From Bdellovibrionales bacterium (lineage in GTDB: Bacteria; Bdellovibrionota; Bdellovibrionia; Bdellovibrionales; JAMPXM01), in the NCBI GenBank assembly GCA_031416685.1, contig JANOUF010000095.1:1-44753 (forward strand): a stretch of 44,753 bases of DNA, written 5' to 3'. Shown here in pieces: positions 1-44,753 of this stretch. The notes under the pieces are model-generated. The model made no database searches and was not told where the DNA came from. It saw only the letters and a list, made by a program, of their open reading frames with translations. How positions within the stretch are numbered: the first letter of the stretch is position 1; every line of letters begins with the position of its first letter. The translations under genes and the position numbers were made by a program.

Positions 1-192
1 CGATAACACCAAGCTATTATGCAGAAGCTGTAACCAGCGAAGCGCAATCGAACAGTTTGGTTTGCAGAAAATGAGGAGGTTCATTCGTGAACGAAGCGTT
101 CTGTATTTAACTCGATGATTAAATTGAGAATCAGAGAAGAGCAGTTTTGAGAGATTAAGGTTCCGGCCGCAAGTTAAAGCCGACGCTTCCAA

Positions 193-220
193 ACAAAAAA
201 GCCGGTCACGATGGACCGGC
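193..220 (-). terminator. Rho-independent terminator of the 250..1119 OMP gene
   Basis: On the minus strand, GCCGGTC (214-220) pairs with GACCGGC (201-207) around a 6-nt loop. A T6 run follows (A195-A200 on the + strand). The hairpin lies ~30 nt past the stop codon. Confidence 0.8.
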
Positions 221-249
221 TTTCGAGAGAAAAAGTTCCGAACTTATAA

Positions 250-1119
250 TTACATGTTCATACGAAGAGCAACGCCGAGGTTCAGCTCAGTCGTGTCGTT
301 TGCGCCCGTTGCATCTGGATCATGAGAGATCCACTGAAGCATTGGGATAGCAGTCATGCCATCGCCGACCATCATTGGAGCGTAAACGTTCACGCCCATA
401 GCAGTTTCTTCGTCAGTGTTCGTAGTGGTTCCTGACTTAGTGTTGCCAGTCATGCCGTAAGTAAGAGCGACACCAACTGAATTTTCCGCCGACCAGTCGT
501 ATTCGTAGAATGCTGCCAAACCAGTAGAGTGGCCGTCTTCAGTTTTTGACGTAGTAGCTGGCGTAGACGTGTTGTCTTTTGTCGTGCGTTCGCCTCTCCA
601 AGTGTAATTGACTTGTCCACCCAATACGCCCGGGCCAACTGGCATTTCGTAACCAACGTACGGGCTTAAGCTCATACCGCCAGTTTGCGCATTCAAATCA
701 CCGTTAGCTTTTTGTTCTGCATCGCCTAAGCTGAAACCGAGGTTCAAGCCATAAGCAAGGTGACCATGTGCCGCGCCCATTTCGTTGCTTCCGCGAACAA
801 AAAGGGTCATGTCTTGAAGACCTGCAACATCAATTTTAGTGCTGCCTTGCTCAGCTTCGCCCATCAGGTAGCCGATTTCGGCGCCTGCAGACAATCGCTC
901 GCCAACGCCCCATTCACCTTCAACGCCGAAATCAAAACCACTGGTCTTAATTGAGCCGCCGGTCGCATCTTGATTACTAGTGTTGTACATGATGCTCGGA
1001 GTGAGCTGTTTTTGACCAGCCATCGCATGCTGATGGAATTCCGAAATATCCGCGTTGTCCGCTGCTGTTGCAACGTTAGCTGCAAGAAGAATTGCTGCTA
1101 CTGTAAAAACTGACTTCAT
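250..1119 (-). CDS. Outer-membrane beta-barrel protein, family unknown
   Basis: 289-aa ORF with signal peptide MKSVFTVAAILLAANVATA. It is Gly/Thr/Tyr-rich with alternating beta-strand-like segments. SD AAGGAG (rc of 1127-1132) lies 7 nt upstream of the ATG. Confidence 0.75.
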   Translation of the reverse strand: MKSVFTVAAILLAANVATAADNADISEFHQHAMAGQKQLTPSIMYNTSNQDATGGSIKTSGFDFGVEGEWGVGERLSAGAEIGYLMGEAEQGSTKIDVAGLQDMTLFVRGSNEMGAAHGHLAYGLNLGFSLGDAEQKANGDLNAQTGGMSLSPYVGYEMPVGPGVLGGQVNYTWRGERTTKDNTSTPATTSKTEDGHSTGLAAFYEYDWSAENSVGVALTYGMTGNTKSGTTTNTDEETAMGVNVYAPMMVGDGMTAIPMLQWISHDPDATGANDTTELNLGVALRMNM

Positions 1120-1248
1120 CTATTGTCTCCTTATTACGGATCATCACTGACCACGTAAATGTTGATTATCACTTCTGGTAAAAATGGTCGCAATGATGGG
1201 CACATCTGTAAAGCGAATAAAGTGCCTCTTGCGTAGGCAAATCCTCTA

Positions 1249-3165
1249 TCAAAAAGGCTTTGCGATCATCGCCCGGAGACTCTTGAGTGAAAACGGCTTG
1301 TAAATAACAGGCTGTTTTACGGTATCAATGAACTCTTGAGCTGCCGCACTCATTGCTCCGCCTGTGATAAACACAAATCGCTTGGCCAAATCAGGAAATT
1401 CCTCTCGAACGCGCTCAAAGAGCTCCATCCCGTTCATAACAGGCATCATCAGATCACAAATCACAATATCGAGGTGCGGCCCGAGTTCTTTGAGTATGCG
1501 AAGTGCGGCTTCGCCATTCTCGGCAGCATGAATAGTGTGCTGTTCTTGCAACGCTGAGCGAACCATCTCGAGGATCGCTCGTTCATCATCGATGAAGAGA
1601 ATTATCTTGTGTGTCTTTTCCGCCGCAGTGGAATCAGACGCTTCTTTTTCAGCGGTAAGCTGCGGTGCAGGCGGAAAAGTAACGGTGAAATTAGTTGCAA
1701 CACCCGGTTCACTCACAACTTCGATCTCGCCTTGAAACCTCTGGACAAGGTTGTAGCAGATCGAAAGGCCGAGACCGGTTCCGGTACCAACAGCTTTTGT
1801 CGTGAAAAAAGGTTCGAAAATTCGCGATTGGATTTCTTTTGGAATGCCAATTCCGTTATCGATGACTTCAATTTTAGCGCGGCCTCGTGAATCTTTGCTC
1901 GTTCGGACTTCAAGTTGATTTTTATCGCGAGTTTCGACGGGCATCGCTTGAATCGCGTTAATCATTAAATTGAGGAACACTTGTGTGAGGCGACCTTCGT
2001 TGGCGTAGACGAGTGGTGTTTCTCGGAAGTCGACATAGAGGCTGCCACGTTGTTTAAGTTCGGAATTAATCATCGGGAAGGCGGATTCAAAAATTTTTCT
2101 AACGTCTAAAAGTTCCATGCGTTCGTCCGACGTGCGTGAAAACGCGCGAAGATCTTTTACGATTTCAGCAATGCGGCTCGCACTTCGAACGAGTGGATCA
2201 AGTCGCGATTTTATATCGCTTAAAGGTTCAAGTGGAGGTTTTTCTTGAGCGAGTTGATCGTTGATGATTTCGAGGCCAAATACCAGATGCGTGAGTGGAT
2301 TGTTAATTTCGTGTGCGACTCCCGCAGCAAGAGTTCCGACGATCGACATGCGATCGGCATGAAGAAGTCGTTCTTCAACGCGCTTTCTCTCAGTTACATC
2401 ACGTGCGCAAATCACTCGTACTGAGCCATCGTTCATCGGTTGAAGCCGGTGAAAAATCTCAACGTAGTTCCCATTTTTTAATTCAAGTTGAGGAAAATAA
2501 GATCGTCTGCCTTCCAGCGCCTCATCTTGGTGTTTGAGAAAACGCTCTGGTTCAATCAATTGACTCAAGATGTGCGCGAGAACGCCATCAGCGGCTGTTG
2601 AATCACCTATCGACGGAGGAGGACCGAAAATTTCATCGAAACGTTTGTTGCGAGCGAGTATCTCGTTTTTATCGCTGATGACCAAAACGCCATCGGGCAC
2701 CGCTTCGACAATTGTATGCAAAACGGTCATCGTTCGTTTGTAATCGCTTACGTTGGAAAATGTAGAGATGATGCTTTCAACTTCGCCGTTTGGCCCGACC
2801 ACGGGAGACCCGGAAATTAAAATCTGGATGCGATGCCCCTTTTTGGAAATGAGCTCGACTTCGTACGATGACGATCCACCGCCGCGGCGAAGTTCAAGTT
2901 GTTTTTTTAGGAGGGCACGACTGTTTTCAGAAAAGTAAGGCCACATATTGGGAATATTCAATTCGTCGATGGAGTCGACTTCCATCCAGCGTAGAATTGT
3001 CGGATTTGCATAGAGCACAACCAGATCCAACGTTGCGTGAACAACACCGACATTGTTTTGGGTGGTGAGCGCATGAAATAGGCGATCACTCTGCATGGGT
3101 TGATCGTTAGTAGTGTTGAGATTCACAGTCTTGGGAGTATAGCGATGCAAAATTGGTAGGCACAA
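1249..3165 (-). CDS. Hybrid sensor histidine kinase (PAS - PAS - HisKA - HATPase_c - receiver)
   Basis: H-box [10 protein letters not shown] and G-boxes IDNGIGIP and [10 protein letters not shown] are present. The C-terminal receiver reads ILFIDDE...DLMMPVMNG...KP. The track start at 3165 is a TTG; the ATG at 3096 (MQSDRLF) is an equally plausible start. Confidence 0.9.
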
Positions 3166-3210
3166 TCATTTCGAGGGCAATTTAGTGGATTTTCATGCTG
3201 CGGCCTTAAA

Positions 3211-3237
3211 TGTAAAAGCAGGAGGGTAAGCTCCTGC
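3211..3237 (-). terminator. Probable rho-independent terminator after the 3252..3530 gene
   Basis: On the minus strand, GCAGGAG (3231-3237) pairs with CTCCTGC (3218-3224) around a 6-nt loop. The tail is TTTTACA, so the T-run is only 4 nt. Confidence 0.55.
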
Positions 3238-3251
3238 CTTAAAAACGGTAT

Positions 3252-3530
3252 TTAGCCCAAGCCTTCGGGGGTATCGAGTCCTTCGGCGTCTTTTGCTGCC
3301 GAGTGATTGTCGAGGTTCCGGTTTGATCCTTCTTGGCGAATATCAATTTTGCGATCGGCTTTCGGGGCCGGATTATCGTCATCGAGATCTTCTAAACTGA
3401 TGTCTCGTTCATTTTGTTGCCCAAAGTTCGGTGGAAATTCCATTTTGCCATTCAATTCCTGACCGACTTGCGAGCCAGCTGGCTGATTGGCATTGATATG
3501 AGCTTTATAATTGGTGGGATTGTCGTTCAT
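3252..3530 (-). CDS. Small hydrophilic acidic protein, predicted disordered, function unknown
   Basis: 92-aa ORF with a strong SD AAGGAGG (rc of 3539-3545), 8 nt upstream of the ATG. It has no hydrophobic segment and is rich in D, E, N, P and G. Confidence 0.6.
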   Translation of the reverse strand: MNDNPTNYKAHINANQPAGSQVGQELNGKMEFPPNFGQQNERDISLEDLDDDNPAPKADRKIDIRQEGSNRNLDNHSAAKDAEGLDTPEGLG

Positions 3531-3669
3531 CGATAAGATCCTCCTTTGACTTCAGGATACCGCGGGCGCAAAGTGAATTCTTGTAGGATTAAACAACGAA
3601 AGCACACGTCCCAGCTCGACGGCGCGGTGGTAAAAACGATCGTAATTGTTCCACGAGCGGAGGACGAAA

Positions 3670-3957
3670 ATGGCTGAAGTTGAGAATCCACAAAATCCAA
3701 ATCTTTATAGCGTCGGCTCTGGAGGAGATTTGAACAAAGAACCACGTTCGGATCGCGATATTGAAAATGATATTCTTGAAGCAATCGACAACACGGATGA
3801 TCTGCAAGGTTCAGATCTCGACATCGTTGTTGAAAACGGTGTAGCGCGCCTTCTCGGCACAGCCGACAGCCCGCAAGCTAAAACGCTGTTCCAAGATATC
3901 GTGCAGAACATCCCAGGCGTCCGCTCCGTCGAAAACGCCGTCGAAGTCGAAGCCTAA
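3670..3957 (+). CDS. Single-BON-domain protein (OsmY-like small stress protein)
   Basis: BON-type pattern LDIVVENGVARLLGTADSPQAKTLFQDIVQNIPGVRSVENAVEV. SD GGAGGA (3659-3664) precedes the ATG at 3670. The track ORF begins earlier, at TTG 3646. Confidence 0.75.
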   Translation: MAEVENPQNPNLYSVGSGGDLNKEPRSDRDIENDILEAIDNTDDLQGSDLDIVVENGVARLLGTADSPQAKTLFQDIVQNIPGVRSVENAVEVEA

Positions 3958-3962
3958 CCCCC

Positions 3963-4150
3963 AAAAGGTGTCAGGCTCCCTTTTCGGAAGTGGTGCGTTA
4001 ACTTCTTCAAACTCTTGAAATATTTTAACAATAGACGTTGCCGGATGCTCCATGAGTGAATCCGGTAATACGCAGTTTACCTCAATAGAAATCCTTAGAG
4101 TTTTAGTGTCTTTAACTCGTCGCTTCCGAAAAGGGAGCCTGACACCTTTT
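3963..4150. repeat. Perfect 28-bp inverted repeat flanking a 132-bp spacer
   Basis: AAAAGGTGTCAGGCTCCCTTTTCGGAAG at 3963-3990 is the exact reverse complement of 4123-4150. A partial inner extension pairs GTTAA with TTAAC. An inner hairpin pairs CCGGAT (4041-4046) with ATCCGG (4060-4065). The right arm overlaps the stop codon of the 4149..5342 CDS. Confidence 0.95.
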
Positions 4151-5342
4151 AGGCGGCGTGGGGGTGGGCGGATTTGCGGGGGAGGGTGAGGAGGAACGAC
4201 GTGTTGGGGTTGGTGTCGTCGTACTCGAGTGAGCCGCTGTGGGAGAGGGCGATATTGCGGGAGATGCTGAGTCCCAGGCCTGTGCCGTGACCGACTTCTT
4301 TTGTCGTGTAAAACGGTTGGAAAAGTTTCTGACGAATTTTTGGCACGATCCCGTTGCCACTATCGGTGACGCGAATTCGAAGCTGACTTTCATCCATTTG
4401 AATATCCAGGTGAACCCAGCGCATACGAGTCGCGTCGCGAACGGCATCGAAGCTGTTGTTCAAAAGATTCAATAGAATTTGCGAAATTTGAACCGGCCGG
4501 CACTGAAGGCCGACAGTTTGTTCAAGTCCAGTCACACGAAGTTGAACGCGATGGAACGCAAACTTCTCGCTACAAAGCTCAAGTGTTTCTTCAACAATTG
4601 TATTCAAAGTCGCTGACTCAAACGGGTCGTTCTCGCCATCACGGCCAAAAGAACGAAGCGCTTTCACGATGCGGCTGATGCGCATAACCGTGTGATGAAT
4701 TTTTTCCGCGCACTGTTTCACCAGCGTCGCATTAATTCGGCCCGTAGCCGCCATGTCGTTTAACTGTTCGGTACGGGTCAAGATGATCATCAGCGGATTG
4801 TTAATCTCGTGCGCGACTCCAGAAGCCATTTCACCAAGAGTCGACATTTTTGACGACATCGCGGCTTTCGCTCGCTGTTCTTCGAGGACGGCTTCCAAAT
4901 GTTTTTTCTCAGTCACGTCGCGGAAGAAAAGCGAAACCCCTTCAGAGAATGGATAGGTACGAATTTCAAACCAAGAAGCTTGGAATGATTCAAGCGATTC
5001 AGTCGGAATGCGATCTTGCATCGCTTTACGAACCGATTCGAAAAAAGCCGTATTCTTTGTTTCAGGAAAAAGGTCGTAAAAATTTTTGCCGAGGCAATCG
5101 CTGTTAGAAGCTCCGATGTAGCGGAGTCCCTCGGGATTAATATATGTGATTCGATACTCGTGATCGAGAGTCACAAACCCTTCACGCAAGCTGCTCAATA
5201 TTTCACGGTATCGCGTATTCAGAACTTTGTACGCCTGCTCACTTGCTTCAAGTTCCTTCGCCTTGTTCTTTCGGTCGATTAACAAAACGGCGAGCAAACC
5301 GACGCAAGCTGCGAATGTGATTAGGAATGCTGCAGACGACAT
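4149..5342 (-). CDS. Membrane-anchored PAS sensor histidine kinase
   Basis: N-terminal TM segment AAFLITFAACVGLLAVLLI, then a PAS region, H-box [10 protein letters not shown], and ATPase boxes LLNLLNNSFDA, DSGNGI and [10 protein letters not shown]. There is no receiver domain. Confidence 0.9.
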   Translation of the reverse strand: MSSAAFLITFAACVGLLAVLLIDRKNKAKELEASEQAYKVLNTRYREILSSLREGFVTLDHEYRITYINPEGLRYIGASNSDCLGKNFYDLFPETKNTAFFESVRKAMQDRIPTESLESFQASWFEIRTYPFSEGVSLFFRDVTEKKHLEAVLEEQRAKAAMSSKMSTLGEMASGVAHEINNPLMIILTRTEQLNDMAATGRINATLVKQCAEKIHHTVMRISRIVKALRSFGRDGENDPFESATLNTIVEETLELCSEKFAFHRVQLRVTGLEQTVGLQCRPVQISQILLNLLNNSFDAVRDATRMRWVHLDIQMDESQLRIRVTDSGNGIVPKIRQKLFQPFYTTKEVGHGTGLGLSISRNIALSHSGSLEYDDTNPNTSFLLTLPRKSAHPHAA

Positions 5343-5424
5343 ATATCTTTATCGGAAATTAACCTAAATATGTTACGGCCAGTTCGTCTAGGCAGGGTCG
5401 GGTTTTCGGAAGCTAGACCTCTCT

Positions 5425-5952
5425 CTAGCGAAGATACTGATCGCATAGATAACGGAGATACATCTCGAGCTCCCGCACCTCAGCCGGGCTACCGCGAAAG
5501 CATTCCGTGTTCGCCTTCCCGCTGTAGAGATCAACGGAACCACCAGCCGCTTTCGAGATACGAATACTTGTTCCTGTCAATTGAGTCGCGGATTGCTCGC
5601 AAGACCGGGTCCTAATTTCCCTTTGTGAAATCACTCTGAGACGCGCATCTAGTTCAGAGAATTCTTCGAGCGACAGTCGGCCCTTAAATTGCCCGTTAAA
5701 TTGCCTTTGGCTATTTGATGCAAAAAACGTAGATGTACGCTTTACCGTGAAGATAACGTTTTCACCGTTATCAACATAAACTAATTTCACCCAATCAATT
5801 GCAGGTTCAAGCGGAGCATTTAGAGGTGAATCGCCCTGCGAGGTCGGCATTGGATCGAAGGCTGTCGGAATCGGATAAGTATCTCGAGTCGGACCACACC
5901 CACACAAGGTCGCTTGAATTAGGCAGATACTAAGCAGGACATCTATGCGCAT
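5425..5952 (-). CDS. Hypothetical lipoprotein
   Basis: Lipobox-like signal MRIDVLLSICLIQATLCGCG when started at the internal ATG 5952. The track ORF extends to 6000. I recognised no family motif. Confidence 0.6.
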   Translation of the reverse strand: MRIDVLLSICLIQATLCGCGPTRDTYPIPTAFDPMPTSQGDSPLNAPLEPAIDWVKLVYVDNGENVIFTVKRTSTFFASNSQRQFNGQFKGRLSLEEFSELDARLRVISQREIRTRSCEQSATQLTGTSIRISKAAGGSVDLYSGKANTECFRGSPAEVRELEMYLRYLCDQYLR

Positions 5953-6049
5953 TCGGCTCCTATCCTTAAGCCACATGCGATGAGTATAAAGTCGGATCAA
6001 TGAGAAGAGCTTGTCTGACGTTTAGTGAATTCGTGTCGTAGTTACAAAA

Positions 6050-7000
6050 CTAGTACTCTATGGCCACACCGTACACGCCTTCGACAACCTCTTTCATACG
6101 TTTGTAGTCGAGCGTCTGGGGCACATCACCCGTAGAGTGATAGTTTGGATTTCGATAAAAAGCGGTGTCCGTCAACATCAGCGCCGGATAGCCGACGTCC
6201 CAATAACTTCGGTGATCGGAAAGCTCAACTCCAGGCAACGATCTCGGCGCGGTAATCGCTTGCACGTCGACGTGAGAGTGCTTTCGCATCAATTCTTTCA
6301 CTCGTTGCACCTCGTATGCTGAACGTAAATCGCCGACGACTCCGATAAAATTCCCTACTGTTGGATAAATATATCGCAAGGCTTGTGTTGGAAAAGTTTG
6401 GGATTCCGGTTCATCACGAAAATAGCCAATCATCTCCAGACTCATCATCAGATGCACTTTTACGTTTAAGTTGTGCAAGCTTGAAGCGTGAATGTAGCTT
6501 CCCATTTCCTGAGTGCCAAAAAACGGTGGCTCTTCCAAGCAGTATGCAACGAGATCAATACGCCGATCGAGCTTAGGTTTTCGCACGCGAAAGATTCTCG
6601 CAAGCTCTAACAGCCCAGCAACACCACTTGCATTATCGTCTGCGCCCTGGAATAAGCCCGCCACATCGTAGTGCGCGCCAATAATAATTCGTGGAGCCTT
6701 CATCGGACCGTAAGAGGCGATCACATTTTTGAAAGTGCGATTGTCTGCAGTAAATGGCTGGTGAACCGCGCGGTAGCCAAGCTTACGAAAGTTTTGCGTA
6801 ATGTAGCTACAAGCTTCTTCAATTCCCGCAATGCTTTTGTAGTGGCGGGGTTCCGAAAGACTGCAAAGTGCTTCAACATGCTCCCGCAAATGATCTTCAA
6901 TCACTGGATTCGAGAATGCTGACGGCAAGCTATTTTTCGATTTATAGGTCGAGAAATTGTGAGTCGGTTTGCTTTGATTCTTAAACCAGTTGAGGCGCAT
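6050..7000 (-). CDS. M28-family zinc peptidase (aminopeptidase-like)
   Basis: M28 metal-ligand motifs occur in the expected order: GAHYD, DDNASGVAGLLELAR, CLEEPPF, and a late HSTGD. Confidence 0.8.
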   Translation of the reverse strand: MRLNWFKNQSKPTHNFSTYKSKNSLPSAFSNPVIEDHLREHVEALCSLSEPRHYKSIAGIEEACSYITQNFRKLGYRAVHQPFTADNRTFKNVIASYGPMKAPRIIIGAHYDVAGLFQGADDNASGVAGLLELARIFRVRKPKLDRRIDLVAYCLEEPPFFGTQEMGSYIHASSLHNLNVKVHLMMSLEMIGYFRDEPESQTFPTQALRYIYPTVGNFIGVVGDLRSAYEVQRVKELMRKHSHVDVQAITAPRSLPGVELSDHRSYWDVGYPALMLTDTAFYRNPNYHSTGDVPQTLDYKRMKEVVEGVYGVAIEY

Positions 7001-7284
7001 TTAATCATGATGAAGCGCTAACCGGATTTTTTCATGTTCATGGCGTTACGACTATGTCGCATCGTCTAGACAAAATCCACGAAGCAGAAATGCGCTTAAG
7101 TGAAGCGCAACATCTACTTTACACTGACAGTTAGGCTGTGCACTGGGCAACTTCTGCCGACACTCTTTTGAGTTTCCGGCCTTAGGGCGCGAGAGAAAAT
7201 TTTAATCTTTGGGTTTCCCTCCACTCAGCGGAAAATAGAATCTTACGTGAAAAAAACAAATGTTCGTGCGACCAGGAGGGAAGC

Positions 7285-8721
7285 ATGAGGGCGATGGTGG
7301 CATTGTCACTGATTTGTCTCAGCAGCAGCTGTCAGTTCAAAGATCACTCTAAAGAGGTCGATAATAACCAAAAACTTTGTACGGTACCAGCCGACGTGTT
7401 CGGCCCAAATAGCAAAGTCCGTATCAGCTCAACAGCGGATGAACTTGAAGTCATTATCAAGAACACCTGCAGTAATCCTGGTAAAATCACTGAACTAATC
7501 GAGCTTGATCCAAATGCACTTGGTAAACCGGGCGTGCGTTCCTATTCGCTCAAGCTCCCCAGTGGAACCTTAGTTGATACTCTAAAAAAATGGGCGAAGG
7601 AAGACGAGTGCGTCGTCGGTATTTCTGAAGATGTTGTCATCGCAACTCAAGGTTTGCCGGGTGATCCAAAAGAAAGTCTGCAGAAATATCTGACTTACAT
7701 TAATGCGGGCGAAGCGTATCCGTCATTCTACGGTCCGCTCTCTTTTTTGCGTAAGCCCGTTGTGATTGCTGTCGTTGACAGCGGTCTTGAACTTACTCAC
7801 GAAGATGTAAAAGACATTTTATGGAAAAACGAAAAGGAGATAGAGGCAAATGGTATTGATGATGACGATAACGGTTATGTGGATGATGTTCATGGCTATA
7901 ATTTTGCGAAAGCAAATGGCAACCCGTCGAACTCAGTTGGCAAGAGTCATGGTACGCATGTCGCGGGGCTTGCAGCGTCGCAAGGATACAACAGAAAAGG
8001 CGGCTCAGGCGCGATGCCAAAAGGCGCGCTCCTTATGACTGTTAACGTATTCGGAGACCTCGATTACACGAAAGGTAGTAATACGGCTAACGGTGTTCGC
8101 TATGCTGCTGACAATGGCGCTGACGTTATTAACTTAAGTGTTGGTGGTGCGTTCAGCAACACCTTAAAATCTGCAATCGTCTACGCGATTCAAAAAGGCG
8201 CAACAGTTCTCGCTGCCGCGGGAAACTCAGGCAAATACTTGGGAACAGGCGGAACGACGCTTTCGCCCGCCATTTACGGATCAAGCCTTAACGGGCTACT
8301 CACAGTCGGCTCGGTGAGTGCAACAACCGGTGAGTGGAGTAGTTTCTCTAACTACTCCTCAACGAATGTTGAAATAGCAGCACCGGGTTCCGGGGGCATG
8401 TATGCGCCACTTCCAGAGAACACTTATGGCTACAAATCTGGAACGTCGATGGCGACACCAGTGACCGCAGGGGCAGCTGGGCTTGCAATTCAATTGATTC
8501 GAGCACACGGCTATAGCGCGACACCAGCACGCGTAGAACTCGCGCTTCGAACGTCGGCCACGTACCGCAGTGATCTGATAGGTAAGGTCACGCATGGGCG
8601 AGTGTTAGATCTCAAGCGTCTCGCGGATTATATCCACGAGGCTTATGAGTTTAGCGGAACTCCACCCGAGGCTGAGGCAACTCCGCCGCCTTCGTCCGAA
8701 ACAACCGTTCCGTGCCCCTGA
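7285..8721 (+). CDS. Secreted subtilisin-like serine protease (S8)
   Basis: Catalytic triad motifs VVDSGL (Asp), HGTHVAG (His) and GTSMATP (Ser). Signal/lipobox-like MRAMVALSLICLSSSC. SD AGGAGGG lies before the ATG. The C-terminal tail is Pro-rich. Confidence 0.92.
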   Translation: MRAMVALSLICLSSSCQFKDHSKEVDNNQKLCTVPADVFGPNSKVRISSTADELEVIIKNTCSNPGKITELIELDPNALGKPGVRSYSLKLPSGTLVDTLKKWAKEDECVVGISEDVVIATQGLPGDPKESLQKYLTYINAGEAYPSFYGPLSFLRKPVVIAVVDSGLELTHEDVKDILWKNEKEIEANGIDDDDNGYVDDVHGYNFAKANGNPSNSVGKSHGTHVAGLAASQGYNRKGGSGAMPKGALLMTVNVFGDLDYTKGSNTANGVRYAADNGADVINLSVGGAFSNTLKSAIVYAIQKGATVLAAAGNSGKYLGTGGTTLSPAIYGSSLNGLLTVGSVSATTGEWSSFSNYSSTNVEIAAPGSGGMYAPLPENTYGYKSGTSMATPVTAGAAGLAIQLIRAHGYSATPARVELALRTSATYRSDLIGKVTHGRVLDLKRLADYIHEAYEFSGTPPEAEATPPPSSETTVPCP

Positions 8722-9021
8722 TTATTTTTTAGTTACAGTCTCTTCGCGGAGAACTTTTCTGCAAAATAAAAATACTATGAGCGCAACGATCAAGAAATCG
8801 ATCGTCGCGCCAAGAACTCGACCGTACAAAATTCCGTTGTAACTGAGCTCGCGGATGTTATCCACATGCGCAGCTCTGAGTGCAGGCTGAAGAATCACCG
8901 GCACCAATAGGTCATTCACTACGCTCGAAACCCATTCGTTGAGTTTCCCACCGATGATGACGGCGATAGCTAGCCCGATGACTCCATAATGTCTCAAGAA
9001 TTCCATAAACTCGCGATACAT
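8722..9021 (-). CDS. mscL: Large-conductance mechanosensitive channel MscL
   Basis: MYREFMEFLRHYGVIGLAIAVIIGGKLNEWVSSVVNDLLVPVI matches the MscL TM1 pattern. TM2 reads LGATIDFLIVALIVFLF. SD AAGGAG lies 6 nt before ATG 9021. The track start at 9045 is a TTG. Confidence 0.8.
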   Translation of the reverse strand: MYREFMEFLRHYGVIGLAIAVIIGGKLNEWVSSVVNDLLVPVILQPALRAAHVDNIRELSYNGILYGRVLGATIDFLIVALIVFLFCRKVLREETVTKK

Positions 9022-9031
9022 GAACAACTCC

Positions 9032-9757
9032 TTAAAACTTTGCAACTAGGGCAGTAGTAAAAAAACTATCTGTTCGTTTGGTCGACGGTGGTACCAATGC
9101 AGATTGGTATTTTACGAGGTAACCAGTCTTTAGTGAAAAAATTCCGCTCAGTTGGCTTACGAGCGAAGGTTCGGCGTTTATTCGGTACGATTTGAAGTCG
9201 TCAAGCTTAGGAAGATACTCAACCCAGAATTTCATGGAAGCCGATTTCCCGAGCGCCTGATTGATCTCAGAATACAGACGCAAGAGATCCGTGCTTTGTG
9301 TGCCTTGAACATTTCGACTCATCGTTTGGGTGTTCCGGTAGCCGGCTTCAACAATCCACACGGTTGGTGTGGTTCGGGTGAGGTCATATTTGAGACCCAC
9401 GTCAGCGTTATTTCTTTGTACGTAGCCAGCATAAAAATCCGATTCAAGACCGTAGGAAACAAATGCACTCAAAGGCGACGGCGGAAAGCTTCGCTCTAAA
9501 CGAAGTGCTGTGTCCCAGTTTCTTGAACTTTCGACTCCGCTTGAAGTTGCGCGCAAATACCGACCCGTCCAAGTCACTTTGTTTTTGTGATCGATAATAT
9601 AGGAAGTCGTGTCTTTACCCGTAAAGGTTTCGCTCTTTGAGTTGCCTGAGACGGTTGCGATTCCAAGTTCGGATTCACTCGACCAAACTTTTGCCTCAAC
9701 TTGCGCTCGAACAGCTAGAGGTAAAAGAAATACGAGAATGACAATTAGCTTTTTCAT
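9032..9757 (-). CDS. DUF481 (YdiY-like) outer-membrane beta-barrel protein
   Basis: Signal peptide MKKLIVILVFLLPLAVRA. SGNSKSETFTG...TW and the C-terminal PPSTKRTDSFFTTALVAKF parallel E. coli YdiY (SGNTKSS...TW, ...HTDRRTTLSLGYSM). The protein ends in Phe. Confidence 0.65.
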   Translation of the reverse strand: MKKLIVILVFLLPLAVRAQVEAKVWSSESELGIATVSGNSKSETFTGKDTTSYIIDHKNKVTWTGRYLRATSSGVESSRNWDTALRLERSFPPSPLSAFVSYGLESDFYAGYVQRNNADVGLKYDLTRTTPTVWIVEAGYRNTQTMSRNVQGTQSTDLLRLYSEINQALGKSASMKFWVEYLPKLDDFKSYRINAEPSLVSQLSGIFSLKTGYLVKYQSALVPPSTKRTDSFFTTALVAKF

Positions 9758-9786
9758 TAGGCCTCTCGGAGCATGACGCTCCCTTT

Positions 9787-11160
9787 TTATTTTCGTTGTT
9801 TTCGCAAGTGATTGAGTAAATCGATTCGCGTGATCAACCCTAAGAACTTGTCGTTCTCAACAACGACCGCCACATTGCCCTTATTAAAGATCGGCATCAG
9901 ATCTGAGAATTTTGCTTTAGCTGAAATCGTTTCAACCTGTTTGGTCATTGCAGAACTCACGGGTGCAGCAAAGTTTTCGTCTTTGCCGTAAACCGACATT
10001 AAGACGTCCGACTCATCGAGGAAGCCGACGATCTTGCCGTTGTCGATGACTGGGAGCTGGGAAATCTCATAGAGTTTCATACGCATGTACGCGATGTTAA
10101 GAGTATCGTTCGGTGAAATCGTGACCACCGCATTTTCATCGTAGCGGCGAGAGATGAGATCTCGCAGATCGCCGAAGCTTTCGCGCTTTAGAAAACCTTG
10201 GTCCAGCATCCAATAGTCATTGAACATTTTTGAGAGATATTTATTTCCGCTATCGCAAACAAACGTAACGACGCGTTTTGGAGTCTTCTGTGCGCGGCAG
10301 TAGCGAAGTGCAGCCGCAATGAGAGTACCGCTCGATGACCCAGCTAGAATTCCTTCTTTGCTAAGTAATTCGCGTGCGACCTCGAAGCTCTCTGAATCGG
10401 CAATAGAATAAGCGGATTTTACTCGGGAAAGATCGGCAATGTCGGGGATGAAGTCTTCGCCGACGCCTTCAACAAGCCAGCTTCCTGCTGCTCCATATTT
10501 TCCAGTGTTGATATAATCGACTAAAATTGAACCTTGAGGATCAGCGAGTACCATTTCAGTTGAAGGCGAAACAGCCCCAAAATATTTGGAAAGCCCGGCA
10601 AGAGTTCCGCCGCTACCGACGCCCGAAACGACTGCATCAACTTTGTGATCCATCTGTTCCCAAATTTCAGGGCCTGTTGTTTTTTCGTGAGCAAGGGTAT
10701 TGGCAGGATTGGAAAACTGATTGATGTAAAACGCGCCGATTTCTCCCGACATTCGTTTTGCTAAGTCTTGGTAGTACTCAGGGTGTCCTTTTGCTACGTC
10801 CGATCGCGTAAGCTGAACTTCAGCGCCCATTGCTCGCAAGTGGAAAATTTTTTCGCGACTCATTTTATCTGGGATGACGAGGATAAGTTTGTAGCCCTTT
10901 ACCGCTGCGACAAGTGCCAAGCCAAGCCCCGTGTTGCCGGCAGTTGCTTCGATGATCGTTCCGCCGGGTTTAAGCTTTCCACTCTTTTCAGCTTCTTCAA
11001 TCATCGACATCGCGATGCGATCTTTAATTGAGCCGCCAGGATTTTGATTTTCAAGCTTCACGAATAACTGGCAAGGGCCAGTGTCGAATTTTTTTAATTC
11101 GATCATGGGTGTATTGCCGATCAGAGTTAGAATCGAAGCTGGTTTTTGAGCTGAAGACAT
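9787..11160 (-). CDS. Cystathionine beta-synthase-type PLP enzyme (CysK-fold plus tandem CBS domains)
   Basis: PLP-lysine motif NPGGSIKDR, the GNTG loop and GVGSGGT. The C-terminal ~120 aa form a CBS pair (ISQLPVIDNGKIVGFL..., VAVVVENDKFLGLITRIDLL). Confidence 0.88.
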   Translation of the reverse strand: MSSAQKPASILTLIGNTPMIELKKFDTGPCQLFVKLENQNPGGSIKDRIAMSMIEEAEKSGKLKPGGTIIEATAGNTGLGLALVAAVKGYKLILVIPDKMSREKIFHLRAMGAEVQLTRSDVAKGHPEYYQDLAKRMSGEIGAFYINQFSNPANTLAHEKTTGPEIWEQMDHKVDAVVSGVGSGGTLAGLSKYFGAVSPSTEMVLADPQGSILVDYINTGKYGAAGSWLVEGVGEDFIPDIADLSRVKSAYSIADSESFEVARELLSKEGILAGSSSGTLIAAALRYCRAQKTPKRVVTFVCDSGNKYLSKMFNDYWMLDQGFLKRESFGDLRDLISRRYDENAVVTISPNDTLNIAYMRMKLYEISQLPVIDNGKIVGFLDESDVLMSVYGKDENFAAPVSSAMTKQVETISAKAKFSDLMPIFNKGNVAVVVENDKFLGLITRIDLLNHLRKQRK

Positions 11161-11186
11161 GAGAGGTCACCTACGTTGTTTCGAAG

Positions 11187-12413
11187 TTATTTTTTGGCCG
11201 GTTTGAAATCCTTTAACAGATCGCCCATCTTCCCAAAACTGCCTTGTTTTTGGTTCGCTCCATGAGTTCTCCAAGCTCCGTCTTGTGCGTCCTCAGGCGG
11301 AGCGAAGGTAAGCTTTTTTTCATCTATGTTTATTTCATCAATCTGCACAGGCAGGAGATCGCCTTTTTTCTTATTCTCGTACTGGCCACCGTCAATGCGA
11401 TCACGCCATTTCGATCGCGGCAGAAGGCCCGTAACTCCGGGCCCAAGATTTACGAAATATCCGTAAGTTTCTTTTCGCTCGATAGTGCCGTCATGAATTG
11501 AGCCAAGCGGGTAGCGTTCGGGGATTTTTAACCAAGGATCACTTTCACTTCCACCAGTTTTAATCGAAAGAGAAATTCTCAAGCGACCTTCTTCTTCAGT
11601 GACTCGGATCACGTTGACAGAAACGTCTTGTCCAAGAGTGAGCACGTCGGATGGGTGATTGATGCGGCCCCAAGCAATTTCAGAAATTGGAACGAGGCCC
11701 TCAACGCCGCCACCAACAGCGACAAACGCACCGTACTTCTCAAGGCGTGTGACTTTTCCCTGGAGAATCGTGCCGGGCTTCGTTTTTTCTAAGAACTCTC
11801 CTTCGTTTTCCACTTTCTTGAGATCAAGCAGTCGACGTCTTGAGACGACGATGTTGCGTCCCTTTTCTTCAAATTGAGTAATGATGAAATCATATTTTTG
11901 ACCGATGTACTGAGTTTGATCAGCGCTTGCACGCAAATCGATTTGGCTGATTGGGCAAAACGCACGTTTACCTTGTATCTCAACTCGGAAGCCACCTTTT
12001 ACGGCTTCCGTTACGCGGCCCTCAATTGGCAATTCCATGTCGAACGCATCTTCAAGATTTTCAACACCGTCGCTCGAACTTAACGAACCTGCACGCTTAA
12101 GTAGAATCTCGCCCTCGCGAGCGCGAACGACCTGTACGTCGATGATGTCGCCGACTTTGTACTTCACTTGTTTTTGATCATCTAGAAGCTCGCGAAGTGG
12201 AATGGCTCCGTCAACCGCAGTTCCAGTGCTAACAAACGCCTCTTCTTTTCCGATCGAGAGAATTTCACCTTTAAAACTATCGCCTGCGCGTACGCGACGT
12301 GAGCCTGCAGTCATCGACTGGTCAAGGAGTGAGGCGAAATCGTTCTCTGCCTCTGATGAAACATCATCTCCGAATATGTCTTTTCCGTCGCCGGAAATAT
12401 CCTTTTTACTCAT
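11187..12413 (-). CDS. S1 RNA-binding-domain protein (four S1 repeats)
   Basis: Four S1 motifs: FKGEILSIGKEEAFV, IEGRVTEAVKGGFRVEI, LQGKVTRLEKYGAFVAV and HDGTIERKETYGYFVNL. ATG 12413 has SD AGAAGGA 7 nt upstream. The track start at 12443 lacks an SD and overlaps the upstream gene. Confidence 0.85.
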   Translation of the reverse strand: MSKKDISGDGKDIFGDDVSSEAENDFASLLDQSMTAGSRRVRAGDSFKGEILSIGKEEAFVSTGTAVDGAIPLRELLDDQKQVKYKVGDIIDVQVVRAREGEILLKRAGSLSSSDGVENLEDAFDMELPIEGRVTEAVKGGFRVEIQGKRAFCPISQIDLRASADQTQYIGQKYDFIITQFEEKGRNIVVSRRRLLDLKKVENEGEFLEKTKPGTILQGKVTRLEKYGAFVAVGGGVEGLVPISEIAWGRINHPSDVLTLGQDVSVNVIRVTEEEGRLRISLSIKTGGSESDPWLKIPERYPLGSIHDGTIERKETYGYFVNLGPGVTGLLPRSKWRDRIDGGQYENKKKGDLLPVQIDEINIDEKKLTFAPPEDAQDGAWRTHGANQKQGSFGKMGDLLKDFKPAKK

Positions 12414-12426
12414 TGTTCGATCCTTC

Positions 12427-12771
12427 TTATTCGTCTGAGTCATCCCAATTCAGATATAGAAAATAGCTAAAATTCGCGAGCGACAAAACGATCGTTGCAG
12501 CAAGTCCGTAACCATACCCGCGGCCCGGGTAGCTTGCGTAATTAAGTCCGAAGTAAAGCAGGAACACTTTCAAAAAAAGCGTCGGTACAACGAACGCGCG
12601 AATATAAGCGGCGAGCTTACGTTTCTGGTCGACATCTTTGCGTTTTTGTTCTTGCTCCACGAAGAAAGAACTATAGCGTGTCGATCTTAAATTCTCTAGG
12701 TTCTTGGCTCGGGTCTGCAACGACGCGTAAATTAATTCGAGAGATTTCACGGGCGTCACTGGTCTCGACAA
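12427..12771 (-). CDS. Small two-TM membrane protein, start uncertain
   Basis: Two hydrophobic helices, FVVPTLFLKVFLLYFGL and GLAATIVLSLANFSYFLYL. The track TTG start overlaps the upstream CDS by 101 nt. An in-frame GTG at 12660 would remove that overlap. Confidence 0.5.
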   Translation of the reverse strand: MSRPVTPVKSLELIYASLQTRAKNLENLRSTRYSSFFVEQEQKRKDVDQKRKLAAYIRAFVVPTLFLKVFLLYFGLNYASYPGRGYGYGLAATIVLSLANFSYFLYLNWDDSDE

Positions 12772-13855
12772 TCACTCGCCAGCGTCCAGGGGAATAGGAG
12801 CTCTTCTGGGCGAAGGCTCTAAAGCCCAAATCCCGCCCGCCAGTGACTTGTAAGGGTATTCGGTCGGATGTTTGCCACCCTTGTTTTTCATCATAATACT
12901 GCCAGCGCATGTTGATGCGGTCCTGGAAATTGGTCGGTGAAAAGATGCTTGCGAAAACATAAATTTTGTCGCCGGGGCGGGCGTAAAAGGTTTGCGCACC
13001 ATTCTCCCAAAAGGCCCACCATGGACGATCAAACTTGAGTTGATAACGACCTTCGACTTTTTCGATTTCGTGGTAGATGCCGAGAAATTGCGCCGAAAGA
13101 GGAACAGGGGGCACGAGCTGTAATAGGTAGAGCGTTAAAAAAACCGTGGGAACGAGCCAAACGATTTGTCGTGAGCGTTTGTAGAGAGGCTGACTTCTCC
13201 AATTTTTCAATAGATAGCGACGAGGTGCCACATCTTGCGGTTCAGCCCGAATGACTTCAGGAGCGCGTCTCTCTGCGATTTTGAGAATCCAGAGCATGGG
13301 GAGTGTACCGCCAATCAAAGCCAGCAAGAAAATCCAAAGCCCAATTTGCCCTATGAAAACGGGAATCACATAAGACAGATAGGAAATGAAGCAAACGCTT
13401 AAGAGCGCAAGGCGAGTGAGAACTCCCGATTGCTGAAATCGGCTGAACTCATTTGCAACCATCAAGCCCGCAAGGGCCGCCAAAAACACGAACGAAGTTA
13501 CGAGAGACGAACTCTTAAAATAAAACAACGTGTAAACGCTCAGTAAACTTCCGAAAACGAAATGCACGATTTCGTCTCGATACTTCCAAAGTGTCTGCAA
13601 GCCTTTCGGAACTTGGAGTGGCCGCATGTGCGAGCAAAGTTCAAAAACTGAGAAAGTCGAAAGCAAGAATAGATAAACGGCCTGCTGAACGATAGTCAGC
13701 GTATCGTCGATGCGCGCAAGTGTCAGAATGTCGAAAAAAAACCCGCCGAAGAAAAATGCGGCAGGTCCGTATTCGCGATATCGCTCGTATTGTGCCGCTA
13801 CTCGGGCTTTAAAAGTCTGAGGCTGATTATTTAGTTCACTAGCTGGCTGCTGCAT
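12671..13855 (-). CDS. Polytopic membrane protein with a C-terminal DUF2914-like soluble domain
   Basis: About 8 hydrophobic helices are followed by a beta-rich tail: MRWQYYDEKQGWQTSDRIPLQVTGGRDLGFRAFAQKSSYSPGRWRVIVETSD. The family assignment is from memory of the DUF2914 pattern. Confidence 0.7.
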   Translation of the reverse strand: MQQPASELNNQPQTFKARVAAQYERYREYGPAAFFFGGFFFDILTLARIDDTLTIVQQAVYLFLLSTFSVFELCSHMRPLQVPKGLQTLWKYRDEIVHFVFGSLLSVYTLFYFKSSSLVTSFVFLAALAGLMVANEFSRFQQSGVLTRLALLSVCFISYLSYVIPVFIGQIGLWIFLLALIGGTLPMLWILKIAERRAPEVIRAEPQDVAPRRYLLKNWRSQPLYKRSRQIVWLVPTVFLTLYLLQLVPPVPLSAQFLGIYHEIEKVEGRYQLKFDRPWWAFWENGAQTFYARPGDKIYVFASIFSPTNFQDRINMRWQYYDEKQGWQTSDRIPLQVTGGRDLGFRAFAQKSSYSPGRWRVIVETSDAREISRINLRVVADPSQEPREFKIDTL

Positions 13856-14277
13856 TTTACTGAAACTCGATTCGGATAAAACCCACCATCGCTGAGTGGA
13901 TTGTCCAAGAACGCTGAGAGCGTCACGTTTTTAAAACCAGTTTTCAGTTTATTCTCAGGCAAAATCAGCTCAAGTGCCAAGTTTTTTGCTTCGGCTTCAC
14001 CTTTAATCACAACTTGGCCAACACTAGACGTTTGTTCGATCTTTTCATTGCGGAGTACGCCCTGAAAGCCTTGCTCCTTTTTCATCTTTACTGCGACGTC
14101 GACGCTCGTCTCGCTCAAACTTGCGCCTAAATTCGTGAGTTTTGCGCGGATCGTGAGACCCTGTTTCTTATTCTGACAAGTGATGGTTTGGCCGGTGACC
14201 AACCCAGAAGTTCGACCAGACGCTTGGGCTTGAACGCCGGTGAAAATAAGAGCTAAAGCAAACAATTGACGTACCAT
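13831..14277 (-). CDS. Secreted hypothetical protein
   Basis: Signal peptide MVRQLFALALIFTGVQAQA. SD GGAGGA lies upstream. I recognised no family. Confidence 0.65.
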   Translation of the reverse strand: MVRQLFALALIFTGVQAQASGRTSGLVTGQTITCQNKKQGLTIRAKLTNLGASLSETSVDVAVKMKKEQGFQGVLRNEKIEQTSSVGQVVIKGEAEAKNLALELILPENKLKTGFKNVTLSAFLDNPLSDGGFYPNRVSVKCSSQLVN

Positions 14278-14384
14278 GGGAATCCTCCGCTACTCAAGTC
14301 AGACAGCAAACTTAAGTCCATGCTAGAGAGCGGGTATTTTGCTTTTGGAGCCTCAAATTCACATCGTCGTGCCGCCTATGGGCA

Positions 14385-15464
14385 CTACGATTGAAGTTTC
14401 TCCTTGTTATGTCGAACCGAGGACCAAAGTGAGAGGCCAATGAATGCAGCACCAATTAATCCGGTAATGACTTCGGGAACGTGCATGCTGGTACCGAGAA
14501 ACATCATCGTGGCCAAGGCACCAATTGCATAGAAAGCACCGTGCTCAAGATACACAAACTCCGAGAGAGTTCCGCGGTCGACAAGCATGATAGTCATGCT
14601 TCGTACGAACATCGCACCTACACCAAGACCGATGGCGATAATGAAGAGATTATTCGTAATAGCAAACGCGCCCACAACTCCGTCAAAGCTGAAGCTCGCA
14701 TCAAGAACTTCGAGATACATAAACGATGCGGCACTCGCTTTATGAATGTCGGTCATGGTTTCATCAGGGGCATTTAGAAAAGCGCCGACGCCATCGACAG
14801 CAATAAATGTAACTAATCCGAAGATTCCGGCAGTCAAAAACTTGTAACCTTCATCGGGTGGAAGAATCTTCGTCATTCCATAAATTGCGAGCATCGATAC
14901 GCCGAGTTCAATGGCATCCATCCGCCCTAATTTCACAAGGGGTTTTTCGATCTGTTTGATCCAATGAACGTCTTTGTTTTTATCAAAGAAGTATTTAAGC
15001 GCGACCATTAATAAAAACGCGCCACCGAAACCCGCGATTTCGGTGTGTACGGAGGTCATAATTGCCGCATACTCGTCAGGTTTGGATGCTGCTAAAACCA
15101 ATGCGTCCCAAGGGCCTAGCTTCGTCACAATGACAACGATGGCGAGTGGAAACACCAAGCGCATTCCGAACACCGCAATCAACATCCCCCACGTGATAAA
15201 GCGATGGCGCCAAACGGGGGTCATCGTATTTAAGACTTTGGCGTTGACGACGGCGTTGTCGAAAGAAAGCGAAACTTCTAGCACGCTTAAAATCGTGGCT
15301 AAGAAAAGCATCGTTAAACCTTGGGTGTGGCTTTCGCCGTACACATAGCCAACGATGTACGCGAGGATGAGGCCTACTACAGTTACCCACACAGAACTCT
15401 TAAAGTATTTCCAGTTTGCTCGAATCATGACCAAGTCTATATCCGGGCTTTTCGGGCCTGGCAA
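14385..15464 (-). CDS. TerC/DUF475-like integral membrane protein
   Basis: Multi-pass hydrophobic protein with LEVSLSFDNAVVNAKVL and a second LEVLDASFSFDGVVGAF repeat, characteristic of the TerC/DUF475 fold. The track start is a TTG; ATG 15428 is an alternative. Confidence 0.7.
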   Translation of the reverse strand: MPGPKSPDIDLVMIRANWKYFKSSVWVTVVGLILAYIVGYVYGESHTQGLTMLFLATILSVLEVSLSFDNAVVNAKVLNTMTPVWRHRFITWGMLIAVFGMRLVFPLAIVVIVTKLGPWDALVLAASKPDEYAAIMTSVHTEIAGFGGAFLLMVALKYFFDKNKDVHWIKQIEKPLVKLGRMDAIELGVSMLAIYGMTKILPPDEGYKFLTAGIFGLVTFIAVDGVGAFLNAPDETMTDIHKASAASFMYLEVLDASFSFDGVVGAFAITNNLFIIAIGLGVGAMFVRSMTIMLVDRGTLSEFVYLEHGAFYAIGALATMMFLGTSMHVPEVITGLIGAAFIGLSLWSSVRHNKEKLQS

Positions 15465-15568
15465 ACAACGAAAAACATGGCCCGGAAATTGATCATGTTA
15501 GTTAGACCTGGAGCGAAACGGTTTAAGGTCGTTTCAACCAGAAAACTTTTCCAGGTTGCGAGGTTTTT

Positions 15569-16342
15569 GTGCGTTTTTTCCGTTTAATGGCGGTTTTGAT
15601 GCTGCCAATGGTTTTTGGATGTACGCCGACAGGTTCTGCGCCAGAGACCGACTATGCCGATATGTCCGTAGTGGCTGGCGAGCAGCTTAAAGCAATCGAC
15701 CCGATCGTCGGGTCCACGGTCAGTATCAGAGTGTCCATCGATAATGATACCGAAGAATGCTCGGGAGTACTCATTGCCGACGATATCGTACTCAGTTCCG
15801 CCCATTGTTTTATCGATTCCCGAAGAAACGTATCTGTGGGTTTTGGACTTAAGCGCAATAAAAAATCGATTTCGGTAAAAAGAATTGAAACACATCCCTC
15901 GTTCCACCCGAACAGTAAAGGTGTTGGGAATTATGACGTCGCAGTTCTTCGCCTACGAAAGCTTGCGCCAAAAGAAATTCCACGTGCGCAACTTCGCCAG
16001 GCGGGTGTTCGCATGAAAGTGGGCGACGTGTTTTTAACTTCAGGTTTTGGGTCAACTGACGGATCTGAAGAGGGCGGCAATGGACGTCTTCATAAAGCTG
16101 TGTTGCAAGTAAAGACCCTCTCAGCGATTGAGACTAAATCCGTAGGTGTAAATTCGAAGTCGTCAATTTGTCATGGTGACTCGGGCGGGCCGGCCTATGT
16201 CTTTGAAAAGGGTCGTTGGTTTTTATGGGGCATTAACAAAGGTGTCTCGAACCAAACGTGCTCGGGTGCGAGTGTCCACTTCGAGCTTGCGTCCGTTCAC
16301 CCATGGTTAAATGCCGCAGTCGCAAGGTTGAGAGCAAAATAA
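15569..16342 (+). CDS. Trypsin-like (S1) serine protease, lipoprotein-type signal
   Basis: Catalytic triad motifs LSSAHCF (His), YDVAVLRL (Asp) and GDSGGP (Ser). Signal MAVLMLPMVFGC. GTG start with GAGGT 5 nt upstream. Confidence 0.88.
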   Translation: MRFFRLMAVLMLPMVFGCTPTGSAPETDYADMSVVAGEQLKAIDPIVGSTVSIRVSIDNDTEECSGVLIADDIVLSSAHCFIDSRRNVSVGFGLKRNKKSISVKRIETHPSFHPNSKGVGNYDVAVLRLRKLAPKEIPRAQLRQAGVRMKVGDVFLTSGFGSTDGSEEGGNGRLHKAVLQVKTLSAIETKSVGVNSKSSICHGDSGGPAYVFEKGRWFLWGINKGVSNQTCSGASVHFELASVHPWLNAAVARLRAK

Positions 16343-17112
16343 TGAAGCTTCTTCTTTTCCTTCTTAGCTCGGTCATTTTCTCATCTTGTGCAAAACCGCA
16401 AGGTGCGAGTGATCAGTTTGGTCAAAGGGATCAAGCCGTCATCGGTGGAAATCCACTCTCTTCGAGTTCCGATTTGGGCCGTGCGACAGTTTCGATAGAA
16501 GTCGTTCGTCTTGGACAGGCGGATTCAATTTGTTCGGGAGCTTTAATTTCTCCTCATTTGGTCGTGACTGCTGCCCACTGCTTCGAAGGAAGTACCGTTT
16601 ACGAAATCCGTGCGAAATTTACCGATGGGTCGATACGTGCAGCTGATAGCATTCACACACGCGGTGCAAGAAAAGCGCATCATCGTGCACTCAATCCGCC
16701 AACAGATTCATTTGATATTGCGATGTTACGACTTCATAAACCAGCGCCTCTTGGGGCAGTTCCGGCAAAATTAGATGAGTGGGGAATTCATCCCTCATCA
16801 CAGGAGCAGTTGTACATTGCGGGCGGCGGCGTTCATTCACTGGATCAACAAGGTGCTGACGGAGTGGCGCGATGGGGAACGGCTACCTATATCGGAATGC
16901 TTGGCAAAACGGAAGCGAGCTTAAAAAAAGGTGCGACTGGACAGTCCATGTGCGTGAGTGATTCCGGTGGTCCAATTTTTATTCGACGCAATCACAACTT
17001 AATCCTCTGGGGCATACATAAAGCTGGCAATGAAACATGCACCGGAAGTACAGCGACCAGGATTACTCCATTTGTAAATTGGCTTTCGGCAACGATCGAG
17101 AAGACTGAATAA
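16342..17112 (+). CDS. Trypsin-like (S1) serine protease, tandem paralogue
   Basis: Catalytic triad motifs VTAAHCF, FDIAMLRL and SDSGGP. Signal MKLLLFLLSSVIFSSC. The ATG overlaps the upstream stop as TAATG at 16340-16344. The track ORF starts earlier, at 16258. Confidence 0.88.
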   Translation: MKLLLFLLSSVIFSSCAKPQGASDQFGQRDQAVIGGNPLSSSSDLGRATVSIEVVRLGQADSICSGALISPHLVVTAAHCFEGSTVYEIRAKFTDGSIRAADSIHTRGARKAHHRALNPPTDSFDIAMLRLHKPAPLGAVPAKLDEWGIHPSSQEQLYIAGGGVHSLDQQGADGVARWGTATYIGMLGKTEASLKKGATGQSMCVSDSGGPIFIRRNHNLILWGIHKAGNETCTGSTATRITPFVNWLSATIEKTE

Positions 17113-17794
17113 TCCCACTAAATGATTTCGAGAACGGGCTTGTTGAAAACTGCTGAAGCAAATCGGCAGGATCACGATAGACCGCAATCGCTCTTGCAAG
17201 TGATGCAAGAGAAAAGCCGCCAGATTGAAGTCCCACTGTTCGCACACCGGCCCGAAGTGCTGCAGTCACGTCGTACGGCGTATCACCTAACATCAAAACA
17301 TCTCTTGCTGCCGCTCCAGACTTTCTAAGTGCAGAGATGATAATGTCGGGTTCCGGTTTCGACTCATCGACGTCATCTTTTGATGTCGAGCTTTCGATGA
17401 GATCGCGAATACGCGCTTGTTCCAAAAGTGCGCACAGATTCTTTTTGTCGCTTGATGAGCCGACTATAAGTTTAATTCCTTCAGCGCGCATGCGTTCGAG
17501 CAATTCACGTGTACGCGGAAAGGGTTTTAAGTTTTGCAAATATTGATCTGTGAAAATACGCCTCCGGTGGGTCGAGACTTTTTTGCCCACATCAGTACCT
17601 TCGGTAATTCCTGCGACCAAAGGTAGAAGATGATCGCCGCCCATTCCAATCAAAGGTCGAATACGTGAATAAGGAACCGAAATTCCTTCGAGGGCAAAGG
17701 CCTGCACCCATGACTCAGCGTGTGCGTCGTTACTATCAATGAGCGTTCCGTCAACGTCGAGGATGACTGCTTTTATCACTGGCACTCCTTTCAC
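17063..17794 (-). CDS. HAD-superfamily hydrolase (phosphatase-like)
   Basis: HAD motif I VILDVDGTLIDS, motif II GSSS, and motif III/IV K...GDTPYD. The likely true start is GTG 17779, which follows an AAGGAG SD. Confidence 0.85.
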   Translation of the reverse strand: MKGVPVIKAVILDVDGTLIDSNDAHAESWVQAFALEGISVPYSRIRPLIGMGGDHLLPLVAGITEGTDVGKKVSTHRRRIFTDQYLQNLKPFPRTRELLERMRAEGIKLIVGSSSDKKNLCALLEQARIRDLIESSTSKDDVDESKPEPDIIISALRKSGAAARDVLMLGDTPYDVTAALRAGVRTVGLQSGGFSLASLARAIAVYRDPADLLQQFSTSPFSKSFSGIIQSSRSLPKANLQME

Positions 17795-17895
17795 ACCTTT
17801 ATCCTACGCGACGTTTTGTGTGGCACCTTCGACGTTAAGAAGAAAACACAATCCTGTTACGTTCTTTTGATCCAAGCTTTTGGCAGGATGACGTC

Positions 17896-18996
17896 ATGGG
17901 ATTAGAAATAGGGTTAGACCAATACTGGAGGGGCAAAGGGATGGATAGGCAAATTCCACCGGGGCACGCAAGTATGCGACAAACGGAAATGGGTGAAGCG
18001 TTTGATAAAACGCTATTTGCTGCTATCGACGCAATGGAGGCACGAAAGATCCCGTTCGCTATGATCGGCGGTATTGCCGCCAGTGCCATCAGTCGACCGC
18101 GCAGCACTCATGACATCGATTTTTTCTGCAGACCCGAAGATGCAGATGCTGCACTTGAAGCACTATCTTCTGCAGGATTTGAGACGGAAAAAGTCGATGC
18201 CCGTTGGCTTTATAAAGGTTGGATGGGCGAGATGATGGTCGACATTATCTTTAAATCCGAAGGTGACATCTATTTTGACGATGAGATGCACAAGCGCGCG
18301 AGCCGCGTTCCGTATCATGGGCGCACAATTCCCGCTGTTTCGCCCGAAGATTTAATCGTCATCAAAGCTGCTGTCGCACGAGAAGATGGTCCACATCATT
18401 GGCATGACGCTCTTGCGATTTTGTCACATGCCACAGTCGACTGGAATTATCTCATGAAGCGCGCAAGAAAAGCGGCGCGCAGAATTCTCTCCCTTTTGAT
18501 TTACGCTCAGTCCAACGACATTTGGATTCCAAATTCAATCATCGTTAACTTGTTCCAGTCTATTTTTGGAGATCAAGTTCGACCGGGAGAAACAGCCTGG
18601 GTTCCAGCTGGTTGGGGAACACAACCGCAGCAACAACAAACGATGCAACAAACAATGCAGCAGTCCCTGCATTCGCAACAGTCTTTGAGTCCGCAAACGC
18701 CGGCAGCACAAGCGATGCAGCAAGCGCAGAGGTCGAAATCTCAAGTGCAGAATCAAGAAGGCTACTTCACTGAAAAACTTCGTGAGTTTATCGCGAAGGA
18801 TCCTAGAACCGCTGCACTCGACATTCGTGTTTATATATCGTCTGACAGCACGATTGTTGCTCGTGGTGAGGTGCAGAACGAGGAGCAACGTCAAGCGATA
18901 CAAGATGTGATTTGCGAGCACGCCCTAGGTTACAAATGCGAAAACCAGGTTAAGATCACCCATCTCACAGGCCCGACCGTTGAGGAGGTCGTATGA
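17896..18996 (+). CDS. Pol-beta-superfamily nucleotidyltransferase fused to a Gln-rich linker and a C-terminal BON domain
   Basis: NTase signature GGIAASAISRPRSTHDIDFF fits G[GS]-x13-DhDh and resembles AbiEii/MNT. The linker reads QPQQQQTMQQTMQQSLHSQQSL. The BON-like end reads DIRVYISSDSTIVARGEVQNEEQRQAIQDVI...CENQVKI. ATG 17941 (SD GGAGGGG) is an alternative start. Confidence 0.7.
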   Translation: MGLEIGLDQYWRGKGMDRQIPPGHASMRQTEMGEAFDKTLFAAIDAMEARKIPFAMIGGIAASAISRPRSTHDIDFFCRPEDADAALEALSSAGFETEKVDARWLYKGWMGEMMVDIIFKSEGDIYFDDEMHKRASRVPYHGRTIPAVSPEDLIVIKAAVAREDGPHHWHDALAILSHATVDWNYLMKRARKAARRILSLLIYAQSNDIWIPNSIIVNLFQSIFGDQVRPGETAWVPAGWGTQPQQQQTMQQTMQQSLHSQQSLSPQTPAAQAMQQAQRSKSQVQNQEGYFTEKLREFIAKDPRTAALDIRVYISSDSTIVARGEVQNEEQRQAIQDVICEHALGYKCENQVKITHLTGPTVEEVV

Positions 18997-19778
18997 TTCG
19001 CATCGCCGCTGCGGGCGACGTCCATTACGGGCGAAGCTCCGCAGGGAGACTTGCGCCGTATATGTCGCATCTCAATGAAAATGCGGACGTGTTTCTCTTA
19101 GCAGGAGACCTCACACATTTTGGAACACGTGAAGAGATGGAGGTTCTCGCAAGAGACTTAAGCGAGGCAAACGTCCCGGTCATATGTGTTTTTGGTAATC
19201 ACGATTATCATTCGAATCAAACTGAAGACTTGCGTGAAATTCTACAGAACGCTGGCGTGCACGTACTCGAACAAACGAGCTGTGTTTTAGAAATAGCGGG
19301 GAGTCGCGTAGGAATTGTCGGCATTAAAGGTTTCGGCGGCGGATTTGCTGGAGCTTGCGGAACTGAATTCGGTGAGCCTGAGATGAAAGCCTTTATTGGC
19401 CACACGAAGCGCCAAGCTGATCGCCTCAGGCAAGAACTGTTGAATTTGCAAGCGGATTATAAAATCGCACTTCTCCATTATTCGCCCTGCCCTGAAACAC
19501 TCGCTGGCGAGAAGAAAGAGATCTATCCATTTTTGGGAAGCTACTTGCTTGCCGAAGCGATCGATGGGGGCGGAGCAGATATCGCATTTCATGGACATGC
19601 CCATCACGGGATAGAAAAGGGAATGACTCCGGGCGGGGTGCCCGTGAGAAATGTCGCGCAACCCGTTATTCGCCACGCGTACAACATTTATACTCTCAAC
19701 AAAAACGGCCTTCTCCATACGACCAATGCGAACTCCAACAAAGCACCTTCTGTAAACCCAGGAGTCGTAACTGCATGA
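18993..19778 (+). CDS. Calcineurin-like metallophosphoesterase
   Basis: Motifs occur in the canonical order: GDVH, AGDLTHFG, GNHDY, LLHYSP and HGHAHHG. The start overlaps the upstream stop (ATGA at 18993-18996), with SD GAGGAGG at 18982-18988. Confidence 0.88.
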   Translation: MIRIAAAGDVHYGRSSAGRLAPYMSHLNENADVFLLAGDLTHFGTREEMEVLARDLSEANVPVICVFGNHDYHSNQTEDLREILQNAGVHVLEQTSCVLEIAGSRVGIVGIKGFGGGFAGACGTEFGEPEMKAFIGHTKRQADRLRQELLNLQADYKIALLHYSPCPETLAGEKKEIYPFLGSYLLAEAIDGGGADIAFHGHAHHGIEKGMTPGGVPVRNVAQPVIRHAYNIYTLNKNGLLHTTNANSNKAPSVNPGVVTA

Positions 19779-22468
19779 TCGAGATTCTAGGAACAAAAAC
19801 TCTCCATGGGCCGAATGTGTTTCATTCAAAGCCAGTGCTTATCATGCGGCTGGCCCTTGGTGATTATAAAGAAGTTGCGAGCTGCAATATCCCGGGTTTT
19901 CTTGAACGAATTTCAGCACTACTCCCAGGAATTCGCGAGCATGGTTGTTCGGTTGGAAAACCGGGCGGATTCATTGAGCGACTGCTGCGCGGAACTTATC
20001 CCGCACATATTATCGAGCATGTTGCTATTGAAATGAGTGCTCTGGCGGGCATTGGCGTTCATTACGGGAAAACGGTTTTCGAATCGGAACCGGCTATATA
20101 CAAAGTTGTGACACGTTTTCAAAGTGAAGAAGGAATGAAGTATCTCTTATGTCGGGCTGTCGATTGTTTTTTGGCGCTTGCGAAAGGAAATTCGTTCGAC
20201 CTTGAGGGCGTCATCAACGAAGCTAAAAAAATTATTTCGGAGAACTCGCTTGGGCCCAGCGGGCAAGCTCTTGAAGAGGCAGCACTTAAACGTGGAATTC
20301 CAGTTCGGCGTATCGGACCCAATAGTCTTTTGGAACTAGGGTACGGGATTAAAAGACGTCGTGTTCAGGCTGCGGTCAGTGATCGAACAGGCTTGATTGC
20401 AACTGAATTGGTGCAAGATAAATCGCTGACAAAGGAACTTTTAAAAAAATCGTTCGTACCGGTTCCTCTCGGAGGCTGCGCCCGCAGCGAGGAGGAGCTT
20501 CGGATTTTGCTTAAAGAAATTCCAACACCGTGGGCGATTAAGCCAATCGATGGCCATCACGGTCAGGGCGTAGTTCTCGATGTTGAAAACCAAGATGATG
20601 CTCTTCGCGCGTTTCATCAAGCCCGCGAATTCAGTAGTCGCGTTTTGGTCGAACAAATGATGCGTGGGCGCGACTATCGACTGCTTGTTGTGAATGGGCG
20701 TATGATCGCGGCTAGCGAGCGGGATCCGGCAAATGTGACAGGTGACGGCATCCAGACAATTCAAAAATTAATCGATAGCGAGAATAGAGATCCACGTCGC
20801 GGTGATGGTCACATGAGTAGTCTCACGAATCTTCCAGTGGACTCGACAACTCTAGAAGTATTAATGAAACAAAATTTCGATTTAAGTTCCGTACCTGAAA
20901 ACGGTAAACGGGTGCTTTTACGCAAGACCGCGAATCTTTCTACCGGCGGAGCAGCGACGGACGTAACAAGTTCTGTTCATCCTGAAATTCGTGAGCTCAG
21001 TGAACGCATCGCTGGAATAGTTGATCTTGATATTTGTGGAATAGACCTAATTCACTCCGATATTCGACGATGCATGAATGAAAACACCGCCGTCATAGAG
21101 GTGAATGCAGGACCGGGCTTGCGCATGCATTTGTCGCCGACAGTCGGTGAAGCGCAAGATGTTGGCAGAGCAATTATAGAGAGCCTGTTTCCGAATGGTG
21201 ATACGGGGCGAATTCCGATCATTGCGGTTACTGGCACGAATGGCAAGACCACGGTCACACGGTTGCTTGCGCACATTCTTTCAACCACGGGTCGCATTGT
21301 TGGGCATACAACGTCTAACGGTATCTACATTAATGGAAATCAAATCGCTAATGGCGACACGACCGGGCCGCTATCAGCGGCGACAGTTCTAAGCGACCCC
21401 AGAGTTGAGGCCGCTGTGCTTGAGACCGCAAGAGGCGGAATCATGCGTGGCGGTCTTGCGTATGACTTAGCCGATGTTGGAATCGTGACAAATATTCGTC
21501 CTGATCACATCGGCCAAGATGGGATCGAATCAATTGAGGATATCGTGCGCGTGAAGGGGCTGATTGCAGAACAAGTGCGAGACGGCGGTACCGTTGTGCT
21601 AAACGCGGATGATCCTGAATCTGCAAAACTTGCTGAGCGAACCGCAGTCCGAACGGGTCGGAAAAAGATCTGCTTCTATTCAATTTCTGAGAACAACGAT
21701 CTCGTCGAGGAAAATCGTGACGAGGGCCACTGCAGCTATTTTGCTCGCGGCGGTTGGCTCATTGAATCCAAAGGGGATACCGAAATTCGCATCGTTCACG
21801 TGCGTGACTTGAGGTTCACCTTTAACGGTACAAGCGAGTATCAGATTTCAAATGCGCTTGCCGTGTGCGCTGGTGCGCGCGCTTTAAAAGTTTCAATTGA
21901 GGTTTTGCGTGCGGGTTTGATGACGTTTGAATCTGCCACGCAAAATCTTGGCCGCGGAACTCTCTACAAAGTCGGATCAGGACATTTGTTTTTGGATTAT
22001 GGGCATAATCCAGATGCGATTCTTGCGGTGGCACAAACGATCCGACGTTGGCGACCTCGCCGTTTGGTGGGTATTTTAGGTTTACCGGGTGATCGCGCAG
22101 ATGATCTTTTGCTCGAGTCAGCAAAAGTCGCGGCTTTGCACTTTGATCGACTCATCCTGCGAGATGATTACAATCGACGAGGACGAGCCGAAGGGGAAGT
22201 GCCACTGATGGCTCTGAAGGCTGCTGGAAATTCGAATCGCCGGTGTGAAGCCGCAATTATTCTCGATGAGAAGCGAGCGATCATGCATGTGATAGAAGAG
22301 TTGCGTCCAGGAGATGTCGCCGTCGTTTTCTATGATGAGCTTGAGCGCGCACTCGAAGTCTTGCGCGGCTACGATCCTCAACCCGTGACAGTGTTGCCGG
22401 ATTTTAGCGAACTAGGTCTTGAGGAAAGGATCGGTCGCAATGCCAATTCGTCACTCACGCTCGCCTAG
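19775..22468 (+). CDS. cphA: Cyanophycin synthetase
   Basis: 897 aa. N-terminal MIEILGTKTLHGPNVFH... has a typical CphA N-domain start. A central ATP-grasp region follows (KPIDGHHGQGV...). The C-terminal Mur-ligase-like domain carries the P-loop AVTGTNGKTT. An ATGA overlap links it to the upstream gene. Confidence 0.92.
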   Translation: MIEILGTKTLHGPNVFHSKPVLIMRLALGDYKEVASCNIPGFLERISALLPGIREHGCSVGKPGGFIERLLRGTYPAHIIEHVAIEMSALAGIGVHYGKTVFESEPAIYKVVTRFQSEEGMKYLLCRAVDCFLALAKGNSFDLEGVINEAKKIISENSLGPSGQALEEAALKRGIPVRRIGPNSLLELGYGIKRRRVQAAVSDRTGLIATELVQDKSLTKELLKKSFVPVPLGGCARSEEELRILLKEIPTPWAIKPIDGHHGQGVVLDVENQDDALRAFHQAREFSSRVLVEQMMRGRDYRLLVVNGRMIAASERDPANVTGDGIQTIQKLIDSENRDPRRGDGHMSSLTNLPVDSTTLEVLMKQNFDLSSVPENGKRVLLRKTANLSTGGAATDVTSSVHPEIRELSERIAGIVDLDICGIDLIHSDIRRCMNENTAVIEVNAGPGLRMHLSPTVGEAQDVGRAIIESLFPNGDTGRIPIIAVTGTNGKTTVTRLLAHILSTTGRIVGHTTSNGIYINGNQIANGDTTGPLSAATVLSDPRVEAAVLETARGGIMRGGLAYDLADVGIVTNIRPDHIGQDGIESIEDIVRVKGLIAEQVRDGGTVVLNADDPESAKLAERTAVRTGRKKICFYSISENNDLVEENRDEGHCSYFARGGWLIESKGDTEIRIVHVRDLRFTFNGTSEYQISNALAVCAGARALKVSIEVLRAGLMTFESATQNLGRGTLYKVGSGHLFLDYGHNPDAILAVAQTIRRWRPRRLVGILGLPGDRADDLLLESAKVAALHFDRLILRDDYNRRGRAEGEVPLMALKAAGNSNRRCEAAIILDEKRAIMHVIEELRPGDVAVVFYDELERALEVLRGYDPQPVTVLPDFSELGLEERIGRNANSSLTLA

Positions 22469-23363
22469 AACAAAAAAAACGAAAACGGTCGACACCCTTG
22501 AAGCAAAGGGGTGTTTGATCATTATTGGCGGGCGTGAAGATAAAACTAGCGAAGTGCGAAAAATTCTAAGCAAGGTTGCTGCGGTCACAAAACGAGGGCG
22601 CATGGTGATTGCAACGCCGGCAACTGAGCATCCAGATGAAGTGTTTAGAGAGTATCGTGCTGTCTTCAAGGACATGGGCATTCGCCAAGTCGACCATCTG
22701 CACCTTGAAACTACCGAAGATGCCCGCAGGACAGAAAATCTGAAGCTTGTAGACAAAGCCGAAACCGTATTTTTCTCAGGCGGAGATCAGCTTAAGATCA
22801 CAACTAAAATAGGCGGATCTCCACTGTTAGAGAGTCTAACGAATTTATTCATGCGTGGCGGAACGATCGCCGGGACAAGTGCGGGCGCTGCGATGATGGG
22901 AGAGACGATGCTACTTGGCGGGCATAACATGGATATTGCCGAGTCTCACAAAGTTGGCAATTGGATGATGGCACCAGGGCTGGGGCTCGTTCACGATGTT
23001 ATTATTGATCAACACTTCGGTCAGCGTGGCAGAATCGGAAGACTCCTTGGCGCGGTTGCGTTTAATCCTCGTGTATTAGGTGTGGGTATCGACGAAGACA
23101 CATGCATTTTAGTCAGCGGACGGTCACTGCAGGTGCTTGGCAGCAACGCCGTCTACATTATCGATGGTCACGACGTCACTTACACGAATATCGCTGAGAG
23201 CGCGGCTGAACGAACGATGTCATTGCACGACGTAAAAGTTCATATACTTTCAGATGGCGAGCATTTTGACTTAGTTAAACGAAGGCCGCGCATACGTGAC
23301 GAAGTGGCTGAACGAGTGCGATCGAGATTACGAGCGACCGAGAGAACTCTAGCGCACCATTAA
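22440..23363 (+). CDS. cphB: Cyanophycinase (S51 peptidase)
   Basis: IIIGGREDK, FFSGGDQ and the nucleophile motif GTSAGAAMMG are typical of CphB. ATG 22440 is preceded by AGGAAAGGA and overlaps the cphA 3' end by 29 nt. The track ORF starts at TTG 22419. Confidence 0.88.
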   Translation: MPIRHSRSPRTKKTKTVDTLEAKGCLIIIGGREDKTSEVRKILSKVAAVTKRGRMVIATPATEHPDEVFREYRAVFKDMGIRQVDHLHLETTEDARRTENLKLVDKAETVFFSGGDQLKITTKIGGSPLLESLTNLFMRGGTIAGTSAGAAMMGETMLLGGHNMDIAESHKVGNWMMAPGLGLVHDVIIDQHFGQRGRIGRLLGAVAFNPRVLGVGIDEDTCILVSGRSLQVLGSNAVYIIDGHDVTYTNIAESAAERTMSLHDVKVHILSDGEHFDLVKRRPRIRDEVAERVRSRLRATERTLAHH

Positions 23364-25033
23364 ATATTTTGATCGGGTTTTTGATGAACTTGCTTTCGCA
23401 TTTGCCAGAGTAAATGGCTGATGTAAGGCCTGCGAGTCTCGCCGGTCGCAACCATCAACAGCTTTGTAATTTTTAAATCGTGCGGGTCGGTTAAAATAAG
23501 AATTAATAGTTCTTGGATGAAGTTCGTATTGAGAGTGACGTAGTTGTCAGTGCCAATGCCAAGCTCGAGTCCCTTTTTCTCCCACCACGAAAACGGATGA
23601 TCTTTGTAATCTTCAAAGACGACAGTCAGCTTATTATTAGAAGAGGGGAGCGAAACGAGTGCCACACCTTTTTCAATTAACCGATTGAGAATGTCGTGCT
23701 GATAAATTTCAACTTCGCGAGCTGTGTGGAACTTTGCTTTGGTGAAAAGCCGCAGTTCTTCATCGCTGAGCTTAGTGCCATTTAAAAGTTTATCGCGCAC
23801 CGGATAACCGGTTTCAGCCCAATCCATTTCAGAAACTTCGTTCCACTCAGGCGTATTCGGACGTATCGATTCTCCTCGGAGATTCCATTTTACGACACGT
23901 TGAAAAAGTGAGTGGAAGTAGTAGTTTGGATTTACTCCCAAGCTTAATCCATGCTCGAGCGTATCGATACGCCAAATATTCATGGCATTATCGACTGCCT
24001 GAATTCCTTTGCGTAAAGTCGTCCAGACTTCGCCGTGGTGACTGCGAATTTTGAAACCACGATACTGAAGTTTACGGAAACCGATCTTTAAATCTTGGAA
24101 ATGGGTTTTCTTGAAAAGCTCTTTTTCATCGCCGACGGTGTCGACTTCGTTGAGCACATCTTTTAGTTTTGGATGCTTTTTGATGAGATCTAGAATTTGA
24201 CCAACTTGAAACAAGAAGTGATCTTTCTTGCTCTTGAAATTTTTAGAGTCGAAGAAGTCCGCTTCTTTTCTGAAGCTGGGGCTAAGGACAAAGCCGAACG
24301 ACGGGATTTCTTTTTTGAAATCCATAAAGCCATCGTAAAGGCCCAGAACAACGTCTTCCTCAGTGAGCGTATCGAGACCGGGAACGCTTTCCGCTTCAGA
24401 TGATGTTGCACGCGAGAAGCTGAATTTCAAACGAACGAAGCCCACATTGTATTTTTGGTAGAGCTCTTTTGCCATGTGATAGGCGGCATCATGGTGTGCT
24501 TGACGATCCGTAAGCAAAAGTTTCGGTAGCATCAGAATGCTTAAGTAACGACTAAACCGTTCATCGTCTTTTAACTGAAGTAGGCGATTCACATCCTCGA
24601 TGGATTTGATGGGCAAACTATCGGGCCCGTAAATGCTACGAATCTTTGCTTCGTAGACAGCCTTGTTCGGACCTGCGAGAATTTTTTGAAGACGCGGGAA
24701 AATAAATTCAGCTGAGAGTGCCCCGGTGAGATGCGTATGTTCGTCTCGATAGGGGAGAGGAAATTTTCGGAAAAACTCGTGAAGCGCTTGGGCAACGGGG
24801 TGAGCAAGGAGAGTTGGAATATCTGTTTGGTCGATTTGAAACTGCTGAAGCAAAGTTTTGAACTCAGCCACGAGAGGATGAATCAATGGCCGCTTCATGG
24901 CCTCCACTGAGTTTTGCATCAGAACAAGAGTGTCCATTAACGTGATGCCGTTTGTCTCGCTGATGATCTCCGTGAGTGCTTCAGTAAGCATCTCAACAGT
25001 TGATTTGCTCGACTCTGGTCCAGACTTTTGCAC
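23360..25033 (-). CDS. Divergent adenosine/AMP-deaminase-fold (amidohydrolase superfamily) protein
   Basis: ADA motifs occur in the canonical order: EHTHLTGAL (cf HVHLDGA), RSHHGE (cf HAGE), LEHGLSLG (cf GHG) and GIGTDNY (cf S-x-N-TDDP). At 557 aa it is much longer than a classical ADA. Confidence 0.6.
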   Translation of the reverse strand: MQKSGPESSKSTVEMLTEALTEIISETNGITLMDTLVLMQNSVEAMKRPLIHPLVAEFKTLLQQFQIDQTDIPTLLAHPVAQALHEFFRKFPLPYRDEHTHLTGALSAEFIFPRLQKILAGPNKAVYEAKIRSIYGPDSLPIKSIEDVNRLLQLKDDERFSRYLSILMLPKLLLTDRQAHHDAAYHMAKELYQKYNVGFVRLKFSFSRATSSEAESVPGLDTLTEEDVVLGLYDGFMDFKKEIPSFGFVLSPSFRKEADFFDSKNFKSKKDHFLFQVGQILDLIKKHPKLKDVLNEVDTVGDEKELFKKTHFQDLKIGFRKLQYRGFKIRSHHGEVWTTLRKGIQAVDNAMNIWRIDTLEHGLSLGVNPNYYFHSLFQRVVKWNLRGESIRPNTPEWNEVSEMDWAETGYPVRDKLLNGTKLSDEELRLFTKAKFHTAREVEIYQHDILNRLIEKGVALVSLPSSNNKLTVVFEDYKDHPFSWWEKKGLELGIGTDNYVTLNTNFIQELLILILTDPHDLKITKLLMVATGETRRPYISHLLWQMRKQVHQKPDQNI

Positions 25034-25109
25034 TGCTTAAACTCCCGCGCTTATGTGAATTGTGTCATCGCGTGCAAGTCTGCGCAAGGCTTGGTAGAAC
25101 CTGAAGTCC

Positions 25110-26210
25110 ATGGAACAAGTCGAGTTCTCCATTTGGCCCGGCAAGACACACAATATAGGCGTTGTGCGGCTGCAAAATCAAAAAGCGTTGAACTCCCTGA
25201 CATTGGAAATGGTCTCAACGATCGGCTCCAAACTTAGCGTTTGGGAGCAATCCGACCACATTGCTGCAGTCATTATCTACTCCGATCTAGCCAAAGCCTT
25301 TTGCGCAGGCGGCGACGTTAAGACCGTGGTTCTTGAACTGATGAAGAATGACCCGAACAACTATAGCGCGAATTTTTTCGAGCTCGAGTACAAAATGGAT
25401 TACATCATCCAATCCTATAGCAAGCCGATTTTGGTTTGGGGAAATGGCATCGTCATGGGCGGCGGGATGGGTATTTTTTGTGGAGCGTCCCATGGGATCG
25501 TCACTGAAAACACAACAATGGCGATGCCGGAAATCGCAATTGGATTTTTTCCTGACGTTGGTGCGGGGTATTTTCTAAATCAAATACCAAAAGGTCTTGG
25601 GCTTTTTTTGGCTTGGACAGCCGCGCGATTGAATTCTGATGATGCGGTTTCGTTGAAGTTTGCTAAAGCGAAGATTCAGCATCGAAAACGCACTGAAGTC
25701 TTCACAATGATGCGAGAACTAAAGTGGACGGGAAAAGGCGATCAGGATAAAAAACTTTTATCAGAAAGTCTCTTACCGATGGCTGAAACTGTTGGTAGTT
25801 CAATCGTTGACCGACATCACCTTGAGCTTGAAAAAATGTTTTCAGCCGATGATCCAGTAGCGATAGCTCACGAGTTTTCCGAAAAAAAATATTCCGATCC
25901 ATGGCTTGTTGAAGCGCAGTCGTCTTTCCTGCAAGGCTCACCACTCTCAGCCTTAGTTAGTTTTGAACAGTTAAAACGTGCACGCCAAATGCAAGCACTC
26001 GACGTTTTTCTGATGGAGTGGGGAATTGCTCGGCATATGGCAGATCGTCACGATTTCCGCGAAGGAGTTCGCGCCAGGTTGATCGACAAAGAGAACAAGC
26101 CTAAATGGCAGCACGCTACGGTCGATGGTGTCAGCGCGGAGGAAGTCTCTTCTCATTTCCTTCCTTACATTGATCACGAACACGTTCGGAAGCGATTCCT
26201 TTCACGCTAA
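25110..26210 (+). CDS. Enoyl-CoA hydratase/isomerase family, 3-hydroxyisobutyryl-CoA hydrolase type
   Basis: Crotonase motifs AFCAGGDV and GIVMGGGMG plus PEIAIGFFPDVG. Length and C-terminal domain fit the HIBCH subfamily. Confidence 0.8.
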   Translation: MEQVEFSIWPGKTHNIGVVRLQNQKALNSLTLEMVSTIGSKLSVWEQSDHIAAVIIYSDLAKAFCAGGDVKTVVLELMKNDPNNYSANFFELEYKMDYIIQSYSKPILVWGNGIVMGGGMGIFCGASHGIVTENTTMAMPEIAIGFFPDVGAGYFLNQIPKGLGLFLAWTAARLNSDDAVSLKFAKAKIQHRKRTEVFTMMRELKWTGKGDQDKKLLSESLLPMAETVGSSIVDRHHLELEKMFSADDPVAIAHEFSEKKYSDPWLVEAQSSFLQGSPLSALVSFEQLKRARQMQALDVFLMEWGIARHMADRHDFREGVRARLIDKENKPKWQHATVDGVSAEEVSSHFLPYIDHEHVRKRFLSR

Positions 26211-26389
26211 GCATGTGCCAGGCAGTCACCTTAAATTAACCAAACTCTCTTCACGAGATTATCAAGACTTCATTCCTCTACCGGGGTTCAAATTAAATCT
26301 AGGACGGCGTTCTACTTGATAAAATTGCGAGTCTAGAGCAGGCGTATCAACAGTTGCAGGTGGAGTTGAGGTAAGTTAGGTTCAAAAGC

Positions 26390-26860
26390 ATGAAACGTGC
26401 AATGTGGATATTCTTGCTTTTACTCGTCGTTATTCTCGCTTCATTTCTGGTCGTCACTCAGTATCACTGGGTGTTTCGCAAAGACGTTGCGGGCGAGATT
26501 CTGGAAGTTGAACGTGTGACGACATCGACTGCGGTTGTTGGTGTGACCATTCCGAGTCAGTCTTTTTCATTCGCAGTTGCGATCCGCACTAAAAAAGACG
26601 GCGAGATCATGACAGCAAGTTCAGAAGACCGGCAGTGGGCAGTAGCGAAGAAGGGAATGTGTGTTGAAGCAACGGTTGATCCTTATCCACCATGGAACCT
26701 GGATAAGGCCGGCACGTTCTACAATGCACGCTTGTTAAAACTAAAAGACTGTGCTGGCGGTCAAAGCGCGTCGGCACCTATTCAGCAGGCTGAGCCTCAG
26801 GTAGCACCACAGCCAGCGCCACAGTCGGCGGCTACTCCCGGGGGCACACCCGCTCAGTAA
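26390..26860 (+). CDS. Membrane-anchored hypothetical protein with a Pro/Gln/Ala-rich tail
   Basis: N-terminal TM segment WIFLLLLVVILASFLVV. The C-terminus QQAEPQVAPQPAPQSAATPGGTPAQ is low-complexity. Confidence 0.6.
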   Translation: MKRAMWIFLLLLVVILASFLVVTQYHWVFRKDVAGEILEVERVTTSTAVVGVTIPSQSFSFAVAIRTKKDGEIMTASSEDRQWAVAKKGMCVEATVDPYPPWNLDKAGTFYNARLLKLKDCAGGQSASAPIQQAEPQVAPQPAPQSAATPGGTPAQ

Positions 26861-26879
26861 CTCTTCAAGGAGGCGATGA

Positions 26880-28166
26880 TTGGCAGAACCATTTTCAGAA
26901 GATCGCCTTCCTCCAAAATATTTCGGTTTTTTTCAAAGAGCCAAAGTCGGCATACGGTTATTCTATCAAAAAGCAATGAACGATAAGCTCTTTGATCGCG
27001 CGGGAAGTGTCGCATTCCAGGCTGTCTTTAGTATCATTCCAATAATAGCGCTCGCGTATGTGATCTTTGCTCTCAGTGGTGGACTTGCAAGCATGCAGGA
27101 ATCTGTCGAGCGTTGGGCCGTCAACAATCTTGCACCAAGCCTTGGCGATCAAGTCATCAGCTACCTGCGAACCATTCAAGAGAAAATGGATCCAAAGACC
27201 ATCGGGATTTTTGGTTTACTCGCGTTCCTTTGGGCCGGCATCAACATGATTTCAAAAACCGAAAAGGCGTTAAACGGTCTTTGGGGATTGAGTCGCACTC
27301 GTCCATTCTTCAAAAGACTTTGGTTGTATCCATTGGCACTAATAATTGCGCCGATCGTTCTGGGCGCCTCATTTCTTGCGACTTCATTTTTAGCAGGGAA
27401 AACAGATGGTAACGATACATTAAGCGCAGCACTCTTAATCCCAATGGCAATTATCCCGTGGGTGATCACGGGCTGCTTTTTTTCACTCATCTACTGGGGA
27501 TTGCCTTACACGACGGTGAGTCGGCGAGCAGCAGTCAGAGCAGGTTTTCTCACTGGAGTTGTCTTTGAGCTGCTCAAGCAAGGTTACGCGATCTATGCAG
27601 CGAATTCGATCGGCCATAGTGTTTACGGTTCGCTCGCAGCGCTGCCAATTTTACTCGTTTGGATTTCGCTTAGTTCAACCGTATTTATGTTAGGTGCAGA
27701 ACTTTGCTATTTCCTGGATATGCGTGAACAGGGGGTTGCACACGTTGCGCGACTTGAAAGCCACCTTTCGTTCCCGCTACTCGTGGACATCTTACGAATA
27801 TTTCAGCACACCGATCATCCTGTCGCGGTGAAAGGCATAGTTAAAATAATCAAGTGGGATCAGAGCGATGTCTTTCGCCACGTTCATTATCTCGCGGATG
27901 CTGGCCTCATAAAAATTCCAAAGGGTTTTTCAAAAGGTAACGAGCGCTATCAAGCGGTCGAACTAAACTTCGAAGCCGCCGTTGAAAAACTTTTGAGGCA
28001 GACTAATGAAATTAAATATGAACAGCTCGAGCTTCCCAAATTGGAGAAGAAGCCTCGCTTTGTTTCTCCGAAGCCAGCAAATCCTGTTAATGAAAAAGGT
28101 GCAACGTTGGTGGACCGCATATGGAGTCCGTGGGGTGCTCGTCGCAAGCCACATCATACCGTTTAG
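26880..28166 (+). CDS. YihY/BrkB-family membrane protein with a ~140-aa C-terminal extension
   Basis: YihY-like start DRAGSVAFQAVFSIIPIIAL, six hydrophobic helices, and LGAELCYFL near the core end. TTG start at 26880, 6 nt after a strong SD AAGGAGG (26867-26873). Confidence 0.75.
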   Translation: MAEPFSEDRLPPKYFGFFQRAKVGIRLFYQKAMNDKLFDRAGSVAFQAVFSIIPIIALAYVIFALSGGLASMQESVERWAVNNLAPSLGDQVISYLRTIQEKMDPKTIGIFGLLAFLWAGINMISKTEKALNGLWGLSRTRPFFKRLWLYPLALIIAPIVLGASFLATSFLAGKTDGNDTLSAALLIPMAIIPWVITGCFFSLIYWGLPYTTVSRRAAVRAGFLTGVVFELLKQGYAIYAANSIGHSVYGSLAALPILLVWISLSSTVFMLGAELCYFLDMREQGVAHVARLESHLSFPLLVDILRIFQHTDHPVAVKGIVKIIKWDQSDVFRHVHYLADAGLIKIPKGFSKGNERYQAVELNFEAAVEKLLRQTNEIKYEQLELPKLEKKPRFVSPKPANPVNEKGATLVDRIWSPWGARRKPHHTV

Positions 28167-28172
28167 ACGTCG

Positions 28173-28421
28173 TCACTCGGTGCTAAGTTCCGATTCTTCG
28201 ATCGTATGGATCGTTTCGTCTTCAATTGTCTCGTCATCTTGCATACGTTCCAGTGCGATCTCGGCAGCTTGCTCCTCACTGTAGCCTTCTGCTATCAGTC
28301 GGCCCTGTATTTCCGCTGCAGTCTCCATCATTTTCGGAGCGCCCTGAACCATCCAATCAGGTGGATTGCTTGCATCCACCTCGTCAACATTTTCAATGTT
28401 ATCAACTTCTCTAGGGTACAT
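28173..28421 (-). CDS. Small acidic hypothetical protein
   Basis: 82-aa ORF, strongly acidic. SD GAAGGAGG (rc of 28430-28437) lies 8 nt upstream of the ATG. Confidence 0.55.
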   Translation of the reverse strand: MYPREVDNIENVDEVDASNPPDWMVQGAPKMMETAAEIQGRLIAEGYSEEQAAEIALERMQDDETIEDETIHTIEESELSTE

Positions 28422-28561
28422 AAGGCAGTGCCTCCTTCAGGTTTTATTTTAGCGCGGATCGAAGCGAAACCCAGCATCTTGACTGAGCGCTGCGCGTACA
28501 GTTTGGCTTCACGAAACTTATGACATCGTGAACATGATTTTCTAAATGGGCTGCTACACTT

Positions 28562-30865
28562 CTATTTGTAGGACACGGTGAAAACGTTCGGTTTCGACCA
28601 TTCGGTCGACTCCGAGGCAAGTTCGGCGCGAACGCGCCAGTAGAGGTTGCCGGCGGGCAGAGTCTTCTCAAAGAAGTAATTTGTTTCAAGGGTTTTATAT
28701 TCAGCGAGGACTTCGCCAAATGTTGGTGACGACGAAATCTCAACTTTATAGTTCTTTGCACCCTCGACTGCGCGCCAACGGAAGTTCAAGAACACAGGCG
28801 AGCTACCGAAAGCGACAACTGACGTATTATTATTCGGATCACGCAGTTGCGGTGGAGCAAGTTTCGACACTCCTAGATCAGGTTTCACTTCAGGGTTCGG
28901 AATAGCTGCGATAGTGCGTGGTACTTCTGGCTGCACAGGAATTGGTGGAAGTGCCAACTCTTTTTGGTAGTCGAATTTCTGAGCTGTTGAATAGGCGCTG
29001 ACCGGACTGCCCTTGGCATCAAGTGCGCGCACACGGAAATAGAAACTTCCTGCGGTTGGGATCGAAATAGCTTTCTCGCCCCGTTGATCCTTTTGGACCA
29101 TTTTTTTAGAAGTCTTAAAGCTTGGATCTTTCGCAGCCTCAATTTCATATGCTGCGGCAAATGGTGATGGCGTCCACTTAAGCTCAGCTTGTGCTTTGGC
29201 TTGATCGGACAACTTCTTATCTTTAAATTTTTGCACAACGGGCGCGAGCGGTTGGAGGCGTGGTGCTGGCACCCCAATAATCATTTCGCCAGATTCACTC
29301 GGCTCGCTCATTTTACCTGTATTATCGACGCTGCGAACGCGCCAATGGATCGTCTTTGGCGCAACCTTGTCGAGTACGAACGCGAGTTTGTTCATCCGCA
29401 CTTTAGTTGGCTTTGCAAAATCTTTGTCACTCGCGACTTCTAGGACATAGCTTTTTACGTTGGGAGCTTGCTTCCAGCGGAGCTGTGGTGCCTGCGACGC
29501 TTCGATAGCGATTGGGCCCTTACTATTTGAGGCTGCTGCTTTTTGCAGGAGTGGTGTAGGAATTTCGTACGTGGCGTACTTATTCTCGATGATTGGTGGC
29601 ATTAGCTTTCTAAAGTTAATCAACTGGAACGACCACGGATCACTCCATGGTGAGTTCTTACGAAGAGGGTGGAGGCCCGACACACGCCAATAGTATTTTC
29701 CTGGAGCCATCGGCTTACTTTGAGCGCGACGCTTGGATAGATTTAATTCGTCGACGACGTTCGTAAACTTATCATCTTTTGAAATTTGAACTTTCCACTC
29801 TTTAGATCCGCTTTCGTCATCCCAGTTAAACGAAACGGGTATTTCGTCTTGAGAATCTTCCATAACGAATTCACGACCATTTTCTGGCACGGCATGAATC
29901 GGCGCACGATCTGGATAAACAAAGAATTTTCGTGGAACGCTGAAGTTTTTCCGCTCGGCATCGCGCACGCGCCAATATAAGAAGCCGTCGTTTGGCGGAA
30001 GATTGGTCAGCGCAAAATCGTTGTTTTCGGCATCAAATTCGCCAAGCTTATTCACAAACGTGGAGTCGGTTGCGAATTCTACTTTTAACGAATCAATATC
30101 CTTCTTCGTAGTCCATGAGAATTGAAGAGCGTCTTGTTCTTGTTTCCAAATGCGCGCATCAGCTGATGGCGACTCCAAGAGAATCGAAAGCTTAGGTCCT
30201 TCAGCAACAGGCTGAGCGGATGAGCCGATTGAAACTTTTTGCGAGAGTTGATTCTCTTCTCTTTTAAGATTAATCGGCTCAGACGTTTGATCAAGTTCAG
30301 TGCGCTCACCATTATTCAGGATGACGACCTGTTGAGATTTGACATCACCGACGACGTTACCGTATTGGAGATCGAGTTCGAGTTTGCCGTCTTTTGTTTT
30401 TACGACGATCAATGACTTCTCGTAGATCTTCAGTGAACCGCCGCCGTCGAGCATGATTTCAGTCGTCGAGCCTTCACCAGTAAAAATGCTGTCGCCTTCG
30501 TAGATACGATTGTTCAATGAAACAGATCCCCATGAAAGGCCATCATTGACCTTCCGGCGGACGTCGCTTGAGGACTCTTTTACGATACCAATTGGAGTGA
30601 GGCCTGAATCGTCGATCGAGTTAAACCAGCTGTCGTTGAACAGTAAGCCGACAGAGATGAGAAGAATGAGTACAGACGCGATTAAAAGCCCTTTATCAAC
30701 AGGACCTAGTATTGCTTCGCTTTGTTCTGTCGTCGGTGTTTCGCCTTGAGACGTCTCCACAAATGATTCAACCGGTGACTCTGGACTCGAGTCACCAAGC
30801 GGCTCAACCTGAGCCGGGTTTTTCTCATTACGGAACTTTAAAAACCATTTTTTCATCGAAGACAC
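28562..30865 (-). CDS. Membrane-anchored FecR-domain protein with five tandem Ig/FN3-like repeats
   Basis: TM segment LLIASVLILLISVGLLF. FecR-like WGSVSLNNRIYEGDSIFTGEGSTTEIMLDGGGSLKIYEKSLIVV. Five modules each run from an aromatic-x-W motif to [YHF][WF]RV. ATG 30856 is the more likely start; 30865 is a GTG. Confidence 0.8.
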   Translation of the reverse strand: MSSMKKWFLKFRNEKNPAQVEPLGDSSPESPVESFVETSQGETPTTEQSEAILGPVDKGLLIASVLILLISVGLLFNDSWFNSIDDSGLTPIGIVKESSSDVRRKVNDGLSWGSVSLNNRIYEGDSIFTGEGSTTEIMLDGGGSLKIYEKSLIVVKTKDGKLELDLQYGNVVGDVKSQQVVILNNGERTELDQTSEPINLKREENQLSQKVSIGSSAQPVAEGPKLSILLESPSADARIWKQEQDALQFSWTTKKDIDSLKVEFATDSTFVNKLGEFDAENNDFALTNLPPNDGFLYWRVRDAERKNFSVPRKFFVYPDRAPIHAVPENGREFVMEDSQDEIPVSFNWDDESGSKEWKVQISKDDKFTNVVDELNLSKRRAQSKPMAPGKYYWRVSGLHPLRKNSPWSDPWSFQLINFRKLMPPIIENKYATYEIPTPLLQKAAASNSKGPIAIEASQAPQLRWKQAPNVKSYVLEVASDKDFAKPTKVRMNKLAFVLDKVAPKTIHWRVRSVDNTGKMSEPSESGEMIIGVPAPRLQPLAPVVQKFKDKKLSDQAKAQAELKWTPSPFAAAYEIEAAKDPSFKTSKKMVQKDQRGEKAISIPTAGSFYFRVRALDAKGSPVSAYSTAQKFDYQKELALPPIPVQPEVPRTIAAIPNPEVKPDLGVSKLAPPQLRDPNNNTSVVAFGSSPVFLNFRWRAVEGAKNYKVEISSSPTFGEVLAEYKTLETNYFFEKTLPAGNLYWRVRAELASESTEWSKPNVFTVSYK

Positions 30866-31021
30866 TACTCCACCAAGCCGTATCGTCGTTTCGACCTTTG
30901 GGGTTTATAGTTCTGGGTCCAGGTGGGCTAAAAAAAACAAAACCTTTACAGTTTAAGCCGAAGGTCCAGTACGGATAAAAAAACCAAAACTTTTGCAGTC
31001 TTATTCCCGATATAGACCAAG

Positions 31022-32860
31022 ATGAGCCATCTCAGAATGTCCTTGAGATACAAGATTTTAACTGCGCTAACGATGTTGCCGCTTGCCGGTTTAACATTGT
31101 TTTTGTTTATTGCAGTTAGCACGTTCGAACAGGACAAGATTGCTTACGTCTTTGACTCATCACTTTCCTTTTCAAAAACCAAAGCACAACGTGTACGCGC
31201 AGAAGTCGACTCGCTCATCAGCGCAAGCCAAGCGATTCTCTATGGCTATTCGCCTGATTCGCGAACGCTAGCTGAAAGTTCAAGTTCGTATTTTGATCAG
31301 GAAGATAAGCTTCAAGCTTTGAAGCTTTACGCGTTGAATTCGGATTTAGGTTTTTACGAGCAGGTCATCGGTTTGCAAAAGCCTGACGGTGAAAAACTTC
31401 TGATCAAAGAACAAGAAAATATCACAGCACTCATTCAAAGTGCCGCGGAAGAGACGATCGTCATCAAGCGTCCGGAAGGCGCACAAAACGTAATCTTAGC
31501 TCTTCGCTTCGGCGACGCGACCGATCCAAAACACATCGTCGCAATCGCTGTCTTCAAAGCGGGCCAATTCGAAATGACCTTTAACGAATCAAGTGGCTTT
31601 GCAAGTTTCCTCGTTCGCGACGACGGTGCGCGTATTTTCGGTAAAGACTTTGTGCTTGCGGATAAATCAACCTGGGATACGACAGCGATATTCAAGACCC
31701 TCGGAGTCGGCGGCGTACCGGAAGGAATTGCAGAAGTAAAAGCGCCGAATGGCGATACTTATTTAGCAAGTTACATTTCGGTCGGTGTCGGCAAGCTCCA
31801 TGTTCTATCGCTCGTTGATAAACAAAAAGCACTCGTTGCCGTAAAAACTCTCTTAAGAAAATCCTTTCTCTTTTTCCTAACTGTACTTTCAATCACGACG
31901 ATCATCAGCGTATTGGCAAGTAATAGCTTAACGAGCGCGCTACGCTATCTTCTCTTCGCAACAAAGAAAGTTTCTGAAGGTGACTTTAACGTTCGCGTGA
32001 ATGTGAAGACGAACGATGAAATCGGTCGCCTTGGACAAAGCTTTAATACGATGGCCGAAGAAGTGTCGAAACTCTTACGTGATACTGCAGATAAAGCACG
32101 TATGGAGTCCGAACTTGCAACAGCGAAAACTGTACAAGAGACTCTGTTCCCTGAATCGTCAGCGGATATTGGCCCAGTGCAAATCGCAGGACATTACCAG
32201 TCAGCATCGGAGTGCGGAGGGGATTGGTGGTATTACTGTGATATCGGTGACAAAGTTTATCTTTGGATCGGGGATGCGACTGGTCACGGTGCTCCTGCCG
32301 CACTTATCACGAGTGCTGCACGTGCCGTAGCGAGCTGCATTCAAAGCGGACCAGCTATCGACCCAGGCACTGCCATGGGCATCCTAAATAAAGCGATTCA
32401 TGATGCGAGCAAAGGCCGCATGATGATGACGTTCTTCTTGGCTACGATCGATAAAACGACCGGTGTCATGGAGTATGCGAATGCGTCTCACGAAGCGCCG
32501 CTTTTACTTCGTCATTCAGCTGAGGCTCCGACTCGCTCTGATTTCGAACCACTCAACGATATCAATAACCCTCGCTTAGGCGAGCGCCCTGATGTGAAGT
32601 TTAAAACATCGAGCGTGCAGCTCAATCCAAATGATCAAGTCGTATTTTATACAGACGGTGTGACCGATCTTCGCGACCCAGAGAAAAAAGCGTGGGGCGA
32701 ACGTCGCTTCGTTAAGTCGCTTTCAAAAGAACTTTTTGAATGTGCAAATTCAAAAGATGCTATCGATGGAGTCATCAATACGCTTTATGCTTTCCGCGAT
32801 AACGCGCCATTAGATGATGACGTAACGTTGATTCTAGCCAAGTTCAAAGGTGCCGCATGA
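31022..32860 (+). CDS. Membrane sensor PP2C/SpoIIE-family phosphatase (extracytoplasmic domain - HAMP - PPM)
   Basis: Two TM segments bracket a ~250-aa loop. HAMP reads GDFNVRVNVKTNDEIGRLGQSFNTMAEEV. RsbU-type PPM motifs are GGDWWYY, GDATGHGAPAAL, YTDGV and DDVTLIL. Confidence 0.88.
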   Translation: MSHLRMSLRYKILTALTMLPLAGLTLFLFIAVSTFEQDKIAYVFDSSLSFSKTKAQRVRAEVDSLISASQAILYGYSPDSRTLAESSSSYFDQEDKLQALKLYALNSDLGFYEQVIGLQKPDGEKLLIKEQENITALIQSAAEETIVIKRPEGAQNVILALRFGDATDPKHIVAIAVFKAGQFEMTFNESSGFASFLVRDDGARIFGKDFVLADKSTWDTTAIFKTLGVGGVPEGIAEVKAPNGDTYLASYISVGVGKLHVLSLVDKQKALVAVKTLLRKSFLFFLTVLSITTIISVLASNSLTSALRYLLFATKKVSEGDFNVRVNVKTNDEIGRLGQSFNTMAEEVSKLLRDTADKARMESELATAKTVQETLFPESSADIGPVQIAGHYQSASECGGDWWYYCDIGDKVYLWIGDATGHGAPAALITSAARAVASCIQSGPAIDPGTAMGILNKAIHDASKGRMMMTFFLATIDKTTGVMEYANASHEAPLLLRHSAEAPTRSDFEPLNDINNPRLGERPDVKFKTSSVQLNPNDQVVFYTDGVTDLRDPEKKAWGERRFVKSLSKELFECANSKDAIDGVINTLYAFRDNAPLDDDVTLILAKFKGAA

Positions 32861-33645
32861 GTAAATCAAGCGCTGCACGCATCTTGAATCTGAATCAACC
32901 CATGGCTTCGCAATCCGTCGATCCTGGGTCGATTGGCGTTGCGCAAGGGTTATCGCCAAAGCATGTCATCGATCTTAATGTTGATTGTGGAGTGAATCAT
33001 ATCGTGCAAAGCGACAGCTTTGATTTTGCGAGAGAACTCGATGTCGCACGCGCGATGGTGCAGTCGCCAAATGAGTTCATAAACGATCCGCTTTGTATGC
33101 TTTTCCCATCAACTGATAAAACGAAGCTCGATACGTTTAACCACCGCGTTGATTCGAACCAGAATAAGAAGCAAGTTCTTTTCCAAGTCGAAAGCTTTAT
33201 CGCAACTCTCAAAGGCACACGTTCCGTTCGCGATGAGGCGATGATCGTGGCCGACGAACTCTATACGAATGGTTCAAAAAATAGTGGAACACTGTACAAT
33301 CCGAACTCTCCAGACGTCCGTCCAGGATGGGTTGAGTTTATTGCGGCTGCCGACAATAAGCGATTGGTACTCGGCTGCATCGATAGTTACGGTGCGCTTG
33401 AAATTTCAATGATCACAAAGCGCATTCAGAAATGCCTGCAAGATGGTGTTTCGGCTTCCATAAACCAAAATCAGAACGCAGGTGCCGGAATCGGCAGCTA
33501 CATGGTGTTCACGAGCTCGTATTCGATGTACATCGGAGTTAAAGAAGGTCAAAAGACGATCGTCTTGTGCGCATTCCCTCTCGGCGTGCGACATAAGGAA
33601 ATGATGAACTTCACCAAAAACCTTCACACGCTTTCAGTGAAATAA
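32857..33645 (+). CDS. Divergent RsbW/SpoIIAB-like GHKL protein (putative STAS kinase) with an N-terminal extension
   Basis: Motif order parallels RsbW: N-box IVADELYTNGSKNS, G1-like GCIDSYGAL, G2-like GAGIGSYMV, then a terminal beta strand KTIVLCAFPL. An ATGA overlap links it to the phosphatase gene (32857-32860). Confidence 0.55.
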   Translation: MSKSSAARILNLNQPMASQSVDPGSIGVAQGLSPKHVIDLNVDCGVNHIVQSDSFDFARELDVARAMVQSPNEFINDPLCMLFPSTDKTKLDTFNHRVDSNQNKKQVLFQVESFIATLKGTRSVRDEAMIVADELYTNGSKNSGTLYNPNSPDVRPGWVEFIAAADNKRLVLGCIDSYGALEISMITKRIQKCLQDGVSASINQNQNAGAGIGSYMVFTSSYSMYIGVKEGQKTIVLCAFPLGVRHKEMMNFTKNLHTLSVK

Positions 33646-33706
33646 GCTAAAAAATAAAGTACGATAGTAGCATTCCCTCCAAGGCATGCATTTTCCGAGG
33701 TGATTT

Positions 33707-34210
33707 ATGAGCGATTTCAAATTTCAGGAAAAAACCGATGGCGAAGCGCTTCTTCTGATTTTTGAAGGGGTCATCGACGAAGAGTCAAAGTTTCCAAGCG
33801 TCGATACCGCTAAACATAAGCGAATTATGGTCGATCTTAAAGGCATTCGCTCGATTAACTCGGTTGGAATACGAGAGTGGCTCAATTGGATTCGTCCAGT
33901 TTCAGAGACCACTCAAATCGTATTTTTAAAGACGCCGAAAGCACTCGTTTTTCAAATGAACATGGTCGAAGGCTTTTTGCCAAAAAATGGAACCGTGAAG
34001 TCGTTCTACGTCCCGTTTTATTGCGAAGCTTGCGACAAAGAGGAAAACGTTTTGTTCACGGTCGGTCAGGAAGTGCAAGTCACTCCTGGAAACTACACGA
34101 TCACTTACGACGTGAAAAAAGCGAACCTATGCGCTAAGCCCAATTGCGAAATGGAAATGGACGCAAGCGAATCGAAGTATTTCCAATTTCTCAAGAAGAT
34201 GGCGACCTGA
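33707..34210 (+). CDS. STAS-domain (anti-sigma-antagonist-like) protein with a C-terminal Cys4 zinc-ribbon-like module
   Basis: STAS core ALLLIFEGVID...VDLKGIRSINSVGIREWLNWI (cf DLSGV-x-F-x-DSSG). The tail reads C-E-A-C...(35 aa)...C-A-K-P-N-C. SD GAGGTG precedes the ATG. Confidence 0.6.
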   Translation: MSDFKFQEKTDGEALLLIFEGVIDEESKFPSVDTAKHKRIMVDLKGIRSINSVGIREWLNWIRPVSETTQIVFLKTPKALVFQMNMVEGFLPKNGTVKSFYVPFYCEACDKEENVLFTVGQEVQVTPGNYTITYDVKKANLCAKPNCEMEMDASESKYFQFLKKMAT

Positions 34211-34218
34211 AGTTCTTT

Positions 34219-34983
34219 TTAGAACTCTTCCTTCTGACAATCACACTGAACGTCACTTGATGAAGCTCCTTGGCCGCAAGAGAGCTTTTTACCAGCAATC
34301 TCAAAACGCACATTCGTACGCTCGCCGTTGACGTACTCAACGAGCGCGTGGCGCGACTTATCGTCGTTGTTAACTTCCATGACTGTGCGTTCTTGAAGTT
34401 TCTTTTTACCGCTTAGCATGCGAGTAGCGATATCGTTCCAATCGAGGTTTTGCAGTTCGTAGGGGAGTGGTTCTTCGCTGCCACTTGCGCCAATCAGCTT
34501 CACGGTCATCTTTGTTTTACCGTCTTCATCGACACCTGCAGGTTCAGCACGGAGTTTACGTGAGACGCCGTCGTTATCGATGAAGCTCACTTCTTTCTCA
34601 GCGACGTTTCTAAAAACCTGATTGTGTTTGAAAAAGCCTTTAAGCATCGTTGTCATGCTCTTAACGTCTTCTTTTGCGTTGTTGAAATACCAACCATTAA
34701 AACATTCGTAAGCAAACTTCTGTTGAGCGGGATTGAGCGTGTCGGGGCGAGGCGAAGCCATAAGCTGCTGCTCTAATGCTTGAGCGTGATTGGCAACCTG
34801 AGATTGAGTTGCAGGCATATTTGGTTTTTGCGAAACGGCATCGGACTCTTCGTTTTGCGATTCTTCGAGCGATGTTTCATGAGTGGATTGCACGTCATCA
34901 TCTTGAAAATAGTTAAAGGCGAGTAATGCTCCTACGATCAGAGCCATAGTTAAAAGTAGTCTTTGTCGCGTGATGTTTCTCAT
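34219..34983 (-). CDS. Hypothetical membrane-anchored or secreted protein
   Basis: ATG 34983 (SD GGGAG) gives MRNITRQRLLLTMALIVGALLAF as a signal/anchor. The track ORF starts at GTG 35019. I recognised no family. Confidence 0.6.
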   Translation of the reverse strand: MRNITRQRLLLTMALIVGALLAFNYFQDDDVQSTHETSLEESQNEESDAVSQKPNMPATQSQVANHAQALEQQLMASPRPDTLNPAQQKFAYECFNGWYFNNAKEDVKSMTTMLKGFFKHNQVFRNVAEKEVSFIDNDGVSRKLRAEPAGVDEDGKTKMTVKLIGASGSEEPLPYELQNLDWNDIATRMLSGKKKLQERTVMEVNNDDKSRHALVEYVNGERTNVRFEIAGKKLSCGQGASSSDVQCDCQKEEF

Positions 34984-35033
34984 ATCCAACTCCCTGTCAC
35001 TCTGCGTTTGCGCGTTCACTTACGTTTGCCTCT

Positions 35034-35531
35034 TCACTTACGTTTGAAAGACTTCCGAGTCTTCAAATCAGCCGTGCGAGCTTTGCTCGTCTGCTTTTTG
35101 GCGAATGAAATAAGTTTGGTTTTAAGTTTTTTATCAGTCAACGCAAGGATGCGAGCAGCAAGCAGTCCTGCATTATAGGCGTTATCTACAGCCACCGTAG
35201 CAACTGGGACGCCTTTGGGCATTTGCGCAATGCTTAAAAGTGCGTCTAAACCCTTCATTCTCATTCTCGAGACGTCAATGGGTACGCCAATCACCGGGAG
35301 AGTTGTTGCTGAGGCTACCATTCCAGGCAAATGAGCGGCACCACCGGCGCCGGCGATGATCACTTGAATTCCTCGCTGTTCAGCATCTTCAGCGTAATCC
35401 AGCATGAAGCGAGGAGTTCGATGCGCGGAAACAACGCGAACCTCAAATGGAATATTCAAGTCATCGAGGATTTCAGCTGCCGCTGACATCACTCGTATAT
35501 CTGAATCGCTACCCATAATTATTCCAACCAC
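35034..35531 (-). CDS. purE: N5-carboxyaminoimidazole ribonucleotide mutase
   Basis: [18 protein letters not shown] and [16 protein letters not shown]...LPVIGVP are classic PurE motifs. Confidence 0.93.
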
Positions 35532-35566
35532 TTAGAACTCCCTCAAGATAGAAACGCCTGGCAGGC

Positions 35567-36673
35567 CTAAATATCAAAACTCTTGCGAGCTAAAACTAAT
35601 TTCTTCAAAGCTTGATTGCCGCTGGAGCCAAGAGCATTTAAGTGCCCCATCTTCCGGCCCACTCGATTTTCATTTTTGCCGTACCAATGAAAGTTTACGT
35701 CTTTTGGCAAAGTCCACTTCGGTAGTCGCGTGTGCTCACCCAATAAATTCAACATCGCAAAGCCTTTTGAATTTTGCTCAACTTGACCGAATGGCAAATC
35801 GAGAATCGCTTTTAAATGGAGTGTGAATTGGTCCTCGCGAAGCGCATCGAGCGAGTAATGTCCTGAATTATGAACTCGAGGTGCTAGCTCGTTAATCAAC
35901 AAACCTTTTCTAGTCTCGAAGAGTTCGACACCCATACAGCCCACGTACTTAATGTTGGCGAGGAACTTCTGTAAGCTTTTCGTGAGCGGTGCGCTTTGTT
36001 TGGAATGCGTCGGTCCCTTAACCCAAAGGCAGCGCGAGTTTTCCTGAAATGTTTCAACAAGCGGAAGGCTTCGGACTTCACCTGAACGACTTCGTGCAAT
36101 CATCATGGCAAGTTCACGCTTAAACGGAACGAACTCTTCAGCAATAAATCCGCTATCATCGCTCTCAATTTTTTCGCACACAACTTTTAGAGCTTTTTTT
36201 CCGTCGATAACAAAAGTTCCATAACCGTCGTAACCGAAGCGGCGTTGTTTTAAGATGTATTTTCCATCGAAAACTTTTAGGGCGGTTTCCGCATCAGCGA
36301 CCGAATGAATCAGAGAAAACTTTGCGGTCGGAAGTCGGTTTAGAATTAAGAGCTCTTTTTGGTTCAAGCGATCCTGAATGAGTCCCATTAAGTCTGGGTG
36401 CGGAAAAATCGGAGTTTTCGTGTAACTGCTAACGTTGCTGAGCAAATCAGAATCAAGAAATTCACTTTCAAACGTTGCGATATCAACGCTTTTAAGAAAT
36501 TTGCGAACGGAAAGCTCTTCGTTCGGGTTACCGAGGTGATGATGTTTTACAACGAGGGCCGCAGGGTCATATGCGGATTCGCTGAGCACGTGCATCTCCA
36601 GCCCAAGAGAATGCCCTCTTAAAGCCAACATACGCGCTAGCTGTCCGCCGCCAAGTAGGCCTATCCGTTTCAT
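35567..36673 (-). CDS. purK: N5-carboxyaminoimidazole ribonucleotide synthase
   Basis: MKRIGLLGGGQLARMLA N-terminus, an ATP-grasp core, and the C-terminal WYGK...RKMGH. The start is set at ATG 36673. The longer track ORF (to 36772) would overlap the divergent dus gene. Confidence 0.9.
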   Translation of the reverse strand: MKRIGLLGGGQLARMLALRGHSLGLEMHVLSESAYDPAALVVKHHHLGNPNEELSVRKFLKSVDIATFESEFLDSDLLSNVSSYTKTPIFPHPDLMGLIQDRLNQKELLILNRLPTAKFSLIHSVADAETALKVFDGKYILKQRRFGYDGYGTFVIDGKKALKVVCEKIESDDSGFIAEEFVPFKRELAMMIARSRSGEVRSLPLVETFQENSRCLWVKGPTHSKQSAPLTKSLQKFLANIKYVGCMGVELFETRKGLLINELAPRVHNSGHYSLDALREDQFTLHLKAILDLPFGQVEQNSKGFAMLNLLGEHTRLPKWTLPKDVNFHWYGKNENRVGRKMGHLNALGSSGNQALKKLVLARKSFDI

Positions 36674-36753
36674 TTTTTTAGAGCTGCCCGGCCGCGGGCG
36701 GCCTCCCTTCACTAAGATTTGACATCCTTCGCGCATCGGGTCAAGAAAGGAGG

Positions 36754-37857
36754 ATGCAGGTAATTCAGGCACAGACCAAACAACTTGGCTTAGAGCGACC
36801 TATTCTCGCGGGCGAAGTGAATTTCCCGGTGTGCCTTGCGCCAATGGTGGGCTTAAGCCATGTCGCGTTCAGACGGATGGTCCGCGAATACCTGCCGAGT
36901 GATGCCCGCACGATTTGGCCAACAGAAATGCTCAATAGCCGGCGTATTCCGAGCGAGAACCTCGCAAAAACTCCCGAAACCATGCGTGCTGATTGCGAGA
37001 CCCAACTAGTTCCGCAAATCCTAGGCAACGAAGAAAAACCGATTCACGAAAGTGCACGAAGGCTTGAAGCGTGGGGCGCGAGTGGTATCGACATCAATAT
37101 GGGCTGCCCAGTTCGAAAAGCTCTCTCGCATAATTACGGCGTAGCACTCATGGGTGATCCAAACTACGCGGCAGAAGTTGTGCGCATGACTGTGCGAAGT
37201 ACGTCTCTACCAATTTCAGTAAAACTTCGTGCAGCTCCAATGAAAGAAGTTGGCGACTTAACGGCGAAAGCCGACGTTCGATTCTTAGTCGACTTTGTTC
37301 GCGGACTTGAAGATGCAGGAGCCGCGTGGATCACACTTCATCCAAGAACAGCCGCACAAAAAAGACGAGGCTCTGCCGACTGGTCGCAAATTCGTGAAGT
37401 ACGCGAGAGTGTGCGGATACCAGTCATTGGAAACGGCGACATCCAAACAGCTGACGATGCAATCGACATGCTTCGCGAAACCGGTTGCGACCTCGCAATG
37501 GCAGGTCGTGCGCTGACTGCGCGCCCTTGGCTTTTGTGGCAAGTCGGCGAGAAACTCGGCTTTGCTCCACCAGAAGGTCGCGTTGGCCTTGCACCTTCAA
37601 CTCCAGAAGAAGAAGGGGCGGAGTATGGCCGTTCACTTTTGCGGCTCATTGATTTTATGTCAGAACACTTCGAGGAGAATCTGGGTATGCGCAAGCTTCG
37701 CTTCCATGTTCGCACGGGGAGTATCTGGCTCGCATTTGGAAATCAACTCTACGGATTAGTAAATAAAGCAGTCACTTATGCGGAAGCTCGCGAATTCATC
37801 GCGAAGTTTTTTGCGCAACCGCAGGCAATGTCTTTGCGCACGGATCTTCGCCAATAA
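36754..37857 (+). CDS. tRNA-dihydrouridine synthase (Dus family)
   Basis: LAPMVGLSHVAFRRM, DINMGCPVRKA, ISVKLR, and HPRTAAQKRRGSADW...PVIGNGDI. Confidence 0.9.
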   Translation: MQVIQAQTKQLGLERPILAGEVNFPVCLAPMVGLSHVAFRRMVREYLPSDARTIWPTEMLNSRRIPSENLAKTPETMRADCETQLVPQILGNEEKPIHESARRLEAWGASGIDINMGCPVRKALSHNYGVALMGDPNYAAEVVRMTVRSTSLPISVKLRAAPMKEVGDLTAKADVRFLVDFVRGLEDAGAAWITLHPRTAAQKRRGSADWSQIREVRESVRIPVIGNGDIQTADDAIDMLRETGCDLAMAGRALTARPWLLWQVGEKLGFAPPEGRVGLAPSTPEEEGAEYGRSLLRLIDFMSEHFEENLGMRKLRFHVRTGSIWLAFGNQLYGLVNKAVTYAEAREFIAKFFAQPQAMSLRTDLRQ

Positions 37858-37964
37858 TCACGTTCACCCGCGACGCCCTAACTTCCGGCTGGCGGCCGCC
37901 GTTGCAAGCTATAAACGACTGCTTTGCAATAAACGGCGGATCGCTTTTTGAATTCAGTCCTTTT

Positions 37965-38483
37965 ATGGCTTCAATACCGTCACAACAAATTGAGCAACTG
38001 ATATTTGTGGTTCGCAATGTTCGAGTCCTGCTGGATTCCGATCTCGCAATTCTCTACGGAACTTCAACCAAACGACTCAATGAGCAGGTGAAGAGGAACC
38101 TTGGCAGATTTCCCACGGACTTCATGTTCCGACTCAGCCTAGAAGAGTATGAAAACTTGAAGTCGCAATTTGCGACTTCAAGTTTTGAACACGGTGGTCG
38201 TCGAAAGTTGCCCCTCGTTTTCACCGAACACGGCGCTATAATGCTCGCAAGCGTATTGAGTAGTCCCGTTGCTGTCAGTGCGAGTATTCAGGTGGTGAGA
38301 GCCTTCATCAATCTGAGACGGCTGCTTCAGAGCAATATCGAACTCGCCCGCAAGTTAGACAGCCTCGAGACAAAGTACGACCAGCAGTTCAAGGTCGTCT
38401 TCGATGCCATCCGACAATTAATGATCCCTCCCGATCCGCCTCGTCGCAGGATCGGAATTCGCAGCGATGAAGAAACCGATTAA
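37965..38483 (+). CDS. ORF6N-domain (KilA-N-related) DNA-binding protein
   Basis: IFVVRNVRVLLDSDLAILYGTSTKRLNEQVKRNLGRFPTDFMFRL...GGRRKLPLVFTEHGAIMLASVL matches the ORF6N pattern seen in phage and mobile-element antirepressor-like proteins. The start is set at ATG 37965; the track begins at TTG 37902. Confidence 0.75.
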   Translation: MASIPSQQIEQLIFVVRNVRVLLDSDLAILYGTSTKRLNEQVKRNLGRFPTDFMFRLSLEEYENLKSQFATSSFEHGGRRKLPLVFTEHGAIMLASVLSSPVAVSASIQVVRAFINLRRLLQSNIELARKLDSLETKYDQQFKVVFDAIRQLMIPPDPPRRRIGIRSDEETD

Positions 38484-38548
38484 TGACACTGGTTTCGTGC
38501 TCAGAGCGTGACTTGAAAATTCTCGGCTTAACGTGCACCCGCATGACA

Positions 38549-38698
38549 GTGAGCAGTGAAGCAGTCGAGAGAATCTGAATCCGTCTAGTTGGCAGTTATT
38601 GTCCAGTGACTGTCACTGTCCAGTAACTGTTCTGTAACTGTCACAGGACGGTCACGGTAGCAGGACAGATTCGGATTCCTTCGACCGATTCTGCTCAC
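38549..38698. repeat. Imperfect ~36-bp inverted repeat enclosing an array of short phased repeats
   Basis: Arms 38549-38585 and 38664-38698 match 8/8, 5/5 and 13/17 in three blocks. The core holds TGTCCAGT x2 (38600, 38617), ACTGT x4 (38609, 38615, 38626, 38637), GTAACTGT x2 spaced 11 bp apart, and GTCAC x3, plus one more GTCAC at 38717. Confidence 0.85.
38604..38618. promoter_or_regulatory. 15-bp perfect palindrome CAGTGAC-T-GTCACTG, a candidate dimeric protein-binding site
   Basis: The palindrome is read directly from the sequence at the centre of the repeat cluster. A regulatory role is inference only. Confidence 0.3.
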
Positions 38699-38730
38699 CG
38701 TACTTCCACTGACACCGTCACCGAAAACTT

Positions 38731-38762
38731 AAAAAAAAACGGCAGCTCCAGTGCAGCCGCCG
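38731..38762 (-). terminator. Strong rho-independent terminator on the minus strand
   Basis: Minus strand CGGCGGCT-GCACTGG-AGCTGCCG forms an 8-bp stem with one G-U pair, followed by T9. It lies 120 nt downstream of the stop of the 38882..39844 gene. Confidence 0.8.
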
Positions 38763-38881
38763 TCAACAATCAGTTCTGGGACACAAGTGAGGGGAATGTG
38801 CCCAAAAACCTATAAACCGTTTTTTTCATATGTGGTCATCGATCTCAATTTAAAAACGTTTTTGTGAAGAAAACTAAAGAA

Positions 38882-39844
38882 TCAGAACGCCATCCACTTA
38901 ACACCGAGAGTCAGCAGATTTGCGGTATAGCGAAACTGCTCATCGCTCGAATTGTTATCGAACACGTAGACGTCAAAAAGCAGTGCTAGGTCGCGCATAA
39001 CGGTTTTTTCAATTCCTGCATGAAACGATTTGATCGTGTCTTCGCGATTGAAAGAGTTAAAAACTCGAGTTTCCAACTGAAAATCACTGGCGACGATAAA
39101 ACCGTTTCCAAGATCCAAGTTTAGAGATGCTAACGCAAAAAGGTCTGTGCGGTTGTAATCGTCAATGTTGGCGGTCGATTGCGCTCGACCAACCTCGCCG
39201 CTTAAGACAAGCGTGGAGCTTAACGGAAATTCGCCTCGAACATGCGCACGCCATGCAGAGTCTTGATGCTTAACGCGTTGATAGTTTTTTTGTGAAAATT
39301 GTAGAGAAGGTCCGATGCGGAACTTAGGAAATTTATAGAGTGCCGACCCCTCGAGAGCAAAATAGAAAAAGCTAGAGGGAAGAGCGAGTGTCGACGTGAA
39401 ACTGCCGGGAGTCGAATACGGAGAACCCGTCCGTGCATTGCGAGTTCGAAGAATGTCTGCATTGTCAGTGCGGTCACCAGCAAAATTTCCTGCGAAGTGA
39501 AAATTGGAATCAAGTTCGAGTTTATCCTCGAGATGGTAGGAACGATAGCCGGGACCGACATCGAAAAAAGTCGAACTTGCTTGTGACGAAGCGCTGACGA
39601 TTTTAGTATCGCTTACGCCAAAAAAGTAGAGCTTATCGCCTGAGCTTCCTTGGTCCCAACCAAACCAACCTATTCCGAGCAAACGCGAGAAAAGGGAACT
39701 TCGCTTTGCGGCCGACCCATCCTGGTGCATAAAAATATTGTCGTTGTAGCCACCTTGGGCCACAACATCGACAGCATGCTCATTAGCAATACCGGCGGCG
39801 TTTACACAGATTGAAATGATGAAAAGCAAAGCCAATAAACGCAT
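38882..39844 (-). CDS. Outer-membrane beta-barrel protein, family unknown
   Basis: Signal MRLLALLFIISICVNAAG from ATG 39844 (the track start at 39853 is a GTG). Alternating beta-strand pattern. The C-terminus ends in Phe (LGVKWMAF). Confidence 0.75.
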   Translation of the reverse strand: MRLLALLFIISICVNAAGIANEHAVDVVAQGGYNDNIFMHQDGSAAKRSSLFSRLLGIGWFGWDQGSSGDKLYFFGVSDTKIVSASSQASSTFFDVGPGYRSYHLEDKLELDSNFHFAGNFAGDRTDNADILRTRNARTGSPYSTPGSFTSTLALPSSFFYFALEGSALYKFPKFRIGPSLQFSQKNYQRVKHQDSAWRAHVRGEFPLSSTLVLSGEVGRAQSTANIDDYNRTDLFALASLNLDLGNGFIVASDFQLETRVFNSFNREDTIKSFHAGIEKTVMRDLALLFDVYVFDNNSSDEQFRYTANLLTLGVKWMAF

Positions 39845-39888
39845 ATCGGCCACACGCTACAGAACGGCAACCCTTTGAGTCAATCTTA

Positions 39889-42060
39889 TCAAAGCTCGCG
39901 GAGCTTGTTTCGACTGCCTACAATCCAAATAAGATCGCCGGGCTTGAGAATCAGATGTGATTCTGGATTCATAATTCGCTGACCATTTCGCTCGATGCCA
40001 ACAACGAGCACGTCATGCTTTTCGCGAAGTTGTGAACTCAAAATAGATTTTTCGCAAAACTGACTTTCTATAGTGATGCTGAGTAGCTTTATGTCAAAGT
40101 CCGTCAGTTCTTCCGCCGTCAAGTTAACGACACTTGCTTCAATAACTTTGCGAGCAGCTTCCATCTGTTCATCATTTGCGAGCACCAATAATTCATCTTC
40201 TGGGAATATGCGTTCGTCGCGAGTAGGTGCAACGATCACTCGAGACCCCCGTTGGATCGCAACGATGTTGAGACCAAAACGTTCGCGAAGTTTCGATTCA
40301 AGAAGATTATTACCGATGATTTCGGAATCAGGATGCACATGAAGCTGAGTTAAGTGCGACTCCCAAGGAGCCAATCGCTGCAATTGGCGTAAATGATCCT
40401 GATGTTTAGATTCCTTCTTAAATGACGCTAGGAACTGAGTTTCAAACCATCCGTAAGAAGCTTCAAGTTTTGGATAAACTAGCAAGATAAGGACTGCGAA
40501 AACGGCCGCAGCGATTAGCAACGTCGTCCACGCCGAGAGAAATTGCGTACTCAACGAAGCGACTAGGACCAATGTTAAAAAGCGACTTAAGAAAACGATG
40601 CCTTGATTGCGGGAATGCCGGAAAACCGCGCCCATAGCCCAAAGAAACGGTGCTGTTACGATACAAGTTGCAAGCCAGGCAAGCGCTTGTGCTGCGATTG
40701 GCTCGCGAATCCACTCGTGAGCTAGAGGCAGCAGTTGCGCAGCACTAATAATGAAAACGGCAGTTACCAAAACCGCATTTGCAACCCAAGTCACCATGAG
40801 CCGAGTTTCTGGAGGCTGATGATGCCCATGAGTCGGCTGCCAAACGGAAGCATAGCGCTCAAGCGTTTCTTTCATCCGCGTTGATAGGCGCATCTCGAGC
40901 AACTGATGAGCGCGTTCACTTACGCGCATAAACATCGGCGTCGTCAAGGTCGTGATGAGCGAAGCCGCGACGACGGATGAATAGAACTTTTCATCGGTAA
41001 TTGAATATTTAAGTCCAAAGCCAGCGATCAAAAACGAAAATTCACCAATTTGAGTCATCGCAAACGCAGACTGAATTGAGGAACGTAAACGTTGCCCGCT
41101 CAATACAGATCCAACCCCCACGAAAAGAATTTTTCCGAAAATGATGATCGCAGACATCAAGACAATGAGAGCCCATTCAGAAAGAAACATTTTTGGATTT
41201 ACCCGCATGCCGATGGACACGAAGAAAATCGCAACGAACAGATCACGAAATGGCCGAATGAGCTCTTCAATTTTTCGCGACTCTCTTGTTTCACCGATGA
41301 TGGAGCCCATAATGAAAGCCCCAAGTGCGAGGGAGTAGCCGAAGTAAGCACCGACACTTACGAGCATTAGGCACAAACCGAGAGACAAAATAATCAAGAG
41401 CTCGTTGCTCTTCATTTTTGCGGCCCACGATAAGAAGCGTGGTACTAAGAAGAAGCCGACTAGCATCCAAACACCGACAACAAGAAGCATTTGCGCTAAA
41501 AGAATAAGTAAACCTAGGCCCTGCACCTCTCCGCGGGTGACTAGGCTCGTAAGTGCCACGAGCATCAAGATTGCTGCAAGATCTTCAATGACAAGGATTC
41601 CAAACACATGTTCGCGGAAACGTCGGCGAGCGAGATCCAAGTTCTCAAGAGATTTAACGATAATTGTAGTGGACGAAATACTCACAACTGCGCCAAGAAA
41701 AAGACTAGGAAGCAATTCCCATCCAAGTAGTTGCGCGACTCCAAAACCGACAATGAACATACACGTAATTTCAAATGCGCCAGTGAACGCCGCGCGCACA
41801 CCGACGGCAGCGAGTCTTCTAAAGCTGAAGTCGAGTCCTAAGGTGAACATCAGGAAGATGACACCAAGCTCGCCCCAAACTTCGATGTTCGGCATATCCG
41901 TAACGGTCGGGAAGAAATGAACATGCGGGCCGACAACGATTCCGGCGATTATGTACCCAAGAATGACCGGCAGTCTCAGCCAATGAAAGATGAAAGAGAC
42001 TGTTGCTGCTGCAATGAGAATAACCGTTAGGTCATGAATCAGGGGCGGTAAATGCAGCAC
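39889..42060 (-). CDS. CPA2-family monovalent cation:proton antiporter with two C-terminal RCK_C (TrkA_C) domains
   Basis: The N-terminal ~380 aa form a Na+/H+ exchanger-type polytopic core (GYIIAGIVVGP, GLDFS), followed by extra TM segments and two TrkA_C-like repeats (IVAIQRGSRVIVAP...DELLVL and VVGIERNGQRIMNP...GDLIWIVG). The GTG start lies 2 nt after the upstream stop. Confidence 0.85.
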   Translation of the reverse strand: MLHLPPLIHDLTVILIAAATVSFIFHWLRLPVILGYIIAGIVVGPHVHFFPTVTDMPNIEVWGELGVIFLMFTLGLDFSFRRLAAVGVRAAFTGAFEITCMFIVGFGVAQLLGWELLPSLFLGAVVSISSTTIIVKSLENLDLARRRFREHVFGILVIEDLAAILMLVALTSLVTRGEVQGLGLLILLAQMLLVVGVWMLVGFFLVPRFLSWAAKMKSNELLIILSLGLCLMLVSVGAYFGYSLALGAFIMGSIIGETRESRKIEELIRPFRDLFVAIFFVSIGMRVNPKMFLSEWALIVLMSAIIIFGKILFVGVGSVLSGQRLRSSIQSAFAMTQIGEFSFLIAGFGLKYSITDEKFYSSVVAASLITTLTTPMFMRVSERAHQLLEMRLSTRMKETLERYASVWQPTHGHHQPPETRLMVTWVANAVLVTAVFIISAAQLLPLAHEWIREPIAAQALAWLATCIVTAPFLWAMGAVFRHSRNQGIVFLSRFLTLVLVASLSTQFLSAWTTLLIAAAVFAVLILLVYPKLEASYGWFETQFLASFKKESKHQDHLRQLQRLAPWESHLTQLHVHPDSEIIGNNLLESKLRERFGLNIVAIQRGSRVIVAPTRDERIFPEDELLVLANDEQMEAARKVIEASVVNLTAEELTDFDIKLLSITIESQFCEKSILSSQLREKHDVLVVGIERNGQRIMNPESHLILKPGDLIWIVGSRNKLREL

Positions 42061-42062
42061 GA

Positions 42063-42416
42063 TTATTTAACCGACTGCAGGTACGCAGTTAAATTATCGA
42101 TATCCTTTTTAAGATACGGCATTGCGGGCATTGCTTTTGTTTCACGCTTTGGTTTGTAGCCTGGCGGGTAGGTCGCAGTTAGAATTCTTGCTTCAATCAA
42201 CTCTCGTGAGCTACCAGCAACCTCGGGTCCAACCGCGCCCGTGTGTGCTGGGTTTGTTGAATGGCACTGAATACAATTGAGTCTATAGACTTGCTCGCCT
42301 GCTCCCACATTGGGAGCAGCGACTTGCGATGTTGCGAGAGCTCCATCAGCTTCATTTTGCTTTTTTGTGCACGCACTCAATATAAGTAGCGTGCACAAGC
42401 AGATAGATACTTTCAA
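42063..42416 (-). CDS. Small c-type cytochrome lipoprotein
   Basis: Lipobox LILSAC, haem-binding CIQCH, and distal Met region TKAMPAMP. TTG start. Confidence 0.8.
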   Translation of the reverse strand: MKVSICLCTLLILSACTKKQNEADGALATSQVAAPNVGAGEQVYRLNCIQCHSTNPAHTGAVGPEVAGSSRELIEARILTATYPPGYKPKRETKAMPAMPYLKKDIDNLTAYLQSVK

Positions 42417-42431
42417 CTGGCAAAGCCTTTT

Positions 42432-43130
42432 TTAGATGAGTAAGCCGATCATCAAAATGAACACGACAAGCAAGATGAACCCACAAGTGAGAACACCCTT
42501 AACAGTTGTCATCGGGCCCATTTTTCCTTTGAAGACGTTGGCTTCGATTCCGCCAATGACGAGCAAAGATGCAATCCAGTAGGGAGCAAGGTTTTCAACC
42601 CCGTACATCCAATGGCGCGCAGAGAGCATGAAGAACAACATTGGAATCGAAAGCAAAACGTTTGTACGTGATGCCAGAGCCGCACGTGCCATACGAGGTG
42701 CGAGAGTTGTATTCGCTGGCTTCCCTGCGGCGACGTTAACTGCATTTGCAATAACATCACGTTGAGTTGGCCAGATCACCATCCAAACGTTTGTTCCCAT
42801 GACCATACCCATGAGGCCACCAGTCAGAATGTTCACCCAATACGATGACCACTGAAAGTTCGCACCTTGCTGTCCACCTTCCATGAGAAGGAGAATGATG
42901 CCGATGATCATTGTCCAAAGCGCTCCGTATCGGAACCACCAAAATGCGCGAGGGAACAACTTTTGTTGCGCCGTTGATTTTCCGGCAGCATCCAAATCGT
43001 TCATGTATCCGCCTTGAACGAAGTTCAAGTAGTACAAGTGGCCGATCCAAATCAGGCTCGCAAAGGTATGGAAAAAACGCAGGATGTGTTGGATTCCGCC
43101 CATGTCGAAAAGTGTGTTCAATGCTTGCAT
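42432..43130 (-). CDS. Polytopic membrane protein resembling the membrane domain of urate hydroxylase PuuD
   Basis: About 6 TM helices. The N-terminal ILRFFHTFASLIWIGHLYYLNFVQ resembles, from memory, the conserved start of PuuD-type membrane proteins. This family assignment is tentative. Confidence 0.7.
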   Translation of the reverse strand: MQALNTLFDMGGIQHILRFFHTFASLIWIGHLYYLNFVQGGYMNDLDAAGKSTAQQKLFPRAFWWFRYGALWTMIIGIILLLMEGGQQGANFQWSSYWVNILTGGLMGMVMGTNVWMVIWPTQRDVIANAVNVAAGKPANTTLAPRMARAALASRTNVLLSIPMLFFMLSARHWMYGVENLAPYWIASLLVIGGIEANVFKGKMGPMTTVKGVLTCGFILLVVFILMIGLLI

Positions 43131-43173
43131 GCTGTATGTCCCCCAAAAGGTGTATTGATGATCACGATGTATC

Positions 43174-44517
43174 TTAGAGAATGGATCCCGCTAGAATCAA
43201 GCGCGCAGATGTAAAGTAGATCACTAAACCTAATACGTCGACGAGCGTTGCGACGAACGGTGCTGACGCACTCGCGGGATCTAAGCCTATGCGTCGAAGA
43301 ATGAACGGAAGCATGCTGCCTGTGAGTGTACCGAAGGTCACAGTAGCGATGAGACTAATACCGACTGCAATGCCGACGAGTGCGTAATGTTCAGTGTAAA
43401 GGCTGATCGACTCCGGAAAAATTTGCGGCCAAACCCAAATTCGGAAGAAACCGAAGGTTGAAACGAGAATACCGAGAATAAGTCCGGTTACAAGCTCGCG
43501 GCCACAGACCCACCACCAATCGCGCAATCGTATTTCTTGGAGTGCCATTGCACGAATGATCAGTGTGGTTGCTTGTGAACCTGAATTTCCGCCGGAAGAA
43601 ATGATAAGCGGAATAAAGAGCGAAAGCACGACGGCGGTTTTAAGTTCATGCTCGAACTGCGCCATAGCTGAAGTCGTGATCATCTCGCCCAAGAAAAGCA
43701 CGAGTAGCCACGGACCACGCTTAAGTACCATCTGCCAAATTGTAACCGAAGGGTAGGGAGCATCGAGTGCTTCCATACCACCGACTTTTTGAATATCTTC
43801 GGTCGCTTCTTCTTGGCTGACATCGAGGATGTCATCGAGAGTGACGATACCCTGCATACGATTGTTTTCATCGACGACGGGAATTGCCACAAAGCGATGG
43901 TTCGTAAAAATCTTACTGACGTTTTCTTGGTCCATCTCGTCGGGAATTGTGACGAGTTCCGTTTCCATAATATCGGAAACGCGTTTTTCGGGTGCTGCGA
44001 CAAAAAGTTGGCGGAGTGAAATCACGCCTTGAAGAACTTGGTTTGAATCAAGGGCGTAGACGTAATGAACATGCTCAAGTTTGGAGAGAGCTTGTTTGCG
44101 TACGTATCGTATGGCTTCGGCAACGAGCATGTCGGGGCGAACGCGCGCAAATCGCGGATTCATCAGTCCGCCGGCTTCATCTTCGTTGTAAGAAAGAAGC
44201 GCGTTGATTTCTCGCCTGACTGTTTCATCGACGAGACTTAAGAGATCCGTTTTTAATTCTTCATAGGCATTTTGAATTGCATCGGCCGCATCATCTGGCG
44301 CAAGAAAACGAATCCAAAGTCTGCGCTCCGCGCGTACGAACGCATCGAGAAGCTGCACTTGATCGTGCACATCAAGTGATAAGAAAAAATCTTCGGCATC
44401 ATCATGATCAAGTGAACGAAAGAACGAGGCGCGCTCACCGGCCGGCAAATCTTTCCAGGAGTTGAGGAGAACCTCAATCCTGTTGACCGGTGCGGTTTCG
44501 TTGTTGGTTTCTTCCAT
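43174..44517 (-). CDS. mgtE: Magnesium transporter MgtE
   Basis: MgtE N-domain (acidic helical), a CBS pair (VYALDSNQVLQGVISLRQL and IPVVDENNRMQGIVTLDDI), and a 5-TM channel domain with GGNSGSQ and ATLVDVLGLVIYF. Confidence 0.92.
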   Translation of the reverse strand: MEETNNETAPVNRIEVLLNSWKDLPAGERASFFRSLDHDDAEDFFLSLDVHDQVQLLDAFVRAERRLWIRFLAPDDAADAIQNAYEELKTDLLSLVDETVRREINALLSYNEDEAGGLMNPRFARVRPDMLVAEAIRYVRKQALSKLEHVHYVYALDSNQVLQGVISLRQLFVAAPEKRVSDIMETELVTIPDEMDQENVSKIFTNHRFVAIPVVDENNRMQGIVTLDDILDVSQEEATEDIQKVGGMEALDAPYPSVTIWQMVLKRGPWLLVLFLGEMITTSAMAQFEHELKTAVVLSLFIPLIISSGGNSGSQATTLIIRAMALQEIRLRDWWWVCGRELVTGLILGILVSTFGFFRIWVWPQIFPESISLYTEHYALVGIAVGISLIATVTFGTLTGSMLPFILRRIGLDPASASAPFVATLVDVLGLVIYFTSARLILAGSIL

Positions 44518-44633
44518 GCGCGAACGACCCGTTTAAGGCTGTTTTTGTCTCTGCTTTTTAGCTTCGCAGTCTTGATTCGAGGCTCAAGCTTACGAGGCCT
44601 CAAGTCAAGCAAAGGAAGCGTTCAGGACGGTTC

Positions 44634-44655
44634 CGTGAGCCGTGAGCATGTGAGC
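44634..44655. repeat. Three tandem heptamers CGTGAGC CGTGAGC (A)TGTGAGC upstream of mgtE
   Basis: Read directly at 44634-44640, 44641-44647 and 44649-44655. Confidence 0.8.
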
Positions 44656-44665
44656 TGTCAGGCCT

Positions 44666-44744
44666 GGGGGGGGGCGGGGGGCGGGTTATGTGGAATGTTT
44701 TTTTTATAAATAAAACCCAAAAGAAAAAACAAAAAAACCCCCCC
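44666..44744. repeat. Homopolymer-rich low-complexity tract at the window end
   Basis: G9-C-G6-C-G3 at 44666-44685, T8 at 44698-44705, A6 at 44724-44729, A7 at 44731-44737 and C7 at 44738-44744. Confidence 0.9.
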
Positions 44745-44753
44745 AACGCCGAA

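Follow-up and report, generated by a model that had tools for sequence, protein, structure and literature searches.

Genes for the synthesis and breakdown of cyanophycin commonly lie together, cphA1 and a cyanophycinase gene being clustered in 81% of the genomes that have both (PMC10206079). The cphA-cphB pair described here (CphA1, TIGR02068; CphB, TIGR02069) shows the usual state, with adjoining and overlapping genes, but unlike the usual pair it is not preceded by an intergenic region and overlaps the stop codon of a metallophosphoesterase (MPE) gene. Ahead of the MPE gene lies a gene for a nucleotidyltransferase (NTase) joined to a BON-like domain. A preliminary description had placed these two genes outside the known cyanophycin loci, and the published survey of cyanophycin clusters indeed names no such genes (PMC10206079). 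The closest solved fold to the NTase is that of the toxin MenT1 (Rv0078A), in which T39 is the phospho-acceptor and K137 and D152 are conserved (PMC11375011). LnuA, ANT(2'')-Ia and TM1012 belong to the same class of minimal NTase folds. GpdQ, the class III (Icc/CpdA-type) enzymes and TT1561 have the dinuclear metallophosphoesterase fold and the five motifs that are also found in the MPE, and BON domains are known from OsmY and Kbp (YgaU).

The window, by which we mean the whole 44.7-kb stretch of Bdellovibrionales DNA analysed, carries on its + strand a run of four open reading frames at 17896-18996 (NTase-BON), 18993-19778 (MPE), 19775-22468 (cphA) and 22419/22440-23363 (cphB), joined by overlaps as had been described. 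The NTase-BON/MPE junction is an ATGA start/stop overlap at 18993..18996, with GAGGAGG before ATG 18993, and the MPE/cphA junction is a second ATGA at 19775..19778; all three features were read directly in the sequence. The cphA stop codon occupies 22466-22468 and the cphB start, ATG 22440, is preceded by GAGGAAAGGA, which bears out the reported 29-nt overlap. Exact 4-nt overlaps are uncommon in the window (3 of 24 same-strand junctions) and two of the three fall within the four-gene cluster, which is therefore genuinely tight. All four proteins have intact catalytic motifs. No isoaspartyl dipeptidase gene was found in the operon, as noted before, or elsewhere in the 44.7-kb window; this is normal for a cphAB locus. 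The window is ordinary chromosome, and it contains no mobile-element genes and no GC anomaly.

The two distal genes deserve their description as textbook cases, since both pass the NCBIfam equivalog cut-offs and carry the expected motifs. cphA (19775..22468, + strand; 897 aa) scores 1058 bits against TIGR02068 (cut-off 850), and this full-length equivalog match identifies its predicted product as the cyanophycin synthetase CphA1. The Cyanophycin_syn N domain (PF18921), RimK/ATP-grasp, Mur_ligase_M and Mur_ligase_C are all present, as is the VTGTNGKTT P-loop, and outside the clade identity to the nearest relatives does not exceed 52%. cphB (22440..23363, + strand) encodes 307 aa from ATG 22440, the longest reading frame starting at TTG 22419. 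It scores 258 bits against TIGR02069 (cut-off 126.6) and 69 bits against Peptidase_S51 (PF03575), and has the GTSAGA serine nucleophile motif. Its stop codon overlaps that of a convergent deaminase-like gene on the - strand (23360-25033).

The NTase-BON gene (17896..18996, + strand) encodes 366 aa from ATG 17896 or 351 aa from ATG 17941. A minimal Pol-beta-type NTase domain (about residues 30-225; nt 17983-18570, + strand) is followed by a disordered Q/P-rich linker (about residues 232-261; pLDDT below 50, with low confidence on to about residue 282) and by a long helix with a BON domain (about residues 269-358; nt 18700-18969, + strand); the AlphaFold2 (AF2) model as a whole has a pLDDT of 76.9. 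The domain-wide Pfam matches of the NTase are PF14907 (44.4 bits) and PF09970 (39.3 bits), both over the cut-off, rather than PF08843 (AbiEii), which covers only the 42 residues 51-92 at 23.7 bits (cut-off 22.5). The hG[GS] motif, the DxD pair and the third catalytic carboxylate of the Pol-beta superfamily are all conserved. Residues G58-G59, T71, D73, D75, D116, K157 and D171 are invariant among 20 homologues, and D73, D75 and D116 also across the Bdellovibrionota, Actinomycetota and Rhizobium copies. In the Streptomyces orthologue T71 is replaced by Gln and K157 is also absent. The best Foldseek matches of the NTase are MenT1, LnuA, TM1012 and ANT(2'')-Ia, and the Pfam Aminoglyc_resit model matches several orthologues weakly. 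The NTase does not match CD-NTase/CBASS-type or other known anti-phage signalling systems: PADLOC gave no match to it, CdnD matched only at E 0.03 in Foldseek and no phage relatives were found.

The fusion claimed earlier holds for the NTase part, whereas the BON part (PF04972) falls below the Pfam gathering score (24.4 against 27 bits). A BON domain is nevertheless probable here, because the AF2 model gives the C-terminal ~90 residues a BON-like fold as in OsmY and Kbp/YgaU (a helix, then two strands, a helix and a strand at pLDDT 84-95), because the family profile matches OsmY, if weakly (E 7e-3; Kbp, E 0.2), and because stand-alone orthologous BON genes exceed the Pfam cut-off at 41.1 and 27.4 bits. 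Unlike in those proteins, the domain here has a cytoplasmic-type NTase as its partner, either within one protein or as the product of an adjoining gene, and judged from its N terminus the fusion protein appears to lack an obvious signal peptide.

The MPE gene ('Icc-related phosphoesterase'; 18993..19778, + strand; 261 aa) matches PF00149 Metallophos at 57.6 bits, and JGI names its family 'Icc-related predicted phosphoesterase'. The five metal-binding motifs (DxH, GD, GNH[DE], H and GHxH; here D9/H11, G38-D39, G68-N69-H70-D71, H162 and H200-G201-H202) are all invariant among 24 homologues, as are the individual residues D9, H11, D39, N69, H70, H162, H200 and H202. From their motifs, the NTase and the MPE both look catalytically competent. 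The AF2 model (pLDDT 81, pTM 0.83) matches generic MPEs, namely TT1561 (TM 0.71), GpdQ, purple acid phosphatase and LpxH. GpdQ is also the best PDB sequence match (E 2e-3), but identity to GpdQ, the class III enzymes and TT1561 is merely 12-19%, and the MPE family differs from GpdQ and class III enzymes in having motifs of its own, KGFGGGFxGAC and GEKKEIYPFLGSY (PVRNVAxPVIRH), invariant in the same 24 homologues. All NCBIfam equivalogs compared scored far below their cut-offs (YaeI 29.3 against 188, SpdA 24.3 against 400, CpdA 16.5 against 225), with YaeI as the best of them, and thus none supports an assignment as class III cNMP phosphodiesterase, GpdQ, YaeI, YfcE or SpdA. PADLOC returned only a partial PDC-S10 match for the MPE.

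Upstream of the NTase gene, a divergent intergenic control region (17795..17940) separates it from a HAD hydrolase gene on the - strand (17063-17794). Alignment revealed two conserved motifs in this region, AAGAAAACAC at 17840-17849 and TTTTGGCAGGATG at 17878-17890; no Rfam family matched it. A Shine-Dalgarno sequence, GGAGGGG (17927-17933), precedes ATG 17941, which is the start by family consensus in place of ATG 17896, and the 15-codon N-terminal extension back to 17896 is common only to the window NTase and that of the related metagenomic lineage L005. Both upstream motifs occur not only in the window and L007, which carry cphAB, but also in L001, which has lost it; this assigns the control region to the NTase-MPE module. 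A separate promoter for cphAB may lie within the MPE gene.

We compared gene neighbourhoods with flanks of up to 10 kb around each locus. The MPE gene directly follows the NTase gene in all 24 species-representative genomes, yet neither cphA nor cphB occurs in any of the 23 of these loci with at least 300 nt of downstream sequence, 17 of which have at least 2.7 kb. The pair likewise stands without cphAB nearby in L003, L004, L073 and L074, in a Peredibacter isolate (L071), in an actinobacterial locus (L072), in Streptomyces fungicidicus (L077) and in Rhizobium lentis (L078), in all across four phyla. In ORF clustering of 28 non-redundant loci, only the NTase and the MPE were present in all 28, and the next real neighbour appeared in five at most. 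The two genes overlap, or are parted by a gap of up to ~30 nt or by an independent BON gene. In L029, L031, L032, L072 and L077, NTase, BON and MPE each have a gene of their own, side by side; 4-nt overlaps were recorded for the two junctions of L072 and for BON-MPE in L077. Actinomycetota have NTase and BON as individual genes, and in Rhizobium only the NTase-MPE pair was seen. This fusion and fission supports a three-part NTase/BON/MPE module. Every fetched locus is single copy and in a chromosomal context, and searches for the pair matched no phage relatives and gave only weak partial matches on rhizobial megaplasmids. The module comprises 153 clusters at 50% identity (E≤1e-30), and the MPE partner family has thousands of members. 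NTase(+BON)+MPE is thus an autonomous, widespread, stand-alone module.

The four-gene order is confined to one narrow clade, in which the NTases are at least 66% identical. It is repeated, ATGA overlaps included, in L007/L008 and L005 (two or three related lineages known from metagenomes), and is therefore a conserved feature of this clade and more than a peculiarity of one genome. The co-occurrence of the pair with cphA, for which a comparison across phyla had been proposed, is found in this clade and at none of the other sampled loci. The overlap of cphAB with the stop codon of an unrelated MPE gene is seen in this clade only. The window and L005 on the one hand, and L001 and L007 on the other, form sister pairs, each with 83% NTase identity, and cphAB is present in both pairs. 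L001, a sister lineage nested in the clade, has cleanly lost cphAB, with NTase-MPE intact. In its spacer, cphA codons 1 to ~33 survive (59% identity to L007, E 7e-15) and are followed directly by the end of the deaminase-like gene. The flanks of the window (TerC, NTase-MPE, deaminase-like, ECH ... BrkB) are also those of the outgroup L074, which has only 35 bp and no cphAB at the cphAB position. Seen from the other side, neither the NTase nor the MPE gene flanks any of 38 metagenomic cphA loci, and the pair is absent from both nearest cphA outgroups, L075, with cphA-cphB alone, and L076, in which cphAB follows a Ku/LigD operon with a 4-nt overlap. Beyond the one lineage, the pair and cphA were found together at none of the 23 pair loci and 38 cphA loci. 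These comparisons show that NTase-MPE and cphAB are independent units, and that cphAB was gained once and later lost in L001.

We thus read the locus, with a probability of roughly 75%, as a lineage-specific operon fusion of two independent units, NTase-BON/MPE and cphAB. The first is an old, self-contained module, found across Bdellovibrionota and as split genes in Actinomycetota, in which the NTase may transfer nucleotidyl groups and the MPE hydrolyse phosphoesters, as opposing reactions on one common substrate, with the BON domain as a putative regulatory or targeting element. The second is the ordinary two-gene cassette for cyanophycin synthesis and degradation. In the ancestor of the window lineage, L005, L007 and L001, this cassette would have been inserted between the MPE gene and the convergent deaminase-like gene, and would have come to overlap the MPE stop codon, with the ATGA at 19775..19778 as its left edge. 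Because of this overlap, cphAB most probably uses the module's promoter and is translationally coupled to the MPE gene, and it is probably co-transcribed with NTase-MPE. The MPE/cphA ATGA junction is kept in L005 and L007, and a remnant persists in L001. As the cphA sequences of the three lineages that conserve it are only 57-62% identical, and exact 4-nt overlaps are uncommon, selection may maintain coupled expression. Such selection would be compatible with a physiological link between NTase-MPE and cphAB within the clade, and the module may have a distant tie to amino-acid or nitrogen metabolism. Nothing, however, points to NTase-MPE acting on CphA, CphB or cyanophycin: a module widespread without cphAB, behind which the cassette landed, offers no evidence of cyanophycin control.

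A stronger functional statement, which we regard as possible but unlikely, is that NTase, BON and MPE form an undescribed regulatory module, chromosomally fixed in several phyla and of MenT-like descent, that is wired to cphAB in this clade. The NTase would then reversibly nucleotidylate a target in the cell, for instance a protein or tRNA 3' ends, or would switch itself through phosphorylation. The MPE would serve as eraser, and the BON domain would sense the ionic, osmotic or membrane state; nitrogen storage would be connected to it in the window's clade by having cphAB on the same transcript.

Less probable still is that the module is a MenT/AbiEii-like toxin-antitoxin system or stress brake with cphAB riding on the same transcript. 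The NTase would halt translation by adding nucleotides to tRNA 3' ends, or be silenced by auto-phosphorylation at T71; its counterpart, the MPE, would undo either change, clipping off the extra nucleotides or taking away the phosphate. Expression of the brake would then go along with storage or release of nitrogen, a link that would be physiological and not biochemical. MenT1 is both the best structural match (E 8e-9, TM 0.67, 23% identity) and the best PDB sequence match. The two share a GG...(S/T)xDxD core, and RSTHDID of the NTase aligns with RFTRDVD of MenT1, which sets T71 on the phospho-acceptor T39. A MenT-type Ser/Thr directly before the DxD is therefore present and unchanged throughout the Bdellovibrionota family. 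The same invariance holds for K157 and D171, which recall the conserved K137 and D152 of MenT1, although the alignment is not residue-level at these positions; the AbiEii match slightly over the cut-off also fits. Yet neither T71 nor K157 is conserved in the Streptomyces orthologue, and PADLOC does not recognise the NTase. No AbiEi/COG5340 or MenA-type antitoxin gene adjoins it, the conserved neighbours in the 28 loci being MPE and BON only, and the partner is an enzyme whose sequence identity between loci (57-70%) exceeds that of the NTase (40-54%), the opposite of fast-evolving antitoxins. The PF14907/PF09970 membership, the BON and MPE partners and the single-copy chromosomal setting, with no phage matches and only weak partial ones on megaplasmids, also set the module apart from the MenT/AbiEii DUF1814 toxins.

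The proposal in the preliminary description that the pair gates polymer synthesis or mobilisation, as a dedicated writer and eraser that nucleotidylylates CphA or CphB or signals by way of a nucleotide second messenger, is not supported, and we regard it as very improbable. In its favour are the co-directional, overlapping genes, whose ATGA junctions are kept in the window, L005 and L007, the predicted activity of both enzymes and the general plausibility of an NTase and a phosphoesterase as an opposing pair. All other sampled species, in four phyla, have the pair without cphAB, the 38 other cphA loci and the nearest cphA outgroups lack the pair, and L001 keeps it intact after deletion of cphAB. 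Moreover, the NTase fold lies nearest to MenT1, LnuA and ANT(2'') and not to cGAS/DncV-type cyclases (CdnD, E 0.03), the NTase has no PADLOC match, and the cyanophycin survey mentions no such genes.

Finally, it is also very improbable that the NTase is a LnuA/ANT(2'')-type enzyme modifying an antibiotic or metabolite, with the MPE hydrolysing the product or a related phosphodiester and cphAB as a passenger: the Foldseek matches to LnuA (E 4e-6) and ANT(2'')-Ia (E 2e-5 to 4e-4), the weak Aminoglyc_resit matches of several orthologues and the resemblance of the MPE to the phosphodiesterase GpdQ speak for it, but these matches are near or under threshold and weaker than MenT1, identity to LnuA, ANT(2'')-Ia and TM1012 is 17-19%, the NTase has a BON fusion, an obligate MPE partner and no resistance-gene context, the pair is chromosomal and kept across a phylum, unlike resistance genes with their usually patchy and mobile distribution, and we know of no precedent for a BON partner in such resistance enzymes.

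For cyanophycin biology the locus is mainly a caution, as a tight start/stop overlap with neighbours does not imply a common pathway; in Bdellovibrionota the genes ahead of cphAB are unrelated to it, being NTase-MPE here and Ku-LigD in another lineage, and cphAB can be cleanly deleted again. Of greater use is a by-product, namely that a conserved module of three parts, minimal NTase, BON and metallophosphoesterase, can now be defined. It is nearest in structure to the tRNA-modifying toxin MenT1, yet behaves like a housekeeping pair and not like a mobile toxin-antitoxin system, which makes it a reasonable target for experimental work. Cultured, tractable hosts are Peredibacter sp. HCB2-198, Streptomyces fungicidicus, and Rhizobium and Sinorhizobium, which carry it on chromids.

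The cyanophycin locus consists of four + strand genes: an NTase-BON fusion (ORF1; 17896-18996, 366 aa), a metallophosphoesterase (MPE, ORF2; 18993-19778, 261 aa), cphA (19775-22468, 897 aa) and cphB (22419 or 22440-23363, 314 or 307 aa by the start chosen). ORF calls and direct reading of the junctions bore out the genes and start/stop overlaps given in the preliminary description. GAGGAGG lies ahead of the MPE ATG at 18993, itself inside an ATGA; the MPE/cphA junction is an ATGA (19775-19778); and the cphA stop (22466-22468) creates a 29-nt overlap with cphB read from ATG 22440, upstream of which lies GAGGAAAGGA. Exact 4-nt overlaps occur at 3 of the 24 same-strand junctions across the window, and because two of them sit in this cluster, it is tighter than its surroundings. 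The third (32857) joins a HAMP-SpoIIE (PP2C-type phosphatase) gene to a 262-aa ORF without a Pfam match (31022-33645). Both cph genes exceed their equivalog cut-offs (cphA, TIGR02068, 1058 bits against 850; cphB, TIGR02069, 258 against 126.6). ORF1 matches PF14907 NTP_transf_5 (44.4 bits, cut-off 31.2) and PF09970 DUF2204 (39.3 bits, cut-off 20.3), with PF04972 BON below threshold (24.4 bits, cut-off 27), and ORF2 matches PF00149 Metallophos (57.6 bits, cut-off 21.5).

The best reading of this locus, to which we assign a probability of about 0.75, is a lineage-specific fusion of an NTase-MPE module with a cphAB cassette. Comparison of related loci showed that the two are independent units and that cphAB was captured once 3′ of the pair and later lost in one relative, L001. 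The cassette itself is ordinary; what is new is its fusion with an uncharacterised NTase-BON-MPE module built from known enzyme superfamilies.

The module is widespread. The NTase-BON family gave 694 word-indexed matches, labelled mostly Bdellovibrionota, and an exhaustive HMMER search of 1.84 billion representative proteins found 153 NTase-BON clusters at E≤1e-30 and 747 at E≤1e-10. A genome scan with the NTase family alignment, using one genome per GTDB species, yielded 24 loci. The MPE gene lies directly 3′ of the NTase gene in all 24 (tblastn), and cphA and cphB are absent from all 23 with at least 300 nt past the MPE gene, 17 of which extend at least 2.7 kb. The pair also stands without cphAB on four contigs from exact protein look-up (L003, L004, L073 and L074), in the fully sequenced isolate Peredibacter sp. 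HCB2-198 (L071), and in an Actinomycetota MAG (L072), Streptomyces fungicidicus (L077) and Rhizobium lentis (L078). When ORFs from 28 non-redundant loci were clustered, NTase and MPE alone reached 28/28, with the next real neighbour in at most five; clusters in 17 and 15 loci were antisense shadow ORFs over the NTase and MPE genes, and thus not real neighbours.

NTase (~220 aa) and BON (~90 aa) are separate adjoining genes in L029, L031, L032, L072 and L077. Both junctions in L072, and the BON-MPE one in L077, are recorded as 4-nt overlaps; no BON was detected for the Rhizobium lentis copy. This fused/split pattern shows that NTase, BON and MPE form one module conserved across phyla. RefSeq names the three genes only as 'nucleotidyltransferase family protein', 'BON domain-containing protein' and 'metallophosphoesterase', and a literature search found no paper combining BON domain, nucleotidyltransferase and metallophosphoesterase. 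One contig of 2.9 kb, assigned to candidate division WWE3 (Patescibacteria; L024), carries a fused NTase-BON/MPE pair with 47% identity; the pair may be a binning contaminant, because it is closely similar to the Bdellovibrionota copies. The actinobacterial copies in L032 and L072 are genuinely different, given their split architecture.

Homologue and upstream alignments place the family-consensus start of ORF1 at ATG 17941, preceded by GGAGGGG. A 15-codon in-frame N-terminal extension (17896-17940), M(G/S)L(E/S)(I/V)GLDQYWRG(K/L)G, occurs only in the window and its relative L005 (about 1293-1337); in all other lineages the NTase starts at an MDR/MER codon. Since the differences between the window and L005 are mostly synonymous, the extension may be translated, and the upstream start used, in this sub-clade. 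The catalytic Asp residues of the NTase, the loss of which the preliminary description had named as grounds for rejection, are retained: G58-G59, T71, D73, D75, D116, K157 and D171 are invariant in 20 homologues, and D73, D75 and D116 remain so with the Actinomycetota and Rhizobium copies added. In the AF2 model (pLDDT 76.9), a confidently predicted NTase domain is joined through a Q/P-rich linker, predicted to be disordered, to a long helix, after which comes a BON fold. The BON assignment stands on this model, a weak match of the family profile to OsmY and the stand-alone orthologous BON genes, which score above the Pfam cut-off, and not on the Pfam score of ORF1. The low-complexity linker (residues about 232-282, 18590-18740; QQQQTMQQTMQQSLHSQQS...) varies widely in length and sequence across homologues.

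The top Foldseek match of the NTase in the PDB was the toxin MenT1 (E 8e-9, TM 0.67, 23% identity); cGAS-like CdnD reached only E 0.03. In a PDB profile search, RSTHDID of the NTase aligned with RFTRDVD of MenT1, so that T71 coincides with T39, the residue at which MenT1 phosphorylates itself; phosphorylation there inactivates the toxin (PMC11375011). Within the fusion reading, the most specific proposal for what the pair does chemically is a MenT-like brake that modifies RNA or itself, which we consider unlikely as a reading in its own right. Against membership of the MenT/AbiEii toxin family, the domain falls in PF14907 and PF09970 by Pfam, not in AbiEii. Such membership is further opposed by the lack of an antitoxin-type neighbour among the 28 clustered loci, the better conservation of MPE than of NTase, the chromosomal contexts of the fetched loci and a Streptomyces copy without the conserved T71 and K157. 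There were no phage relatives either, and plasmid matches were only weak and partial, to rhizobial megaplasmids.

All five dinuclear-metal motifs of MPE are invariant in 24 homologues, as are family-specific blocks including KGFGGGFxGAC, GEKKEIYPFLGSY and PVRNVAxPVIRH. Because the catalytic and metal residues are invariant, both NTase and MPE are predicted to be active. The AF2 model of MPE (pLDDT 81) matches generic metallophosphoesterases, namely TT1561 (TM 0.71), GpdQ, purple acid phosphatase, Lmo2642, LpxH and Mre11, and none of the NCBIfam equivalogs came near its cut-off. PADLOC returned only a partial PDC-S10 match for MPE and no match for NTase, and assigns the pair to none of the known defence systems. 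One close MPE homologue (P0125, 345 aa, on a JGI contig of 2408 bp) exceeds the other family members by ~85 aa and has a Metallophos match broken into two stretches, which may reflect an insertion or a frameshift/fusion product.

The four-gene operon is real and conserved in one narrow clade. L007/L008 carry NTase-MPE-cphA-cphB with HAD, deaminase-like and ECH flanks as in the window (NTase 66% identical from the M16 start), and L005 (NTase 83% identical) carries NTase-MPE-cphA up to the contig end. The MPE/cphA ATGA junction is identical in the window, L005 and L007. An 80%-identical MPE and a 65%-identical cphA probably lie side by side on a JGI contig of 4445 bp, as the two matches come from contigs of equal length. 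The expected synteny of the pair with cphAB in other genomes thus recurs, but only inside this clade.

Identity matrices resolve two sister pairs, the window with L005 and L001 with L007, with NTase identities of 83% within each and 66-69% between them. Because cphAB is present in both, it was in their common ancestor. The NTase of L074 is 60% identical to that of the window, against 66-68% for L001 and L007, which makes L074 an outgroup. It has the same extended synteny as the clade (TerC / NTase-MPE / deaminase-like / ECH ... BrkB), with 35 bp between MPE and the deaminase-like gene and without cphAB, which points to cphAB insertion after L074 had diverged. In L001 (Bdellovibrionaceae DTUPRO1), cphAB is likewise absent, yet a 260-bp spacer retains coding sequence for MRIASLRTVEGPNRFHSRPVLVMTLDLGAWAE, which shares 59% identity with residues 1-39 of cphA in the sister L007 (E 7e-15); as DNA, spacer and L007 cphA are 72.6% identical over 113 nt. 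Past this remnant, the two do not match again until the end of the deaminase-like gene. In L001, then, ~3.6 kb was cleanly deleted, taking out cphAB but sparing NTase-MPE.

An upstream motif, AAGAAAACAC ... TTTGGCAKGATG, is common to the window, L007 and cphAB-less L001, and the control region thus belongs to the NTase-MPE module. Because cphAB overlaps the MPE stop codon and is not preceded by intergenic sequence, it would probably be transcribed from the promoter of the module, with its translation coupled to that of MPE. Interpretation of the upstream TTGGCA(K)GATG motif as sigma-54 was dropped, as the GG-N10-GC spacing, inspected by eye, holds in L001 only. Scans of 17000-25200 for sigma-70 promoters and intrinsic terminators gave counts at shuffle expectation, and are thus uninformative on an internal cphAB promoter; an Rfam scan of 17000-24000 (E≤1) turned up neither a riboswitch nor a leader RNA.

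A metagenome scan with a three-sequence cphA alignment gave 38 loci (36-56% identity), and no homologue of NTase or MPE flanks any of them; for ~25, the upstream sequence spans 1.8 kb or more. Outside the clade, the nearest cphA relatives come from mixed phyla and do not exceed 52% identity. In L075 (52%), cphA-cphB stands alone behind a divergent OmpA gene. In L076 (1-5353; cphA 50%; Pseudobdellovibrionaceae MAG, GCA_041288045.1), Ku, a LigD-type DNA ligase, cphA and cphB follow on one strand with a 4-nt ligase/cphA overlap. L076 is a second, unrelated operon context of the cassette within the phylum, and a natural control: cphAB docks tightly behind functionally unrelated genes in Bdellovibrionota. 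L033 (6001-10698), among the closer non-clade cphA loci (49% identity), has a 385-aa ORF (8709-9866) between cphA and cphB that could be a clustered dipeptidase. A literature search found no paper on cyanophycin metabolism in Bdellovibrionota.

The preliminary description had proposed that NTase and MPE, as a writer/eraser pair, could gate cyanophycin synthesis or mobilisation. We consider direct gating very improbable, and a regulatory link to cyanophycin is not supported: elsewhere the pair stands without cphAB, it outlives cphAB deletion in L001, and it is missing from the flanks of the other cphA loci sampled. Less probable still is that the NTase, whose next Foldseek PDB matches were LnuA, TM1012, ANT(2'')-Ia, FKRP and TglT, is a small-molecule nucleotidyltransferase.

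Under the fusion reading, the pair would perform opposing nucleotidyl transfer and phosphoester hydrolysis on one common substrate, and BON may be a regulatory or targeting element of the module. The module could further be a housekeeping switch for reversible nucleotidylation, derived from MenT and in this clade wired to nitrogen storage, but this elaboration is tentative and rather doubtful.

A 557-aa adenosine-deaminase-like amidohydrolase (PF00962, 43.7 bits) lies on the minus strand at 23360-25033. Its stop codon overlaps that of cphB (23360-23363), so a terminator would not fit between these two convergent genes. Deaminase-like genes adjoin NTase-MPE in five lineages (the window, L001 5609-7288, L007 13409-15151, L074 8751-10406 and L011 2151-3758), usually convergent and 3′ of the pair; in L011 the gene is immediately upstream on the same strand. 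The operon had been described as lacking an isoaspartyl dipeptidase gene, and indeed no IaaA or IadA homologue was found in the entire 44.7-kb window. The deaminase-like protein was rejected as the missing dipeptidase, as it adjoins the pair in cphAB-less L001, L074 and L011 and matches A_deaminase, not IadA.

The window is otherwise ordinary chromosome, encoding purE/purK, Dus, an S1-domain protein, MgtE, a Na/H exchanger, histidine kinases and secreted trypsin, S8 and M28 proteases, with no integrase, transposase or other mobile-element gene. Composition gives no sign of a recent horizontal transfer of cphAB (GC 0.48-0.51 against a window background of ~0.45-0.52). An ORF6N-domain protein (37902-38483, 107 bits), a KilA-N-like, phage-associated domain, lies amid the housekeeping genes Dus and purK/purE. 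Upstream of the locus are two tandem trypsin-like serine protease genes whose longest ORFs overlap (15569-17112); these protease genes flank the pair also in L001, L005 and L007. M28 and S8 peptidase genes at 6050-8721 fit a predatory lifestyle.
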